In this document: one piece after another, positions 1-32,000 of the stretch | Numbering within the stretch: the stretch's first letter is position 1 | Layout: every line of letters starts with the position of its first letter | DNA from: Candidatus Kuenenia stuttgartensis | GTDB taxonomy: Bacteria; Planctomycetota; Brocadiia; Brocadiales; Brocadiaceae | Assembly (NCBI RefSeq): GCF_900232105.1 | Contig: NZ_LT934425.1 | Coordinates: 2,460,001 to 2,492,000 of the forward strand | Reading direction: 5' to 3' | Length of the DNA stretch: 32,000 nucleotides | Position numbers and translations under genes: made by a program | Notes under the pieces: generated by a model | What the model was told of the DNA's origin: nothing | Databases searched by the model: none | The model's input: the letters and a program-made list of their open reading frames with translations, nothing else

Positions 1-2
1 AA

Positions 3-149
3 AATGACAATGCTGAAGAACTTGCAGAAATCATTGAAACCAACCTTGCTAAAAGAGACAAATCTGAGATGGCTTTTCGTGAGATGTTTGAGGGGATCGA
101 AAGGTCATTTATGGAAAAGACTATAAAATTGGTAAAAGGAAGCCTTTGA
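3..149 (+). CDS. 3' end of upstream gene, probably F-type ATPase epsilon subunit (partial, runs off window start)
   Basis: Frame 3 is open from the window edge to TGA 147-149 (...AEELAEIIETNLAKRDKSEMAFREMFEGIERSFMEKTIKLVKGSL*). It is helical and charged like an epsilon C-terminal hairpin. The stop overlaps the next start (TGATG). The position fits N-ATPase order atpD-C-Q-(R)-B-E-F-A-G. Only 48 aa are visible. Confidence 0.3.
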   Translation, partial: NDNAEELAEIIETNLAKRDKSEMAFREMFEGIERSFMEKTIKLVKGSL

Positions 150-427
150 TGGAAGATAAAAAATTTTCAATGGATATAGAGAGATCTGCGAAAGAACTAC
201 TGAGTGCCCGAAAGGAGAAATCAAACTTCTGGCGCTATGCCAATGTTCTTGGCGTTGGTGGATGGACTTTCGTTATCCCGGTAGTTGGAGGGGCTTATCT
301 GGGAAGGTATCTGGACAAAAAAATACACGGGGAAGGCATTTCGTGGACAATAACACTTCTTATGATTGGCATAGCCGTTGGTGTTTATAATGTCTGGTAT
401 TTGTTCGTTAGGAAACATCGGCAATGA
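149..427 (+). CDS. small two-TM ATPase accessory membrane protein (AtpZ/AtpQ 'ATPase gene 1'-like)
   Basis: ORF track 146..427; the ATG at 149 overlaps the upstream TGA. Two hydrophobic helices: GGWTFVIPVVGGAYLGRYLDKK and WTITLLMIGIAVGVYNVWYLF. This matches the G..LG..LD pattern I associate with the small protein encoded ahead of Fo genes. Its stop overlaps the atpB start (ATGA 424-427). Confidence 0.6.
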   Translation: MEDKKFSMDIERSAKELLSARKEKSNFWRYANVLGVGGWTFVIPVVGGAYLGRYLDKKIHGEGISWTITLLMIGIAVGVYNVWYLFVRKHRQ

Positions 428-1089
428 AGGTATTTAATGTTTTTCCGGAAACAATTTTTTCAATTGGTCGTGTTCAGGTTACAGACACAGTTACTACCAC
501 ATGGTTTGTCATGGCGGCTATAATAACAATCTGCTATCTTTCTACAAGGAAACTCTCCATAAAGCCATCCTTTTTCCAGGAGGTGTTAGAGGCTATCTTT
601 GAGTTCATGGAAAAAACGATAAAAGATGTCCTGCCATTGAATCCGTGGCTGGTTGTTCCTATATTGGGTACCATTTGGATACTTATTGGTTTCTCCAATA
701 TGGCCGGTCTGATACCAGGATTGAAGACGCCTACCGCAGACCTCAATACAACCCTTGCGTTTGCGTTAATATCTTTTTCCATGACTCACGTTATTGGTAT
801 TGCAACACAAGGGTTTAAAGGATATCTTTTACACTATAAAGAACCAACATGGATATTGCTCCCGTTCCACCTTATAGCAGAGGTTACAAGAACGGTTGCG
901 CTTGCCGTAAGGCTTTTTGGGAATATGTTAAGCGGCGATATGATTGCCATAATACTTCTCGGTATCGTTGGGTTGCTGGTACCGATTCCGTTTAGCCTGC
1001 TCCACATAATTATTGGTATTATACAGGCATATATATTTGGTGTTTTAACGCTTGTATTTATAGCCGGTGGCATTAAAACAAAATCTTAA
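424..1089 (+). CDS. atpB: ATPase Fo subunit a
   Basis: 221-aa polytopic protein. It carries the essential Arg motif VALAVRLFGNMLSGDMI (compare E. coli a-subunit LRLFGNM). Genes for subunits c and b follow directly. Confidence 0.9.
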   Translation: MKVFNVFPETIFSIGRVQVTDTVTTTWFVMAAIITICYLSTRKLSIKPSFFQEVLEAIFEFMEKTIKDVLPLNPWLVVPILGTIWILIGFSNMAGLIPGLKTPTADLNTTLAFALISFSMTHVIGIATQGFKGYLLHYKEPTWILLPFHLIAEVTRTVALAVRLFGNMLSGDMIAIILLGIVGLLVPIPFSLLHIIIGIIQAYIFGVLTLVFIAGGIKTKS

Positions 1090-1101
1090 TAGGAGGCTTA
1101 T

Positions 1102-1368
1102 ATGGACGCCAAAACCGTAGTTATTTCTGTTTCGATACTGGCAGCGGCCTTTGTAATGGCTATCGGTGGTTACGGGCCGGCAAAAGCGCTTGGAAATGCC
1201 CTTACCGAGGCCCTTGACGCCACAGCAAGACAGCCTGAGGCGTCCGACAAAATTATGAGGGTGCTTTTTGTCGGAATGGCGCTGATTGAATCCATTGCCA
1301 TATACGCATTTGTTATCGCTTTGATTGTCCTTTTTGCAAATCCTCTTATCGGGTATATTTTAAAATGA
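1102..1368 (+). CDS. atpE: ATPase Fo subunit c
   Basis: 88-aa helical hairpin with the polar loop ARQPEA and the helix-2 carboxylate in MALIESIAIYAFVIALIVLFANP. An AGGAGG-like RBS (taggaggc) lies upstream. Confidence 0.9.
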   Translation: MDAKTVVISVSILAAAFVMAIGGYGPAKALGNALTEALDATARQPEASDKIMRVLFVGMALIESIAIYAFVIALIVLFANPLIGYILK

Positions 1369-2105
1369 AATTCAATATCTGGACACTTTTATTTCAGATA
1401 ATAAACTTTGTTGTTTTGCTCTATATCCTTAGAAGGATACTGTACAAGCCCATACGTGAAATTATTGAAAAACGAAGAGGGCTTATAGCAAAAACGGTAG
1501 AGGATGCCGAAAAGACAAAGAAAGAGGCGCTGGAACTTAAGGAAAAAAACCAGAAAGAATTGAACAAGGTAAAGGAACTTCAAAGCCAAATGCTCGAACA
1601 GACGAGGGAAGAAGCCCTTAAAGACAGGAGTAAGTTACTCGATGAGGCAAATAAAGAGGCTGCCAAGATAAACGAAAAAGAAAAGGCTTTGATTGATGCA
1701 GAAAAAATAAGGATAGAATTAGAACTGAAAAATAAGACCCTTGAGATGGTCTCTGTTTTCGCTTCAAATCTTTTAAAAGACATTTCAGACGAAGAGCTTC
1801 ATAGGTCTATATTTAGAAAGCTCTTGAAGGAGAACGGGAAAATTGTTTCTGATATTTCCAAAATAAAAGGAAAAGAGGAGATATTAAATATAGAACTCTT
1901 TACCGCATACCCATTACCTCTGGATGATGTAAAAACATTTAAAGAAACACTTGAATCACAGCTTGCAAAAAAAGTAAAAATGAATACGACCATTGATGAG
2001 ACTCTTATCGCAGGAGTAAGGATAAAGGTCTACGATATGATTTACGATTCCTCACTGGCAGGCCAGGTAAATGCACTTGCTTCACAGCTCAGAGAAACCA
2101 GGTAA
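1365..2105 (+). CDS. atpF: ATPase Fo subunit b with delta/OSCP-like C-terminal segment
   Basis: 246 aa. The N-terminal TM helix is WTLLFQIINFVVLLYIL, followed by a long K/E-rich coiled coil. The C-terminus LIAGVRIKVYDMIYDSSLAGQVNALASQL resembles the conserved C-terminal motif of subunit delta. ATGA overlap with atpE. No separate delta gene precedes atpA. Confidence 0.75.
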   Translation: MKFNIWTLLFQIINFVVLLYILRRILYKPIREIIEKRRGLIAKTVEDAEKTKKEALELKEKNQKELNKVKELQSQMLEQTREEALKDRSKLLDEANKEAAKINEKEKALIDAEKIRIELELKNKTLEMVSVFASNLLKDISDEELHRSIFRKLLKENGKIVSDISKIKGKEEILNIELFTAYPLPLDDVKTFKETLESQLAKKVKMNTTIDETLIAGVRIKVYDMIYDSSLAGQVNALASQLRETR

Positions 2106-3602
2106 ATGGAAAAAGAACTAACGGCTTTTTTTGAAAAAATAAGAGAAAAAGCCAAAACCAGCAGATTCTCTATTGGGTTCACTGAAGAGGGAAAGGTACT
2201 ATCTGTAGGGGATGGTATTGTACATATTGCCGGTTTGAGAGATGCAAAACTCTACGAACTTATACTGTTTGAAAGTGGCGATGAGGGGATATCATTTGAT
2301 CTCGGTGTTGATAGTATAGCAGTAGTGTTGCTTACCGGGCGCAATGGGATACGGGCCGGTGATACGGCGTACAAAACTGATAGGATTGCCTCGGTAAATG
2401 CAACTGAAGGGCTTCTGGGAAGGGTGCTGGGCGCCCTTGGAAATCCCATTGATAATGGGCCGGAATTGAAAGAATGTCTGTCCTGTCCGGTAGAACGGGA
2501 TGCCCCTTCTTTGCTGCAAAGAGACTTTATTACCGAACCTCTTTATACGGGTATTAAAGTTATTGACTCTATGCTTGCCATAGGTAAGGGACAACGAGAA
2601 TTGATTATCGGAGATCCCTCAACAGGGAAGTCATCCATTGCTATTGATACCGTCATCAATCAAAAAAACTCCCGTGTAATTTCTATTTATGTAGTCATTG
2701 GACAGAAAAAGTCTCACGTATTAAAAATCATTGAAGAAATAAAAAAATACGGTGATTTCTCGAGGACTATATTCGTAATTGCCGATGCTTCAAACTCTCT
2801 GGGTCTCCAATTTATTGCACCTTACAGCGCCACCGCCATAGCCGAGTATTTCCTCTACAAGGGTAAAGACGTCTTAATCGTTTACGACGATCTTACGAAA
2901 CATGCCGATGCGTATCGCTCGTTAAGCCTTTTATTAAAGAGACCTCCTGGTAGAGAGGCATATCCTGGAGATATATTTTTTATACACTCAAGACTCCTCG
3001 AAAGGTCTGCAAAACTGAATCAAAAGAACGGTGGAGGTTCCATCACCGCCCTTCCAATAGTGGAAACCCAGCAAGGCAGGATATCGTCATATATCCCCAC
3101 AAATCTTATCTCGATAACAGACGGGCAGATATATTTAGATACATTACTGTTTAACAAAGGTATTCGACCGGCGGTGGACGTCGGCAAATCGGTATCAAGA
3201 ATAGGGGGGAAGGCCCAGGTAGAAGCGATGAAAGCCGTAGCCGACAGGCTGAAAATAGACTATTCAAGATTCATTGAGGTGGAGGTATTTACGAAATTCG
3301 GGGCGCATTTAGAGGAAGAAACCGCAAAACTCATCAGACGCGGAGAACGGTTAAGGGAAATCCTTAAACAGCCGCAGTTCCATCCATTCACCCTTGAACA
3401 TGAAGTATTAAGCTTCATCATTATAGAATCTGGAATACTTGATAATGTAACAATTCCATCGGTAAGAAAAGTGTGTGATGAAATAATTAAAAAGATTACG
3501 CCTGCATTCCCGGAAATTATAAATCGTATTATTCAGGATGGATTGCTCGGGAAAACAGACTTAGGAACATTAAAAGATTTTATCGCAAAGGAAAAGGTAT
3601 AA
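2106..3602 (+). CDS. atpA: ATPase F1 subunit alpha
   Basis: 498 aa. Walker A is GDPSTGKSSIA, Walker B region is DVLIVYDDLTKHA, and PPGREAYPGDIFFIHSRLLERSA is typical of alpha/beta. The start directly abuts the atpF stop. Confidence 0.9.
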   Translation: MEKELTAFFEKIREKAKTSRFSIGFTEEGKVLSVGDGIVHIAGLRDAKLYELILFESGDEGISFDLGVDSIAVVLLTGRNGIRAGDTAYKTDRIASVNATEGLLGRVLGALGNPIDNGPELKECLSCPVERDAPSLLQRDFITEPLYTGIKVIDSMLAIGKGQRELIIGDPSTGKSSIAIDTVINQKNSRVISIYVVIGQKKSHVLKIIEEIKKYGDFSRTIFVIADASNSLGLQFIAPYSATAIAEYFLYKGKDVLIVYDDLTKHADAYRSLSLLLKRPPGREAYPGDIFFIHSRLLERSAKLNQKNGGGSITALPIVETQQGRISSYIPTNLISITDGQIYLDTLLFNKGIRPAVDVGKSVSRIGGKAQVEAMKAVADRLKIDYSRFIEVEVFTKFGAHLEEETAKLIRRGERLREILKQPQFHPFTLEHEVLSFIIIESGILDNVTIPSVRKVCDEIIKKITPAFPEIINRIIQDGLLGKTDLGTLKDFIAKEKV

Positions 3603-3604
3603 AT

Positions 3605-4444
3605 ATGCTTTCTTCCTTAGATATCGAAAAAAAGATACGGGCATCATATATCATTGGAGACATAGTCGGTGTTATGAAAGCATATGCCGGAGTCACAATG
3701 AGGAGAACAGAGGATCTTGTTCAGAATATAAGGGCATATGAAAAAAATATGCTTTTGGCAATGGCCGATATCATAACGCATTATCCTGGAATTTCATTGA
3801 AGGAACAAAGTAAAGGGAAAAAAATTCTCGTGGTCTTCGGTTCCTCGCAGGGGTTATGTGGTTCCTTTAATGAAAAAATGGTTGATGTCGTTTCTTCTGT
3901 AATTACCGGCAATGATATCCTGTTTGTTATAGGGAAGAGATTAAAATCGTCTTTTGAATTAAAACATGTACCTTATGAAGATTACAGCGATTCCGTAGCG
4001 AGCATTAACGGTATACGGCCAGCTTTAAAAGAGACTGTTTCGAAAATAATGAATATTTACAAAAAGGAGGAATACTATAAGCTTACCTTTGTCTTTACCT
4101 ATATTTTTGAAAAAAAGGCTGAAATTTCTGTGGAACAAATCCTCCCTCCTGATATTAATAAAGTAAACGCTTTAAGCCCAACCAGAATTCCACCGTTTAC
4201 CTACCTTAAACCAAAGATTATTTTTAATAAAATCTTAGAAGAATTTTTATTTATCAGTCTTTACCGATGTTATATGGAGTCGCTCAGAAGCGAGAACTGG
4301 TATCGGCTGAGAAGCATGGACGGCGCATCAGAAACTTTAAAAAGACAGCTCTCGAACCTTAATTCTGTTCAGATGTACACCAGACAGGAAGAAATTACGG
4401 AAGAGATGCTTGAGATACTGGGAAGCGGGATGTTCTATAAGTGA
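3605..4444 (+). CDS. atpG: ATPase F1 subunit gamma
   Basis: 279 aa. The N-terminal helix (IEKKIRASYIIGDIVGVMKAYAGVTMRR) and C-terminal helix (QEEITEEMLEILGSG) fit the gamma coiled-coil ends. It is the last gene of the operon, 2 nt after atpA. Confidence 0.8.
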   Translation: MLSSLDIEKKIRASYIIGDIVGVMKAYAGVTMRRTEDLVQNIRAYEKNMLLAMADIITHYPGISLKEQSKGKKILVVFGSSQGLCGSFNEKMVDVVSSVITGNDILFVIGKRLKSSFELKHVPYEDYSDSVASINGIRPALKETVSKIMNIYKKEEYYKLTFVFTYIFEKKAEISVEQILPPDINKVNALSPTRIPPFTYLKPKIIFNKILEEFLFISLYRCYMESLRSENWYRLRSMDGASETLKRQLSNLNSVQMYTRQEEITEEMLEILGSGMFYK

Positions 4445-4512
4445 TACGAAGAGAGTCTGTTGTAAAAACCATTTTATTTTTTGAAATAAATATTTATTCT
4501 GCTTTCTATCTG

Positions 4513-4665
4513 GTACATCGTTTCGTTAAAATGCGTACGTAAAAAAATGTCATTGCGATGAGTGGAGCGACTAAGCAATCTCTTGTTCCAAAAGGACTTA
4601 AGATTGCTTAGCTGTTGCTCACAATGACGGTATCAATGTAGATTTTTAATGAAACGCTATACTAG
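4513..4665. repeat. 153-nt hairpin repeat, copy 1 (partner at 20157-20309)
   Basis: Near-identical to 20157-20309. It contains a long inverted repeat at 4550-4627: TCATTGCGA..GCGACTAAGCAATCT / AGATTGCTTAGC..CACAATGA. Confidence 0.85.
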
Positions 4666-4678
4666 CCAAGGAGGAACT

Positions 4679-5470
4679 ATGAACCACCCTGATAGACCAA
4701 TTGCTGCTGAACCCGCTTATCATAATCAAATATTTCTAGACAGCGACGACGGAAGGCCTCTTCGCATCCTGGCCGAGTACCTTGAACCTCTTTACCGGCT
4801 TCGGCGGGAAGGGATTCAGGACACAATTGTTTTTTTCGGATCTGCAAGAATGAAGGAAGACGGGGCGCTCGGACAGTACTACAAAGATGCTCGCCTGTTG
4901 GCGCAGCTTCTGACCGAATGGTCATGCGGCCTTTCCGGTTCAAGGCGATTTGTGATCTGTACCGGTGGAGGCGGCGGCATTATGGAAGCGGCAAATCGAG
5001 GCGCTGTGGATGCAGGTGGTAGCACTATCGGACTCAACATAGGTCTGCCTCACGAACAGCGCCCTAACCCTTACGTCACCCCATCGCTCTTATTTGAGTT
5101 TCACTACTTTTTCATGCGCAAACTATGGTTTACGCATTTGGCACGGGCACTCATTGTGTTTCCTGGGGGATTCGGGACGCTGGATGAGTTTATGGAGATG
5201 CTAACACTGGCTCAGACGCAAAAGCTTGACCGGGACATTCTCATTTTTCTCTACGGCTCGGAGTATTGGAAAGAAGTGATCAATTTCGATTCGCTCGTGA
5301 AGCATGGGATGATCGACAGGAAAGACTTAAATCTTATTCATCACGTAGACGATGTTCAAACAGCATTTGAACTGCTCAAAAATCGCCTGCCGAAAGAAAA
5401 AGAAGCGGTTTGCCCCGCGATCGCTAAGGCGAAGTTTTCAAAATGTCGAATTAAGGAGGATGCACGATGA
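4679..5470 (+). CDS. LOG-family (TIGR00730-type) nucleotide-binding protein / putative nucleotide 5'-monophosphate nucleosidase
   Basis: Motifs GGGGGIMEAANRGA and PGGFGTLDEFMEMLTLAQT (PGGxGTxxE). I prefer the ATG at 4679, which follows AAGGAGG. The track start at 4649 lies inside the repeat, and the same bases recur at 20292 with no gene behind them. Confidence 0.8.
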   Translation: MNHPDRPIAAEPAYHNQIFLDSDDGRPLRILAEYLEPLYRLRREGIQDTIVFFGSARMKEDGALGQYYKDARLLAQLLTEWSCGLSGSRRFVICTGGGGGIMEAANRGAVDAGGSTIGLNIGLPHEQRPNPYVTPSLLFEFHYFFMRKLWFTHLARALIVFPGGFGTLDEFMEMLTLAQTQKLDRDILIFLYGSEYWKEVINFDSLVKHGMIDRKDLNLIHHVDDVQTAFELLKNRLPKEKEAVCPAIAKAKFSKCRIKEDAR

Positions 5471-6873
5471 TAGAACTGGAATTTATAGGCGCAGCGAAGA
5501 CCGTCACCGGATCTAAACATTTGATCCGCACATCACGCGCATCTGTATTGCTGGACTGCGGTTTGTTCCAAGGCCATCGCAAGGAGGCCGACGAGAAAAA
5601 CCGAAATTTCTCTATAGATGGTAAACAGCTCGATGCCATCGTATTATCCCATGCCCATATCGACCATTCGGGCGCTCTGCCATGCATTTTCAAAAATGGC
5701 TATCGAGGCCCTATCTACGCTACTCCAGCCACTCGGGATCTTTGCTCGCCCATGTTGATGGATACAGCATGGATCATGAAGGGTGATGCCGAACACATTC
5801 AAAAACTCATATCACGCGGCGCTAAGCATCTCGATCCCGTCGAACCTCTTTATGGCGAAAGAGATGTGGCCGGCACGCTGTCGCAGTTTATAGGAATTCC
5901 CTACCATAGAAAACAGACCATTGCCCCAGGCATTTCATTGTCATTTTTCGATGCAGGCCATGTATTGGGAAGCGCTATATCCGTTATCGATGTCGAAGAC
6001 GATGGTCAAAAAGTGCGTCTCGCTTTTACGGGTGACTTAGGCCGCAAGCATCTTCCCATTTTGCGGGACCCGGAAATTCCAGATGGGATTTCATGTCTCC
6101 TGACGGAAAGCACCTATGGAGACCGACTTCACGCTCCTATTGAATTGACGATTGAGGCACTGGCTGAAGTGATTAATCGCACCGGTAAAAAGGGCGGGAA
6201 AATTGTCATTCCATCCTTTGCTCTGGAACGTGCCCAGGAGATCATCTATGCACTCAAGAAACTCCATGACCAAAAGCGGATTCCTTCAATTCCGGTATAC
6301 ATTGATTCTCCTCTCACCGTGAAACTGACGGACGTCTTCAAACTGCACCCGGAGTGTTACGACACGGAGGCCTTCGCTCTACTTCATAGTGAGAATTCGC
6401 CCTTTGAATTTCCAGGTCTAAAGTATATTTCAAGTGTCGAAGACTCAAAGAAAATCTCTTCGTCTACCGAGCCCTCCATTGTAATTTCAGCAAGCGGTAT
6501 GTGCGAAGGTGGCAGAATCCTGCATCATCTTGCTGCCACGATCGGGGACGCCAGGAACACCGTTATTATCGTTGGATATCAGGCAGAACACACCTTAGGG
6601 AGAAGATTGGTGGAAAAGCGGCCTGAAGTTAAAATTTATGGAGTCATGCGCCGCCTCGAAGCCGAAGTGGTTGTTCTGAACGGTTTTTCCGGCCACGCAG
6701 ATCAGAATGGATTGCTTCGCTTCGCTGATGCCCTCCGAAGTAAAGGGCATCTGGAGAAGGTCATTCTTGTGCATGGAGAACCAAAATCTCAGGAGACTTT
6801 GAAAACGAAACTTAGTGACCATGGTTTCCAATCCGTTGATATCCCAGGGCCTGGAGACGTAATAAAACTATGA
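5467..6873 (+). CDS. metallo-beta-lactamase fold, beta-CASP family hydrolase (RNA-processing type)
   Basis: 468 aa with HAHIDHSG, FDAGHVLGSA, FTGDLG, TESTYG, SGHAD and VHGE motifs in the order of MBL/beta-CASP enzymes. ATGA overlap with the LOG gene. Confidence 0.85.
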   Translation: MIELEFIGAAKTVTGSKHLIRTSRASVLLDCGLFQGHRKEADEKNRNFSIDGKQLDAIVLSHAHIDHSGALPCIFKNGYRGPIYATPATRDLCSPMLMDTAWIMKGDAEHIQKLISRGAKHLDPVEPLYGERDVAGTLSQFIGIPYHRKQTIAPGISLSFFDAGHVLGSAISVIDVEDDGQKVRLAFTGDLGRKHLPILRDPEIPDGISCLLTESTYGDRLHAPIELTIEALAEVINRTGKKGGKIVIPSFALERAQEIIYALKKLHDQKRIPSIPVYIDSPLTVKLTDVFKLHPECYDTEAFALLHSENSPFEFPGLKYISSVEDSKKISSSTEPSIVISASGMCEGGRILHHLAATIGDARNTVIIVGYQAEHTLGRRLVEKRPEVKIYGVMRRLEAEVVVLNGFSGHADQNGLLRFADALRSKGHLEKVILVHGEPKSQETLKTKLSDHGFQSVDIPGPGDVIKL

Positions 6874-6935
6874 TTATTGATTCGCAGATGCCCACTGAAG
6901 ATACAAAGCACTTTAAAGTAGAAGAACAATGCATT

Positions 6936-6992
6936 ATGAAGTCGGAAGAAAAATATCTCCTCGCTGTGAATGGTGGCTCTTCCAGCATCAAG
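6936..6992 (+). pseudogene. 5' remnant of an acetate/propionate kinase gene, cut off by a repeat block
   Basis: MKSEEKYLLAVNGGSSSIK matches the N-terminal phosphate-1 motif (N-x-GSSS-x-K) of acetate kinases. Homology stops where duplicated block 6989-7777 begins. The frame ends 8 codons later. Confidence 0.35.
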
Positions 6993-7199
6993 TTATTCAT
7001 AAGTACCGCAATATAATAAGTTACACATATAATATCCATGTAACAGAGAGGGACGGAGTCCAGGCACTGTTTTTCTTTTTACCAAAACGAGTGATATTGA
7101 CATAGCTTACGGCGACAAGGAGTGTAAGGGACATTATCTTATAGAAGAAGAGATTCGGAAGCTTCCGATCATCGTATCGGCGTGAAGAATATTGTCTTT

Positions 7200-7349
7200 G
7201 ATGTAGAGAGTAAGATGTCATCCTGATTTTTAATAAATATTGCATGCTTGTCCGCTTGTCAGCCTGTTTTGACCTTTGACCGCTCACTGCCAACTGTCTA
7301 TTATCTAATCAACCATTTAACGTCTTAACGACTCAACCGTTCTAATGCA
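7200..7349 (+). repeat. R element copy 1 (about 150 nt, precedes heptamer array)
   Basis: GATGTAGAGAGTAAGATGTCATCCTGATTTTTAATAAAT...CAACCGTTCTAATGCA is shared with 16985-17134 and 17988-18146. Confidence 0.8.
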
Positions 7350-7370
7350 GACCTCTGACCTCTGACCTTT
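7350..7370 (+). repeat. heptamer array, 3 units (GACCTCT type)
   Basis: gacctct gacctct gaccttt, directly after R element copy 1. Confidence 0.7.
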
Positions 7371-7413
7371 GCCAGTTTTCCGCCTTACTTTTTATAAATG
7401 GGGAATGTGCTAT

Positions 7414-7678
7414 ATGCCTATTAAATATGATATAGAAATACCAGAAAGAGTGATAAAAGCGCTTGGTTTGCGTGAAAGTGAAGTAAGTGAAACGCTAAAA
7501 AAAGAACTTTCAGTTTATTTTTTTTGAAAAAAAACTTTTAAGTTTTGGTCAGGCAAGACAATTTTCAGGGTTATCAGTATGGGACTTTCTGGAATTTTTA
7601 AGAGAAAGGAAAATCCCTTTGCATTATGATTTGGCTGAGTATGAGGAAGATTTAGAAACAATCAGGGAATTATCATAA
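7414..7678 (+). pseudogene. UPF0175-family antitoxin, frameshifted copy
   Basis: Same sequence as 17248-17511, but the T-run before GAAAAAAAA has 8 T here versus 7 in the intact copy. This gives ...LSVYFF* and a shifted frame. Confidence 0.8.
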
Positions 7679-7777
7679 TGCCTGTTGTTATCTCCAAAGG
7701 CTGTGTATAAGGAAGTTGTTGTAGAAGGAAGAGGAAAACAGGGAGCAAATGTAATAGCGGAGGCATGTAAAGAATGG
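7678..7777 (+). pseudogene. DUF3368/PIN-like toxin, remnant with internal deletion and 3' truncation
   Basis: Starts ATGCCTGTTGTTAT like 17511. It lacks about 80 nt present in the intact copy (17531-17610 region), and homology ends at 7777. Confidence 0.75.
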
Positions 7778-7951
7778 TACACTTTACCCTTATAAAGAAA
7801 TAGAAGAACTTTCATAGGGCAAGATGCATCAACATACTATGAAACATTTATTTTCTAAACAAAAGGGTCGTTCCTGAATATTATTCATAAGATTCGACAA
7901 AAGGTTGTAAAGCAAGAATACGAGTTTACTATCCCCCATTTTTTTGAGGAA

Positions 7952-8149
7952 ATGGGGAATGACAACCTTATCTTTGCAGATATCGAAATGGCAATTGCTA
8001 ATGGTAAAATAAGACGTAAATTTACTAGAGACCCAAGAGGCACACGTTATGAAATTGTCTGTCCTGCAAAGGATGGGAGAGAAATAGCAGTTATCTGCAG
8101 GATTAAAAGCACAGGAAAGTTGTTATTGATTACAACGTACGCACTTTAG
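7952..8149 (+). CDS. DUF4258-like toxin (start uncertain)
   Basis: C-terminus RKFTRDPRGTRYEIVCPAKDGREIAVICRIKSTGKLLLITTYAL fits the DUF4258 pattern. The frame stays open upstream to 7859 (IRQKVVKQEYEFTIPHFFEE) with no ATG. So the gene either uses a non-ATG start or is 5'-damaged. Confidence 0.55.
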   Translation: MGNDNLIFADIEMAIANGKIRRKFTRDPRGTRYEIVCPAKDGREIAVICRIKSTGKLLLITTYAL

Positions 8150-8159
8150 AGGTGATAAC

Positions 8160-8444
8160 ATGAAGATAAAGAATAGGAAAAAGGAATATGATTATGGAGA
8201 ATGTGAAATTTGCAATACATCTATGGAAGAAAAATATATAAAACAAGATTTCTGGATTCGAGGTGAACTTATTGTTGTGGAAGATGTGCCGGCAGGTGTA
8301 TGTCCCCAATGCGGTGAAAAAGTAGTAAAAGCGGATGTAGGACGACGGATAACAAGATTATTAGAAAATACTGAACGGATTGCAAAAGCCCCCAAAATTT
8401 CCGTTCCTACTATTAAATTTGATAAAGAAAAAACAGAGGTTTAG
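8160..8444 (+). CDS. YgiT/MqsA-type zinc-finger antitoxin
   Basis: CEIC...(33 aa)...CPQCGEKV four-Cys arrangement with 'VVEDVPAGVCPQCGE', typical of the YgiT-type zinc finger. It lies 10 nt downstream of the DUF4258 gene. Confidence 0.7.
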   Translation: MKIKNRKKEYDYGECEICNTSMEEKYIKQDFWIRGELIVVEDVPAGVCPQCGEKVVKADVGRRITRLLENTERIAKAPKISVPTIKFDKEKTEV

Positions 8445-8705
8445 TTCTATTAGATTGCATAAGATAAAAGGAAGCTGTTTTTTATGAAAAGCACAATTAA
8501 AAAATCAAAAATACATCCTTTGGGAGCGACCACAAATAACATGGTATTGTATAGTACCAATAGTATCGTTGTAGTGTCTTTGTGTATGTCACGGTAATAG
8601 CCGTTACAACTAGTAAATATAGGCATTGACACCCTCCAGCCATTATGATAGCATTAGGATTAAGCGGTATTTTATCCGGCGCATTAATCCTAATAGGTGT
8701 CATTA

Positions 8706-10403
8706 TGCGTTTAGCTAAGTATTCTCATCGCAAGCTCTTGGGACTATTCCAGCAGAGGATGTCGTTTTAACTCTGGACAGTATCAAAGAAGCTTTGGGAA
8801 CGACTTCAAAAGCAACGGTTTTCAGGAAGCTAAAATCGCTCGGACATCGTGCGAGTTATTCCCATGCAGGGCAAATACCATACACTGGATACACTTGCAA
8901 GCTATAATAAATATGGCATTTGGAGTTTCAATCAAATATATTTTTCTCAACAAGGAAGTCTTGTATATACTCTCGAGGCCATCATTAATAAATCTCATGG
9001 AAGGTTGTTTTGCCTCGGAGCTTCAAACGCTGGTACATGTGCGAGTCTTTAATGCACTGACTCAATTAGTGGTATCTGGAAGAGTCTTGCGCGAGCAGAT
9101 TGCCGGAGAATATTTGTATATCTCCAAGGTGTTAGGTACGGATCAACTCGCCAGACGTAAACAGTCAATCATGTTGTGTGCTTGTAAGGAAGAAAATGTA
9201 TTAATTCCCGGCTTTGGGAGTGAGGCGGTTACGGATTGCCTGCAGACATTTCTTTCCTATACTTGATGAAAGGCAGAAACGGCTTTATCTTGGTTTAGAA
9301 TCAATGAAACTGGGATATGGCGGCGATTTAAGACTTTCACTGCTAACCGGCATAAATGTAAAAACAATTGCCAAGGGGCGTCGGGAACTTTCGAGTAAGA
9401 ACATTACACCGGGACGGATACGTAAGGTTGGTGCAGGTCGTTCTTCGATTAAAAAAAAACTGATGTGGTAAAACTTCTTGAAGAATTGATGGAGGGCGAT
9501 ACTGCAGGAGACCCAATGGGTAAAGGAAAAATATGGACGAGAAGAAGCACACGTACTCTAAAAAAAGAATGCGGTGATAGAGGTGTAAGCGTATGTGCAA
9601 CAACAGTTAGTAAGCTTCTTAAGGACATGGATTATTCTCTGAGAGTAAATCGCAAAACGATAGCAGAGACACGTCATCCGGACCGTAATAGACAGTTTGA
9701 AATTATTAATGAGACAAAAAAGTATTTTGAAGATTCTGGTCAGCCAATAATCAGTGTTGACAGTAAGAAAAAGGAATTGATAGGTAATTTCAGAAATGAG
9801 GGCAAGGCGTGGACAAAAATAGTAAATGAAGTTTTGGCCCATGATTTTCGTTCTCAGGCAATTGGTGTTGGATGTCCGTTTGGTATCTATGAATTGCTGA
9901 CTAATTTAGGGACAGTTATTGTTGGTACGTCCTATGACACACCGGAATTTGCAGTCGAGTCAATTAAGATTTGGCTGGATGAATTTGGTTGGAAGAGGTA
10001 TCCATGCGCAAAAGAACTCCTTATTCTTTGTGACGCAGGAGGGAGCAACGGATTTCGTCCCCGGTTGTGGAAATATGCGCTTTATCAAAATATTTGTAAA
10101 GTTTACGGACTCTCCATCAGGATTTGCCACTATCCCTCAGGAGCATCAAAATGGAATCCGGTAGAACATCGTCTGTTTAGTTTTATCAGTAAAAATTGGG
10201 AGGGGAATCCTTTGAGGTCTTATGATGTTATGCTAAGTTTAATTGCTGGCACTACAACAACAGCGGGTCTTCTCGTACAAACCATTCTTAACGAGAAAGA
10301 ATACCAAAAAGGAATCAAAATCACTGATGACCAAATGAAAGAAATAAACATAAACAAACACAGTGTCTTGCCAGATTGGAATTATACAATTTCACTTAAC
10401 TAA
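8706..10403 (+). mobile_element. ISAzo13-type (Rhodopirellula DDE transposase family) insertion sequence remnant with multiply frameshifted ORFs
   Basis: 9465..10403 encodes the DDE domain (ISVDSKKKELIGNF, ILCDAGGSNG, YPSGASKWNPVEHRLFS). The N-terminal part ILDERQKRLYLGLESMKLGYGG lies in another frame (9214..9471). A further upstream winged-helix-like part (TVFRKLKSLGHRASYSHAGKYHTLD) is split over two more frames. Element ends were not identified. Confidence 0.75.
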
Positions 10404-10442
10404 ATTAATAAAAATACCAAATTATTTTTGGACAGTGTCTAA

Positions 10443-10726
10443 ATGGCATACAATATAAAATGGTCTCCACGGGCTGCCTCCGATTTTGAAGAAATTTGTG
10501 AGTACATCGCAAATATTATGCTGCTCTTTTTGCGAGAAAAGTAAATGTCATTGTTAAATCAATTCCTCAATTTCCCAAGTCTGGACGAATGGTTCCTGAG
10601 TATGGAGATGAAGATTTACGAGAAAAGATTTATGAGAATTACAGAATCGTTTATCGTATTAAAGGAGAACTTATTGAGGTTGTTGCCATTTGTCATGGCT
10701 CAAGGCTTTTGGGAAATGTATTGTAA
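10443..10726 (+). pseudogene. ParE/RelE-family toxin, frameshifted
   Basis: MAYNIKWSPRAASDFEEICEYIA then stops. The +1 frame continues KYYAALFARKVNVIVKSIPQFPKSGRMVPEYGDEDLREKIYENYRIVYRIKGELIEVVAICHGSRLL, a classic ParE/RelE core. No antitoxin is left upstream, where the IS ends at 10403. Confidence 0.75.
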
Positions 10727-10953
10727 TCGGAGACGGAACCTCATTTGACAAAAAATTTTTATAGAACATTCTAATATTGAAGCGGATGTTCTTTTACGTG
10801 TTCTTTGTGATGACCCTCCAGTTGATGCGATTGAAGAATCAGGAGGGGTAATCGTGAGTTACGAAGAAGATAGAGAACCTGTCAGTGTGGCTCAAGTTCC
10901 GGGGCACCATACATAATTATTGACTTCATTATTAAAATAGTTAAGAGGTGTTC

Positions 10954-11583
10954 ATGTCCGGAATTGCTCGTGTGGTAGTTCCGGAAACGCCACATCATAT
11001 TACTCAACGAGGAAGTCGACGTATGCAGGCATTCTTCTGCGACTAGGATTGTGAGGCTACATAGACTTGACGTTTCAGTGGTGTAGGCGCTCAGACATTG
11101 AAATATGGGCATATTGCTTGCTGCCAAACCATGTACACCTGATTAGGTTCCGCCCTCTGAAAATGCGCTTAGCCAGGCGATTGGAGAAGCGCATCGACGC
11201 TACACACATCGCGTAAATTTCCGGGAAGGCTGGAGAGGCCACCTGCGGCAAGGACGTTTTGCCTCTTTCCCAATAGACAAAACCCATTTGTGTTTAGCCT
11301 AGTGGCACATTTTGCCTGTGCGGAATACAGGCAGGAATGCCTGTACCACCCTTGCAATAAATTTTATTATTCATCTTCCGAAAACCTTATTTTTTTGACT
11401 ATATTTACAAAAAATCGGGAATGCACCCTTGCTGGGAGAGATGATCGTCTTGTGCATGGAGAGCCGTTGCTTGAGATGTTTGGCAAGTGGGACGAGTTTC
11501 TTTCCAGAGGTCTATCGGAAGGAGAAGTTGAAAAGGACCGATGTCATGAGCGAGCCGGAAGACCTCTTAGCGCCGACAGTTTT
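10954..11583 (+). pseudogene. RAYT / IS200-like Y1 transposase, dead copy A
   Basis: MSGIARVVVPETPHHITQRGSRR..., with a TAG at the FFCD* position, 1-nt deletions, and a central segment replaced by foreign repeats (11300-11427). The 3' end is cut by the MITE at 11584. Left inverted repeat GGGGCACCATAC at 10901-10912. Confidence 0.8.
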
Positions 11584-11724
11584 GGGAGCATTCCCGATTT
11601 TTTGTAAGTGTTCATGGAGTTGGGGCAAAACAACCCTGACAGGGTTTCAAACCCTGTCAGGGTTAACACTACTGTACGTTTTATTAAAACATGGCGGAAG
11701 TCACAAAAAATCGGGAATGCACCC
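11584..11724. mobile_element. 141-bp MITE, copy A
   Basis: Terminal inverted repeats GGGAGCATTCCCGATTTTTTGT ... ACAAAAAATCGGGAATGCACCC. Central 33-nt palindrome at 11632-11664. The left flank is GACAGTTTT. Confidence 0.8.
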
Positions 11725-11835
11725 CTACAAGACCTCTAAACCAATCTCAAAAGAAAGGGCTCAGGACACTTTATCTGATGCTGTTTATTTTGTAAATGCC
11801 ATAATGAAATATCTGGAAGATGATATGAAGAAATC

Positions 11836-12012
11836 ATGAAAGCTGTGCATCCGGATAAGGCATACAATCTTGAAATGCCGATTGAAATGTTCGCGGGCGA
11901 AGGAGATGTGGTTTTTGCTATCAGCAGTTCCGGCAGATCCGAGAACATCCTCTGCAGGGTTAGGGTAGGCATATCTAAAAAGTGCAGAGTAATTACACTG
12001 TCTGAAGTTTGA
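11836..12012 (+). pseudogene. SIS-domain (GmhA-like sedoheptulose-7-P isomerase) gene fragment
   Basis: A 58-codon frame: ...FAGEGDVVFAISSSGRSENILCRVRVGISKKCRVITLSEV*. It resembles the GDVL-x-ISTSGNS-x-N...G..VI-LTG core of SIS/GmhA proteins. It lacks both the N- and C-terminal parts. Confidence 0.35.
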
Positions 12013-12173
12013 GCAACAAAGGCCTCTTCCTTTTGAATACAAAAGCGTCAAGCTTGATTGTGAACATAGAATTGATATTTATAGTTGAAGAAAAAAGGTT
12101 ATCCTCAACAAAGGCTCTTCCTGGGCCAAAATTTTAATAGCAAGCCTCTTATAATCAGTCTGGATTATGGAGT

Positions 12174-12635
12174 ATGATAAAAGTTTATTTTGATAACTGC
12201 GTGTATAACAGACCCTTTGATGATCAGGGCAATGAGAGGGTTTTGATTGAGGCAAGGGCTTTTTATATTATTCTTAAGTGGATTGAAGATGGGAAAATAA
12301 CGAGTATCAACTCCGATGCCCTTGAATATGAAAACGGTATGACGCCTGATCCTGACAGACGAATCAGGATTAAGACATACCTTGCCATGACAAAGGCGCA
12401 TGCAAAGTTTTCTGAATCTCTGGCTGAGAGGGCGAAAGAGATTGTTGGTTTAGGTATGAGGGGGATGGATGCCGTGCACATAGCTATGGCAGAGCATGAG
12501 AATGCCGAATACTTTGTTACCTGTGATGATGGTATAATAAAAAGAGCCAAAGAATTCTCAGAAATGCTTAGAGTGAAGGTTTGTAGTATATTGAAATTTC
12601 TGGAGGAGGTAATGCAATATGGCGAAGACAATTAG
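12174..12635 (+). CDS. PIN-domain protein (VapC-like toxin candidate)
   Basis: 153 aa with acidic residues spaced like a PIN fold: FDNCV (D7), EARA, MDAVHIAMA, VTCDDGI. Confidence 0.55.
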   Translation: MIKVYFDNCVYNRPFDDQGNERVLIEARAFYIILKWIEDGKITSINSDALEYENGMTPDPDRRIRIKTYLAMTKAHAKFSESLAERAKEIVGLGMRGMDAVHIAMAEHENAEYFVTCDDGIIKRAKEFSEMLRVKVCSILKFLEEVMQYGEDN

Positions 12636-12810
12636 TGAGGTTAAAGAGATAGGATGGGACGCCCTCGTTGAACGCTTAGGAGCAAGCGGCGCAACGCTAT
12701 TCATTTTGGAATACGAAAAAGGTTATGGAGATTACACCAAAGACAGAACAAAGATATTCGACAAAAAACCCCTTGAAGAAATTATAGAAGAAATCAAAGG
12801 AGAGGATTAA
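12619..12810 (+). CDS. small acidic protein downstream of the PIN gene (possible cognate partner)
   Basis: 63-aa ORF overlapping the PIN gene by 17 nt. No recognisable motif. The call rests on position only. Confidence 0.3.
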   Translation: MAKTISEVKEIGWDALVERLGASGATLFILEYEKGYGDYTKDRTKIFDKKPLEEIIEEIKGED

Positions 12811-12862
12811 CATAAAATGAAAGATTCACCTTGCAGCGAAAATAATGAAAGGAGGAGTGAGG

Positions 12863-13018
12863 AATGAACTTACATGAAAGGATATGTTTGGGAAGTCTGT
12901 AATTAAAGGTACTCGTATTACTGTGGAACATATACTCCGTAAATTAGGCGGTGGTATAACTCCTGATGAAATTATCGAAGACCATCCTCATCTAAAAAAA
13001 GGTAACTATTCAGCGTAG
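12863..13018 (+). pseudogene. DUF433-family protein, frameshifted and 3'-truncated
   Basis: MNLHERI then a frameshift, then DMFGKSVIKGTRITVEHILRKLGGGITPDEIIEDHPHLKK (DUF433 core GKPVIKGTRI.V..IL). The end is replaced by the small element starting at 13002. Confidence 0.55.
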
Positions 13019-13107
13019 ACGATACACGGCTCGTTCCCAAACCTTGTACTGAACATAGTGAAGTATCTGTTTGGGAATGCATTTGTTCGAGAAACTCCGG
13101 TTTCTCG
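13002..13107. repeat. small insertion-type repeat (GTAACTRTTCAGCGTA ... AAACTCCGGTTTCTCG), long form
   Basis: Shares both ends with 20096-20157. It has an internal inverted repeat GTTCCCAAAC/GTTTGGGAAT and truncates the DUF433 gene. Confidence 0.6.
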
Positions 13108-13269
13108 CCTGTTTGCTGATAGATAGGGAATAAAATCACAGGGTTAAGACAGTTTGTAATTTGTCAAGTCAGACCCGCACTGGAAACAAAGTTTCCAGTG
13201 CAATTGATAGTTCTGGGGACATCATACATAAATTATTGACTTCATTATTAAAATAGTTAAGAGGTGTTC

Positions 13270-14103
13270 ATGTCCAGAATTGCGCATATGGTAGTTCCGG
13301 AAACGTCACATCATATTACTCAACGAGGAAAACGACGTTTGCAGACATTCTTATGCGACGAGGATTATGAGGTATACATAAACTTGACGTTTCAGTGGTG
13401 TAGGCGCTGGGACATTGAAATATGTGCATATTGCTTGCTGCCAAACCATGTACACCTGATTGCGGTTCCGCCCTCTGAAAATGCGCTTAGTCAGGCGATT
13501 GGAGAAGCGCATCGACGCTACACACGCCGCGTAAACTTCCGGGAAGGCTGGAGAGGACGCCTGTGGTAAGGACGTTTTGCCTCTTTCCCAATGGACAAAA
13601 CCCATTTGTACTTAGCCGCACGCTATGCTGAACTGAATCTGGTGAGAGCAACATTAGTTAAGAAACTGCAGGGGCACCGATGGGGTAGCGCATCCGCGCA
13701 CATTGCTGGGAGAGATGACCGTCTTGTGCCTGTAGAGCCGTTGTTTGAGATGTTTGGCAAGTGGGACGAGTTTCTTTCCAGAGGTCTATCGGAAGGAGAA
13801 GTTGAAAAGGCCCGATGTCATGAGCGAGCCGGAAGACCTCTTAGCGCCGACAGTTTTGGGTGTATTCCCGATTTTTTGTGATTTCCGCCATGTTTTATGA
13901 AACGTTGCAGTAGTGTTAACCCTGACAGGGTTTCAAACCCTGTCAGGGTTGTTTTGCCCCGACTCCATGAACGCTTACAAACAATCGGGAATGCACCCGA
14001 CAGTTTTTTAGTCCAGCTTGAAAATGCTCCTGGAAGAATACTCCATAAGCAAGAATCTGGCCCAAAGAGGTCTCAAAAGGAAAAGAAGCATCTCCAAAAT
14101 TGA
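13270..14103 (+). pseudogene. RAYT / IS200-like Y1 transposase, copy B (least damaged)
   Basis: HUH motif PNHVHLIAV. C-terminal helix AARYAELNLVRATLVKK..HRWGSASAH. In-frame TAA at 13567-13569 where copies A and C have CAA (LW*GRFAS). MITE inserted at 13858-13998. After the MITE the tail resumes (DSFLVQLENAPGRILHKQESGPKRSQKEKK*). Flanking inverted repeats at 13215-13227 and 14104-14115. Confidence 0.85.
13858..13998. mobile_element. 141-bp MITE, copy B, with 9-bp target-site duplication
   Basis: TIRs GGGTGTATTCCCGATTTTTTGT / ACAAACAATCGGGAATGCACCC. Palindrome at 13918-13950. Direct repeats GACAGTTTT at 13849-13857 and 13999-14007. The interior is reverse-complemented relative to copy A. Confidence 0.85.
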
Positions 14104-14197
14104 GTATGGCGTCCCTGAATTCGTCAAAGGTTGATAAGTATGATTGCCTTAGTGTTAATTGACTTGATGGTAATAAAAATTTATTGGAGAAAAAACG

Positions 14198-14401
14198 ATG
14201 AAAACAAAAACCCTTCCATTTGCAAAAGAATTTATAACAGATTCTAAAGGGCACATTACCAAAATAATTATGGATTTTGATGATTATCAACGTTTTCTTG
14301 ATTGGGTTGAAGATGAAGGATTAGTTCTGGCAATGAATGAGGTTGAAAATGAAGCGTCTATGAGCCTGGAAAAGGCATTAAATGAACTTGAAAAGAAATG
14401 A
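14198..14401 (+). CDS. putative antitoxin of the RelE/ParE pair
   Basis: 67-aa acidic ORF (IMDFDDYQRFLDWVEDEGLVLAMNEVENE) overlapping the downstream toxin by ATGA. Confidence 0.5.
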   Translation: MKTKTLPFAKEFITDSKGHITKIIMDFDDYQRFLDWVEDEGLVLAMNEVENEASMSLEKALNELEKK

Positions 14402-14688
14402 AGACGGAGTATATATCAAGTTTTATAAAGGATTTGGGAGCGCTAAAAGGTTCCCATTATTATGAGAAGATTAAAACTATGGTTTTCGAAGATATTCCCA
14501 AATTACCTGATATAGACAAAGTGAAGAATTTAAGAAAGTTAAAAAATAACAAACCATATTACCGGATTCGTATTGGGGAATATAGAATAGGAGTTAGATT
14601 GAATAATAATACACTGGTTTTATGCGTAACACGTAAATATACAGATTTTCGAAATTTGCTCGCCAATAATTTGAAAATTTTCAGTTAA
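14398..14688 (+). CDS. RelE/ParE-family toxin whose 3' end is replaced by an IS630 fragment
   Basis: KLKNNKPYYRIRIGEYRIGVRLNNNTLVLCVTR is the RelE/ParE beta-sheet core. From 14652 on the sequence is identical to the IS630 end at 15445, so the last residues are foreign. Confidence 0.6.
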   Translation: MKTEYISSFIKDLGALKGSHYYEKIKTMVFEDIPKLPDIDKVKNLRKLKNNKPYYRIRIGEYRIGVRLNNNTLVLCVTRKYTDFRNLLANNLKIFS

Positions 14689-14929
14689 AAGAGTAGACAA
14701 TTCATCTGTATACTCGTTAATATTTTTGAAAAAACTTAAACATTTGTTTTTAAACTTCTCATAAGTATCATAATACTTGTTATACAATATTTTCCATAAT
14801 TTGCGAATAGAATTTCCATAATCTTTCAATGAGATTTAAATTGGGCGAATAGGAAGGGAGAAATTTGATCTTTATTCTCGAATTTGCAAGGTATTCTTTG
14901 ACCAACTGACCTGTAATATTTAGCATTAT
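14652..14929 (-). mobile_element. IS630-family element, 3'-terminal fragment (duplicate of 15445-15725)
   Basis: Near-identical to the 3' end of the full copy. It encodes the transposase C-terminus ...YNKYYDTYEKFKNKCLSFFKNINEYTDELSTLLTENFQIIGEQISKI on the minus strand. Confidence 0.8.
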
Positions 14930-14958
14930 TGCACCGTCTTGTGATTAGATGTTTGTAA

Positions 14959-15145
14959 CGATTTTCTTACCAGCGGTCTATCGGAAGAAGAAGTCGAAGA
15001 GGTTCGATGTCATGGGCGAACCGGAAGACCTCCTGGCGCTGACAGTTTTTTAGTCCAGCTTGAAAATGCTCCTGGAAGAATACTCCATAAGCAAAAACCT
15101 GGCCCAAAGAGGTCTCAAAAGGAAAAGAAGCATCTCCAAAATTAA
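14959..15145 (+). pseudogene. RAYT 3' fragment (copy D)
   Basis: Matches copy C 21110-21290 (...EEVEEVRCHGRTGRPPGADSFLVQLENAPGRILHKQKPGPKRSQKEKKHLQN*). The MITE target site GACAGTTTT is uninterrupted at 15041-15049. Right inverted repeat GTATGGCGTCCC at 15146-15157. Confidence 0.75.
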
Positions 15146-15233
15146 GTATGGCGTCCCATGAATTCTCAATAAGTGGGATGTGTCTCCTTTTTCCAAGATA
15201 AAATTAAATAAGATTAACGGGAGGATTAGCTTC

Positions 15234-15434
15234 ATGAAAGTTATTACAGAAAAAGAAGAACTTTATAAACTTATTAAAGAAGCGGTAAGAGAGGTTTTGC
15301 ACGAAGAAATTGTGGAGATATTTCTTAAAAATATACCTTTGATTTCAAAGGAAGAAATGAAAGATATTGAAAATTTGTACGGGAAGCCATCGTTAGATAA
15401 AATAGCGGCGTTTAGCGAGACAATAGAGATATAG
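15234..15434 (+). CDS. small acidic ORF, possible orphan antitoxin
   Basis: ATG at 15234 follows GGGAGGA. The 66-aa K/E-rich product is MKVITEKEELYKLIKEAVREVLHEE. It ends 10 nt before the IS630 end. Function not recognised. Confidence 0.25.
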   Translation: MKVITEKEELYKLIKEAVREVLHEEIVEIFLKNIPLISKEEMKDIENLYGKPSLDKIAAFSETIEI

Positions 15435-15444
15435 TCAAACAAAT

Positions 15445-16480
15445 CAGATTTTCGAAATTTGCTCGCCAATAATTTGAAAATTTTCAGTTAAAAGAGTAGA
15501 CAATTCATCTGTATACTCGTTAATATTTTTGAAAAAACTTAAACATTTGTTTTTAAACTTCTCATAAGTATCATAATACTTGTTATACAATATTTTTTTG
15601 CGAAAGAATTTCCATAATCTTTCAATGAGATTTAAATTGGGCGAATAGGAAGGGAGAAATTTGATCTTTATTCTCGAATTTGCAAGGTATTCTTTGACCA
15701 ATTTAGACCTGTAATATTTAGCATTATCAGAGATTATGTAAATAGTACCGGCTTGAGCATACCTTGACTCTATTTCATGGAAAAGCTTTATTGTTGATTG
15801 AGCATTGATGCTTTCATCTTCCCGGATTGTTACTTCAAAGGTTTCTATGTCAATAGCCCGTTTAAATTTATTCTTTTCCTGCCGGTATTAGAGGGTATTT
15901 CCTTCTTTTTGCCTTTCTCTATCCAGCAATATGCAGACGTAGAATTGTGCTGTGGATGAACTCCATCCATAAAAAGTATCTTATCTCCGGGGGCTTTCTC
16001 TTCTTTGAGTTGTTTGTAGTTTTCGATAAATTCTTTTTGTTTTTCAGGGTTTGCTTTGCCTGGAACTATTGTAGTTTTCTTGTAAGTAAAGCCTAATCTA
16101 TCGAGGGTATGTACCATTCCTTCGGGTGTATAGATTTTATTGAATGTCTGTTTTACATATTCAACAATTTCTTTTGCCGCACTATAGTTGTTTTTCCTGA
16201 TATGATCTTTTAATTGTTCTTCTTGTTCGCAGGTGAGTTTTGGCACACAGCCAATATAATTGTCAGATAAAAGCCCGTCAAAACCTTTATCTTTGTATAG
16301 TTTTTCGTAATTCCTGATTGTTTGATCGTCTAACAAGAGCGCCTCTGCTACTTCTTCATAACTCCATCCTGAATCAAGAAGAAGTATAGCTTTGATTCGG
16401 TCGGCATGACGTCTATGAGGCTCTTTCTTATGTGCTTTTTTAAATTCTATTCGGGTTTTTTCACTGAGAAATGGATTCAT
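15445..16480 (-). mobile_element. IS630-family insertion sequence with frameshifted transposase
   Basis: 16480..15845 encodes the HTH N-terminal part (RIKAILLLDSGWSYEEVAEALLLDDQTIRNYEKLYKDKG) and the first D (ILFMDGVHP). The frame breaks at about 15850 (NLNGLLT* versus expected NLNGAIDIET). The remainder (IYIISDNAKYYRSKLVKEY...SYSPNLNLIERLWKFFRKK) lies in another frame to 15444. The upstream end and TIRs were not identified. Confidence 0.8.
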
Positions 16481-16984
16481 GCAGAATTTAATACTCTAGA
16501 AACAATTCAAATGCAAGAAAAAAACAGGTTCTTCTAAAAATAAATGCTTTTTACTATCGCTACTCAATTTGTCCCAGACCTCAGACTTCAACTATTTAAC
16601 AAGTTTTCCCATTTCTGGATTGACAATCCCCGAAGAAGTGTTTATTATGCCAAACGTTTGAAATTCTAAACGTTTAACAATTCAAACAATTCTTTACTGC
16701 CACGCGCATAGGTAAACGGACTGTAAGGGTGACGTCTAACATGGAGCGACAATCTCGTTTCACTGGCAGGCGGGCAAGTTATTCATAAGTACCGCAATAT
16801 AATAAGTTACACATATGATATCCATGTAACTGAGAGGGACGGAGTCCAGGCACTGTTTCCTTTTTACTAAAACGAATGATATTGACATAGCTTACGACGA
16901 CAAGGAGTGTAAGGGACATCACCTCATAGCGGAAGAGATTCGGAAGCTTCCGATCCTCGTATTGACGTGAAGAATATTGCCTTT

Positions 16985-17134
16985 GATGTAGAGAGTAAGA
17001 TGTCATCCTGATTTTTAATAAATCTTGCATGCTTGTCCGCTTGTCAGCCTGTTTTGACCTTTGACCGCTCGCTGCCAACTGTTTATTATCTAATCAACCA
17101 TTTAACGTCTTAACGAATCAACCGTTCTAATGCA
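16985..17134 (+). repeat. R element copy 2
   Basis: Same about 150-nt sequence as 7200-7349 and 17988-18146. Confidence 0.8.
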
Positions 17135-17169
17135 GACCTCTGACCTCTGGCTTCTGACTTCCGATCTTT
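17135..17169 (+). repeat. heptamer array, 5 degenerate units
   Basis: gacctct gacctct ggcttct gacttcc gatcttt. Confidence 0.7.
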
Positions 17170-17247
17170 GCCCACTTACCTCGAATTTGAACTATTTACC
17201 CTTTGCCAGTTTTCCGCCTTACTTTTTATAAATGGGGAATGTGCTAT

Positions 17248-17511
17248 ATGCCTGTTAAATATGATATAGAAATACCAGAAAGAGTGATAAAAGCGCTTGG
17301 TTTGCGTGAAAGTGAAGTAAGTGAAACGCTAAAAAAAGAACTTTCAGTTTATTTTTTTGAAAAAAAACTTTTAAGTTTTGGTCAGGCAAGACAATTTTCA
17401 GGGTTATCAGTATGGGACTTTCTGGAATTTTTAAGAGAAAGGAAAATCCCTTTGCATTATGATTTGGCTGAGTATGAGGAAGATTTAGAAACAATCAGGG
17501 AATTATCATAA
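17248..17511 (+). CDS. UPF0175-family antitoxin
   Basis: MPVKYDIEIPERVIKALGLRESEVSETLKKELSVYFFEKKLLSFGQARQFSGLSVWDFLEFLRERKIP has the typical UPF0175 layout. Its stop overlaps the toxin ATG (TAATG). I prefer the ATG at 17248 to the track start at 17203. Confidence 0.7.
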   Translation: MPVKYDIEIPERVIKALGLRESEVSETLKKELSVYFFEKKLLSFGQARQFSGLSVWDFLEFLRERKIPLHYDLAEYEEDLETIRELS

Positions 17512-18014
17512 TGCCTGTTGTTATTTCCAATGCTTCTCCATTAATAGGACTTGTGGGAATTGAACAACTGCATATCTTAAGAAAATTATGGTCGGAAATA
17601 GTTATTCCTGAGGCTGTGTATAAGGAAGTTGTTGTAGAAGGAAGAGGAAAACAGGGAGCGAATGTAATAGAGGAGGCATGTAAAGAATGGATAAGAGTTG
17701 TTTCTGTGAAAAACAGGCCAGAAGTTGAAGTATTGCAGACCATTCTTGATGAAGGCGAAGCCGAAGTTATAACGCTGGGACAGGAGATTAAAAAAAGCAT
17801 TCTTTTACTTGACAACAGAGAGCCACGTAATTTTGCAAGGACTGTTAATCTGAAAATGATTGGCACAGTTGGTGTTATTAGATTTGCATGGACGAAAGGC
17901 TTAATAAAAGAACCAATCCATGAGATAAATAAGTTACGGTTGAACGGCTTCTGGATAGGCGAGAAACTTATTGAGCAGTTTAAAAAAGATGTAGAGAGTA
18001 AGATGTCATCCTGA
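17511..18014 (+). CDS. DUF3368-family PIN-like toxin
   Basis: 167 aa: VVISNASPLIGLVGIEQLHILRKLWSEIVIPEAVYKEV...DEGEAEVITLG...LLLDNREPR. DUF3368 is the usual partner of UPF0175. The last 9 codons come from R element copy 3. Confidence 0.7.
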   Translation: MPVVISNASPLIGLVGIEQLHILRKLWSEIVIPEAVYKEVVVEGRGKQGANVIEEACKEWIRVVSVKNRPEVEVLQTILDEGEAEVITLGQEIKKSILLLDNREPRNFARTVNLKMIGTVGVIRFAWTKGLIKEPIHEINKLRLNGFWIGEKLIEQFKKDVESKMSS

Positions 18015-18146
18015 TTTTTAATAAATCTTGCATGCTTGTCAGCTTGTCAGCCTGTTTTTGACCTTTGACCGCTCACGGCCAAACTGCCAACTGTTTATTA
18101 TCTAATCAACCATTTAACGTCTTAACGACTCAACCGTTCTAATGCA
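17988..18146 (+). repeat. R element copy 3 (overlaps 3' end of the PIN-like gene)
   Basis: Same sequence as copies 1 and 2, with an extra 8 nt (GGCCAAAC). Confidence 0.8.
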
Positions 18147-18174
18147 GACCTCTGACCTCTGACTTCAGGCCTCT
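18147..18174 (+). repeat. heptamer array, 4 units, immediately upstream of the four-helix-bundle gene
   Basis: gacctct gacctct gacttca ggcctct. Confidence 0.75.
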
Positions 18175-18181
18175 GGATAAT

Positions 18182-18562
18182 ATGAAAATTGAATCAGCTA
18201 AGGATTTGCGGGTGTATCAGAAAGCTTATGCACTTGCTATGGAACTGTTTGAACTTTCGAAAGAATTCCACTGTGAGGAGCGTTTTGCTCTTACAGATCA
18301 AATACGCCGATCATCAAGATCAGTCTGCGCCAACCTGAGAGAAGCTTGGGCAAAAAGGCGTTACCCTGCACATTTTGTAAGCAAACTTACAGACTGTGAC
18401 GGAGAAAACAGTGAAACAGATACATGGTTAGACTTTGCACGAGACTGCAACTACATTACGGACAAACATCATAAGGAGCTGACGTCTATTTGCTTAGAAG
18501 TTGGAAAAATGCTTGGGAGTATGATCAATAATCCAAAGCCGTTTCTGATCTCCGCCCCCTGA
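18182..18562 (+). CDS. four-helix-bundle protein (23S rRNA intervening-sequence protein family, Avd-like)
   Basis: 126 aa: LRVYQKAYALAMELFELSKEF..EERFALTDQIRRSSRSVCANLREAWAKRRYPAHFVSKL..DGENSETDTWLDFA is the family signature as I know it. The last 5 codons and the stop lie inside the downstream heptamer array. Confidence 0.8.
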   Translation: MKIESAKDLRVYQKAYALAMELFELSKEFHCEERFALTDQIRRSSRSVCANLREAWAKRRYPAHFVSKLTDCDGENSETDTWLDFARDCNYITDKHHKELTSICLEVGKMLGSMINNPKPFLISAP

Positions 18563-18630
18563 TCTCTGACCTCTGACCTCTGACCTCTGGTCTCTGGTCT
18601 CTGATCTCTGACTTCTGACCTATGACCTCA
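18547..18630 (+). repeat. heptamer array, 12 units (consensus GACCTCT)
   Basis: gatctcc gccccct gatctct gacctct gacctct gacctct ggtctct ggtctct gatctct gacttct gacctat gacctca, counted by hand. Confidence 0.9.
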
Positions 18631-18681
18631 GATTAAAACCAATTAACGAATCAAAAGATAAATGTTACAGAAAGAGCATCA

Positions 18682-19686
18682 ATGGAAATAATCAATCCAC
18701 ACGACAAATTTTTCAAAGAGACCTTTTCCATAAAGAAAAATGTAATCGATTTTCTCCAGGGAACATTTCCCCCTGAAATTTTGAAAAAGCTGGATTTATC
18801 CACTTTAACACAGGATAATAATTCATATATCGACGAAGAACTAAAAGAACATTTCTCAGACATTGTATATACCTGTTTCTGTAAAGACAAAGAACTCCGG
18901 ATAACCCTTTTATTCGAGCACAAGAGTTATGCCGTAGCATGTCCGTATCTACAGTTGATGAAATACCTTTTAAAGATATGGGAAGCAAACAGCAAGCAGT
19001 CACAAAGGCTCATGCCGGTAATTCCGGTGATATTGTATCATGGCAAAGATGCGTGGAAAGTCAGGAGATTCAGAGACTATTTTGAAGGGATAGACGAGGT
19101 ATTCTTTAGATTTATACCGGAATTTGAATATCTGCTGACGGATCTGAGTTGTTATAGTAATGAGGAAATAAAGGACAGGGCATTTAGAAGGGTATCCCTT
19201 CAAATAACCATGTTATTAATGAGGAATATATATAATGACAAAATTCTGGGAGACAAGCTAAAGGCATTCTTTGAAATAGGGAAGCAGTATTTTGAAGAGG
19301 GTGAAGGATTAAAGTTTCTGGAAAGTGTGATCAGGTATTTGTACTATGCGTCGGATATAGAGGAAGAAAGGGTAATAGATACCCTAAAAGAGATATCGGA
19401 AGAAGGAGGTAGATTAAGCATGACAATAGCAGCCAGATTAATAGAAAAAGGCAAAATGGCCGGTAGGGCGGAAGGTAAAGTAGAAGGTAAAGTAGAAGGT
19501 AGAGTAGAAGGCCGGATAGAAGGCCTAAAAGAAGCGATAGAGATTGGTTTGGAGCTAAAGTATGGCGTTGAAGGTTTAAGGCTTCTGGAACGTATCAGTA
19601 AAATAGTAGTAATAGAGAAACTGGAGGCAATAAAAGAGGCGGTGAAAATATCAAAGAATATGGAAGAAATTGAAAAATTGCTCTAA
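18682..19686 (+). CDS. Rpn-family recombination-promoting nuclease / putative transposase (PD-(D/E)xK, YhgA-like)
   Basis: 334 aa. N-terminal PHDKFFKETF, then FSDIVY...LLFEHKS (the D...E-x-K nuclease core). The C-terminal helical region has EGKVEGKVEGRVEGRIEG repeats typical of this family. Confidence 0.8.
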   Translation: MEIINPHDKFFKETFSIKKNVIDFLQGTFPPEILKKLDLSTLTQDNNSYIDEELKEHFSDIVYTCFCKDKELRITLLFEHKSYAVACPYLQLMKYLLKIWEANSKQSQRLMPVIPVILYHGKDAWKVRRFRDYFEGIDEVFFRFIPEFEYLLTDLSCYSNEEIKDRAFRRVSLQITMLLMRNIYNDKILGDKLKAFFEIGKQYFEEGEGLKFLESVIRYLYYASDIEEERVIDTLKEISEEGGRLSMTIAARLIEKGKMAGRAEGKVEGKVEGRVEGRIEGLKEAIEIGLELKYGVEGLRLLERISKIVVIEKLEAIKEAVKISKNMEEIEKLL

Positions 19687-19937
19687 CATGAAAAACTCAT
19701 ATCGTAACAATTTAGCTTGCCGCAGAGAACGCTGGGACTTCGTCGTGAGCTCAATCGAACAATCGCAGAGGTTTTTAGGAGATAAAAACAGAAAATTATG
19801 CAGGTGCCCACGGGTATTTGTTTTCTCCGTGTTATCCGCGCCCTTTACGGTGAACTATTACCTCATATCTTATCCATGAAATATGGAAAAGAACTAAATT
19901 CACTGGTCAACTCATTAGAAAAAAAGACTCGACCGCA

Positions 19938-20007
19938 GACCTCCGACTTCTGCCCTCCGACCCCTGACTTCCGACTTCTGACTTCTAGTCTCTGCCCTCT
20001 GACTTCC
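19938..20007 (+). repeat. heptamer array, 10 degenerate units
   Basis: gacctcc gacttct gccctcc gacccct gacttcc gacttct gacttct agtctct gccctct gacttcc. Confidence 0.85.
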
Positions 20008-20095
20008 GGGTGTATCAGAAAGCTTATGCACTTGCTATGGAACTGTTTGAACTTTCGAAAGAATTCCCCTGTGAGGAGCGTTTTGCTCTTACAGA
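20007..20095 (+). pseudogene. four-helix-bundle gene fragment (codons about 10-39 only)
   Basis: CGGGTGTATCAGAAAGCTTATGCACTTGCTATGGAACTGTTTGAACTTTCGAAAGAATTCC.CTGTGAGGAGCGTTTTGCTCTTACAGA equals 18209-18297. Its 5' side abuts the heptamer array and its 3' side is cut by the small element at 20096. Confidence 0.85.
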
Positions 20096-20157
20096 GTAAC
20101 TGTTCAGCGTAAATATTATCGTTTAATACCGACTTGCTCCCAAACTCCGGTTTCTCG
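20096..20157. repeat. small insertion-type repeat, short form (partner 13002-13107)
   Basis: Starts GTAACTGTTCAGCGTA and ends AAACTCCGGTTTCTCG. It truncates the four-helix-bundle fragment. Confidence 0.6.
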
Positions 20158-20309
20158 TACATCGTTTCGTTAAAATGTGTACGTAAAAAATGTCATTGCG
20201 AGGAGTGGAGCGACGAAGCAATCTCTTGTTCCCAAAAGACTTAAGATTGCTTCGCTGTCGCTCGCAATGACGGTATCAATGTAGATATTCTAATGAAACG
20301 CTATACTAG
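20157..20309. repeat. 153-nt hairpin repeat, copy 2
   Basis: Partner of 4513-4665. The stem at 20193-20270 (TCATTGCGAG...CGACGAAGCAATCT / AGATTGCTTCG...CTCGCAATGA) pairs perfectly at both ends. Confidence 0.85.
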
Positions 20310-20453
20310 ATTTAAAAATCCAGTAGATATTAAAACTTTTGTTGCTAATGGTAAAAGGAAGGCCGAAAGCTGAACTGAAAAAGATTCCTTTTAGTTCTGG
20401 GGACACCATACATAAATTATTGACTTCATTATTAAAATAGTTAAGAGGTGTTC

Positions 20454-21290
20454 ATGTCCAGAATTGCGCATATGGTAGTTCCGGAAACGCCACATCATAT
20501 TACTCAACGAGGAAGTCGACATTTGCAGGCATTCTTCTGCGACTAGGATTGTGAGGCTACATATACTTGATGTCTCAGTGGTGTAGGCGCTGGGACATTG
20601 AAATATGTGCATATTGCTTGCTACCAAACCATGTACACCTGATTGGGGTCCGTCCTCTGGAAATGCGCTTAGTCAGGCGATTGGATAAGTGCATCGACGC
20701 TACACAAGTCGCGTAAACTTCCGGGAAGGCTGGAGAGGGCGCCTGTCACAAGGACGTTTTGCCTCTTCCTTAATAGACAAAACCCATTTGTACTTAGCCG
20801 CACGCTATGTTGAACTGAATCCGGTGAGAGCAAAATTAGTTAAGAAACTACAGGAGTACCGATGGAGTAGTGCACCGGCACACATTGCTGGGAGGTGCAT
20901 TCCCGATTTTTTGTAATTATCTGCACAATGTAACACAAGCATACTGCTTGTGATATTTAATACACAAGCTGCCTGCCTATACGGGTTGGCACAGGCATTT
21001 TGCCTGTGCGAAATACAGGCAGGAATGACTGTACCACCCTTGCTGGGAGAGATGACCGTCTTGTGCATGTAGAGCCGTTGCTTGAGATGTTTGGCAAGTG
21101 GGACGATTTTCTTACCAGCGGTCTATCGGAAGAAGAAGTCGAAGAGGTTAGATGTCATGAACGAACCGGAAGACTTCCTGGCGCTAACAGTTTTTTAGTC
21201 CAGCTTGAAAATGCCCATGGAAGAATACTCCATAAGCAAAAACCTGGCCCAAAGAGGTCTCAAAAGGAAAAGAAGCCTCTCCTGAATTAA
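20454..21290 (+). pseudogene. RAYT / IS200-like Y1 transposase, dead copy C
   Basis: Shares the TAG (FFCD*) and the adjacent 1-nt deletion with copy A. A 146-bp insertion sits at 20894-21039. The tail ...GANSFLVQLENAHGRILHKQKPGPKRSQKEKKPLLN* is intact and has no MITE. Inverted repeats at 20399-20411 and 21291-21302. Confidence 0.85.
20894..21039. mobile_element. 146-bp insertion with 9-bp target duplication TTGCTGGGA
   Basis: Direct repeats at 20885-20893 and 21040-21048; copy B has the uninterrupted site. The left end is GGTGCATTCCCGATTTTTTGT (MITE-type TIR). The right end is different, a hairpin-containing ...GCCTGTGCGAAATACAGGCAGGAATGACTGTACCACCC. Confidence 0.75.
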
Positions 21291-21330
21291 GTATGATGTC
21301 CCTGTAATTCCCAATGCTATTGCTGAACTT

Positions 21331-21552
21331 TTGAATAAAGAGCCTGAATTAAGGGAGAAATTGATAGTAGGCGCCTATATTGACGGAGAGATAAATCCTG
21401 GAAAAGCGGCAGAACTATTGGGGATTCACCCGGTTAAGCTGAGAGGGCAACTTTTATCAAAAGGCATACCTGTCAGGATAGGTGTAGAAACGATAGAAGA
21501 AATAGTAGCCGAAGGGATAGCTGCAAGAGGTACCAGGGAAAGTGCTGAATGA
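21331..21552 (+). CDS. UPF0175-like antitoxin, probably N-terminally clipped
   Basis: LIVGAYIDGEINPGKAAELLGIHPVKLRGQLLSKGIPV fits the UPF0175 HTH region. The frame is open upstream to the RAYT right end (IPNAIAELL...) with no ATG, and the track start is TTG. Confidence 0.45.
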   Translation: MNKEPELREKLIVGAYIDGEINPGKAAELLGIHPVKLRGQLLSKGIPVRIGVETIEEIVAEGIAARGTRESAE

Positions 21553-21557
21553 TACTT

Positions 21558-21748
21558 ATGGACAACAATGTCCTGTCAAACTTTGCCCTGATAGGAGAGA
21601 TAAACCTTCTACAAGACTACAGTTTGCTGAGAATGTGGATATTCAGACAGAGGAATTTTGTGAAGATATGGCTGCCAAAAAAATAGAATATGTCATAATG
21701 ATTGTAATCAACGATAGATACAGACATCGGCATATTCATGAGACATGA
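21558..21748 (+). pseudogene. PIN-like toxin 5' remnant
   Basis: MDNNVLSNFALIGEINLLQDYS resembles the first strand and helix of PIN toxins. The frame then breaks and the rest of the domain is absent. Confidence 0.3.
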
Positions 21749-21953
21749 GGGAGGAAAGATAGTATTTTTCAGGGTACCATATAAGACAAGAATTAATGAT
21801 AAATGGTGTCCTGTTGTCAGATATGATACTGCTCGTGGATTTGTACATGGGGATTTGATGAGTGTCAATGGAGATGTAAAGAAAACACCTTTATTTAATC
21901 AAGACAATAACAGTGCATTAACTTTTGCTGAAAATGATCTAAAATCTAATTGA
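21738..21953 (+). CDS. small protein of unrecognised family, possibly prematurely terminated
   Basis: 71-aa ORF (VVRYDTARGFVHGD). After TGA 21951-21953 the same frame stays open for 11 more codons to TGA 21987-21989, which overlaps the ATG of the next gene. Confidence 0.35.
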   Translation: MRHEGGKIVFFRVPYKTRINDKWCPVVRYDTARGFVHGDLMSVNGDVKKTPLFNQDNNSALTFAENDLKSN

Positions 21954-21988
21954 GAGTATTACAAAAAGAGATTTTTGGAGGAGGGGTG

Positions 21989-22267
21989 ATGTGCAAGGAA
22001 AAAGAAATGATAGAGCGCAATATTGAGCTAAGCGCTGAGTTTAGCAGGTATTTGTTTGAACATCCGGAAGTTGAAACAAAGATACCACTGGATGCAAAGG
22101 TTGTGCTTTTGCCTGAATTTGACAAAGAATTAAAGAGATTTAATCTTCAATTGGGAAAAAACATCGAAGCGGATGGTGGGCGGGTGGTATATATACTGAT
22201 CAAAAATATTCGCCCTAAGGTTTTGTCAAGAATAGAAAAAATAGAATTTGAACCTGTTGCGAATTAA
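21989..22267 (+). CDS. small protein, DUF5647-like (from memory)
   Basis: ATG at 21989 follows GGAGGAGGGG. The product MCKEKEMIERNIELSAEFSRYLFEHPEVETKIPLDAKVVLLPEFDKELKRFNLQLGK resembles that family. The track start at 21950 is less likely. Confidence 0.4.
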   Translation: MCKEKEMIERNIELSAEFSRYLFEHPEVETKIPLDAKVVLLPEFDKELKRFNLQLGKNIEADGGRVVYILIKNIRPKVLSRIEKIEFEPVAN

Positions 22268-22543
22268 GTGTTTTTCTCCATAGAGAAAATCTTAGAGGGG
22301 CTTCTCTGTGATAGATAAAAAGAGAATTGTAGAGAAAAGCGGCATGCTTGGCTTTGAAAAACACGAGGTGGAAAATGAAACTGCTGCTTATAAATCCATA
22401 TTTTGAATGGACGTGTTTATACGCCATCCATTGTCTTCTTGTCCTGGCTATCACATTAAAGATGCTGTTTTGAAATTAATTCAAGTAGTTTTGGAACGGG
22501 AAAAGAAGAAAAAGACGTAGGACTAAAAAAGGGGAGATATTCT

Positions 22544-22705
22544 ATGAGATGGGATGAATTTATAAGGGGAATTAAGAGGTTCTGTGGTTTTTTGCAAGAC
22601 CAGGTTGAGAAGGGGGAAAATAATCTTTTGAAATTTTGTGCCCCTTGCGTCTTTGCGTGGAACAATTTTCTCTTCCGGCTCGTTCGGGTTAGGCCATCTA
22701 AATGA
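22544..22705 (+). CDS. 53-codon ORF translationally coupled to the ABC exporter (hypothetical)
   Basis: ATG 22544 lies 8 nt after GGGGAG. Its stop TGA 22703-22705 overlaps the ABC start ATG 22702 (ATGA). The product is MRWDEFIRGIKRFCGFLQDQVEKGENNLLKFCAPCVFAWNNFLFRLVRVRPSK. There is no homology evidence. Confidence 0.2.
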   Translation: MRWDEFIRGIKRFCGFLQDQVEKGENNLLKFCAPCVFAWNNFLFRLVRVRPSK

Positions 22706-24558
22706 AAACTATTTTTTCTAAATTTTTATATTTATTTAACCGCAGAGAAAAGCTACAGATATTTGCCCTGTTTATTTTAATACTTGTAAGCGCCTTATTT
22801 GAGACATTTGGGGTGGGGCTAATGTACCCCTTTATTTCGATACTTAAAAATCCGGAAGTTATCCACTCTTATAGAATCTTGCATTGGTTTTATGTTTTCA
22901 TGGGTATGGGGTCCTTGAAAGAATTCTTAATTTGGGCTGTAATAGGATTGATTGCATTTTATTTACTCAAAAATGTCTTCCTGGTTTTATTGGCTTATGC
23001 ACAATCAAGATTCATTTATAATAAACAGATATTGTTTGCCCACCGTTTATTTGTTTTCTATCTTAATCAGCCCTATACCTTTCATGTGCAAAGGAATACC
23101 GCAGAATTATTGCATAAAATCAACGTTACGGTTTCTACGCTTTTTAGTGGTTTTCTGCTTTATGCGATAATGTTCGTGATTGAAATAATAACTACTCTGT
23201 CTATCCTTTGCCTACTCATTATATTAAAACCACTGCCGTCTATAATTGCAGTAAGCGTGTTGGGCATTATTACAATTTTTTTTTATAAGTTAATTCGGAA
23301 AAAGATCGGGAAGCTCGGTGAGATGAGGCATCATTTCGGCGAACAGATGGTCCGCTGGGTTACTCAGGGTTTGGGCGGGATAAAGGAAACCAAGGTGCTG
23401 GGGAGGGAAGGGTTCTTTGCTAATGAATACAATAAAAACAGCAAGGGATATGTTAATGCAGAAAGATTTCTCTATGTGATTAATCAACTCCCTCGCCCAT
23501 TTCTGGAGACGATATGCATTTTGAGTATGTTCCTGATAATGCTATTAATGATGGCTCAGAATAAAGATTTGGGATCGATCATACCCACATTGTCATTATT
23601 TGCAATGGCTGCTTTTCGAATCATACCATCTATGAACCGCATCTTTGCAGCCGCCACACTGATGCGCTACAACAGTTCTTCGGTTGAAATAGTTTATAAT
23701 GAACTCACTTCCTTCGATAAACATCCTGCTTCATTTGAAAGGGCGCCTGCTGATGTTATTGCAAAAACAGTGGACAAACCAAAAACTCCTGCTGTTTCCT
23801 TTCCCGCAGGAGAGTCCTTCTTTGATAATGCAATAGAGCTTAAGAACGTTTCCTATCAATATCCCAATACTGAGAAGGCTGTTCTTAACGGTATTTCGCT
23901 CGTAATTCCAAAGCACTATTCTATCGGATTTGTTGGTCCATCGGGGGCGGGTAAGACTACTCTTGTGGATGTGATTATCGGCCTGCTTACGCCAACACAT
24001 GGAGAGGTATTGGTCGATGGTAAAATTATGAAAGATAATTTATCAGATTGGCAACGCCGAATAGGTTACATTCCACAGAGCATATATCTCTCCGATGACA
24101 CCATTCGGCGGAACATAGCTTTTGGTTTGCCTGATGAACAAATCGATGAGGATCAAATCTGGTCGGTTCTTGAATCTGCGCAACTTAAGGAATTCGTTAA
24201 TAATCTACCTGATAAACTTGGTACTTTTGTAGGGGAGCGGGGCATTCGTCTTTCAGGTGGCCAACGGCAACGCATAGGTATTGCCAGGGCATTGTATCGT
24301 AATCCTGAGGTGCTGGTGATGGATGAGGGCACTGCTTCATTGGATAACGAAACGGAATGGGAAATTATGCAGACAGTAAAAAACCTACGTGGGGAAAAAA
24401 CAACAATAATTATTGCGCACCGTTTAAGTACTATAAAAAATTGCAATCTGCTTTATTTCATAAAAGATGGTACTATTACTGACTATGGGGTGTATGACGA
24501 ATTGTTCGATAAAAGCCAGGAGTTTAAATCGATGGTTATGGCAACGGAGTACAAATAG
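22702..24558 (+). CDS. ABC exporter, fused permease/ATPase (MsbA-type fold)
   Basis: 618 aa. A six-TM exporter domain is followed by an NBD with Walker A GPSGAGKTT, signature LSGGQRQR, Walker B VLVMDEGTASLD and H-loop IIIAHRL. Confidence 0.85.
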   Translation: MKTIFSKFLYLFNRREKLQIFALFILILVSALFETFGVGLMYPFISILKNPEVIHSYRILHWFYVFMGMGSLKEFLIWAVIGLIAFYLLKNVFLVLLAYAQSRFIYNKQILFAHRLFVFYLNQPYTFHVQRNTAELLHKINVTVSTLFSGFLLYAIMFVIEIITTLSILCLLIILKPLPSIIAVSVLGIITIFFYKLIRKKIGKLGEMRHHFGEQMVRWVTQGLGGIKETKVLGREGFFANEYNKNSKGYVNAERFLYVINQLPRPFLETICILSMFLIMLLMMAQNKDLGSIIPTLSLFAMAAFRIIPSMNRIFAAATLMRYNSSSVEIVYNELTSFDKHPASFERAPADVIAKTVDKPKTPAVSFPAGESFFDNAIELKNVSYQYPNTEKAVLNGISLVIPKHYSIGFVGPSGAGKTTLVDVIIGLLTPTHGEVLVDGKIMKDNLSDWQRRIGYIPQSIYLSDDTIRRNIAFGLPDEQIDEDQIWSVLESAQLKEFVNNLPDKLGTFVGERGIRLSGGQRQRIGIARALYRNPEVLVMDEGTASLDNETEWEIMQTVKNLRGEKTTIIIAHRLSTIKNCNLLYFIKDGTITDYGVYDELFDKSQEFKSMVMATEYK

Positions 24559-24563
24559 AATTC

Positions 24564-25274
24564 ATGGAGGCTATCATCTTGGCAGGTGGTTATGGCACAA
24601 GGCTTCAAAGTGTTATAAAAGATATTCCAAAACCTATGGCGGATATAAACGGCCGCCCATTTCTATCCTATCTAATGGATTATTTATTATGCCAGAATAT
24701 TCGAAAAATCCTGCTTTCTGTTGGATATAAACATGAAATTATTAAAAACTATTTTGGTTTAAGGTATAAAAATTTGGATATCGAATATGTAATAGAAGAT
24801 AAGCCTCTCGGAACTGGCGGCGCTATAAAGGAAGCGTTAAAATGGGTGGAAGGAGATGATGTTGTAGTTTTAAATGGTGATACATTTTTCTACCTTGAAC
24901 TTAAAAAATTAATTGAATTTCATCTTGCACAAGACGCAATTTTAACCATTGCAGTAAAACTTATGCATAATTTTGATAGGTACGGAACGGTGGTATTAAA
25001 AGAAGGCAAAATAATTAATTTCGAAGAAAAAACGTTTAAGGCTGCTGGCTATATAAATGGCGGAGTGTATGTTATTAAAAAAAAGATTTTTGAGTCTTTT
25101 GATATGAAAAAAGATAAATTCTCGTTTGAGATGGATTTTTTGCATAAAAATATAGAGGCAATCAAGCCAGCCGCTTTTTCTAGTGACAGTTATTTTATAG
25201 ACATTGGAATACCCGAAGATTACAAAAAAGCACAAAAAGAAATAGGGCTTATTTTTAAGGAAATAGTCGGATGA
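24564..25274 (+). CDS. hddC: sugar-1-phosphate nucleotidyltransferase, HddC-like (D-glycero-D-manno-heptose-1-P guanylyltransferase family)
   Basis: 236 aa with ILAGGYGTRL...KPM, LGTGGAI and NGDTFF motifs. ATGA overlap with the GHMP kinase gene. Confidence 0.7.
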   Translation: MEAIILAGGYGTRLQSVIKDIPKPMADINGRPFLSYLMDYLLCQNIRKILLSVGYKHEIIKNYFGLRYKNLDIEYVIEDKPLGTGGAIKEALKWVEGDDVVVLNGDTFFYLELKKLIEFHLAQDAILTIAVKLMHNFDRYGTVVLKEGKIINFEEKTFKAAGYINGGVYVIKKKIFESFDMKKDKFSFEMDFLHKNIEAIKPAAFSSDSYFIDIGIPEDYKKAQKEIGLIFKEIVG

Positions 25275-26263
25275 TTATTTCACGAACACCGCACCGGATT
25301 TCATTTTTTGGAGGCGGAACAGATTATCCAGCATGGTATTTGGAAAATGGGGGAAAAGTTTTAGGTGTGGCAATTGATAAATATTGCTATATAACCTGCC
25401 GAAAGCTTCCCCCCTTTTTTAGTCATAAGCACAGAATTGTATATTCTAAAGTGGAAACGGTAAATCAACTGAAGGAAATTCAGCATCCTTCTGTAAGAGA
25501 AACCTTAAAATACCTAAATATCAAAAATGGGTTAGAAATTCATCACGATGGAGATATTCCTGCTCGCTCTGGTATGGGTTCAAGCTCTGCCTTTACCGTA
25601 GGACTTCTTAATACTCTATACGCGCTCGAAGGAAGAGTCGTAACGAAAGAGAGCCTTTATAAAGAAGCAATACACATTGAACAGAATTTAATAAAAGAAA
25701 ATGTGGGATCCCAGGATCAGGCTTGGGCTGCTTGTGGAGGACTGAACATTATTGAATTTCTACAAAATGGAGAGATTTTAGTTAAGCCAATAATAATGCG
25801 AGAAAGTCTTTTGAGAAGTTTTGAAAACAAGTTCATGCTTTTTTTTACATGGTTATCAAGGAATTCTTCAGAAGTAGCAAAAGAGCAGATCGAGAATACG
25901 CAGAAAAACAGGAACGAGTTAACAGAAATGACTGGGATAGTCAATGCGGCGTATAAAATACTTGTTTCAGGGAAAAGTGATTTTGCTGAGTTTGGAAAAC
26001 TTTTAAATGAATCCTGGAGATTAAAAAAACGGCTTTCTACAAAAATCACCAATGGTGAAATAGATGCTATTTATGAAAAAGCGCTTAAAAATGGGGCTGT
26101 TGGTGGTAAATTGCTTGGGGCGGGTAGTGGAGGTTTTATCCTTTTTTATGTAGAACCTGAAAATCAAGCTAGGGTAAAAGAGGCATTAAAAGGATATTTG
26201 CACGTTCCCTTTAAGTTTGATTTTTCGGGATCTGAAATAATGGTGTATCAACCTGGTTTTTAA
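25271..26263 (+). CDS. hddA: GHMP-family sugar kinase, HddA-like (D-glycero-D-manno-heptose-7-P kinase family)
   Basis: 330 aa with RTPHRISFFGGGTDYP, PARSGMGSSSAF, GSQDQAWAACGG and GAGSGGF motifs. Confidence 0.7.
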   Translation: MIISRTPHRISFFGGGTDYPAWYLENGGKVLGVAIDKYCYITCRKLPPFFSHKHRIVYSKVETVNQLKEIQHPSVRETLKYLNIKNGLEIHHDGDIPARSGMGSSSAFTVGLLNTLYALEGRVVTKESLYKEAIHIEQNLIKENVGSQDQAWAACGGLNIIEFLQNGEILVKPIIMRESLLRSFENKFMLFFTWLSRNSSEVAKEQIENTQKNRNELTEMTGIVNAAYKILVSGKSDFAEFGKLLNESWRLKKRLSTKITNGEIDAIYEKALKNGAVGGKLLGAGSGGFILFYVEPENQARVKEALKGYLHVPFKFDFSGSEIMVYQPGF

Positions 26264-26285
26264 GTTAAGAATAAGGAAAAATATA

Positions 26286-27446
26286 ATGAGATACGAACTT
26301 ACCAGTTCAACATGGAGTGAAGAGGAAAAGCAAACCATACGAGAGATTATTGAGTCTGGAATGTATACCATGGGAAGGCATGTAAAGGAGTTTGAAGAGA
26401 AATTTGCAAAATATTTTGGTATGAAATACGCCGTTATGGTAAATTCCGGCTCATCAGCGAATCTTATTGCGGTGGCTTCATTTTTTTATAAAAAAGAAAA
26501 CCCCCTCAAAAGAGGTGATGAAGTAATCGTACCATGTATTTCATGGGCAACTACTTTTCATCCACTTCAACAATACGGCTTAAAACTGAAATTCGTTGAT
26601 ATTGATTTGAACACATTAAATTATGATATAGATGAGCTTAAAAAAGCCTTAACTAAAGATACCAAAATGATAGTTGCGGTAAGTATTTTAGGGAATCCCT
26701 GTCCGTTTGATGAAATAACAAAATTATGTGAAGAAAATAATATCATTCTTTTTGAGGATAATTGCGAATCAATGGGCGCTAAGTTTCATGGTAAGTATAC
26801 AGGGACATTTGGACTCGTGAATACCTTCAGCACGTTCTTTTCACATCATATTTCAACTATGGAAGGGGGGCTTGTTTTAACCAATGATAAAGAAATTTAC
26901 AATCTCCTGAAATCAATCAGAAACCACGGCTGGATAAGGGGGCAGGATGCAGATAGTCCGATTTTCGAGAGGAGAGGGGACGATTTTTTTGAGGCATACA
27001 GATTCATTCTTCCTGGTTATAATGTAAGACCAGGAGAAATCCATGGCGCTGCAGGCAGAAAACAGTTAGATAAATTAGAAAGTTTTGTGAAGACCAGAAG
27101 AGAGAATGCAGGACATTTTGTGCAACTTTTTGGCAATGATGAAAGATTTATAATACAAAAAGAAATTGGAGAAAGTTCGTGGTTCTGTTTTACAATGATT
27201 ATTAATCCAAAACTAAATATTGATAGAAAAAAAGTATTGCAGAAACTAACGGCAGCAAATATCGAACATCGTATCATTACCGGTGGAAACTTTTTAAGGC
27301 ATGATGTAATTAAATATTATGATTACGAGGTCGTAAGTAGAAAAAATGCCGATATAGCCCATGACTACGGATTTTTTGTTGGGAATCATCCTTACGATAT
27401 AAGAGATAAAATACATTATTTGTATAAAACATTGGAACAGATTTAA
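26286..27446 (+). CDS. PLP-dependent sugar 3-dehydratase, ColD-like (GDP-4-keto-6-deoxymannose 3-dehydratase family; DegT/DnrJ/EryC1 fold)
   Basis: 386 aa, colinear with E. coli ColD as I remember it (SSTW...MYTMG..V..FE..FAKYFG.KYAVMV.SGS.ANL, LQQYGLK.KFVDID.NTLN, EDNCESMGA, LPGYNVRP, GESSWF.F). The active-site region is FSTFFSHHISTMEGG, with His where aminotransferases of this fold carry the Schiff-base Lys. Confidence 0.8.
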   Translation: MRYELTSSTWSEEEKQTIREIIESGMYTMGRHVKEFEEKFAKYFGMKYAVMVNSGSSANLIAVASFFYKKENPLKRGDEVIVPCISWATTFHPLQQYGLKLKFVDIDLNTLNYDIDELKKALTKDTKMIVAVSILGNPCPFDEITKLCEENNIILFEDNCESMGAKFHGKYTGTFGLVNTFSTFFSHHISTMEGGLVLTNDKEIYNLLKSIRNHGWIRGQDADSPIFERRGDDFFEAYRFILPGYNVRPGEIHGAAGRKQLDKLESFVKTRRENAGHFVQLFGNDERFIIQKEIGESSWFCFTMIINPKLNIDRKKVLQKLTAANIEHRIITGGNFLRHDVIKYYDYEVVSRKNADIAHDYGFFVGNHPYDIRDKIHYLYKTLEQI

Positions 27447-27460
27447 AGGAGAAATAGTAA

Positions 27461-28399
27461 ATGAGTTACAATATATTAGTTACCGGCGGAGCTGGGTATT
27501 TGGGTTCAGTACTGGTTCCCGAATTGTTAAAATTAGGACACAAAGTAACTGTTTTAGACAATTTTATGTTCGGTCAAAGCCCTTTGCTGGACTGTTGCTC
27601 AAGTGAAAATTTTAATGTGGTAAGAGGAGATGCAAGAGATGAGGATATTCTAAAACTTCTTCTGGAAAAAGCTGATTATATTATACCTTTAGCGGCATTA
27701 GTAGGCGCCCCACTTTGCAGCAGAGACAAAATAGGAACGATAACCACTATTCGAGATGCAGCGGCTTCCCTGGTTAAGCTTGCCTCAAAAGAACAGAGAT
27801 TCATCATACCTACAACGAACAGCGGTTATGGCATTGGACAAAAAGGGGTGTATTGTACTGAAGAAACTCCTTTGAATCCCATTACACTATATGGAAAGGC
27901 TAAGGTAGAAGCGGAAAAGATTGTACTCGATAAAGGAAATTCAATAAGTTTCAGGTTAGCAACGGTATTTGGCACGTCTCCCAGGATGCGACTTGACTTA
28001 TTGGTAAATGATTTTACCTACAGGGCAGTCAAAGATAGATTTGTAGTGATTTTTGAAGGTCATTTTAAACGAAACTACATCCATATTCGGGACGTAGCAA
28101 GGGCATTTATACATGCCGTAAATAATTTTGATACGATGAAAAATGAGCCTTATAACGTAGGCTTGTCGGATGCAAATCTATCAAAACTTGAACTCTGTGC
28201 AAAGATAAAAGAGTATGTTCCGGATTTTGTATATTTAGAGTCGCCGATAGGTGAAGACCCTGATAAAAGAGATTATATTGTATCAAATGAAAAAATTGAA
28301 AAAACAGGATTTAATCCTGTCTATTCGCTTGAAATGGGAATAAAAGAGCTTATTAAAGGATACAAGATTATTACGAATAGTAAGTACTCAAACGTATGA
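27461..28399 (+). CDS. NAD(P)-dependent sugar epimerase/reductase (extended SDR)
   Basis: 312 aa with the Rossmann motif VTGGAGYLGS and the catalytic YGKAK (YxxxK). Confidence 0.75.
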   Translation: MSYNILVTGGAGYLGSVLVPELLKLGHKVTVLDNFMFGQSPLLDCCSSENFNVVRGDARDEDILKLLLEKADYIIPLAALVGAPLCSRDKIGTITTIRDAAASLVKLASKEQRFIIPTTNSGYGIGQKGVYCTEETPLNPITLYGKAKVEAEKIVLDKGNSISFRLATVFGTSPRMRLDLLVNDFTYRAVKDRFVVIFEGHFKRNYIHIRDVARAFIHAVNNFDTMKNEPYNVGLSDANLSKLELCAKIKEYVPDFVYLESPIGEDPDKRDYIVSNEKIEKTGFNPVYSLEMGIKELIKGYKIITNSKYSNV

Positions 28400-28457
28400 A
28401 AATTAGAAAATGAGACACAGTCAATGCGAATTTTGGAAAAGAAAACCTATTTAAGAA

Positions 28458-28820
28458 ATGGGGGTTAGAAAGATGACCATTTTAAAGGCATTAACAGGTA
28501 GTATTGAGAATTTGCCGTCTTTGCGCCTGCATATATTGCTAACAAAGGAGGATGATGTTATAGTTGCGCGGTGTTTGGATTTTTCGGTTTCAAGCCATGG
28601 GAATAGTGAAACTGAGGCGCTTAACTCTTTAAGCGATAGTATAAAGGACTATATTGGCCATGCTATAGAACATGATGCATTAGATGAAATTATCGATCCA
28701 GACGAAGATGAGTTTTGGGAAGCATTTAGAAAATCAGAATTACAGGATGAGTTGCTAAATATCAAGGAGAACATTGATATTTTAAAAACTAAGAAAATAA
28801 ACGAAGTAACCTATGCCTAA
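28458..28820 (+). CDS. HicB-like antitoxin
   Basis: LHILLTKEDDVIVARCLDFSVSSHGNSETEALNSLSDSIKDYI fits the HicB N-terminal fold pattern. It overlaps the next ORF by 8 nt. An alternative start is the ATG at 28473. Confidence 0.5.
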   Translation: MGVRKMTILKALTGSIENLPSLRLHILLTKEDDVIVARCLDFSVSSHGNSETEALNSLSDSIKDYIGHAIEHDALDEIIDPDEDEFWEAFRKSELQDELLNIKENIDILKTKKINEVTYA

Positions 28821-29034
28821 AGCCCTTGAACTAAGAAAGGTTATTGAACTACTAAAAAATTATGGAATTGAATTTGACTCAAAAAGTGGCGGCAGGCATT
28901 CTGGGAAATTTATAAAAATGGGGAAATCTTTTCCCGTTAAGGCGCATGGCATGAAAACAACAATATTGCCGTATGCGTTAAAAGGACTGATAAAGAAATT
29001 TGAACTTCCTTCTGATATCTTTGATAGAAAATAA
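28813..29034 (+). CDS. HicA-like toxin
   Basis: 73 aa: LRKVIELLKNYGIEFDSKSGGRHSGKFIKMGKSFPVKAHG..ILPYALKGLIKKFELP parallels HicA (LIKLLEK.GF...Q.GSH....HP......VP.HG...L..G.L..IL+QAGL). Confidence 0.5.
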   Translation: MPKALELRKVIELLKNYGIEFDSKSGGRHSGKFIKMGKSFPVKAHGMKTTILPYALKGLIKKFELPSDIFDRK

Positions 29035-29036
29035 TT

Positions 29037-29978
29037 ATGAATAAAGATTCAAAAATCTATTTGGCTGGACATACTGGCCTATTAGGCTCTGCGTTACTAA
29101 AAAGATTGAAATCAGAAGGTTATTCAAATATCGTTATGCGAACTCATACTGAGCTTGATTTAACAAGGCAAGAATCTGTTGATGAATTTTTTAAGAATGA
29201 ACAACCGGAGTATGTATTTTTGTGCGCCGGACTGACAGGAGGTATTATTGCAAATAAGACATATCCTGCAACCTTCATGCATACGAATATAGCAATCCAG
29301 GACAATGTTTTTGAAGCAGTTCAAAAATACGGGGTTCAGCACTTAGTGTTTTATGGTTCGTCATGTGTGTATCCAAAAAATTGTCCGCAGCCCATAAAAG
29401 AAGAATATTTATTGACTGGTGAAATAGAAGAAACCAGTGAGGCTTATGCAGCAGCGAAAATTGCAGGCATAATTGCTTGTAAGTCGTATAACAATCAATA
29501 TAAAACAAACCGATTCATTGTCCTGATTCCCAATTCAATGTATGGTCCAAACGATAATTTTGACCTGGAGAATTCCCATGTGCTTTCTGCCTTAATAAGA
29601 AGATTTTATGAGGCAAAGACAGAAGGAAGAAACAGAATAACTCTTTGGGGCAGTGGGAATCCGCGAAGGGAGTTTATGTTTAGTGATGATGTTGCTGATG
29701 CTTCCGTTTTTGCCATGAAAAATGTAGAAAGACTTCAAAATACACATTACAATATAGGAACTGGAATTGATTATTCAATAAAAGAGCTTGCTGAAATTAT
29801 AGCAAAAGTTGTAGGGTTTAAGGGTAAGATTGAATGGGATACAACAAGACCAGATGGTATCCAGAGAAAACTCTTGGATAGTTCAAGGTTTTATAGTCTG
29901 GAATGGAAGCCATTTACTGCGATTAAAGATGGACTGAAAATAACTTATGAGTGGTTTAAAAATATCCAAAAACAGTAA
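29037..29978 (+). CDS. fcl: GDP-4-keto-6-deoxy-sugar 3,5-epimerase/4-reductase, Fcl/ColC-like
   Basis: 313 aa: IYLAGHTGLLGSA, ELDL, GGIIANKTYPATF, GSSCVYPK, YAAAKIAG, NSHVLSALIRRF, WGSGNPRREFMFSDD, RPDG..RKLLD. It is colinear with E. coli Fcl as I remember it. Confidence 0.8.
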   Translation: MNKDSKIYLAGHTGLLGSALLKRLKSEGYSNIVMRTHTELDLTRQESVDEFFKNEQPEYVFLCAGLTGGIIANKTYPATFMHTNIAIQDNVFEAVQKYGVQHLVFYGSSCVYPKNCPQPIKEEYLLTGEIEETSEAYAAAKIAGIIACKSYNNQYKTNRFIVLIPNSMYGPNDNFDLENSHVLSALIRRFYEAKTEGRNRITLWGSGNPRREFMFSDDVADASVFAMKNVERLQNTHYNIGTGIDYSIKELAEIIAKVVGFKGKIEWDTTRPDGIQRKLLDSSRFYSLEWKPFTAIKDGLKITYEWFKNIQKQ

Positions 29979-30819
29979 GGATAATATACCTAAAGAAGAA
30001 TCAAAAAATTTGATCGAATTTTTAAAAAATAAAGCCTTATGGGTGCGTAAAGAGACCTTGAATATTCACAGGATAGCACAGGAAACAAGACTGGCTTCCT
30101 CTTTATCTGCTGTGGAGATATTTGTGGCTTTGTTTTATGGTAGGATTCTAAATTTTGATCCCAAAAATACCCTATGGGGAAATAGGGACAGATTTATTAT
30201 CAGTAAGGGTCATGGTTCAATTTCATTGTATCCGGTACTTGCAGATTTGGGATATTTTGATATGCAGGAATTGAAACGGGTGTGCAAAGAGGGTTCTTTT
30301 CTCGGAGCAATTCCGGATACTATAATCCCCGGATACGAGACAATAAACGGCTCTTTAGGACACGGTCTTGGGGTTGCGTGCGGTATTTCCCTTGCTTTGA
30401 AAAGAAAAAACAAAAGTGAAGAAGTTTTTGTACTTCTTGGTGATGGTGAATTATACGAGGGTTCGGTATGGGAAGCAGTCATGTTTGCAGGGGCGCATAA
30501 ATTGGATAATCTGGTATTAATAATAGATAACAATAAAATTTGTATGCTTGATTATTGTAAAAATATACTGGATTTAGAACCTCTTAGCGAGAAGTTCAAG
30601 ATGTTTAGATGGATGGTTAGAGCAGTTGATGGGCACGACATTAATCAATTATATAAGTCCTTAAAAGAATTAAAAGAGAGTAAAGATAACAAACCAAAAT
30701 TATTGATAGCTAGTACTGTAAAAGGAAAGGGTATACCAAGCCTTGAAAATGACCCCTTGAGTCATATAAAAAACATAAAACCTGACGAAATTGACAAAGC
30801 AATAGAGGAATTAAAATGA
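29947..30819 (+). CDS. transketolase, N-terminal (ThDP-binding) subunit
   Basis: 290 aa with GHGSISLYP, GSLGHGLGVACG and LLGDGELYEGSVWEA (GDG..E ThDP motif). Confidence 0.85.
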   Translation: MSGLKISKNSKDNIPKEESKNLIEFLKNKALWVRKETLNIHRIAQETRLASSLSAVEIFVALFYGRILNFDPKNTLWGNRDRFIISKGHGSISLYPVLADLGYFDMQELKRVCKEGSFLGAIPDTIIPGYETINGSLGHGLGVACGISLALKRKNKSEEVFVLLGDGELYEGSVWEAVMFAGAHKLDNLVLIIDNNKICMLDYCKNILDLEPLSEKFKMFRWMVRAVDGHDINQLYKSLKELKESKDNKPKLLIASTVKGKGIPSLENDPLSHIKNIKPDEIDKAIEELK

Positions 30820-31778
30820 TTACAGAGAGAAAGAGCATGAGGGATGTCTTTATAGAACAGATTTATCATCGTATGTCTGATAACAGCTCAATCTTTTTTC
30901 TCTCTGCTGATTTTGGTTCACCGAAGCTTGATAAACTGAGAGAGGATTTTAGTGACAGATTTATAAATGTTGGTATTGCAGAGCAGAACCTAATAAATGT
31001 CTCGACAGGTTTAGCGTTGGAAGGGTTTACTGTGTATGCCTATGCTATTGCACCATTTTTGATAATGAGGGCTTATGAACAGATAAGAAATAACCTCTCT
31101 CTGCTTTCCCATACTCATAAGGTAAATGTAAACTTGGTGGGAGTTGGCGCAGGCTTGAGCTACGATGTATCAGGACCAACGCACCACAGCCTCGAAGATA
31201 TCAGTATAATAAGAACCTTACCCAACCTAAGCATTTTTTCTCCCAGCGATTGTTTACTCGCAGAGAAGTTTGTGGATTATTCAATAGAACACAAAAGCCC
31301 GAAATATATCAGGTTTGACGGTAAGCCATTGCCGGTTATTTATGGAAACACGAAGAGTTTGGATATACAGATCGGATTTTTTGAACTGACAAAGGGCGAC
31401 AATGTATGTTTGGTTTCAACGGGCTATATGACGCATACAGCCCTGAAGGTAGTTGAGAAATTGACCAAGGAAAATGTTTTTATCGGGCTTGTTGATGTTT
31501 TTCTGATAAAACCGCTTTATGAGGATTTACTTTTTGAGGCACTGAGTAAATATAAATATGTGATAACTCTTGAAGAGGCATTTATAAATAAAGGTGGCCT
31601 GGACAGTCTGGTATCAGGCATTTTAAATAATAAAGAAGCAAGCATTAAATTAAAAAAAATGGGATTTAGCGATAAATATCTTTTTGAGATGGGCGGAAGG
31701 GATTGCATGCACAAGTTAAATGGACTGGATGAAGACAGTATTGTCAAAGATATAAAAGACTTGCTGAGAAAGATATAA
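30816..31778 (+). CDS. transketolase, C-terminal (pyrimidine-binding) subunit
   Basis: 320 aa with FINVGIAEQN and GPTHHSLEDISIIRTLPN. ATGA overlap with the N-terminal subunit gene. Confidence 0.85.
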   Translation: MITERKSMRDVFIEQIYHRMSDNSSIFFLSADFGSPKLDKLREDFSDRFINVGIAEQNLINVSTGLALEGFTVYAYAIAPFLIMRAYEQIRNNLSLLSHTHKVNVNLVGVGAGLSYDVSGPTHHSLEDISIIRTLPNLSIFSPSDCLLAEKFVDYSIEHKSPKYIRFDGKPLPVIYGNTKSLDIQIGFFELTKGDNVCLVSTGYMTHTALKVVEKLTKENVFIGLVDVFLIKPLYEDLLFEALSKYKYVITLEEAFINKGGLDSLVSGILNNKEASIKLKKMGFSDKYLFEMGGRDCMHKLNGLDEDSIVKDIKDLLRKI

Positions 31779-31786
31779 GGCAGAGA

Positions 31787-32000
31787 ATGGATATAGTCTT
31801 AATTAATCCTGGTGACAGGAAGCAGGTTTATCAAAACCTTGGGGAAGACTACGCTGCAATTGAACCTCCGTTCTGGATTGCTGTAATAGGTGCTTATCTT
31901 AGAAATAATGGGTTTGATGTGGCAGTTATTGATGCAAACGCTGAAAATATTTCTCCACAAGAAACTGCAGAAAAAGCAAATAGATTACAACCGTTATTGT
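31787..32000 (+). CDS. B12-binding-domain radical SAM enzyme, N-terminus only (runs off window end)
   Basis: MDIVLINPGD...EPPFWIAVIGAYLRNNGFDVAVIDANAENISPQETAEK is the usual start of class B radical SAM proteins (cobalamin-binding Rossmann domain). The CxxxCxxC region is not yet reached. Confidence 0.45.
   Translation, partial: MDIVLINPGDRKQVYQNLGEDYAAIEPPFWIAVIGAYLRNNGFDVAVIDANAENISPQETAEKANRLQPLL

Follow-up and report, generated by a model that had tools for sequence, protein, structure and literature searches.

Decayed TIRtrons with non-hairpin inverted repeats form a probable local family in Candidatus Kuenenia stuttgartensis

Copies of the element in the window

The window analysed here, a stretch of 32,000 nt from the genome of Candidatus Kuenenia stuttgartensis, contains three copies (A, B and C) and a 3' fragment (D) of a unit that consists of one gene bracketed by inverted repeats (Table 1). 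That all of these copies are dead, as had been claimed from the sequence, was confirmed by an alignment of their lesions, and a fifth copy (E) elsewhere in the genome is broken as well. When the TAA of copy B is read as glutamine, the frame stays open over 197 codons (13270-13860) and this TAA, at codon 100, is its sole stop, in line with the single nonsense codon and the MITE originally ascribed to this copy. Copies A and C indeed have the TAG and the neighbouring 1-nt deletion in common, to which the alignment adds a second 1-nt deletion and a MITE insertion at TTGCTGGGA. The upstream edge of fragment D is cut and adjoins IS630-type fragments. Overall, the copies of the local cluster are 81–93% identical.

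The genome search for an intact copy, which the original prediction had proposed, yielded no close one in Kuenenia (tblastn), and positions 10000-22000 of the window showed no match to Rfam families. The only intact relative in this genome (3604247-3604933, 228 aa) shares 40% identity; it was rejected as an intact helper because no inverted repeats above chance accompany it, the best score being 9.5 as compared with a maximum of 12.5 that none of 200 shuffles exceeded.

Table 1. Coordinates of the element copies, their repeats, lesions and MITEs (window positions, except for copy E)
Feature	Position	Strand	Remarks
Copy A	10895-11724	+	3'-truncated; gene remnant from start codon at 10954
Copy A, left repeat	10895-10919		one A missing
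Copy A, TAG	11044-11046	+	
Copy A, 1-nt deletions	11057/58, 11145/46	+	
Copy A, MITE-derived filler	11300-11428		in place of the catalytic-Tyr region
Copy A, 141-bp MITE	11584-11724		gene tail and right repeat gone
Copy B, complete unit	13209-14122	+	gene 13270-14103, start codon at 13270
Copy B, left and right repeats	13209-13234, 14098-14122		
Copy B, nonsense codon	13567-13569	+	CAA>TAA
Copy B, Y-motif substitutions		+	NP>NL, YRWSS>HRWGS
Copy B, 141-bp MITE	13858-13998	.	22-bp terminal repeats, GGGTGCATTCCCGATTTTTTGT type
Copy B, MITE target duplication	13849-13857, 13999-14007		9-bp GACAGTTTT
Fragment D	14958-15165	+	last ~60 codons and right repeat (15140-15165)
Copy C, complete unit	20393-21310	+	gene from start codon at 20454
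Copy C, left and right repeats	from 20393, 21285-21310		
Copy C, TAG	20544-20546	+	
Copy C, 1-nt deletions	20557/58, 20645/46	+	
Copy C, further in-frame TAA		+	
Copy C, 146-bp chimeric MITE	20894-21039	.	
Copy C, MITE target duplication	20885-20893, 21040-21048		9-bp TTGCTGGGA
Copy E (fifth copy)	genome 3487936-3488706		outside the window; broken

The encoded enzyme

Profile searches bear out the HUH/Y1 identity that had been suggested by motifs. Residues 1-99 of copy B match the Pfam family Y1_Tnp at 7e-9 and the NCBIfam model REP_Tyr_transpos at 2e-9, the latter under the cut-off of the model, and the Pfam Y1_Tnp score of the enzyme is 54.6 bits. The motifs PNHVHLI and RYVELNPVRA are present in the copies as well as in their intact relatives. 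Among solved structures the best match is a RAYT-clade enzyme, TnpA-REP from E. coli (4ER8; profile 8e-7), which is also the top fold match of an AF2 model of the enzyme (pLDDT 89.9; Foldseek 9.6e-9).

An intact metagenome protein of 225 aa shares 81% identity with the read-through of copy B, and intact 225-aa relatives with the same repeats exist; some intact genes, as in L001 and G008, have lost one of the two repeats. The 225-aa proteins carry NHVH, LWQGRF, YVELNP and RWSS, which, judged on motifs and length against Table 1 of Quentin 2018 (PMC6006769), places them in TnpA-Y1 subclass 2.1, a subclass described there by NHVH, W[EQ] and YIELNP, a median length of 238 aa and a conserved Ser motif in a C-terminal extension.

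As Pfam Y1_Tnp is the IS200-like family, and as weak sequence and fold matches to the ISDra2 and IS608 transposases were obtained, an insertion sequence of the IS200/IS605 type that uses subterminal hairpins had to be considered. This origin is extremely improbable, however, since the Y motif is Y...NP and not Y...Q, the score against NF033573 is 21.9 bits where the cut-off is 55, the 225-aa protein has a conserved C-terminal tail, and the element has neither subterminal hairpins nor tnpB.

Terminal inverted repeats and class assignment

The inverted repeats reported earlier are real and bracket the units, but their length is ~26 bp (AATTCNGGGGACACCATACTTAATT) instead of 12–13 bp, with (A/G)ATTC as the outer and TTAATT as the inner limit. 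Of the left 13-mers, both of those at 13215 and 20399 had been given as exact; this is true of the one at 20399, but the one at 13215 has a mismatch (GGGGACATCATAC), and the one at 10901 misses one A. The right-end reverse complements are found at 14104, 15146 and 21291 as described. Both ends could be aligned in copies B, C and E and in an intact relative (L002). The right repeat begins at or beside the stop codon, and the GGGGACAC within the repeat is an instance of the published GGGGWSAS motif.

The terminal motif is dispersed through the genome, as had been anticipated: there are 11 exact occurrences of the 13-mer in 4.4 Mb, compared with ~0.13 expected by chance (2 x 4.4e6 / 4^13), and ~40 copies of the repeat are detected at E<0.01. 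Most of the dispersed copies are end stubs of 30-95 nt with element-internal sequence attached; one is an internally deleted mini-element of 180 bp and another a 62-bp head-to-head doublet. The same repeat is present in other Brocadiaceae genera, and among 72 loci that could be evaluated, drawn from many phyla, 44 have it almost unchanged on the flanks of the gene, with its inner end mostly 34-41 nt upstream of the ATG; the scores of 200 shuffled controls stayed at or below 12.5.

The likeness of the flanks to REPs, in contrast, was not upheld. Folding of both strands of both ends in L002 and copy B gave no hairpins beyond those of shuffled controls (z -1.75 to +0.5), and a GTAG tag is absent from the repeats. 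A canonical REPtron, that is a domesticated single-copy RAYT spreading its flanking REP/REPIN hairpins through the genome, would agree with the RAYT family being closest among solved structures and NCBIfam models, with the dispersal of the repeat and with the one doublet, which would fold like a REPIN. Nevertheless, the hairpin-free, non-palindromic ends, the GGGGWSAS repeat and the score of the intact relative below the NCBI RAYT cut-off (69.3 bits, and 51.7 bits for the copy B read-through, against the 80 bits of NF047646, the REP-associated tyrosine transposase equivalog) argue against a canonical REP-flanked RAYT. Moreover, several Brocadiaceae carry more than one copy of the gene, the dispersed copies are mostly terminal stubs and not free repeats, and their number is far under the abundance of REP families, whose flanking 16-mers occur 57-140 times (Bertels 2017), all of which makes a REPtron improbable.

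The repeats might instead be the ends of a DDE transposon, e.g. one of the IS630/Tc1 kind, whose target is an AT-rich palindrome; the Y1 gene would then be a passenger moved by the transposase of that element. As the AATT at the outer repeat end forms a palindrome, a short target duplication could hide there, and abundant IS630 and ISAzo13 elements adjoin the copies. This explanation is nonetheless very improbable, given that the repeat accompanies the Y1 gene at a fixed spacing at the 44 loci in unrelated phyla and that no unit contains a DDE gene; in addition, the ends of the IS630 elements in the window were compared with the repeat and rejected as its source, being of unrelated sequence.

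The element belongs to the TIRtrons and encodes a TIRYT, corresponding to TnpA-Y1 subclass 2.1 and to RAYT group 1 of Bertels; a RAYT-clade Y1 enzyme, non-hairpin inverted repeats and GGGGWSAS at a near-constant distance from the gene are all found. Thus, of the earlier proposal of a RAYT-type transposase between REP-like sequences the enzyme stands, and the flanks are the terminal inverted repeats of a TIRtron. TIRtrons and TIRYTs with the GGGGWSAS motif have been described by Di Nocera, De Gregorio & Rocco 2013 (PMC3733652), according to whom the repeats can make up a family of moderate abundance, with singles and dimers, as do the ~40 copies here, with the 62-bp dimer and the mini-element.

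MITE insertions, mosaicism and decay

The MITEs that struck the copies belong to an unrelated DDE-type family generating 9-bp duplications. The site hit in copy B is also filled in copy A, in the opposite orientation, and 48 nt of the right end of the copy C MITE remain at the same site in copy A (11304-11351). Since the MITE family has no target consensus and the segment surrounding the common A/B site is 96.8% identical between the two copies, independent hits at this site are unlikely; a better fit is a common origin of the insertion by descent or conversion, with a later inversion between the 22-bp repeats of the MITE.

Derived sites common to copies A, B and C number 35 in the 5' segment and 53 over the three segments compared, which points to a single founder. 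The copies are recombinant mosaics: in the middle segment A is 96.8% identical to B and 88.4% to C, B and C are 92.9% identical in the 5' segment, and the 27 informative sites fall into 9 runs (runs test, P = 5e-5). Evolution since their common ancestor looks neutral, with 57 non-synonymous and 15 synonymous substitutions after it as compared with an N:S of 36:44 before it.

Homology among the copies ends at the repeat ends and the flanks differ just outside. Of the two routes originally suggested for the recopying of a dead gene, segmental duplication or mobilisation in trans, a larger segmental duplication is therefore unlikely. The differing flanks and the neutral-looking evolution make it plausible that the gene was recopied after its death. 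The mosaicism, however, brings in gene conversion as a competing explanation and leaves the copying of a dead gene unproven, as the lesions could have passed by ectopic gene conversion between copies at distances of 2-10 kb.

Inferred mechanism and mobility

The original unit would have been ~775 bp long and composed of the 26-bp inverted repeat, a leader of ~35 nt, one gene for a ~225-aa HUH/Y1 tyrosine nuclease and the repeat again. By analogy with TnpA-REP and with IS608 and ISDra2, the enzyme may recognise the GGGGACAC-containing repeat and nick single-stranded DNA by means of its putative catalytic Tyr (RY*VELNP) and HUH metal site (NHVH), so that the repeat-bounded segment would be moved with no target duplication. 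One founder probably amplified locally, and the copies then drifted neutrally, were hit by MITEs and exchanged patches by gene conversion, two of them being truncated. Nothing functional is left in the window, and the other ~30 repeat copies in the genome are for the most part end stubs that older insertions left behind.

The literature searched contains no experimental transposition of any TIRYT, and the signs of mobility are indirect, namely unit-precise copies, end stubs and the mini-element. No empty site was found, neither in the species-level relatives G001-G003, in which the flanks at copy E and at the 62-bp doublet are rearranged, nor via paralogous flanks; the left flank of copy B consists of a different repeat in truncated form, which does not resume to the right of B. 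Accordingly, the exact termini and the apparent absence of a target duplication are read from the comparison of flanks. With the origin placed at ~1.88 Mb and the terminus at ~3.98 Mb by cumulative GC skew, no replication-orientation bias was seen (9 co-oriented and 8 opposed, the window cluster counted once). An IS608-type mechanism acting on the lagging strand might leave such a bias, so that the lack of this signature counts against the mobility model, as does the lack of hairpins at the ends that a single-strand HUH enzyme would have to read.

Taken together, we are confident that the window holds a local family of decayed TIRtrons (A, B, C and D) with the structure, inferred mechanism and history given above. 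It is rather doubtful, in turn, that TIRtrons are autonomous transposons and that the Kuenenia cluster records the trans-mobilisation, from repeat to repeat and by an intact TIRYT present at that time, of a copy that already bore a stop, two frameshifts and a MITE. If this were true, the near-invariant repeat core across phyla would reflect a sequence-specific and not hairpin-based HUH recognition, a mode undescribed for Y1 transposases.

Significance

The element is ordinary decaying selfish DNA of a known, little-studied kind and no new system. For the annotation of Kuenenia this means that five pseudogenes and ~30 short repeats are one decayed mobile-element family, with no REP system and no active element here. 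TIRYTs are very common (>7,000 relatives in one search) and experimentally untouched. In its anammox hosts the family resembles an insertion sequence in behaviour, as it bursts locally and leaves end stubs and a mini-element, and the 26-bp repeat core is held across phyla much tighter than REPs, which makes the intact relatives good candidates for the first biochemistry on an HUH enzyme with non-hairpin ends.

Comparison with known systems

The Kuenenia element resembles published TIRtrons and TIRYTs in its RAYT-like Y1 gene of ~225-240 aa with NHVH, WQ, Y(V/I)ELNP and a WSS-containing C-terminal extension, in its non-hairpin inverted repeats, which include GGGGWSAS (GGGGACAC in Kuenenia) and keep a fixed distance to the gene, and in a moderately abundant repeat family of singles and one dimer. 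It differs from them in that all Kuenenia copies are pseudogenes and in the short 225-aa form, which has no DnaA_C/HTH domain detectable by Pfam. Subclass 2.1 has been depicted as low-copy and "not IS-like" (Quentin 2018, PMC6006769), whereas the cluster, the end stubs and the mini-element of Kuenenia look more IS-like.

With TnpA-REP from E. coli (4ER8) the element shares the HUH/Y1 chemistry and a gene bracketed by inverted copies of the presumed substrate. The E. coli REPtron, however, has a GTAG-tagged hairpin substrate in hundreds of copies (Ton-Hoang 2012; Messing 2012, PMC3479197) and its gene is single-copy and vertically inherited, whereas the Kuenenia gene is multi-copy and decaying, with ~40 linear repeats. 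Members of IS200/IS605 such as IS608 and ISDra2 have the HUH/Y1 fold in common with the Kuenenia element and, by inference, a single-strand cut-and-rejoin reaction that leaves no target duplication; the Kuenenia type is set apart from them by Y...NP in place of Y...Q, a longer protein with a conserved tail, and the lack of subterminal hairpins, of tnpB and of a replication-orientation bias.

Inactivated copies of a Y1 transposase

The genome of Candidatus Kuenenia stuttgartensis (4.406 Mb, single contig; the window corresponds to its positions 2460001–2492000) carries three long copies (A, B and C) and one fragment (D) of the same gene on the plus strand of the window, and a fifth copy (E) elsewhere (Table). 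If its single TAA is read as Gln, copy B is open over 197 codons. Lesions were scored in an alignment of A to E and two intact relatives, using the intact gene of the metagenome contig L002 as reference. In copy A codon 33 is TAG and 1 nt has been lost at each of two sites, its catalytic-Tyr region is replaced by MITE-derived filler (11300–11428), a 141-bp MITE occupies 11584–11724, and the 3' end as well as the right repeat are missing. Copy B shows the change CAA to TAA at codon 100, substitutions in the Y motif and a 141-bp MITE at 13858–13998 with a 9-bp duplication. In copy C the TAG and both 1-nt deletions are identical to those of A, and it has one more stop and a 146-bp MITE at 20894–21039, bordered by TTGCTGGGA. 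A tblastn search of the genome with an intact relative as query detected no close copy that is intact. All five copies are dead, as the original prediction had stated for the four in the window, and the lesions it had described as common to A and C are indeed the same.

Among the other Y1 paralogues detected by this search one is intact; among the tblastn matches examined in the genome, no other member of this subclass is. It has no inverted repeats above chance; that it acts as a helper in trans is conceivable.

Features of the transposase family and its surroundings (window positions unless marked as genome)
Feature	Position	Strand	Remarks
ISAzo13-type transposase	9465–10403
Copy A, start codon	10954	+
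Copy B, start codon	13270	+
Copy C, start codon	20454	+
Fragment D			208-bp 3' fragment
Full IS630-type element	~15426–16557		~15 near-identical genomic copies
YhgA-like transposase	18682–19686
Toxin-antitoxin genes			PIN, RelB-like, UPF0175/DUF3368
Copy E	genome 3487936–3488706		several frameshifts, one stop
Head-to-head repeat doublet	genome 455594–455662 (L032 1495–1563)		62 bp, upstream of conserved gene
Left end fused to Y1 paralogue	genome 1322498–1323015		paralogue 40% identical, itself a pseudogene
Intact paralogue	genome 3604247–3604933	-	228 aa, 40% identity, same architecture and C-terminal tail
Mini-element	genome 4353572–4353750		180 bp, internally deleted

Identity of the enzyme

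The N-terminal 99 residues of B match the Pfam profile Y1_Tnp at 7e-9, above the cut-off, which bears out the predicted Y1 affiliation, and match NCBIfam REP_Tyr_transpos more weakly. Among solved structures, a profile of 27 relatives matched E. coli TnpA-REP (4ER8) best (8e-7), with ISDra2 behind it, and 4ER8 was also the top Foldseek match (9.6e-9, target TM 0.70) when the intact relative was modelled with AlphaFold (pLDDT 89.9); the enzyme is therefore placed in the RAYT clade. The long conserved tail noted from the sequence is real, with H184, G188, R189, P190, G192 and F196 invariant; in the model it forms two helices of high confidence and then a basic end that is disordered. A canonical RAYT with REP flanks can be rejected, since the intact relative reaches only 69.3 bits against NF047646 (cut-off 80) and folding of the element ends yielded no hairpins. 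The designation "RAYT-type" thus holds for the clade of the enzyme but not for its flanks, and the unit is better described as a TIRtron, a unit with terminal inverted repeats.

Terminal repeats and their dispersal

The inverted flanks of the original prediction exist and recur in the genome; however, the alignment of A to E and two intact relatives gives a length of ~26 bp, not 12–13 bp, with the consensus (G/A)ATTCNGGGGACACCATACTTAATT. The right repeat begins at or adjoining the stop codon, and the inner end of the left repeat lies ~35 nt 5' of the ATG. The expected dispersed motifs were found, the exact 13-mer occurring 11 times in the genome (29 times allowing one mismatch) and the repeat profile matching ~40 copies (E<0.01). 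As judged from a full-element profile and inspection, these are mostly left- or right-end stubs of 30–95 nt which keep element-internal sequence, including remnants of C-terminal codons. Among the remainder are the mini-element, the doublet and the left end fused to a Y1 paralogue (Table). The 26-bp repeat also terminates other, more diverged subfamilies of the enzyme, represented by the 40%-identical pseudogene just mentioned and by right-end stubs at genome 448562, 1746212, 4126457 and 4130897, which have >60 nt in common, encoding a ...KRSQNKNENLPN tail. At the site of the doublet, the same-genus relative G002 has the doublet and an additional right end; no clean empty site was found there, as the relatives G001 and G003 are without the doublet but differ in their left flanks.

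Origin of the copies

Copies A, B and C have 35 derived sites in common relative to L002 in the 5' segment and 53 over three compared segments, among them AATTC to AGTTC in the outer repeat, and their homology ends at the repeat ends. Both observations indicate unit-precise descent from one founder; a larger segmental duplication, one of the two routes originally proposed, is unlikely because homology is limited to the repeat-bounded unit.

Derived states are common to B and C at the 5' end and to A and C around the TAG and the first deletion, while A and B are 96.8% identical in the segment ahead of the second MITE site and also have that insertion site in common. The copies are mosaics, their 27 informative sites being grouped in 9 runs (permutation P = 5e-5). 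Since their ancestor, 57 non-synonymous and 15 synonymous substitutions have accumulated, which is close to neutral, as compared with 36:44 on the branch from L002 to this ancestor. Taken together, these observations indicate that A, B and C were unconstrained from about the time of their multiplication. The proposed copying of an already dead gene fits such evolution and is plausible, but calls for more caution than in the original prediction: the gene conversion demonstrated among the mosaic copies is a second, competing route by which the lesions may have spread.

The MITEs at 11584–11724 in A and 13858–13998 in B are the same 141-bp element (22-bp terminal repeats, 9-bp duplication) at the identical site GACAGTTTT in opposite orientations. 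This family has ~100 terminal-repeat matches per strand genome-wide, with varied target duplications and no target consensus. Given the lack of site preference, the insertion in A and B is common by descent or conversion and the MITE was inverted in one copy, most likely in place between its own repeats afterwards. MITEs of this terminal-repeat superfamily account for at least four insertions into Y1 pseudogene DNA (window 11300–11428 and 20894–21039; genome 2811705–2812068), namely at two sites of the A/B/C family, once more in A, where an additional MITE end is present, and once in a Y1 paralogue of another kind; by a rough Poisson estimate, ~0.07–0.5 hits would be expected in DNA of this amount.

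The copies are embedded among toxin-antitoxin modules and other mobile DNA. Two fragments repeating the IS630-type C-terminal region (14620–14926 and 15444–15701) adjoin fragment D, which suggests a rearrangement at that spot. The 150 nt directly left of B (~13020–13206) belong to a different short repeat with ~20 genomic copies (96–98% identity) and palindromic CTCGTTCCCAAAC-type ends; this copy of it is truncated 2 nt (AT) ahead of the TIRtron boundary. Rfam matched no family over 10000–22000.

Relatives in other genomes

The read-through of B matches >7,000 proteins of ~220–227 aa (best 81% identical); Brocadia and other Planctomycetota provide the closest named relatives. On the metagenome contig L002 the 225-aa gene is intact and has a near-perfect repeat at either side. 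Several genera of the Brocadiaceae have conserved the repeat, and G008, of another genus of this family, has one intact copy and ~10 broken ones. The intact genes of L011 (in G008) and L001 (a Brocadia sp. UTAMX2 contig) have lost the left repeat, whereas that of L002 retains both; in G008 the core between AATTC and TTATTGAC has apparently been lost, and of the right repeat a truncated form remains. From these two loci, immobilised copies might survive longest.

Eighty relative loci, one genome per species, were fetched, of which 72 had enough flank to be evaluated. Inverted repeats scoring above all 200 shuffles flank 44 of the 72, and a GGGGACA-type core is common to nearly all 44. Hosts of the loci include Nitrospirota, Planctomycetota, Desulfobacterota, Alpha- and Gammaproteobacteria, Elusimicrobia, Armatimonadota and others.

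Mechanism and relation to known elements

Fold and motifs of the enzyme are those of an HUH/Y1 nuclease, the repeat-bounded units have been copied precisely, dispersed end stubs and one mini-element exist, and the repeat core is extremely conserved together with the gene. Such an enzyme would nick and rejoin single-stranded DNA at the repeats, which would move the unit without target duplication. Recognition of hairpins is not supported, as the ends form none. No replication-strand bias of the elements was seen, no empty site was found in the comparisons searched, and the literature searched yielded no experimental work on these enzymes.

RAYT-like genes between terminal inverted repeats were described by Di Nocera et al. 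2013 (PMC3733652), who introduced the names TIRYT for the enzyme and TIRtron for the unit; many of the repeats share GGGGWSAS and keep a fixed spacing to the gene, and in some cases they make up repeat families of moderate abundance. Quentin et al. 2018 (PMC6006769) put TIRYTs in TnpA-Y1 subclass 2.1 (NHVH, WQ, YIELNP, median 238 aa). The Kuenenia element shows all of these features. The copies are ordinary decaying selfish DNA of modest general interest, and their arrangement is one already named in the literature, the known but little-studied TIRtron.

Follow-up and report, generated by a model that had tools for sequence, protein, structure and literature searches.

Two 141-bp elements, here copies A and B, in a 32,000-nt stretch of the Candidatus Kuenenia stuttgartensis genome (NZ_LT934425.1:2460001-2492000, hereafter the window) are genuine miniature transposons of a large and apparently undescribed repeat family. 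Judged from sequence comparison, they are very probably non-autonomous MITEs of an ISKra4-type (prokaryotic Mutator-like, p-MULT 4) family found across the anammox Brocadiales. Both sit at the same position of RAYT-like pseudogenes in opposite orientations, an arrangement that is only partly explained.

Structure of the two 141-bp elements

An inverted-pair search matched 11584-11724 with 13858-13998, with arms of 141 nt each that are 91% complementary (13 mismatches in 141 aligned positions). The initial annotation had described oppositely oriented interiors of about 90% identity, and all of its coordinates and features for the two elements were recovered. The features are listed below.

10892..11583, + strand: RAYT-like (Y1_Tnp) pseudogene copy A, a mosaic whose 5' part goes with copies C and D and whose 3' part goes with copy B
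11303..11428: remnant of a second element, E2, in RAYT copy A; right part, ending in the family TIR
11575..11583: GACAGTTTT directly left of MITE copy A, at the same RAYT position as in B, without a matching right copy
11584..11724: MITE copy A, 141 bp, interior inverted relative to copy B
11584..11607, + strand: left TIR of copy A, GGGAGCATTCCCGATTTTTTGTAA, from the TIR pattern search
11632..11664: 33-nt palindrome at the centre of copy A, made up of two inverted 15-nt units
11701..11724, - strand: right TIR of copy A, no mismatches over 11703-11724
11725..11839, + strand: sequence to the right of copy A, comprising the 3' part of a HEPN-type toxin gene cut exactly at the MITE end
13203..13857, + strand: portion of RAYT-like pseudogene copy B that lies 5' of the MITE, with one in-frame stop
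13849..13857: left 9-bp TSD of copy B, GACAGTTTT
13858..13998: MITE copy B, 141 bp, older and diverged, TSD intact
13858..13881, + strand: left TIR of copy B, GGGTGTATTCCCGATTTTTTGTGA, one mismatch
13918..13950: central 33-nt palindrome of copy B, + strand identical to that of copy A, centre base C included
13975..13998, - strand: right TIR of copy B, one mismatch
13999..14007: right 9-bp TSD of copy B, GACAGTTTT
15041..15049: empty target site GACAGTTTT in RAYT copy D
20894..21039: E2 remnant in RAYT copy C, left part, same insertion
21186..21194: empty target site AACAGTTTT in RAYT copy C

Searching the window with the TIR query GGGTGCATTCCCGATTTTTTGT gave six matches at no more than one mismatch, against none expected. 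Four of them are the ends of copies A and B that had already been annotated, 22-24-bp TIRs with zero or one mismatch to the consensus; the conserved terminus runs for about 24 nt and ends in ...GTAA or GTGA. In one reading frame the TIR encodes GCIPDFL followed by a stop. The other two matches, at 11407-11428 (- strand) and 20893-20914 (+ strand), had been overlooked and belong to remnants of E2, a longer MITE with the same family TIR (about 285 bp when complete) left in RAYT copies A and C. The remnant in copy A is 98% identical to sequences at three other loci (L006 4085-4206, L030 5434-5553 and L063 697-812), while that in copy C is flanked by the 9-bp TSD TTGCTGGGA (20885-20893 and 21040-21048) and has lost its right 77 bp between CACCCTTGC microhomologies.

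Neither 141-bp element has coding capacity, and both lie well within the MITE size range of under about 600 bp. Read-through ORFs over an element (e.g. 11429..11839) join it to fragments of flanking genes and are not genes of the element. The perfect 33-nt palindrome is shared as described previously, and the CCCTG-N-CAGGG motifs ascribed to its arms are present; these cannot, however, form the separate hairpins proposed for them, which would require a 1-nt loop, and the palindrome is predicted to fold instead as one 15-bp stem with a 3-nt loop. Predicted folds of the whole elements reach -43 kcal/mol for copy A (z-score -9.6) and -37 kcal/mol for copy B (z-score -8.7).

The direct repeats on both sides of copy B and the empty sites in RAYT copies D and C are as first reported. 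Alignment of the RAYT copies also verified that copy A has lost its right TSD, its flank starting with CTACAAGACC..., which bears no relation to the RAYT tail. That flank is 87% identical to an intact MNT-HEPN locus (L247); the alignment begins exactly at 11725, and CTACAAGAC is internal to the HEPN gene at that locus.

The host gene encodes a Y1_Tnp-domain protein and is present in the window as four mosaic pseudogene copies. Its reconstructed 227-aa product has visible HxH (NHVHL) and RRY motifs and scores 42.5 bits against PF01797 (cut-off 23), as expected of a Y1/HUH domain, but only 51.2 bits against the NCBIfam RAYT model NF047646, below the cut-off of 80 bits. The earlier label "RAYT" is thus correct as to the Y1_Tnp domain and falls short as to the REP-associated tyrosine transposase model, and we use "RAYT-like" here. 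The tail of RAYT-like copy B resumes beyond the MITE at 13999-14135, and alignment of the four copies groups their 3' regions as (A,B) versus (C,D). The RAYT units are bounded by inverted GGGGACAYCATAC... ends, a motif that has no further copies in the window besides the left ends of units B and C.

A MITE family in anammox bacteria

The two elements belong to a family whose TIR was found, in genome and metagenome searches, at more than 100 loci of Kuenenia, Brocadia, Scalindua and related MAGs. The TIR 18-mer was found at no fewer than 119 genome loci, mostly in these three genera and a Lake Tanganyika Planctomycetota MAG, and the TIR 22-mer at 108 metagenome loci. Sixty-one TIR pairs are spaced 90-590 bp apart; their interiors differ, and only the TIR GGGWGCATTCCCGATTTTTTGTAA is common to all members. 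Clean TSDs at unrelated sites flank 45 non-redundant elements, with lengths of 8 bp (n = 22) or 9 bp (n = 23), and the 141-bp subfamily itself occurs at unrelated sites with TSDs of its own (CTTCGTGA at L030, AGTCTCGAT at L214). The initial annotation had called the pair a MITE, and had allowed that a lack of further copies, or further copies without TSDs, would favour a locally duplicated fragment. Its call is upheld by the additional copies, the 45 TSDs and an autonomous element with the same ends (below). No description of the repeat family or of its likely driver was found in the searchable literature.

A TSD is missing from 23 of 69 elements with intact TIRs, indicating that members of the family often exchange flanks at their ends. 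With one third of copies having exchanged flanks, the MITEs are implicated in small-scale genome rearrangement. Several MAG contigs end 77-150 bp inside family elements.

An autonomous ISKra4-family partner

An autonomous element with the same ends, a search for which had been suggested at the outset, was identified as a 2.2-kb transposon carrying an ISKra4-family transposase and a Dam-like D12 methyltransferase. Family TIRs surround the genes for the methyltransferase and a protein of about 475 aa at L180 (5-2196) and L234 (210-2418). The latter protein scores 254.3 bits against the NCBIfam model transpos_ISKra4 NF033572 (cut-off 205) and 46 bits against Pfam UPF0236, and falls far below the cut-offs of the ISLre2, ISH6 and Mbov_0401 ICE transposase-like models. 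A Scalindua sp. genome (GCA_031316235.1) holds four identical 2210-bp copies with the IRs GGGAGCATTCCCGATTTTTTGTAAAA and GGGTGCATTCCCAATTTATTGTAAAA and TSDs of 9, 8, 8 and 8 bp, and S. japonica holds an autonomous copy with a TSD of 9 bp; no TSD was seen at the L234 element. The window itself, in agreement with the initial annotation, has no transposase with matching ends: its ISAzo13, IS630-like and YhgA-like genes lack family TIRs.

The MITE TIR agrees with one IR of the partner at 21-22 of 22 positions, the left TIR of copy A matching the left IR of the Scalindua transposon without a difference over 22 nt, and is less similar to the other IR. More distant ISKra4 relatives retain related IRs, and these track the ISKra4 transposase phylogeny. 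Past about 24-26 bp the MITEs and the autonomous element have no similarity, so that the MITEs are not simple deletion derivatives of the autonomous copies found. Elements of the p-MULT group have IRs of 18-39 bp with a terminal C, make 8- or 9-bp direct repeats and are present in Planctomycetes, according to Guerillot et al. 2014 (PMC3942029). The present family has GGG...CCC termini of about 24 bp, and its direct repeats are of the same two lengths in the MITEs and in the autonomous copies.

We infer that the MITEs are mobilised in trans. In the proposed pathway, an ISKra4-family DDE transposase would bind the 22-24-bp terminal repeats, move any DNA lying between two of them, and integrate it via a staggered cut of 8 or 9 bp, giving rise to the TSD. 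A circular intermediate is described in the literature for the IS256, ISLre2 and TnGBS relatives.

Alternatively, another Kuenenia transposase that makes duplications of about 8 bp, such as ISL3 or ISAs1, might move the MITEs, with the match to ISKra4 ends reflecting a shared or borrowed terminus, GGGWGCATTCCC... This has in its favour that ISL3 and ISAs1 are listed for K. stuttgartiensis while ISKra4 is not, and that near-identical Kuenenia copies suggest recent activity there. We consider it very unlikely in view of the near-complete identity of the MITE TIR to one ISKra4 IR, the parallel between IRs and transposase phylogeny, and the finding that the TIR pairs at the listed Kuenenia and Brocadia loci enclose no transposase of any kind. 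The target duplication of ISL3 is 8 bp. The mixture of 8- and 9-bp TSDs seen here is the signature of p-MULT elements (PMC3942029) and likewise speaks against this alternative.

Probable orphan status in Kuenenia

A tblastn search of the Kuenenia and Brocadia loci listed by the TIR scan did not detect the ISKra4 transposase in any of them. Similarly, the 38 transposase groups tabulated for three K. stuttgartiensis genomes (Ding & Adrian 2020, Table S8; PMC7709395) include neither ISKra4 nor IS256. Copies A and B are, moreover, identical in state across nine independent assemblies, and fixed in every one available. They are thus probably orphaned and currently immobile in Kuenenia. Kuenenia copies that differ at no more than 1-4 positions nevertheless point to fairly recent movement there, which weighs against the ISKra4 assignment given that the listed Kuenenia and Brocadia loci yielded no cognate transposase.

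The 33-nt core and REP/REPIN-type readings

The elements could instead be of REP/REPIN type, serviced by the RAYT-like Y1 transposase rather than being DDE-type MITEs. They do lie inside RAYT-like genes, and the two inverted 15-nt hairpins at their centre look like a small REPIN. Transposition by HUH/Y1 enzymes (IS200/IS605) leaves no TSD. The 8- or 9-bp TSDs and the long TIRs identical to DDE transposon ends contradict this reading for the whole 141-bp element, as does the host gene, which scores 51 against the required 80 bits on the RAYT model and, where a single-copy RAYT would be expected, is present as four copies, all pseudogenes. We regard it as highly improbable; the 33-nt core alone is still eligible. 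A third proposal, that the elements are a non-mobile local fragment duplicated along with the RAYT units in which both window copies lie, is refuted by dozens of copies that lie at unrelated loci of several genera and are each flanked by a separate TSD.

The core is a doublet of inverted 15-nt AACCCTGWCAGGGTT hairpins. It also occurs alone in intergenic DNA and within another MITE family that is unrelated and bounded by different TIRs (ATCACTTTAGYTTTTTGAAAAA), and a 124-bp subfamily carries a single 15-nt unit only. From this distribution the core might be an independently mobile, REPIN-like module, although we rate the chance of this as small. If the core were self-mobile, perhaps via RAYT-like Y1 transposases, the anammox MITEs would have a chimeric origin in two transposition systems, and their co-location with RAYT-like pseudogenes might not be accidental.

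Opposite orientations at one site

To account for the two orientations, the initial annotation offered a strongly preferred target hit twice or an interior flipped between the TIRs. The pair of explanations is incomplete: targets are near-random, and no flipped orthologous copy was seen. The two elements differ in age. Copy A has one difference from the copies at L179 and L222, three from that at L214 and four from that at L030, which is from another Kuenenia species, all at unrelated loci. From the consensus of this young cohort A differs at one position and B at 12 (binomial p = 0.003). Copy A is thus a member of a young, nearly identical cohort, and B is much more diverged. Divergence between A and B is 13/141 in the MITE against 5/155 in the adjoining flank (Fisher p = 0.049).

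We tentatively favour a third history, in which one insertion was inherited and then recombined, TIR to TIR, with a younger copy nearby; this history fits more of the facts than the two earlier proposals. A single MITE would have inserted once at GACAGTTTT in the tail of the RAYT-like gene, to be inherited by both A and B through duplication or conversion of the gene's 3' part. A younger MITE would then have landed near A, in the HEPN gene and in opposite orientation. The two left TIRs form direct repeats of about 24 bp, and loss of the DNA between them would have joined the RAYT junction to the young element. Such a deletion would account for the apparent inversion, the missing right TSD, the exact breakpoint, the truncated HEPN gene and the youth of copy A. 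Consistent with this history are the grouping of the RAYT 3' regions of A and B, the right flank of A beginning exactly at the HEPN homology, the CACCCTTGC microhomology deletion in the same RAYT copies, and the frequent flank exchange implied by the 23 of 69 intact-TIR elements that lack a TSD. The pre-deletion state with two MITEs was not found in any assembly. The left TIR of copy A has young-type bases at both positions where B differs (4 and 6), which would place the crossover at its extreme edge unless these are B-specific changes.

A second account has two independent insertions after the same nucleotide of a preferred site, in opposite orientations, with A later losing its right flank. 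The different age classes of A and B (1 versus 12 differences) are what separate insertions predict. Some ISKra4-group elements target a fixed distance, 13-17 bp, upstream of sigma-A promoters, and do so in either orientation if their IRs are symmetric, as reported in PMC3942029; such targeting could in principle give hits at the same nucleotide, and a TTGAAA box lies 19 nt past the IR end of copy B. In the 90 outward flanks of the 45 insertions, however, only five promoter-like matches were found, at scattered offsets, with no enrichment at any distance and thus no promoter at a fixed distance from the IR. The same flanks hold at most 0.19 bit of information per position, with flat base composition. 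Such near-random target choice argues against a hotspot, and GACAGTTTT is a poor match even to the weak family preference, GTT...A. Furthermore, copies C and D have nearly the same site without an insertion, and an extra event is required to remove the right TSD of A exactly at the TIR end. A double hit is therefore rather unlikely.

A flip in situ of one inherited MITE, its own two TIRs serving as the sites of recombination or of template-switching in replication, has a comparably low probability. It would agree with the left junction common to the sister RAYT 3' regions, and with the element being a strong hairpin (z = -9.6) with inverted termini of about 24 bp. Strong hairpins with inverted termini promote small inversions. 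When the A/B differences were polarised by eye against distant subfamily members, about 3-5 derived changes fell on A plus its cohort and 5-7 on B; with both lineages changed, A may have been the source of the cohort, which would rescue a flip. Against it, no flip was seen in same-site pairs across assemblies or in the sole cross-species orthologous pair (L080/L085), a comparison of low power, and the MITE has diverged more than its flank. The palindrome centre is C on the + strand in both copies, whereas a flip of the whole interior would give G. In addition, exact loss of the right flank of A requires a second precise event, and A must be the source of near-identical copies that include the one at L030 in another Kuenenia species.

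Comparison with known systems

These elements are an ordinary kind of mobile DNA and leave the understanding of transposition mechanisms unaltered. The genomes of Kuenenia, Brocadia and Scalindua are unusually rich in transposases and rearrangements (PMC7709395), and one abundant repeat family that crosses these genera now has a name and a likely driver. For annotators, the 24-bp signature can be used for masking and for explaining contig breaks, and the TIR flags truncated or TIR-fused ORFs. The family gives a clear example of orphan MITEs with a partner that persists in a sister genus, and the partner itself documents an ISKra4 transposon with a Dam-like methyltransferase.

Compared with the ISKra4 family as presented in the accessible text of PMC3942029, the elements are alike in their GGG start and C end, IRs of about 24 bp, 8- or 9-bp repeats and Planctomycetes hosts, and some members of that family carry passenger genes, as the partner does here; the Dam-like D12 methyltransferase was not found among the passengers named in that text. 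Unlike ISKra4 elements, those in the window are non-coding and have only their terminal 24 bp or so in common with autonomous copies, and the sigma-A promoter targeting of part of the ISKra4 group is not detectable in the present family.

REP/REPIN-RAYT systems share with these elements a short inverted hairpin doublet, here the 33-nt core, a Y1/HUH-like gene nearby, and occurrence of the core by itself. They differ in that the 141-bp element has DDE-type TIRs and TSDs, and in that the Y1 genes are multi-copy pseudogenes scoring under the RAYT cut-off. Eukaryotic MULE-derived MITEs likewise have Mutator-superfamily ends, TSDs of about 8-9 bp, and non-autonomous copies that outnumber the autonomous ones. 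Here the host is bacterial, the TIRs are far shorter, and there is no sign of gene-fragment capture.

Bacterial MITEs such as Correia (Neisseria), RUP (Streptococcus pneumoniae) and Nezha (cyanobacteria) are short, non-coding, TIR-bounded, hairpin-forming, multi-copy and TSD-flanked, and depend on a transposase in trans that is often missing from the genome holding the MITE. The family described here differs from other bacterial MITEs in belonging to the Mutator-like superfamily, with TSDs 8 or 9 bp long in place of TA or other duplications, and in its modular interior, many unrelated interiors being carried by one TIR.

Paired 141-bp elements in RAYT-like pseudogenes

The initial annotation had described a pair of 141-bp miniature elements (MITEs) with terminal inverted repeats (TIRs), a shared palindrome and, around one of them, a target-site duplication (TSD), and all of these were present where it had placed them. 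Copies A and B are each 141 nt long, 91% reverse-complementary to each other and bounded by the 22-nt repeat GGGTGCATTCCCGATTTTTTGT, which has six matches in the window at ≤1 mismatch against none expected. The two matches outside these copies, at 11407-11428 and 20893-20914, are ends of a related second element, E2. The sequence GACAGTTTT was found on both flanks of copy B but only to the left of copy A, agreeing with the reported loss of the right-hand TSD, and the unoccupied target site was likewise located in RAYT-like copies D (15041-15049) and C (21186-21194).

MITE copies, RAYT-like host units and E2 remnants
10892-11583: RAYT-like copy A
11303-11428: E2 remnant in RAYT-like copy A, right part kept
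11584-11724: MITE copy A
13203-14135: RAYT-like copy B
13858-13998: MITE copy B
14958-15170: RAYT-like copy D, truncated in the window and complete in locus L121
L121, ~7139-7190: E2 remnant in RAYT-like copy D, both sides lost
20392-21315: RAYT-like copy C
20894-21039: E2 remnant in RAYT-like copy C, left part kept, 77 bp gone between CACCCTTGC microhomologies

The 33-nt palindrome is the same on the + strand in both copies. Single-strand folding predicted a long hairpin for copy A (-43 kcal/mol, z-score -9.6) and for copy B (-37 kcal/mol, z-score -8.7), and placed the core in a single 15-bp stem in place of the separate small hairpins proposed for its arms. An Rfam search gave no relevant match. 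Within each TIR (11584-11607, 13858-13881 and the ends opposite them), a T-run follows a small GGGA-GCAT-TCCC hairpin, and this arrangement scores as a terminator-like site facing inward. In one frame the TIR translates to GCIPDFL-stop, so that insertions cut host ORFs short with a 7-aa tag, as in ORFs 11290-11607 and 13591-13881.

Thousands of intact homologues exist in the Y1_Tnp protein family (~225 aa) to which the RAYT-like units belong. Against the NCBIfam RAYT model the reconstructed product reaches 51 bits, under the 80-bit cut-off, and each of the four copies is disrupted by stops or frameshifts. The units are bounded by inverted ends of their own, GGGGACAYCATAC... and ...GTATGATGTCCC, and the same ends surround an intact-length homologue from another sample (L246 1440-2210). 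RAYT-type genes are normally single-copy, and four pseudogene copies inside 10 kb are unusual for them. The MITE-bearing copies lie amid small toxin-antitoxin-type genes (12174-12810, 14198-14688) encoding a PIN domain, a RelB-like antitoxin and a ParE-like toxin.

The four copies are mosaic, A grouping with B in the 3' part and with C and D in the 5' part. E2 shares the TIR family and is ~285 bp when complete (e.g., L063 528-812, with TSD CTAAAGAAC). It inserted once in the RAYT-like gene, at TTGCTGGGA, and persists as differing deletion remnants; in copy B this site is unoccupied. Such a pattern needs paralogue recombination or recurrent deletion at the CACCCTTGC microhomologies, and both paralogue recombination and microhomology deletions clearly shaped the RAYT locus. 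At L186 and L200, the 5' part of RAYT-like copy A and its E2 remnant are fused to other flanks; L200 looks like a chimeric metagenome contig.

A MITE family across anammox genomes

Copy counting and TSD collection bore out the proposal of a mobile MITE. Exact matching of the TIR core in one genome per species gave at least 119 loci, mostly in Ca. Kuenenia, Ca. Brocadia, Ca. Scalindua and a Lake Tanganyika Planctomycetota MAG, and 108 additional metagenome loci matched the 22-mer. About two dozen of the genome matches listed lie in unrelated genomes with additional TIR mismatches and, by sequence, look like chance; a few further loci have perfect TIRs on short contigs binned to other taxa, which may be mis-binned. 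TIR pairs spaced 90-590 bp numbered 61 among the genome loci listed. After duplicate removal, 45 elements among the loci listed had clean TSDs, of 8 bp (n = 22) or 9 bp (n = 23). Many copies thus lie at unrelated sites with TSDs of their own, contrary to what a locally duplicated fragment would show. The elements are a real feature and add to the known MITEs a family of ISKra4/Mutator type in anammox bacteria. We found no prior description of the family or its partner in the searchable literature.

Family interiors are highly varied and assembled from hairpin modules, with only ~24 bp in common, GGGWGCATTCCCGATTTTTTGTAA. The subfamily with the central palindrome is present in both Kuenenia and Brocadia, including copies at unrelated sites with their own TSDs (L030, CTTCGTGA; L214, AGTCTCGAT), and B. 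pituitae and B. carolinensis have one orthologous subfamily insertion in common. The AACCCTGWCAGGGTT doublet also stands by itself in intergenic DNA (L007 441-473, L069 6065-6097, L109 7511-7543) and within a different MITE family with the unrelated TIR ATCACTTTAGYTTTTTGAAAAA (L009 ~4478-4605, L130 ~1250-1380, L185 ~5270-5400); among the ISKra4-type MITEs, a 124-bp subfamily has one degenerate AACCCTGWCAGGGTT unit only. The occurrence of the 33-nt core in several contexts marks it as a separate repeat module, one that might, with low probability, be mobile by itself.

Among loci L001-L237, 23 of the 69 non-redundant elements with intact TIRs had no recognizable TSD, pointing to frequent exchange of flanks, or rearrangement, at the MITE ends. 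Several MAG contigs terminate 77-150 bp within these elements.

Origin of the opposite orientations

The opposite orientations of copies A and B at one site most likely reflect recombination among repeats and not a new mechanism. To the right of copy A (11725-12012) lie the 3' end of a HEPN gene and part of a SIS-domain (GmhA-like) gene. In L247 (2003-3316), a contig from a groundwater metagenome, hldE-gmhA-MNT-HEPN is intact and is followed by the same SIS fragment. The MNT-HEPN locus of L247 is 87% identical, has CTACAAGAC within the HEPN gene, and its homology to the window starts exactly at the first base past copy A. The 37-aa flank peptide, too short a query for Pfam, gave no match there.

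We tentatively favor, at somewhat below even probability, a history that needs the fewest rare events. A single ancestral MITE insertion would be common to RAYT-like copies A and B; a younger MITE would then have landed nearby in the HEPN gene in the opposite orientation; and the two left TIRs, as direct repeats, would have recombined in a deletion that fused the RAYT junction to the young MITE. In one step, this deletion would account for the inversion and the youth of copy A, for the truncation of the HEPN gene and for a right TSD lost exactly. Copy A differs from near-identical copies elsewhere at only 1 (L179), 1 (L222), 3 (L214) and 4 (L030) positions, whereas copy B differs from each at 12-14; relative to the consensus of this cohort, A has 1 difference and B 12 (binomial p = 0.003). 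Between A and B, 13/141 MITE positions differ, compared with 5/155 in the adjoining RAYT flanks (Fisher p = 0.049). A weak point of the deletion history is that the left TIR of copy A has young-type bases at both positions differing in B.

The initial annotation had offered two other explanations, and we consider either one unlikely. For a flip in situ of one inherited MITE, the A/B differences, polarized by eye against distant subfamily members, place derived changes on both lineages, so copy A may still be the source of the cohort. Flipped copies were absent among same-site copies of different assemblies and in the single cross-species orthologous pair, a comparison of low power, and the only apparent flip in situ was an artefact of palindromic flanks. 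Separate insertion of two MITEs at the same RAYT site is of similarly low probability. The strongly preferred target that had been proposed is disfavored by the outward flanks of 45 insertions, whose information is ≤0.19 bit per position, with a faint GTT...A bias that GACAGTTTT does not match. These flanks also lack a sigma-70-type promoter at any fixed distance, giving no signal of the promoter targeting reported for some ISKra4 elements. This near-flat profile, together with the same site being empty in RAYT-like copies C and D, makes a double hit improbable a priori. Among other RAYT tails we found no MITE, the closest RAYT homologues being intact or just frameshifted; the homologue P0005 terminates at the same codon only through a 1-nt T-run deletion, and its site is empty. 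A composite transposon spanning 11584-13998 (MITE-cargo-MITE with GACAGTTTT flanks) was rejected because RAYT-like copy B has the same end nucleotide within the "cargo", leaving the coincidence in place, and replicative intramolecular inversion because copy B would then have AAAACTGTC on its left, where GACAGTTTT is observed.

Other mobile elements and repeats in the window

The window holds ISAzo13, IS630-like and YhgA-like genes, which were rejected as partners since their ends do not match the TIR; the annotation had correctly noted no transposase with matching ends here.

Other repeats and mobile genes
6989-7777 and 16775-17690: two copies of a ~0.8-kb block, 93-99% identical and separated by 9.8 kb, part with a third copy near 17988-18173 (repeat families D5, D8, D9, D13, D17, D18)
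8895-10403: ISAzo13-family transposase of 312 aa; fragments upstream are frameshifted
14642-14905 and 15445-15701: 100% identical duplication (152 + 97 bp) beside the IS630-like transposase
15845-16480 (-): truncated IS630-like transposase
17135-17181, 18547-18649, 19931-20005: degenerate heptamer runs, (GACCTCT)n
18182-18562, ~20001-20100: PF05635 genes (23S rRNA-intervening-sequence / four-helix-bundle proteins), with (GACCTCT)n runs just upstream
18682-19686: YhgA/Rpn-like Transposase_31 protein

In the IS630 region, assemblies L120-L122 depart from the window sequence, and they contain the complete RAYT-like copy D.

An autonomous ISKra4-type partner

Among the genome loci listed (at least 119), no transposase lay between or beside TIRs, and searches of solo-TIR-adjacent transposases, long TIR pairs with TSD and multi-copy ORF families yielded none; the sole long TIR pair with a TSD was the window's own 11584-13998. 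Two metagenome loci contained TIR-bounded autonomous elements.

Autonomous elements in metagenome loci
L180, 5-2196: 2192 bp
L234, 210-2418: 2209 bp

Both carry genes for a D12-class N6-adenine methyltransferase (PF02086) and for a ~475-aa protein, which matches Pfam UPF0236 and reaches 254 bits on NCBIfam transpos_ISKra4 against a cut-off of 205. Among the best 120 homologues of this protein, the nearest with a name come from Ca. Scalindua and belong to the ISKra4 family of transposases. Scalindua sp. GCA_031316235.1 has the element four times, as identical copies of 2210 bp at different loci (L238-L241, element 1728-3937), with IRs GGGAGCATTCCCGATTTTTTGTAAAA and GGGTGCATTCCCAATTTATTGTAAAA and TSDs of 9, 8, 8 and 8 bp; S. 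japonica has a single copy (TSD 9 bp). More distant ISKra4 relatives (57-66% identity) have recognizably related IRs, GGGAGCAT(T/A)CCCAAATTGTTG. Judged from sequence, the autonomous methyltransferase-carrying partner of the MITE family is identified in Scalindua. We infer that its ISKra4-type transposase would mobilize the MITEs in trans, and we infer the reaction pathway likewise. In the elements at L180, L234 and L238-L242, the Dam-like D12 N6-adenine DNA methyltransferase gene lies upstream of the transposase.

Contigs of several NCBI assemblies, GCA_900232175.1 among them, match the window at 99.2-99.9% identity, with copies A and B in the same state in all matching assemblies. The lengths of the IS630 (345 aa) and ISAzo13 (295 aa) transposases agree with values tabulated for Ca. 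K. stuttgartiensis. The ISKra4-type transposase was not found in any Kuenenia or Brocadia loci retrieved, and the best 120 homologues, most of them without a name, included no named Kuenenia or Brocadia protein; a single cluster member bears the name Candidatus Brocadiaceae bacterium. For three K. stuttgartiensis genomes, Ding & Adrian 2020 (PMC7709395, Table S8) list 38 transposase groups, neither ISKra4 nor IS256 among them. Judged from this table and the retrieved loci, the MITE copies of the window look orphaned.

Prokaryotic Mutator-like elements are defined by IRs of 18-39 bp whose terminal base is C and by direct repeats 8 or 9 bp long, and are recorded in Planctomycetes, some with passenger genes (Guerillot et al. 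2014, PMC3942029). In the supplementary text of that study that was searched, no IR matches the window TIR. As far as these published features go, the window MITE family fits prokaryotic Mutator-like elements in end sequence, end length and the mix of 8- and 9-bp TSDs, and on this match the 141-bp elements are assigned as MITEs of an ISKra4-type transposon.

Follow-up and report, generated by a model that had tools for sequence, protein, structure and literature searches.

Two questions have stood for decades, namely the role of tandem heptamer arrays in bacteria and the role of the ORF-bearing 23S rRNA IVSs and their 'S23p' proteins. Among the arrays, the STRR units CCCCAGT, TTGGTCA and CAACAGT have heterocystous cyanobacteria as their hosts. 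These cyanobacterial repeats are reportedly intergenic tandem heptamers, a description credited to Mazel and co-workers in 1990. The TAACTGA repeats are also intergenic heptamers, present in Beggiatoaceae, Cyanobacteria and Bacteroidetes, and they show 7-nt indels between strains (MacGregor 2015; PMC4679880). Reports on both kinds of repeats mention neither four-helix-bundle (4HB) genes nor paired inverted arrays, whereas arrays of the type described here are tied to one gene family. As for the IVSs, those of Leptospira, Coxiella burnetii and Azospirillum lipoferum 4B carry a PF05635/TIGR02436 protein in their loop, and their termini are tandem heptamers whose count varies between strains. In the Coxiella IVS, GACAGAT heptamers vary between strains, the ends pair in a stem of 28 bp, and RNase III cleaves the element (PMC4990558). 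No literature on a link between heptamer arrays and 4HB genes was found, save a remark on these Coxiella heptamers.

The window analysed here is a stretch of 32,000 nucleotides from Ca. Kuenenia stuttgartiensis. Five period-7 arrays were detected in it with Tandem Repeats Finder and by searching with mismatches allowed, all of them reading GACCTCT on the + strand, as the original prediction had stated. Array 1 (7350-7370, 3 units) lies within a segmental duplicate and array 2 (17135-17169, 5 units) runs in the sense of the genes. Array 3 (18147-18176, 4 units) and array 4 (18547-18630, 12 units) are the 5' and 3' arms of a first 4HB copy, and array 5 (19931/19938-20007, 10-11 units) is the same-sense 5' arm of a second one. 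Their occurrence is not random, since (GACCTCT)2 with three mismatches or fewer matches the window 30 times, versus 1.5 expected and a maximum of 5 across 100 shuffles. The parallel with STRR that had been proposed holds as a resemblance only: the window arrays are also intergenic tandem heptanucleotides, but the host belongs to a different phylum, the planctomycetes, and the unit (GACCTCT/TCTGACC) is another one. With both STRR and TAACTGA repeats they share 7-nt strain indels, a patchy distribution over phyla and a frequent location near start codons. However, TAACTGA repeats run forward within a few nucleotides of the starts, whereas the window arrays, with their different unit, end 5, 44, 51 and 78 nt before the next start codon, the distance of 5 nt being that between array 3 and the ATG of 4HB copy 1.

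Profile searches agreed with the genes originally called at the locus, all on the + strand. A UPF0175 antitoxin-like gene (17248-17511; PF03683, 78 bits) and a DUF3368 gene for a PIN-like toxin (17511-18014; PF11848, 31.6 bits) are adjacent small genes overlapping by 1 nt at 17511, the arrangement that defines a type II toxin-antitoxin pair. Array 2 lies within the presumed 5' leader of this operon. 4HB copy 1 (18182-18562, 126 aa) belongs to the 23S rRNA IVS protein family (PF05635, 111.7 bits with a cut-off of 33.8; TIGR02436, 101.5 bits with a cut-off of 24), the same as the ORFs of the IVSs. An Rpn-family nuclease/Transposase_31 gene (18682-19686) stands between this 4HB unit and the second one, which is a fragment (20008-20095; codons 10-38, a 97% copy of 18210-18297). 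The junctions between genes and repeats described in the original prediction were also found: the similarity to R copy 3 (see below) begins 27 nt before the DUF3368 stop, array 4 encodes the final five codons and the TGA of 4HB copy 1, and the fragment starts flush with the edge of array 5 at codon 10, a different codon than that of the intact gene. In the window strain, array 5 substitutes for the first ~31 nt of copy 2, ATG included, and a strain-specific segment of 2.6 kb with an IS200-like repeat and small genes (20096-22698) cuts this copy.

The 4HB protein also has a fold related to that of Avd, the accessory protein of diversity-generating retroelements (PF22296, 44.6 bits), but it scores 40.5 bits on NF033474, whose cut-off is 80. 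Moreover, the Pfam matches listed for the called genes within 10 kb include no reverse transcriptase domain, and the repeat comparison of the window gave no template/variable repeat pair.

Three copies of the R element, 90-99% identical in the repeat comparison within the window, lie on the + strand where they had been placed: copy 1 at 7200-7349, copy 2 at 16985-17134 and copy 3 at 17988-18146, between the DUF3368 and 4HB genes. However, copy 1 is not independent, as it is inside a decayed segmental duplicate of 0.8 kb (6989-7777, + strand, matching 16775-17690 at 93-96%) together with array 1, a frameshifted UPF0175 gene and a DUF3368 gene truncated by an 80-nt deletion. The first 27 nt of copy 2 repeat the 3' end of DUF3368, outside any ORF there, and this copy also includes two degenerate heptamer units (TTTGACC TTTGACC). 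The region's best match to a sigma-70-like promoter (17061-17089, + strand; TTGACC-17-TATTAT, 10/12) has its -35 box made from a degenerate unit. The motif is shared by R copy 1, while in copy 3, where no significant RNA structure was detected (z = -0.12), an 8-nt insertion stretches its spacer to 25 nt. Each of ten Kuenenia loci has 2-3 copies of R, none was found in 180 other loci, and the single match in metagenomes was again this locus. What R represents is a spacer duplicated locally, with a site resembling a promoter in it, and not a mobile or dispersed element.

Relatives of the 4HB protein were selected on protein similarity alone, giving 84 full-length proteins (67-97% identical) in 80 loci. 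An array is present upstream of 69 of the 77 assessable 4HB genes, with an inverted unit in 67 of those 69, and downstream in 65/80 relatives. The full pair of inverted and direct arms was found in 52/84 relatives, so that these canonical modules share with the ORF-bearing 23S IVSs complementary, stem-forming termini. In the usual layout, an upstream (RRTCAGA)n array faces its reverse complement, (TCTGAYY)n, on the downstream side. The unit profile of the downstream arm, obtained from 940 units, is T.88 C.95 T.84 G.96 A.88 Y Y, and the upstream arm has nearly identical preferences. The hosts include Planctomycetota, Verrucomicrobiota, Acidobacteriota, Desulfobacterota, Bacteroidota and Ignavibacteriota, and also Lentisphaerota, Kiritimatiellota, Clostridia, Cloacimonadota, Anaerolineae and others. 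Hence the suspected association of arrays with 4HB genes beyond this phylum does exist, across more than 12 phyla and in several 4HB subfamilies. Synonymous sites are saturated in 143/150 4HB gene pairs and amino-acid identity is about 76%; the module is old and its protein under strong purifying selection. The modules are located between co-oriented genes of ordinary operons, among them those for polysaccharide synthesis, respiration, transport and CRISPR-Cas, and their arms enclose 4HB ORFs or nothing, with no other gene family recurrently between them.

Regarding these data, we consider it probable that a conserved IVS-type 4HB module has the heptamer arrays as its arms, and that of this module Kuenenia would carry a rare, derived, same-sense form. 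The array-armed 4HB module is widespread and little described. It is common outside rRNA and conserved over many phyla, it makes both of the questions above testable in cultured organisms with canonical elements, and it would account for the frequent contig breaks at 4HB genes as well as for the 'inserted' look of these genes amid unrelated operons.

Being reverse complements of each other, the upstream and downstream arms could pair into a long stem around the ORF. The arm-to-arm duplex energy of 61 elements had a median of -47.6 kcal/mol, versus -19.6 kcal/mol with a shuffled arm, and when eight sampled elements were folded whole at minimum energy, their arms formed 20-65 bp with each other across the ORF. 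A transcript through a canonical module could fold with the arms as a long stem and the ORF as its loop, and RNase III may process this stem, following the design of the ORF-bearing 23S IVSs, which this enzyme excises. A strand-specific test for selection on the RNA was not significant (145 G.U-type versus 120 A.C-type oppositions, p = 0.14), and the own arms of an element paired no better than arms exchanged among elements.

In Kuenenia, arrays 3 and 4 have the same sense, which makes a stem around the 4HB ORF impossible. The arm-to-arm duplex of copy 1 is at shuffle level (z = -1.1), the direct-repeat signal amounts to -80 kcal/mol, and unlike a 23S IVS the window module lacks the stem that RNase III needs. 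Same-sense arrays alone on both sides are found in 2/84 genomic relatives and, on the plasmid side, in Oscillatoria PCC 7112, and one more locus (L126) has one inverted and one same-sense array upstream of its 4HB gene. The Kuenenia locus holds two tandem copies of this rare derived form of the module, partly decayed, and is not a cassette system; the same-sense 5' arm may have arisen through deletion of the inverted arm. The stem seems to be dispensable for the retention of the gene, since at least 23 contigs, by all appearances from Kuenenia assemblies only, still encode the identical protein of these stemless Kuenenia copies.

Long inverted arms of variable length, built from short tandem repeats and standing back-to-back or around a coding loop, are also known from the Foldback transposons of Drosophila. 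The likeness is architectural only, as those elements are eukaryotic and their transposition is documented, whereas 4HB paralogues within a genome have 66-80% nucleotide identity, an age that does not indicate ongoing movement, and no mobility was seen. Integron-type cassettes were also compared and rejected: no integrase domain is among the Pfam matches listed for the genes of the locus, and the arms hold only 4HB genes or nothing.

Another 4HB subfamily has (RGTTTCG)n/(CGAAACY)n arms in 6 contexts, and the plasmid 4HB genes of cultured organisms have arms with the units GACAGGT, GGGTGTA, TAGTGAT, GGGAARA and GCAGGGGA. Complementary arms at z <= -4 were present in 9 of the 12 plasmid 4HB genes inspected. 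In a single contig (L132), two 4HB subfamilies are each accompanied by their own unit; the repeat unit thus differs from one 4HB subfamily to the next, each having its own. Furthermore, the 23S rRNA gene of Azospirillum lipoferum 4B (Rfam LSU, 715 bits) contains an IVS whose 4HB ORF is flanked by (GGACRGA)n and (TCYGTCC)n. The canonical 4HB module and this true 23S IVS have an identical design. On the other hand, the window module lies between protein genes and not in 23S rRNA, where the IVS sites are helix 9, 25 and 45, no Rfam family was found in the window at threshold, and the module unit is TCTGAYY instead of the GACAGAT of Coxiella or the GGACRGA of Azospirillum. Taken as a whole, the comparison suggests that 23S IVSs and heptamer arrays are two faces of one module.

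The function of the arms could also be a different one, compatible with the IVS-type module: the arrays may be repeated DNA or RNA binding sites for the 4HB protein itself, similar to iterons, with a secondary role for the stem and with distant arrays as targets in trans. The unit is conserved across phyla despite the saturated synonymous sites, and it follows the 4HB subfamily even within one contig, which disfavours a host factor or a mutation bias; however, arms and ORF inherited together could yield an identical co-variation. The same-sense variants of Kuenenia and Oscillatoria retain both arrays and an intact gene, which speaks for binding. The closest solved structures to the 4HB protein, 2RLD and 2GSC, have five chains per entry, and Xcc0516 is a homopentamer (PMC4990558), which is consistent with a pentameric helical bundle that is kin to the nucleic-acid-binding Avd, but the Coxiella ORF is seemingly untranslated and decaying (PMC4990558). 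Arrays with the same unit are also found at a distance from 4HB genes; those without a 4HB gene or fragment account for 178/178 arrays in viral contigs and 80/238 in 4HB loci, so the arrays are more than just 4HB arms. Such distant arrays could be the targets in trans, although viral contigs that bear arrays and no 4HB gene argue against the binding proposal. With all this evidence, binding by the 4HB protein is a tentative proposal for the function of the arms. Many of the arrays that lack a 4HB gene are back-to-back hairpins.

A wider and rather speculative idea is that 4HB proteins and short-repeat arrays could form one ancient two-part system, present in 23S rRNA and in operons, in which each subfamily would recognise its own unit. 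If so, many intergenic heptamer arrays (STRR-like, TAACTGA-like and viral array hairpins) would be cis sites or relics.

The polymorphism of the arrays between strains, which had been foreseen, was observed in the Kuenenia assemblies in 7-nt steps, as in the IVS termini. Array 4 measures 67, 74, about 90, 116 or >132 nt and is hypervariable, the assemblies differing by whole units; some of these differences could be due to assembly error. Units would be gained and lost via slippage, and the arrays would also seed small deletions and conversions. Variable arrays of this kind could act as simple-sequence contingency or leader elements whose unit number tunes translation or coupling. The same-sense Kuenenia arrays are pyrimidine-rich and unstructured, have TGA in all three frames, and can be likened to the TAACTGA repeats of Beggiatoaceae, which show their 7-nt strain indels just 5' of starts (PMC4679880). 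All five are intergenic, on the sense strand and at the distances from start codons given above, and in one viral contig with 7 arrays several end within ~25 nt of an ATG. Nevertheless, we find this role improbable: array 2 and the other arrays before start codons do not differ from one Kuenenia assembly to another and only the one past the 4HB stop varies, solo arrays show no clear bias by strand (19 vs 13, on rough gene calls), and the arms of subfamily B are clear of both the start and the stop codon.

Concerning the main proposal of the original prediction, that R and the arrays serve as sites of recombination or insertion which delimit and shuffle cassettes of small accessory genes, we regard it as very unlikely beside the IVS-type module. 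R is limited to one locus, with its copy 1 in the bigger decayed duplicate, and the arms recurrently hold 4HB genes alone. An Rpn gene next to 4HB was found only in Kuenenia among the neighbourhoods of the 4HB relatives, and the genome's second Rpn copy lacks arrays. Beside the 4HB module there is no conserved integrase or recombinase, and the age of the within-genome paralogues also argues against shuffling. Moreover, the large structural breakpoints between Kuenenia strains are all outside the arrays: 20095 (inside the 4HB gene), 22699 (3 nt before the ABC transporter start) and 19695 (just past Rpn). Assemblies L003 and L006 lack the segment 20096-22698 and have in its place an intact 4HB copy 2 with its 3' arm, ~500 nt and the ABC transporter gene; copy 2 is intact in L010 too.

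What does stand of the recombination role, and speaks for cassettes, are the small rearrangements at array edges, for which the arrays are hot spots. They comprise a gene conversion, in which the 5' region of 4HB copy 2 of L006 took on the R-bearing form of copy 1, and array-bounded 5' truncations of 4HB genes, at codon 10 in the window and, in Kuenenia sp. Bin_40, near codon 87. In Tangfeifania, two C-terminal 4HB fragments are cut precisely at array edges, and a UPF0175/DUF3368 pair sits within a split 4HB gene.

The tandem arrays, the positions of the R sequence, the gene calls and the location of gene ends inside repeats, as described in the original prediction, were confirmed by the repeat search and the domain matches. 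A search of the window with a two-unit heptamer pattern (up to three mismatches) gave 30 matches versus 1.5 expected. Five arrays of period-7, GACCTCT-type units are located on the forward strand: array 1 (7350-7370), array 2 (17135-17169), array 3 (18147-18176), array 4 (18547-18630) and array 5 (19931-20007). The genes among them are a UPF0175 gene (17248-17511), a DUF3368 gene (17511-18014) whose 3' end lies inside the third R copy, a four-helix-bundle (4HB) gene of 126 aa (copy 1, 18182-18562) that ends inside array 4, an Rpn/Transposase_31 gene (18682-19686) and a 4HB fragment (copy 2, 20008-20095). The 4HB gene matches PF05635 and TIGR02436, the family of the 23S rRNA intervening sequence (IVS) proteins. 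The C-terminal part of the Rpn gene carries a 12-nt tandem repeat, GAAGGTAAAGTA, at 19471-19534, which encodes (EGKV)n. No RNA family was detected in the window by Rfam at gathering thresholds.

The association of the arrays with 4HB genes is real and far broader than was seen from the window sequence. 4HB homologues of 70-82% identity are very abundant, mainly on short contigs, and in the first contexts fetched the gene was flanked by co-oriented operon genes, with (CAGAGGT/CAGAAGT)n upstream and (TCTGACC/TCTGACT)n downstream. A scan of one genome per species gave 302 relatives, and the best 80 of these 302 loci, containing 84 full-length genes, were analyzed. Heptamer arrays, which the original prediction had proposed to look for at the 4HB genes of other phyla, were found in this set across more than 12 of them. 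An upstream array is present in 69 of the 77 assessable genes, with the unit inverted in 67 of those 69, and a downstream array in 65 of 80, the complete inverted/direct pair (the canonical form) being found in 52 of the 84 genes. Both neighbours are co-oriented with the 4HB gene in 44 of the 61 genes for which both were called. Only two of the 84 genes, that of Kuenenia (L111) and that of locus L185, have exclusively same-sense arrays on both sides; at locus L126 a same-sense array adjoins the start codon and an inverted array lies further upstream.

The arrays are not exclusive to 4HB genes. Those of subfamily A, the 4HB genes with TCTGAYY arms, also occur away from the gene at about one per 3.5 kb in the same loci, many of them as back-to-back inverted pairs, and on viral contigs none of 178 arrays had a 4HB gene or fragment nearby. 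One IMG/VR contig (L052, 3300033076_001536) carries seven (TCTGACC)n arrays on one strand within 13 kb, several of them ending about 25 nt or less from an ATG, and no 4HB gene. Free-standing hairpins, in which an inverted array is followed directly by a direct one, the loop measuring 0-40 nt and containing no ORF, were seen in L025, L029, L037, L043 and L049 and at L119 4125-4333, L133 4091-4221, L134 3924-4133 and L169 4279-4392. The strand of the solo arrays showed no clear bias relative to neighbouring genes (19 versus 13, on rough ORF-based gene calls with many spurious antisense ORFs).

Regarding R, its copies of about 150 nt (7200-7349, 16985-17134 and 17988-18146) directly precede arrays 1-3. 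Copy 1 is contained in a 0.8 kb duplicate (6989-7777) of 16775-17690, which carries a frameshifted UPF0175 gene and a DUF3368 gene with an 80-nt deletion; R has been duplicated locally. Its reading as a dispersed or mobile element was rejected, since R was present only at this locus in the DNA searched, and its single metagenome match was this same Kuenenia locus (L191) with an insertion in R copy 3. There (4780-4830, reverse strand), an element encoding a 627-aa protein, probably an insertion-sequence transposase, splits the copy 29 nt ahead of the array. A structured RNA was also discarded, as R folds no better than its shuffles (z = -0.12). R copies 1 and 2 contain TTGACC-17-TATTAT (17061-17089 in copy 2), the region's best promoter-like site, in which a degenerate heptamer unit supplies the -35 box. 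R was also compared with the sequence preceding 4HB genes in Pyrinomonadaceae; homology was rejected because the alignment was unconvincing, the only common features being TGACCTTTGAC, which corresponds to two degenerate units, and the promoter-like layout.

The original prediction had read the arrays and R as sites for the shuffling of gene cassettes. This reading was not supported, since R is local and no other gene is recurrently enclosed: the 14 inverted/direct pairs without a 4HB gene, considered as flanks of other cassettes, enclose nothing recurrent. At the examined loci, neither a recombinase nor any other gene is a conserved neighbour of the module, that is, the 4HB ORF with both arms. 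The Rpn nuclease was discarded as a partner or mobiliser because it adjoins the 4HB gene only in Kuenenia and a second Rpn copy has no arrays. Some rearrangements do involve the arms. Loci L195 and L201 share an identical 4HB element with both arms and the downstream gene, whereas the upstream gene differs, and the two contigs diverge precisely at the outer end of the 5' arm; this may reflect rearrangement at this arm or a join made at the repeat during assembly. In addition to that of 4HB copy 2 in the window, junctions from an array into the interior of the ORF were found in Kuenenia sp. Bin_40 (at about codon 87) and twice in Tangfeifania. In Tangfeifania diversioriginum DSM 27063 (L149, 2780-4810), an inverted arm of 200 nt precedes an intact 4HB gene, a 3' arm and a C-terminal 4HB fragment; next comes another 4HB gene, into which a UPF0175/DUF3368 pair is inserted, and then a further array and fragment. 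This toxin-antitoxin pair belongs to the same family as that of the window, in a different phylum.

At least 23 contigs encode an identical 4HB protein, and the ten loci examined all correspond to this same locus, among them CP049055.1, which we take to be from Candidatus Kuenenia stuttgartiensis. A relative with 97% identity in the genome scan was labelled 'Candidatus Kuenenia sp.'. Array-length variation between strains, another proposed check, was found downstream of the 4HB gene as a slippage-type polymorphism: the array measures 67, 74, about 90, 116 or more than 132 nt in the ten loci, and the differences in array 4 are whole units of a single type, such as GATCTCT x8 or GGTCTCT x12. No change was seen across these loci in the short arrays that precede genes. 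4HB copy 2 is intact in three assemblies, and in one assembly conversion has given its 5' region the R-bearing form of copy 1. In the window, the first ~31 nt of copy 2, including the ATG, are substituted by array units, and a strain-specific segment of 2.6 kb interrupts its 3' part at 20095. The arms of the window show no complementarity (z = -1.1) and form no stem; a direct-repeat signal is present instead. The window contains a pair of IVS-type 4HB modules that is partly decayed and of the rare same-sense form.

In the relatives, on the other hand, the arms are complementary. Across 61 elements, with median arm lengths of 45 and 39 nt, the median arm-to-arm pairing was -47.6 kcal/mol versus -19.6 for a shuffled arm, and in the minimum-energy folds of eight sampled whole elements the arms pair with each other across the ORF. 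The sole Rfam match on four canonical loci was a chance microRNA-like one on an array hairpin. The correlation between arm lengths is weak (rho = 0.24, p = 0.07, 61 elements), and arm-specific compensation was not significant. The test for selection on the sense-strand RNA was not significant either (145 G.U versus 120 A.C, p = 0.14), and therefore a DNA-level or protein-binding role of the arms is possible.

The module is of old origin, and its unit is under constraint. In 143 of 150 gene pairs the synonymous sites have reached saturation, with proteins about 76% identical, and the consensus TCTGAYY is common to all phyla sampled (940 units), positions 2 and 4 being conserved at 94-95% and 90-96% with near-equal preferences in both arms. 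Recent mobility of the module is contradicted by the old within-genome paralogues (66-80% identical at the DNA level, the Kuenenia pair alone reaching 98%) and by the GC content of the ORF, which follows that of the host (r = 0.85).

Other 4HB genes carry arms with other units. In all six independent contexts of a second subfamily, the upstream arm is (RGTTTCG)n and the downstream arm (CGAAACY)n, and on contig L132 one of its genes is separated by 2.5 kb from a gene of subfamily A whose arms are still of the TCTGAYY type. Of the 12 4HB genes found on plasmids of cultured bacteria, which share 28-59% identity with the query, 9 have significantly complementary arms with lineage-specific repeats. 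The units, upstream and downstream respectively, include GGGTGTA and TACACCC in Calothrix, TAGTGAT (x16) and ATCACTA in Bernardetia, GGGAARA and TTTTCCC in Geminocystis, GCAGGGGA and CCCCTGC in Nostoc, and GACAGGT and ACCTGTC in Anabaena sp. 90 (pANA02, L210), where the gene lies between cas6 and cas4. The plasmid gene of Oscillatoria PCC 7112 has same-sense arrays, as in Kuenenia. In Pseudanabaena pPg_04 (L214), the 4HB gene is found after cas2 in a CRISPR-cas operon; an earlier study of cas loci noted 4HB genes within these operons and not their repeats.

Moreover, the plasmid match of Azospirillum lipoferum 4B falls within a 23S rRNA gene, recognised by the Rfam LSU model at 715 bits, in an insert of ~470 nt with the 4HB ORF between (GGACRGA)n and (TCYGTCC)n. 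This true IVS and the canonical 4HB module are identical in design. The IVS of Coxiella burnetii is reported to have two or three strain-variable GACAGAT heptamers upstream of the S23p ORF and a 28-bp terminal stem within which RNase III cleaves (PMC4990558). Beyond this Coxiella note, no account of a link between 4HB genes and tandem-repeat arms was found in the published literature (full text, including repeat strings). The TAACTGA arrays of the Beggiatoaceae type are similar, and their study does not mention 4HB genes (PMC4679880).

By analogy with the IVS, RNase III could cleave the stem in a read-through transcript of the canonical module. Units that are conserved and specific to each subfamily suggest that the module itself supplies a recognition factor, for which the 4HB protein is the obvious candidate. 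The deposited entries of the solved relatives 2RLD and 2GSC contain five chains each, and Xcc0516 has been described as a homopentamer (PMC4990558). As for the same-sense arms and the 4HB truncations, a plausible origin is a deletion starting in the 3' arm of an upstream element. This arm and the adjacent inverted arm would form an unstable palindrome, and the deletion would remove the latter together with a variable length of the next gene.

The window also contains other repeats. Three copies of a 0.7-0.9 kb repeat, 80-96% identical (10892-11605, 13208-13879 and 20392-21315), carry remnants of IS200/IS605-like (Y1_Tnp) transposase genes. After two of these copies comes a 33-nt palindromic pair, AACCCTGACAGGGTT..AACCCTGTCAGGGTT (11632-11682 and 13900-13950), an arrangement that resembles a REP/RAYT-type system. 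A 105-nt repeat, 92% identical, at 4542-4646 and 20185-20289 has strong internal inverted symmetry (cattgcgag..gcgacgaagcaatct / agattgcttcgc..ctcgcaatg) and is possibly a miniature palindromic element. Finally, the stretches 14642-14905 and 15445-15701, 100% identical and about 800 nt apart, are a recent local duplication; the second overlaps the 3' part of an IS630-like (DDE_3) transposase gene, which is a single 345-aa gene in other assemblies.

Follow-up and report, generated by a model that had tools for sequence, protein, structure and literature searches.

A gene cassette of Candidatus Kuenenia stuttgartiensis, judging from its sequence, most likely makes a heptose deoxygenated at C3 alone, and not a 3,6-dideoxyheptose. 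This 3-deoxyheptose would then be modified by two further enzymes, one transketolase-like and the other a B12-binding radical SAM protein. If this is true, the product is a cell-surface sugar that has not yet been described. The window analysed here, a stretch of 32,000 nucleotides, had previously been read as specifying a GDP-linked 3,6-dideoxyheptose (or a colitose-like sugar) on the basis of five plus-strand open reading frames. An ORF check confirms these five frames (24564 to 29978, below), and we also see the ATGA overlap between the first two genes (25271–25274) and the FFSHHISTMEGG motif in the ColD-like protein. The operon runs unbroken past 29978, where that earlier reading ended, and the predicted features are as follows.

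22702–24558, plus strand: ABC exporter, fused permease and ATPase, PglK/MsbA-like (Pfam ABC_membrane and ABC_tran)
24564–25274, plus strand: HddC-like sugar-1-phosphate guanylyltransferase, 236 aa (NTP_transferase; NCBIfam HddC, 270.6 bits, below the equivalog cut-off of 300)
25271–26263, plus strand: HddA-like GHMP kinase, 330 aa, ATGA-coupled to the HddC-like gene (top NCBIfam model HddA, 147 bits, below the equivalog cut-off of 600)
26286–27446, plus strand: ColD-type PMP/PLP-dependent GDP-4-keto-sugar C3-dehydratase, 386 aa (DegT family)
27461–28399, plus strand: Cj1427-type NAD-dependent GDP-heptose C4-dehydrogenase (C4DH; an extended SDR), 312 aa (PDB 6VO6/6VO8)
28458–28820 and 28813–29034, plus strand: two small overlapping ORFs, 120 aa and 73 aa, that interrupt the gene set
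29037–29978, plus strand: Fcl/ColC-like GDP-4-keto-sugar epimerase/reductase, 313 aa (NCBIfam Fcl, 401.8 bits, below the cut-off of 500)
29947–30819, plus strand: N-terminal (PP-domain) subunit of a split transketolase-like ThDP enzyme (Pfam Transketolase_N)
30816–31778, plus strand: C-terminal (Pyr and C-domain) subunit of the same enzyme (Pfam Transket_pyr and Transketolase_C)
31787–32000, plus strand: B12-binding radical SAM enzyme, the first 71 codons of 486, cut by the window end

The Fcl-like gene shares 32 nt with the gene downstream of it, the two transketolase-like subunit genes are joined by another ATGA overlap (30816–30819), and the radical SAM gene begins 8 nt past the stop codon of the second of these. 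The translation of 31787–32000 is identical to L001:10972–11184, and the full radical SAM protein contains Pfam B12-binding and Radical_SAM domains. The assignment to Ca. Kuenenia stuttgartiensis is backed by a 99% identical protein named from a MAG of that organism. We give roughly even chances to the view that the region from 24564 to beyond 32000 is a single operon whose product, a modified GDP-heptose, would go into a surface glycan of this bacterium.

The five genes originally noted are part of a bigger cassette, conserved across many bacterial phyla, with Uliginosibacterium and Sulfurimonas among its carriers. Among 35 well-flanked genome loci, the HddA-like gene is found in 33, C4DH in 30, the ThDP pair in 27, the HddC-like gene in 24, and the radical SAM gene, located after that of the transketolase C subunit, in 22. 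A metagenome scan made independently, with this subunit as its anchor, gave 16 well-flanked loci, with C4DH and HddA in 15 each and the radical SAM gene in 14. In 15 of the 16, there is also a DegT-family protein that carries His in place of the Lys; these proteins come from three divergent subfamilies. Such synteny shows a shared function; it does not show the order of the reactions. With a transketolase-like pair and a radical SAM enzyme among its conserved members, the cassette probably yields an end product that goes beyond a simple deoxyheptose.

Several lines of evidence point to a heptose scaffold. The HddC-like protein matches PDB 5xhw (182.5 bits), and the top PDB matches of the kinase are the heptose kinases 3k85, 4usm and 4n3o (121–134 bits), making it a probable heptose-7-phosphate 1-kinase. 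In several related genomes, bona fide gmhA (about 201–203 bits) and gmhB (167 bits) lie within the cassette, adjoining the HddC-like gene in loci L015, L016, L033, L039 and L047, which supports the GDP-linked heptose proposed earlier. That Gmd, GmhA and GmhB are missing from the window also holds: tblastn with queries from related loci finds none of them in the window or the 10 kb downstream (42 kb in all). For a heptose pathway, GmhA and GmhB must be encoded elsewhere in the Kuenenia genome.

C3 deoxygenation by a ColD-type enzyme is likewise supported. The window protein matches E. coli O55 ColD (2gms) over its full length with 438.7 bits, compared to 169.8 bits for E1 (3bcx). The first His of FFSHHISTMEGG is retained and aligns with the residue that is Asn in 3b8x, a variant chain of ColD; we take this residue to be His188, where aminotransferases have their PLP lysine.

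The extended SDR is what changes the reading of the pathway. It matches PDB 6VO6/6VO8 over its full length with 393.7 bits, the second-best match scoring 78 bits. Entry 6VO6 is titled 'Putative sugar-nucleotide epimerase/dehydratease', and is presumably Cj1427, the GDP-heptose C4-dehydrogenase. The window protein retains YxxxK, and has TNSGYG where Gmd has TSExYG, such that Ser replaces the catalytic Glu. Published work on Cj1427 shows that it oxidises C4 of GDP-manno-heptose and that the NADH it binds tightly passes its electrons to alpha-ketoglutarate, yielding L-2-hydroxyglutarate. A gene for L-2-hydroxyglutarate oxidase (312 bits, cut-off 299) is syntenic in 13 of the 35 related loci, and in many relatives lies directly upstream of hddC. 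From its kinship and its Ser, we infer that the SDR makes the 4-keto group and leaves O6 in place, so that the sugar would be 3-deoxy and retain its 6-hydroxyl. The 3,6-dideoxy product originally proposed is thus not supported, nor is the notion of a required but missing 4,6-dehydratase, as the operon's own C4-dehydrogenase would provide the 4-keto group. The heptose and its C3 deoxygenation are the supported parts of the sequence-only reading, whose gene set was incomplete; its colitose-like alternative is unlikely.

Accepting these assignments, the HddC-like guanylyltransferase would make GDP-heptose, the Cj1427-type SDR would oxidise C4 to give GDP-D-glycero-4-keto-heptose with O6 kept, and the ColD-type enzyme would strip the C3 hydroxyl to give GDP-D-glycero-3-deoxy-4-keto-heptose. 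Homology and synteny make these three steps, taken jointly, quite probable. The last compound has so far been reported solely from an in vitro mix of Cj1427 and the HS:5 C3-dehydratase (m/z 616.08), and the 3-deoxyheptoses obtained with these enzymes were called novel by the authors (PMC10680097).

The later steps involve the split transketolase-like enzyme. Its N subunit matches the split transketolase 6yak (171 bits) and retains the GDG and NN motifs; in 27 of 31 family members, Arg stands in for His37 and Ile for His110 (human numbering). Its C subunit matches 6yaj (130 bits) and retains Glu366, with His416 replaced by Gly and Asp424 by Ser in 30/30, and Arg474 by Gly, Ala or Ser in 27/30. 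Replaced across the family, then, are two of four residues that bind phosphate, the Asp that binds the acceptor, and two His that act in catalysis; in contrast, the characterised split transketolase 6yak/6yaj retains all five. By its residues, the pair is not a normal transketolase, having kept those that bind ThDP and replaced five that serve substrate binding or catalysis. It counts against a keto-sugar acceptor that canonical transketolases work on aldehydes and that, to our knowledge, no split transketolase has so far been shown to accept a keto sugar in vitro. In 5 of the 35 loci, the pair is replaced by one resembling PDH-E1 alpha/beta. In antibiotic pathways, enzymes of the PDH-E1 type attach C2 branches to NDP-keto sugars (PMC4753412, PMC12247030), and the proposed routes to miharamycin and amipurimycin include a keto sugar branched by split-gene transketolases (PMC12247030). 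In our proposal, the transketolase-like enzyme would add a two-carbon acyl unit from a 2-oxo acid, e.g. pyruvate or hydroxypyruvate, at the C4 ketone, leaving a tertiary alcohol. This resembles the reaction of YerE in yersiniose biosynthesis, in which a pyruvate-derived C2 unit is added to CDP-3,6-dideoxy-4-keto-glucose (PMC9306805). The Fcl-like SDR could then epimerise C5 and/or reduce the branch carbonyl or, as a side route, reduce C4 to give the plain 3-deoxyheptose. Finally, the radical SAM enzyme may modify an unactivated carbon, C-methylation being the likeliest reaction. Its B12-binding domain is typical of methylases; methylation is nonetheless a guess, because the best PDB match of the protein is a diol dehydratase, AprD4 (6fd2), and a weak one (59.7 bits). 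As a set, C2 branching, the Fcl step and radical SAM tailoring are tentative, their chances falling a little short of even.

The Fcl-like protein itself counts in part against this proposal. It matches PDB 7anh (312 bits) and E. coli GFS (304 bits), and the Ser-Tyr-Lys triad, Cys110 and His181 are retained in 25/25 cassette Fcl members, in support of its initial designation. With all residues for C4 epimerisation and reduction in place, reduction of the C4 ketone fits better than a C4 branch, and Fcl and the transketolase-like enzyme would then compete for one intermediate. The Fcl-like gene is missing from about one third of related cassettes, including ones that retain the transketolase-like pair. 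It is conceivable, though unlikely, that the transketolase-like pair and the radical SAM enzyme act at a different point in glycan assembly or on some other substrate. The complete GFS catalytic set favours this, as do the GDP-3-deoxyheptoses made in vitro by the same three-enzyme logic (PMC10680097). However, the pair is linked to C4DH and HddA as tightly as ColD is (27/35 and 15/16), is translationally coupled to Fcl, persists in the third or so of its cassettes from which Fcl is gone, and has lost residues for binding sugar phosphates.

We think it somewhat less likely still that the product is GDP-3,6-dideoxyheptose, formed as in C. jejuni HS:5 through a GDP-heptose 4,6-dehydratase whose gene would lie in another part of the genome. 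The Campylobacter precedent invoked for this is real, the HS:5 pathway being established (PMC10440746), and a Gmd-type gene adjoins that of the C4-dehydrogenase in 7 of the 35 related loci, so 6-deoxy variants exist. Moreover, the Kuenenia S-layer glycan contains an unidentified residue of 174.09 Da (PMC5088730), whose mass, by our arithmetic, is also that of a 3,6-dideoxyheptose with one methyl group added (C8H14O4). Against this, the window and the 10 kb downstream yield no Gmd homologue, the operon's own C4-oxidising enzyme makes a 4,6-dehydratase unnecessary, and C. jejuni serotypes with the Cj1427 type alone retain the 6-hydroxyl (PMC10680097).

Chain extension is about equally improbable. 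Here, the C4-dehydrogenase, ColD and Fcl would yield GDP-3-deoxyheptose, the radical SAM enzyme would act on the C6-C7 diol in the manner of AprD4 to give an aldehyde or ketone, and C2 addition at that site by the transketolase-like enzyme would produce a higher-carbon (C9) deoxy sugar. This leaves Fcl in its canonical role, makes use of the top PDB match of the radical SAM protein, and suits the usual preference of canonical transketolases for aldehyde acceptors. Yet the AprD4 similarity is weak, the B12-binding domain suggests a methylase, about one third of cassettes with the transketolase-like pair lack the radical SAM gene, and its replacement by E1 alpha/beta-type enzymes in some loci suggests a C2 branch on a ring ketone (PMC12247030).

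Ordinary colitose (GDP-3,6-dideoxy-L-xylo-hexose), made from GDP-mannose by ColD and ColC with the kinase and transferase unrelated, is very unlikely, despite the scores to ColD and GFS. Colitose-type ColD proteins are 58–63% identical to E. coli ColD and always occur with Gmd and Fcl, never with HddA/C4DH; the window protein is 51.8% identical, clusters in the tree with heptose-linked members in a separate clade, and is accompanied by neither Gmd nor ManC. Least likely of all is a normal transketolase raising the supply of sedoheptulose-7-phosphate, a transketolase product and the precursor of all heptoses: transketolase is the best NCBIfam model for both subunits, but at 223.6 and 151.5 bits they fall far below the cut-off of 488, and the five residues present in 6yak/6yaj are replaced family-wide.

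Two neighbours of these genes lie outside sugar synthesis. The small ORF pair (28458–29034) gives weak matches to DUF7387 and HicA_toxin, both below cut-off, with the second ORF being weakly HicA-like. The pair is seen only in Kuenenia contigs (L001–L005) and in no other cassette, and is probably an inserted toxin-antitoxin-like pair. The ABC exporter gene ends 5 nt upstream of the HddC-like gene, and homologues recur in related loci. Its product scores 335 bits with NCBIfam PglK, far below the cut-off of 1000, and is a probable flippase that would translocate the lipid-linked glycan.

The better-supported reading of this locus is that it encodes a natural, widespread pathway to GDP-3-deoxy-4-keto-heptose, with which a remodelled transketolase and a B12 radical SAM enzyme are coupled. 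All long ORFs between 22702 and the end of the window lie on the + strand and are close-packed, as follows.

22702–24558, + strand: PglK/MsbA-like ABC exporter
24564–25274, + strand: HddC-like nucleotidyltransferase
25271–26263, + strand: HddA-like GHMP kinase (ATGA overlap with the preceding gene confirmed)
26286–27446, + strand: ColD-like protein
27461–28399, + strand: extended SDR, here called the C4 dehydrogenase
28458–28820 and 28813–29034, + strand: two small ORFs
29037–29978, + strand: Fcl-like SDR
29947–30819, + strand: TK-N, one half of the split transketolase-like enzyme (overlapping the Fcl-like gene by 32 nt)
30816–31778, + strand: TK-C, the other half (ATGA overlap with TK-N)
31787–32000, + strand: B12-binding radical SAM protein, first 71 codons of 486 aa (remainder in Kuenenia contig L001)

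The sequence-only reading of this DNA had assigned 24564–29978 to a GDP-linked 3,6-dideoxyheptose or a related deoxy sugar. Its stated details (ORFs, coordinates, the ATGA overlap, the FFSHHISTMEGG motif) are all correct, and its five genes stand as a set; their extent was cut short, since TK-N, TK-C and the radical SAM gene belong to the set too. Its interpretation went in the right direction and missed the identity of the key enzyme and the true extent of the pathway. The window belongs to Candidatus Kuenenia stuttgartiensis: a protein from a MAG of this species shares 99% identity with that of the ColD-like ORF, and identical genes are found on contigs of assemblies GCA_022180985.1 and GCA_900232175.1. 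Rfam and tRNA scans of the window gave no matches, and a promoter/terminator scan gave nothing above shuffles that would define the operon ends.

Judged by homology, the key result for the pathway reading is the match of the extended SDR to PDB entries 6VO6/6VO8, which we take to be Cj1427 of Campylobacter jejuni NCTC 11168, a GDP-heptose C4-dehydrogenase. The match covers residues 1–311 at 393.7 bits, and all other SDRs in the PDB score 78 bits or less. The family keeps the Tyr-x3-Lys motif, seen as YGKAK in the window protein. When aligned with Gmd-type 4,6-dehydratases drawn from the same loci, the TNSGYG of this SDR falls on Gmd STSE(V/L)YG, and Ser occupies the Glu column in 48/48 family members. 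In Gmd, the Glu of TSExYG is the base for dehydration. Two parts of the sequence-only reading, a 3,6-dideoxy product and a 4,6-dehydratase presumed missing from the window, thus fail at least for this locus: the SDR belongs to a family with Ser for Gmd's Glu, and the operon's 4-keto group is attributed to a Cj1427-type dehydrogenase.

The ColD-like protein matches E. coli O55 ColD over its full length (438.7 bits; 51.8% global identity). Against the [2Fe-2S] E1 dehydrase of the RfbH/DdhC type (3bcx) it scores 169.8 bits, with a length of 386 aa versus 437 aa, and by these measures it is nearer to ColD than to the E1 dehydrase. The first His of its FFSHHISTMEGG falls on the residue mutated to Asn in 3b8x, a variant ColD chain, presumably His188 of ColD; Lys-type members of the DegT family have K in this column. 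The earlier proposal of C3 deoxygenation by a ColD-type protein, with His at the position of the PLP-binding Lys, holds. Phylogenetic placement sets the protein outside the colitose clade. In a neighbour-joining tree, colitose-type ColD proteins (58–63% identical to E. coli ColD; always accompanied by Gmd and Fcl, never by HddA or the C4 dehydrogenase) separate from the clade of the window protein, whose members are 57–83% identical to it and are tied to HddA, the C4 dehydrogenase and a ThDP enzyme. By tblastn, there is no Gmd in the locus with which the protein might work on a 6-deoxy-hexose. It is predicted to act like ColD and, by its context, is not a colitose enzyme; the colitose-like alternative offered earlier is set aside on this placement and on the linkage to HddA and the C4 dehydrogenase.

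The reading of a heptose scaffold also holds, as a probable one, with gene neighborhood in related loci in its favor. In the window, the hddA-like gene adjoins the hddC-like gene, and tblastn finds no homologue of GmhA, GmhB or Gmd, as had been noted. The gmhA and gmhB genes stand beside the orthologous hddC/hddA pair in related loci L015, L016, L033, L039 and L047 and in several metagenome loci. The HddC-like protein scores 270.6 bits, below the equivalog cut-off of 300 (NCBIfam NF049965); this model is clearly the top one, the runner-up reaching 148.9 bits, and the match to PDB 5xhw is 182.5 bits. The HddA-like kinase scores 147.3 bits, below a curated cut-off of 600 (NCBIfam NF049969). Its nearest solved structures are heptose kinases (121–134 bits), and its closest predicted family is that of D-glycero-D-manno-heptose-7-phosphate kinase.

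A scan of one genome per species with the ColD-like alignment gave 71 loci, whose ORFs we then queried with the proteins of the window. Among them recurs a syntenic block of hddC, hddA, colD-like, C4 dehydrogenase, (fcl-like), TK-N, TK-C and B12 radical SAM. Hosts of this cassette are Nitrospirota, Elusimicrobiota, Planctomycetota, Deltaproteobacteria / Thermodesulfobacteriota and Campylobacterota (Sulfurimonas, Sulfuricurvum, Helicobacter, Arcobacter). Carriers in culture include Uliginosibacterium gangwonense DSM 18521 and Niveibacterium sp. 24ML. It is also present in one Roizmanbacteria MAG and, with rearranged order, in Rhodocyclaceae; Vicinamibacterales MAGs have only the HddA, ColD-like, C4 dehydrogenase and B12 radical SAM genes, without the transketolase-like pair. 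Within the window's ColD clade, 35 loci have sufficient flanking sequence; of these, HddA is found in 33, the C4 dehydrogenase in 30, the two-subunit ThDP enzyme in 27, HddC in 24, Fcl in 23, the B12 radical SAM enzyme in 22, Gmd in 7, GmhB in 7 and GmhA in 4. In the related loci, NCBIfam scores are 478 bits for Gmd (cut-off 415), ~201–203 for GmhA and 167 for GmhB. In five related cassettes, a PDH-E1 alpha/beta-like pair replaces the transketolase-like pair. Across loci L019, L026, L037, L042 and L066–L070, such a pair (~306 aa each) replaces or accompanies the split transketolase-like pair, and a DJ-1/PfpI-family gene often adjoins it. We also observe a 280-aa xylose-isomerase-like TIM-barrel protein (Pfam AP_endonuc_2, 35.9 bits; L033:7945-8787, also L035, L039, L047 and L011), encoded between the colD-like and C4 dehydrogenase genes in Campylobacterota and one Roizmanbacteria MAG. 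Possibly it serves the pathway as an isomerase or epimerase.

Another neighbor bears on the mechanism of the C4 dehydrogenase. Cj1427 holds NADH tightly and re-oxidises it with alpha-ketoglutarate, yielding L-2-hydroxyglutarate (PMC10680097). A gene for L-2-hydroxyglutarate oxidase (312 bits; NCBIfam cut-off 299) lies beside the cassette in 13 of the 35 relatives, though not in the window. Such an oxidase would regenerate alpha-ketoglutarate, in keeping with the alpha-ketoglutarate-coupled mechanism, and its synteny lends indirect genomic support to the idea that this mechanism is physiological. In many cassettes the gene is directly upstream of hddC, for example at L039:6037-7209.

As an independent check, metagenome contigs were scanned with the TK-C alignment, giving at least 559 relatives. 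Among the matches listed, 16 loci have at least 7 kb on both sides; of these, 15 contain the C4 dehydrogenase, 15 HddA, 15 a DegT-family protein (13 of the His type by pattern match, the other 2 with His by alignment inspection), 14 the B12 radical SAM enzyme, 13 HddC and 9 Fcl. These counts indicate a single conserved functional unit, made up of the transketolase-like enzyme together with the steps of GDP-heptose formation, C4 oxidation and C3 dehydration; the radical SAM enzyme is usually present, and Fcl occurs in about 60%. Some DegT-family proteins in the TK-C-anchored loci are divergent, only 26–33% identical to the window protein. They too have His at the PLP-Lys column, within the motifs YYAHHMSTIEGG and YVAHIITTIEGG; Lys is found in only 3 members among the matches listed. 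We had considered that C3 deoxygenation might be optional, since some loci seemingly lacked ColD. Re-clustering showed that these loci carry the divergent proteins, and given the His of those proteins at the PLP-Lys column, the idea was dropped. The divergent proteins comprise two extra His-type subfamilies in the heptose/transketolase-like cassettes of metagenome loci L086–L156 (e.g., L143:10984-12156 and L092:14033-15235), and are probably uncharacterised lineages of C3-dehydratase.

The transketolase-like enzyme departs from its namesake in the active site. Aligned segments of the cassette family were compared with those of human transketolase and of the characterised split enzyme 6yak/6yaj of Carboxydothermus hydrogenoformans. 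In human numbering, the ThDP residues Asp155 and Asn185 (GDG...NN) and the activating Glu366 are invariant, and His77, His258, Arg471 and His428 are also kept. Five other residues are replaced: His37 by Arg (27/31 members), His110 by Ile (27/31), His416 by Gly (30/30), Asp424 by Ser (30/30) and Arg474 by Gly, Ala or Ser (27/30). In transketolase, His416 and Arg474 bind the substrate phosphate, Asp424 binds the C2 hydroxyl of the aldose acceptor, and His37 and His110 bind hydroxyls of the donor and intermediate. Because the Carboxydothermus enzyme retains equivalents of all five, the cassette enzyme is predicted to be no normal transketolase but a ThDP carboligase or lyase that acts on another pair of substrates. 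On the same active-site grounds, it is unlikely that it acts as a transketolase supplying sedoheptulose-7-phosphate. Its two subunits score 223.6 and 151.5 bits against the NCBIfam transketolase cut-off of 488. As none of the HddC, HddA, Fcl and transketolase proteins reaches its curated threshold, these are family-level assignments.

The window holds only 71 codons of the B12 radical SAM enzyme. In its complete form, taken from L001, the protein has an N-terminal B12-binding domain (Pfam PF02310, 68.2 bits) and a radical SAM core (PF04055, 70.8 bits) and reaches no specific NCBIfam subfamily cut-off. Its most likely role is C-methylation. It may instead be a dehydratase, a role suggested by its best structural match, AprD4, which is weak (59.7 bits).

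How might these enzymes act together? Homology, literature chemistry and synteny indicate that the Cj1427-type enzyme would produce a 4-keto sugar without removal of the 6-hydroxyl, from which the ColD-type enzyme would form GDP-D-glycero-3-deoxy-4-keto-heptose. We infer that this 3-deoxy-4-keto nucleotide sugar accepts a ThDP-bound C2 unit, giving a C4-branched heptose, and that the B12 radical SAM enzyme then most likely C-methylates. Branching at C4 is proposed on the basis of the yersiniose-type precedents, the replacement by E1 alpha/beta-like pairs, the split transketolases proposed elsewhere, and the finding that cassettes without Fcl have no other evident outlet for the C4 ketone. The Fcl-like protein poses the main difficulty for this model. 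It scores 401.8 bits, below the curated cut-off of 500 (NCBIfam NF047922), and its GSSC, AYAAAK and NSHV motifs are kept in 25/25 cassette members. E. coli GFS uses a Ser-Tyr-Lys triad together with a Cys and a His, the latter two carrying out epimerisation. The Fcl-like protein keeps all of these residues; at the epimerisation Cys, chain 7anh, presumably a C. jejuni reductase, has Thr. The Fcl-like protein looks like a genuine C4 epimerase-reductase, and as such it and the ThDP enzyme would be competitors for the ketone. Epimerisation of C5 may be its first task, or it may reduce the branch carbonyl in the manner of YerF, or serve a parallel route to an unbranched 3-deoxyheptose.

The cassette shares much with the capsular heptose pathways of C. 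jejuni: HddC-like and HddA-like enzymes, a relative of 6VO6, a ColD-type C3-dehydratase and an Fcl-like SDR. The C. jejuni set comprises GmhA/HddA/GmhB/HddC, Cj1427, the HS:5 C3-dehydratase and Cj1428-type C4-reductases. In C. jejuni, the C3-dehydratase naturally follows a 4,6-dehydratase and leads to 3,6-dideoxy sugars (PMC10440746). When Raushel's group mixed Cj1427 with the HS:5 C3-dehydratase, GDP-D-glycero-3-deoxy-4-keto-heptose was formed, and the GDP-3-deoxyheptoses derived from it were termed novel (PMC10680097). A pairing that was an artificial enzyme mix for C. jejuni is a natural, conserved arrangement in the cassette, which also has a ThDP enzyme and a B12 radical SAM enzyme, neither of which is described for the C. 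jejuni loci. With the colitose pathway (Gmd, ColD and ColC of E. coli O55 and Yersinia pseudotuberculosis), the cassette shares the C3-dehydratase fold, His in place of the PLP Lys and an Fcl-family partner. It differs in that its scaffold is heptose rather than mannose, its 4-keto group would come from a dehydrogenase rather than Gmd, and its ColD-like protein lies in a separate clade.

The proposed branching has the same logic as yersiniose-type pathways, in which a 3-deoxy-4-keto nucleotide sugar receives a ThDP acyl unit at C4 and is then reduced. For yersiniose itself, the steps are C3 deoxygenation by E1/E3, ThDP carboligation by YerE and reduction by YerF. By comparison, the cassette would use a GDP-heptose instead of a CDP- or dTDP-hexose and an enzyme of the transketolase family instead of the YerE (decarboxylase) family, with a B12 radical SAM enzyme added. 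ThDP attack on a 3-deoxy-4-keto nucleotide sugar has been shown for yersiniose (YerE) and proposed for erwiniose, caryophyllose and gastriose (PMC9306805). Two-subunit enzymes of the E1 alpha/beta type add C2 branches in antibiotic pathways (PMC4753412, PMC12247030), and the E1 alpha/beta-like pair of some related cassettes recalls AviB1/AviB2-type enzymes. For miharamycin and amipurimycin, split-gene transketolases have been proposed to branch keto sugars, with 13 candidates, all from Streptomycetes and none characterised in vitro (PMC12247030, 2025 review). These resemble the cassette, compared by description only, in having a two-gene transketolase beside a keto-sugar-making oxidoreductase and a proposed ketone acceptor. 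However, they belong to nucleoside-antibiotic clusters, whereas the cassette family is found in surface-glycan loci of Planctomycetota, Nitrospirota, Elusimicrobiota, Campylobacterota, Thermodesulfobacteriota, Rhodocyclaceae and others. By analogy, the system would act as a hybrid of C. jejuni heptose modification and yersiniose/AviB-type branching. In the literature, we found no described pathway that joins a transketolase with a radical SAM enzyme and GDP-heptose, or with hddA/hddC.

We consider it plausible, at somewhat less than an even chance, that the cassette product is an undescribed class of sugar, a GDP-3-deoxyheptose with a ThDP-installed C4 branch and a further B12 radical SAM modification, destined for surface glycans in at least 8 phyla. 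The carbon–carbon bond-forming step is possibly new. If this model is correct, it would define the first large family, outside the actinomycetes, of transketolase-type carboligases that act on a nucleotide keto sugar, and the syntenic oxidase would show the alpha-ketoglutarate-coupled mechanism of Cj1427 operating in vivo. GDP-3-deoxyheptoses that keep O6 were an in vitro novelty in 2023; this locus and its many relatives suggest wide natural use. The conserved link of this route with a B12 radical SAM enzyme and a remodelled transketolase offers a testable entry to C–C bond formation on nucleotide sugars and, for glycoengineering, a possible new building block.

For anammox bacteria, the locus provides candidate genes for unusual, partly unidentified sugars of S-layer or LPS glycans. 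The S-layer O-glycan of K. stuttgartiensis contains a 174.09-Da residue, read as a dimethyl-deoxyhexose "or something else" (PMC5088730). By arithmetic, this mass is C8H14O4 and equals that of a methylated 3,6-dideoxyheptose or a yersiniose-type sugar; it is unlike that of a 3-deoxyheptose, with or without a C2 branch, and the residue was rejected as the predicted product. Kuenenia strains vary in their surface genes (PMC7709395), and the ColD-like scan of one genome per species did not return the locus from the species representative. Given the mass mismatch, this absence and the strain variation, we claim no connection and regard the residue as a loose lead.

Finally, we note several features in and around the locus. 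The overlapping ORFs at 28458–29034, between the C4 dehydrogenase and fcl-like genes, encode proteins of 120 aa (weak DUF7387) and 73 aa (weak HicA_toxin). They look like a toxin–antitoxin-type insertion in the sugar operon, since they are confined to Kuenenia contigs and occur in none of the related cassettes examined. Upstream, between the ATP synthase genes (424–4444) and the glycan locus, long ORFs are scarce at 7000–22000; inspection by eye finds transposase-like ORFs at 9465–10403 and 15845–16480 (minus strand) and PIN-like ORFs at 12174–12635 and 17511–18014. The sugar locus thus appears to adjoin a mobile-element-rich, probably variable region. In L002 (Kuenenia contig OCTL01000101.1 of GCA_900232175.1), the ABC exporter, hddC-like and hddA-like genes at 821–4377 are each called in 2–3 pieces, and the downstream genes are whole; this reflects either assembly indels or true pseudogenisation in that strain. 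A second sugar pathway follows the operon at L001:14938-19714, ~3–8 kb past the window end. It includes a SPASM radical SAM protein, a short NeuB-like synthase, a CMP-sugar-type cytidylyltransferase, a class III aminotransferase, a glyoxalase-fold protein and a methyltransferase, a set which suggests a modified sugar resembling nonulosonic acid.

Follow-up and report, generated by a model that had tools for sequence, protein, structure and literature searches.

The window, which is the whole stretch of 32,000 nucleotides analysed, shows at its 3′ end a block of forward-strand genes that begins with an ABC exporter and finishes with two genes encoding the halves of a split transketolase (TK-N and TK-C) and the 5′ part of a radical SAM (rSAM) gene. 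The block contains the following features:

22702..24558, + strand: ABC exporter, PglK/MsbA-like, 618 aa, first gene of the block
24564..25274, + strand: HddC-like heptose-1-phosphate guanylyltransferase, 236 aa
25271..26263, + strand: HddA-like GHMP sugar kinase, 330 aa, with GHMP_kinases_N/C domains
26286..27446, + strand: ColD-type PLP/PMP sugar 3-dehydratase, 386 aa, in which His replaces the Schiff-base Lys
27461..28399, + strand: Cj1427-like NAD-dependent GDP-heptose C4-dehydrogenase (SDR), 312 aa
28458..29034, + strand: two small overlapping ORFs of 120 and 73 aa, inserted in the operon and not part of the cassette
29037..29978, + strand: Fcl/ColC-like epimerase-reductase, 313 aa
29947-30819, + strand: TK-N, 290 aa, ThDP-binding (PP) chain of a split transketolase-fold putative carboligase
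30816-31778, + strand: TK-C, 320 aa, pyrimidine-binding and C-terminal chain, ATGA-coupled to TK-N
31787..32000, + strand: class B rSAM, 5′ part, with the ORF open at the window end

TK-N matches the Pfam family Transketolase_N (3.9e-38), TK-C matches Transket_pyr (8.3e-23) and Transketolase_C (2.8e-16), and for both chains the nearest PDB structure is the split TK of C. hydrogenoformans (6yak for TK-N, E 2.7e-49; 6yaj for TK-C, E 1.1e-36). The pair shows the two-chain transketolase architecture, with a PP chain and a Pyr/C chain on adjacent coupled genes, and the ATGA overlap is read in the sequence at 30816-30819, which confirms the coupling of the halves described in the first-pass annotation. 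Neither chain has the acetolactate-synthase-like single-chain arrangement (TPP_enzyme_N/M/C) in Pfam, where the only match of this kind is a weak local one to TPP_enzyme_C around the GDG motif; the pair may act like YerE, but it is not a member of the ThDP decarboxylase superfamily of that enzyme. A 32-nt overlap between the Fcl-like gene and TK-N had also been described, and it holds if the ATG at 29947 starts TK-N but not if translation starts later. Since the TK-N homologues are shorter (275-277 aa, with the alignment beginning at about residue 15-25) and an in-frame TTG at 30010 is a possible alternative start, neither the start nor the overlap is certain. Promoter and terminator scans, covering 22000-30000 and the stretch past the rSAM gene, gave site counts not above those of shuffled sequence.

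The TK and rSAM genes are at the 3′ end of the sugar genes, as annotated earlier, with the HddC-, HddA- and ColD-like, SDR and Fcl-like genes at 24564-29978. The HddC-like protein scores 270.6 bits against NCBIfam HddC (cut-off 300) and matches a 6-deoxy-D-mannoheptose pathway protein (PDB 5xhw/6jq8, E 9e-53), and the HddA-like protein matches the heptose kinases 3k85, 4usk (WcbL) and 4n3o (E 1e-34 to 1e-38). The ColD-type enzyme matches ColD/WbdK (PDB 2gms, E 2e-130) and shows the FFSHHISTMEGG motif; His is found at the Lys position in 43 of the 45 aligned cassette DegT-family ORFs, and of the two others one is an additional copy of the Lys type and one is misaligned. The SDR matches PDB 6vo6/6vo8, which we take to be C. 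jejuni Cj1427, over its full length (E 5e-117, with the runner-up at 5e-21). The Fcl-like protein scores 401.8 bits against NCBIfam GDP-L-fucose synthase (cut-off 500), matches the E. coli enzyme GFS (1bsv, E 1e-89) and retains Ser107, Cys109, Tyr136, Lys140 and His179; among the cassette copies the epimerisation pair Cys109/His179 is present in 36/36 and Tyr136 in 32/36. Because this partner retains the epimerase/reductase residues of GDP-fucose synthase, its sequence suggests that the ring 4-ketone may be reserved for it. GmhA and GmhB are encoded elsewhere in the genome (C1:885963-886984; 189.8 and 148.2 bits, slightly below the curated cut-offs), and with them a C. jejuni-type GDP-heptose pathway is represented by homology: HddA, HddC, Cj1427-type, ColD-type, Fcl-like and GmhA/GmhB. 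The ABC exporter (Pfam ABC_membrane and ABC_tran; NCBIfam PglK at 335 bits, under the curated cut-off) is outside the conserved cassette. The two small inserted ORFs show a weak DUF7387 match alone and are missing from homologous loci, where the SDR gene adjoins the Fcl-like gene.

The rSAM gene starts after an 8-nt spacer and, read past the window, encodes 486 aa and would stop at window coordinate 33247 (L001:2788-4248); the part inside the window already matches the B12-binding domain. The full-length protein shows a B12-binding domain (Pfam, 7.4e-19, 68 bits), a Radical_SAM domain (2.1e-19, 71 bits) and an invariant C221-x3-C225-x2-C228 (CxxxCxxC) motif, and its predicted model (pLDDT 92.9) has Foldseek matches to TsrM, AprD4, MgmA, OxsB, CysS and TokK. 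The N-terminal B12-binding Rossmann domain, the CxxxCxxC core and the class B fold bear out the earlier recognition, from its N-terminus, of a class B rSAM protein after the TK halves. AprD4, a sugar 1,2-diol dehydratase with a class B fold and not a methylase, is the closest fold by TM-score (0.73/0.78) and also the top PDB sequence match, but the identity is low (18-19%), and similar scores are reached by the methylases TsrM, MgmA, CysS and TokK.

A common partner set was found in 62 loci from many phyla, in more than 10 gene orders. TKC is present in 50 of them, TKN in 49, GHMP in 48, rSAM in 45, DegT in 44, SDR in 40, NTP in 39 and Fcl in 35. TKN and TKC are side by side at all loci where ORF clustering recovered both, the rSAM gene mostly adjoins them directly, and the GHMP kinase homologues show 52-77% identity. 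The co-occurrence with ColD-like genes that the first-pass annotation had asked for was found, the DegT protein being nearly always of the His type. Split TKs outside the cassette have no cassette-type partner (at least 45% identity) alongside, and only weak matches of 25-32% to DegT-, NTP-, SDR- or ABC-type genes are found beside them. Some loci depart from the common set: one Nitrospirota locus (L011/L017) contains the cassette without any 3-dehydratase and, upstream, a second full heptose supply (GHMP kinase, NTP-transferase-SIS fusion, GmhB and transaldolase); in an Omnitrophota locus (L053), no rSAM gene is found within 10 kb of the TK cassette, and a GT9 heptosyltransferase adjoins the cassette; and in L051 the sole rSAM is only 23% identical. 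At some loci GmhA/GmhB are linked to the cassette, and these are ordinary GmhA and GmhB. The distribution is patchy, the cassette being missing from the three other genomes of the Kuenenia genus. TK-N, TK-C and the rSAM protein belong to an eight-gene, uncharacterised cassette that is found in many uncultured microbes and, from gene content and homology, probably remodels an activated heptose; a search of the literature for a published characterisation of this cassette found none.

The active site was compared in 59 cassette TK-N and 56 TK-C copies, aligned and numbered as in E. coli transketolase; the His26/His100 region of the TK-N alignment is ungapped, with conserved flanks. In Kuenenia, His26 is replaced by Arg48 and His100 by Ile122 (TK-N), and His461 by Gly111, Asp469 by Ser119 and Arg520 by Gly169 (TK-C). 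Across the cassette copies the His26 site is Arg in 59/59, the His100 site is Ile in 57/59 and Met in 2/59, the His461 site is Gly in 56/56, the stereo-determining Asp469 site is Ser in 52/56, and the Arg520 site is Gly, Ser or Ala in 56/56. The Ser385 site is variable, and within the sugar-phosphate site (Arg358, Ser385, His461, Arg520) Arg358 alone is retained. His66, the GDG Asp, Asn185, His261, Arg358, Glu411 and His473 are invariant, the corresponding Kuenenia residues being His89, Asp166, Asn196 and His273 in TK-N and Arg9, Glu56 and His123 in TK-C; these include the ThDP/Mg motif (GDG...N) and the cofactor-activating Glu411, invariant in all 59 or 56 copies (Asp166, Asn196 and Glu56′). 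The cassette enzymes have lost five residues by which canonical TKs engage their ketol donor and sugar-phosphate acceptor, namely the two histidines, Asp469 and residues of the sugar-phosphate site, and have kept all cofactor residues. The residue signature is clear, with Arg, Ile and Gly in the places of His26, His100 and His461. Non-cassette split TKs retain His26 in 19/19 and His100 in 17/19, and the cassette TK-N sequences form a single clade with SH-aLRT 100 and a long stem, a separate clade of the kind that the first-pass annotation had asked about. Hydrophobic residues in place of His100 go with a pyruvate donor in DXPS and in the H100F/L or H102L TK variants (PMC7661550, PMC11997939), and Kuenenia's own Dxs has Phe there while retaining the His26-equivalent GH motif. 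Because Ile occupies the site in the cassette enzyme, as a hydrophobic residue does in DXPS and in the pyruvate-using TK mutants, a pyruvate-type donor appears more likely than hydroxypyruvate or a ketose, the donors suggested at first.

The analysis establishes what the genes encode, how the active site is remodelled, and that the TK has its own clade and a conserved set of partner genes. Beyond this, we see an even chance that TK-N/TK-C is a specialised ThDP carboligase of transketolase fold, acting in one step of an eight-gene GDP-heptose-tailoring cassette. This proposal draws on the match of its partners to characterised enzymes (ColD, 2e-130; 6vo6, 5e-117; HddC, 9e-53), and its YerE-like pairing on the His-type 3-dehydratase that accompanies the ThDP enzyme (PMC12247030). 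In the pathway proposed by homology to characterised C. jejuni enzymes, GmhA and GmhB would supply heptose 7-phosphate, which the HddA-like kinase and the HddC-like guanylyltransferase would activate; the Cj1427-like dehydrogenase would oxidise C4 and the ColD-type enzyme would remove the 3-hydroxyl, giving GDP-3-deoxy-4-keto-heptose. Cj1427 and a C3-dehydratase form GDP-D-glycero-3-deoxy-4-keto-heptose in vitro (PMC10680097). The TK-like enzyme would then decarboxylate a non-hydroxylated 2-oxoacid, most likely pyruvate, and add the resulting C2 acyl-anion unit to a carbonyl of this intermediate, the C4 ketone being the leading candidate by comparison with YerE in yersiniose formation. The B12-type rSAM protein may carry out a further radical step, C-methylation or a dehydration/rearrangement, and the Fcl-like enzyme would epimerise and reduce, yielding a so far undescribed GDP-sugar with nine or ten carbons that would enter a surface glycan. 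The first-pass annotation had put forward a carboligase that tailors sugars together with the rSAM enzyme, and this core agrees with the order-independent gene set, the clade and the His-type 3-dehydratase; the details of scaffold, donor and C4 attack call for revision, and in place of a 4-keto-3,6-dideoxyhexose the Cj1427-like C4-dehydrogenase points to a heptose. The genome also encodes Gmd, and a colitose route from Gmd, the ColD-type and the Fcl-like enzymes was considered and set aside, as it leaves the conservation of HddA/HddC, the Cj1427-like enzyme, TK and rSAM unexplained; it may be a side activity.

The other reading in the first-pass annotation, an ordinary transketolase whose sole job is to provide sedoheptulose-7-phosphate for the heptose branch, is now hardly credible. 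The Pfam and NCBIfam matches are indeed to transketolase, and the split TK characterised from C. hydrogenoformans works as a normal TK (PMC7661550), but the Kuenenia genome also encodes two full-length tkt genes (679 and 680 aa) and dxs, so that the pair is not its only transketolase and the housekeeping objection fails. The five replaced substrate residues, set against the His26/His100 retained by other split TKs, speak against this role as well, as do GmhA, which would consume sedoheptulose-7-phosphate and is as a rule missing from the cassette, and the lack of the TK gene pair in the three other genomes of the genus. It is also improbable, to a lesser degree, that the TK-like enzyme takes a sugar phosphate ahead of the activation steps, for example in a DXPS-like condensation whose product the HddA-/HddC-like enzymes then activate. 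The second heptose supply set in L011/L017 lies upstream of the cassette kinase and transferase, and therefore another sugar might be the substrate of the cassette pair; the invariant Arg358 of the phosphate site would also fit. Three of the four phosphate-site residues, on the other hand, are gone (His461, Arg520) or unconserved (Ser385), a 1-deoxy-ketose is not isomerisable to an aldose for anomeric phosphorylation, and the supply genes linked to the cassette are ordinary ones.

A stronger competitor, though still an unlikely one, is chain extension, in which an AprD4-like rSAM enzyme would dehydrate the C6-C7 diol of the GDP-heptose to a side-chain aldehyde or ketone and the TK would add the pyruvate-derived C2 unit there in a DXPS-type reaction, giving a linear nine-carbon deoxy-ulose and leaving the ring 4-ketone for the Fcl-like enzyme. 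Epimerisation by GDP-fucose synthase requires a ring 4-ketone and a C5 proton, and for this reason the Fcl-like chemistry competes with branching at C4; the C5-epimerisation and C4-reduction residues retained in all Fcl-like copies favour chain extension. So do the native acceptors of the TK/DXPS family, which are aldehydes, the position of the rSAM gene next to the TK genes, the ranking of AprD4 by fold and sequence, and the use of a C4-dehydrogenase rather than a 4,6-dehydratase, which spares the C6 and C7 hydroxyls. Against it, the identity to AprD4 is low and about equalled in score by TsrM, MgmA, CysS and TokK, the near-constant 3-dehydratase is left unexplained, and the loci L053 and L051, with no rSAM nearby and a divergent one, indicate that the TK substrate does not always depend on this rSAM.

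The carboligase proposal in its fuller form, in which this is the first transketolase-fold enzyme to accept the carbonyl of a nucleotide sugar and to use pyruvate as its natural donor, and builds with the B12-rSAM a C-branched or chain-extended nine-/ten-carbon GDP-sugar from heptose, is held tentatively, at somewhat under an even chance. To our knowledge, carbon-branched and higher-carbon sugars are rare and few enzyme types are known to make them. No transketolase-family enzyme has been demonstrated with a ketone or nucleotide-sugar acceptor (PMC12247030). If the proposal is true, the cassette would make a sugar class so far unseen in glycans, and it would have passed horizontally between surface-glycan loci in many phyla of bacteria and in some archaea. 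It would also give biocatalysis a transketolase that naturally takes pyruvate, and would account for some of the diversity of surface glycans in uncultured phyla. The question is directly testable because published C. jejuni enzymes yield GDP-3-deoxy-4-keto-heptose in vitro, and Kuenenia is among the few cassette carriers in enrichment culture with published glycan mass spectrometry. The calculated residue mass of a C2-branched 3-deoxyheptose is 220.09 Da, or 234.11 Da with an added methyl, and a search for the residue mass of the C2-branched 3-deoxyheptose in the published Kuenenia S-layer glycan found none (PMC5088730). This O-glycan has an unidentified residue of 174.09 Da (PMC5088730). The residue formulae of yersiniose and of a methyl-dideoxyheptose are both C8H14O4. 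As a cassette product, the 174.09-Da residue fits only a hexose-based branch or a TK adding no carbon, and no link to it is claimed because of the masses expected.

Among known systems, the C. jejuni capsular GDP-heptose pathways (HddA, HddC, Cj1427, the HS:5 C3-dehydratase and the C4-reductases MlghC/DdahC) provide close homologues of five of the eight cassette genes, whereas a transketolase and a B12-rSAM go unmentioned for these loci in the review PMC10680097. In the alignment the cassette Fcl-like enzyme retains Cys109 where C. jejuni MlghC, a reductase without epimerase activity (PMC7949155), has Thr. DXPS and the His100-variant TKs have, like the cassette TK, a hydrophobic residue in place of His100, as would suit a donor that carries a methyl and not a hydroxymethyl group; DXPS, however, is a single chain that binds glyceraldehyde-3-phosphate and retains the His26-equivalent GH motif, whereas the cassette enzyme has Arg there and retains little of the phosphate site. 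The split TKs of miharamycin/amipurimycin and 13 Streptomyces sequences are also two-chain enzymes with a proposed C2 addition to a keto sugar, none of them characterised in vitro (PMC12247030). By their description, the miharamycin/amipurimycin TKs are set apart by their actinomycete antibiotic clusters and proposed hydroxyacetyl transfer, whereas the cassette TKs are found in surface-glycan loci of many phyla, with an Ile at the His100 site that argues for a non-hydroxylated donor. YerE/YerF (CDP-yersiniose A), ErwE and MMAR_2332 likewise combine a ThDP enzyme with a PMP/PLP 3-dehydratase that gives a 3-deoxy-4-keto nucleotide sugar, with a reductase nearby (PMC12247030), and a pyruvate-type donor is likely in the cassette too. 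YerE belongs to the decarboxylase (acetolactate-synthase-like) superfamily and works on a CDP-6-deoxyhexose, whereas the cassette has a two-chain transketolase fold, a GDP-heptose scaffold reached through Cj1427-type oxidation, and a B12-rSAM as an extra partner.

The window covers positions 2460001-2492000 of genome contig C1. The gene block shows close packing on the + strand from 22702 to the end of the window, with the following genes.

Genes of the block in the window (positions, strand, product)
22702-24558, +, ABC exporter
24564-25274, +, HddC-like guanylyltransferase (NTP)
25271-26263, +, HddA-like GHMP kinase
26286-27446, +, ColD-type DegT enzyme
27461-28399, +, extended SDR
28458-29034, +, two small overlapping ORFs (120 and 73 aa), apparently inserted, weak DUF7387 match
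29037-29978, +, Fcl-like enzyme
29947-30819, +, TK-N, first chain of the split transketolase (Transketolase_N, 3.9e-38)
30816-31778, +, TK-C, second chain (Transket_pyr and Transketolase_C)
31787 onward, +, open frame of the radical SAM gene (rSAM), B12-binding domain

The eight genes from NTP to rSAM, without the two small ORFs, form the cassette, and in Kuenenia all of them are intact and of normal length. As the first-pass annotation described, TK-N and TK-C are coupled by an ATGA overlap and a class B radical SAM gene directly follows them. An 8-nt spacer lies ahead of its ATG; when its frame is extended into the genome beyond the window, the full product is a 486-aa B12-binding/Radical_SAM protein. 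The 32-nt overlap between the Fcl-like gene and TK-N holds if the ATG at 29947 is the start, but this start is uncertain, since TK-N homologues are shorter (275-277 aa), with alignments beginning at residue 15-25, and an in-frame TTG is found at 30010. The two small ORFs interrupt the operon and look like an insertion, because the SDR and Fcl-like genes are adjacent in homologous cassettes. Upstream, the part of the window that separates the ATP synthase genes (424-4444) from the glycan block contains a DDE transposase gene of the Rhodopirellula ISAZ013 type (9465-10403; Pfam 6e-108). Farther on, directly ahead of the ABC exporter gene, the + strand at 19800-22700 shows only short fragmentary ORFs, which may be gene remnants. 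Downstream of the operon there is a mosaic of remnants of toxin-antitoxin and insertion-element type, and then a NeuB/PseC/PseF-like block. In the Kuenenia locus extended past the window end (L001), the stretch after rSAM (L001:4249-11500, window end +1250 to +8500) contains a MazF/PemK-like toxin ORF (L001:5337-5675) followed by several ORFs without assignment, and a 518-aa ORF without family match (L001:7801-9357). The second sugar block (L001:12022-19506) contains genes encoding a NeuB-like synthase, GFO/IDH/MocA oxidoreductases, a PseC/LegC-like aminotransferase (464 aa), a PseF-like cytidylyltransferase, an AP_endonuc_2-type epimerase and an SDR, an indication that the locus also houses a nonulosonic-acid pathway.

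TK-N homologues with 70-83% identity were found in MAGs named Nitrospirota, Spirochaetota, Actinomycetota, Pseudomonadota, Methanosarcinales and Methanoperedens, and three long contigs containing such homologues show the same neighbour genes. A scan of species-representative genomes, in which loci were searched by peptide patterns from the Kuenenia protein with a resulting bias to close relatives, gave 80 loci with a clear identity gap: the cassette family shows at least 53% identity to Kuenenia TK-N, and the other split transketolases at most 47%. Loci L077 and L078 (44-46% identity) were counted in the family on their neighbour genes, and the tree and residue signature concur. By tblastn and all-versus-all ORF clustering, eight families recur in 62 loci: TKC in 50, TKN in 49, GHMP in 48, rSAM in 45, DegT in 44, SDR in 40, NTP in 39 and Fcl in 35, counts that are lower bounds because many contigs are incomplete; the next commonest families are in at most 12 loci. 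Beside the other split transketolases no cassette-type partner (at least 45% identity) was found, only weak matches of 25-32% to DegT-, NTP-, SDR- or ABC-type genes. The cassette loci show more than 10 gene orders, yet TKN adjoins TKC wherever clustering recovered both, and rSAM is usually beside them. All cassette TK-N form one separate clade in a quick maximum-likelihood tree (SH-aLRT 100, stem 0.85), in which Kuenenia is beside Nitrospirota MAGs and away from other Planctomycetota. An orthologue of at least 65% identity is present in three of 58 other genomes of Kuenenia's order and in none of the three other genomes of its genus, and among 399 sampled Planctomycetota genomes only the Kuenenia window genome matches at E 1e-85 or better. 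Identity, gene order, tree and genome samples together indicate that the cassette is rare, patchy and horizontally spread, the usual pattern for glycan-diversity genes. Ten of the 62 loci (L017, L019, L021, L023-L025, L030, L031, L034 and L037) also contain a gene encoding a DAO-type FAD-dependent oxidoreductase (~375 aa), which the Kuenenia locus lacks.

Besides the split pair, the Kuenenia genome has tkt genes for two full-length transketolases (679 and 680 aa), a dxs and a PDH E1-beta gene; the split pair is therefore not its only transketolase. Cassette TK-N (59 sequences) and TK-C (56) were aligned with Kuenenia's own Tkt and compared with other split transketolases from the same search (E. 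coli transketolase numbering). The His26 site is Arg in 59/59 cassette TK-N and His in 19/19 of the others; the His100 site is Ile in 57 and Met in two of the 59, and His in 17/19 of the others. In TK-C, the His461 site is Gly in 56/56 and the Asp469 site Ser in 52/56, both sites being mixed in the other split transketolases, and the Arg520 site, mostly Arg in those, is Gly, Ser or Ala in 56/56. Invariant in the family are His66, the Asp of the GDG motif, Asn185, His261, Arg358, Glu411 and His473. From these invariant and replaced residues, the cofactor chemistry is preserved and the substrate sites are remodelled. With the extra tkt genes and these rebuilt sites, the reading that the split enzyme merely supplies sedoheptulose-7-P is rejected. 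The enzyme belongs neither to the canonical transketolases, whose defining substrate residues are replaced, nor to the superfamily of YerE, the ThDP enzyme of yersiniose biosynthesis, whose fold differs; it may function in a YerE-like or DXPS-like manner. DXPS, a pyruvate user, consistently has Phe at the His100 site, and transketolase H100F or H100L increases pyruvate use (PMC7661550); an alkyl donor binds better to the H102L variant (PMC11997939). In Kuenenia's own Dxs, too, Phe occupies the His100 site. Given these precedents and the Ile of the cassette enzyme, a non-hydroxylated donor such as pyruvate would more likely be preferred than the hydroxypyruvate or ketose first proposed.

Most anammox-order genomes contain another split transketolase, 38-46% identical to Kuenenia's (e.g. 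G031:C89:60001-60765 and G047:C6:30672-31433, as genome, contig and positions). In a wider sample this class retains His26 and His100, and His461 and Asp469 are often absent; some members adjoin DegT genes (L085, L087 and L095). They may constitute a second specialised split-transketolase family.

The partner enzymes point to a heptose. The SDR matches PDB 6vo6/6vo8 over its whole length (E 5e-117), which we take to be C. jejuni Cj1427, the DegT enzyme matches ColD (2e-130), the NTP transferase matches Yersinia HddC (9e-53), and the GHMP kinase matches heptose kinases (about 1e-34 to 1e-38). The cassette DegT ORFs fall into three subfamilies mutually only 27-38% identical, and 43 of the 45 aligned show His for the Schiff-base Lys, the hallmark of ColD/E1 3-dehydratases; of the two exceptions, one is an additional copy of Lys type and the other a misaligned ORF. 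Elsewhere in the Kuenenia genome GmhA and GmhB occur together, in a few loci they are cassette-linked, and a GT9 heptosyltransferase gene adjoins the cassette of the Omnitrophota locus L053. On these matches, the scaffold is most likely GDP-heptose, from which a 3-deoxy-4-keto intermediate would most likely be formed. GDP-D-glycero-3-deoxy-4-keto-heptose has been obtained in vitro from GDP-heptose with Cj1427 and the HS:5 C3-dehydratase (PMC10680097). The first-pass proposal of a YerE-like C2 transfer onto the ColD product is partly supported, as a putative sugar-tailoring carboligase, with its scaffold corrected to heptose and its likely donor to pyruvate.

That the cassette transketolase adds a pyruvate-type C2 unit to the GDP-keto-heptose intermediate has, in our estimate, roughly an even chance. 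Within this reaction, YerE-like branching at C4 would be, by analogy, somewhat more likely than attack on the side chain: a 3-dehydratase partner is near-universal, a pairing found in every YerE-type pathway, and the Fcl-like gene is missing from ~40% of full-length loci, which must then have another consumer of the 4-ketone than the Fcl-like reductase. In favour of a side-chain carbonyl as target, the Fcl-like enzyme retains Ser107, Cys109, Tyr136, Lys140 and His179 of E. coli GDP-fucose synthase, and the epimerisation pair Cys109/His179 is invariant in 36/36 cassette copies; as its chemistry needs the ring 4-ketone, this group should survive to the Fcl-like step, at least in Fcl-containing cassettes, and the transketolase would act elsewhere.

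The rSAM model, predicted with high confidence (pLDDT 92.9), shows a class B fold. Foldseek places the methylase TsrM top by E-value and the sugar 1,2-diol dehydratase AprD4 top by TM-score (0.73/0.78), followed by MgmA, OxsB, CysS and TokK; with methylases and AprD4 ranked so closely, methylation, dehydration and rearrangement are all possible on this model. In L053 no rSAM gene lies within 10 kb of the cassette, and the one in L051 is only distantly related, which speaks against rSAM being needed to make the transketolase substrate. Across 29 cassette rSAM proteins, the motif A-H-N-W-H-C just upstream of CxxxCxxC (residues 197-202 of the Kuenenia protein, encoded at L001:2788-4248) shows no or almost no variation. 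An AP_endonuc_2 gene (xylose-isomerase-like TIM barrel) directly follows rSAM at L011:13396-14118 and L015:13285-14169, and is not family-wide.

Five HexNAc residues are present in the S-layer O-glycan published for K. stuttgartiensis, along with an unassigned 174.09-Da residue (PMC5088730). This mass corresponds to C8H14O4, a formula shared by yersiniose and methyl-dideoxyheptose residues, whereas C2 addition to a 3-deoxyheptose would give 220.09 Da (234.11 Da if also methylated). The masses therefore speak neither for nor against a link between this residue and the cassette. Our literature searches found no paper describing the cassette, whose proposed chemistry, though predicted, is now directly testable. 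According to a review (PMC12247030), a keto-sugar branching role for transketolases exists only as a proposal, made for miharamycin, amipurimycin and 13 Streptomyces sequences; none of these enzymes has been characterised, and there is no structure of a ketone-accepting transketolase. The cassette enzyme, possibly like YerE in function and different from it in fold, would be a variant of ThDP-dependent sugar carboligation undescribed in the searched literature.
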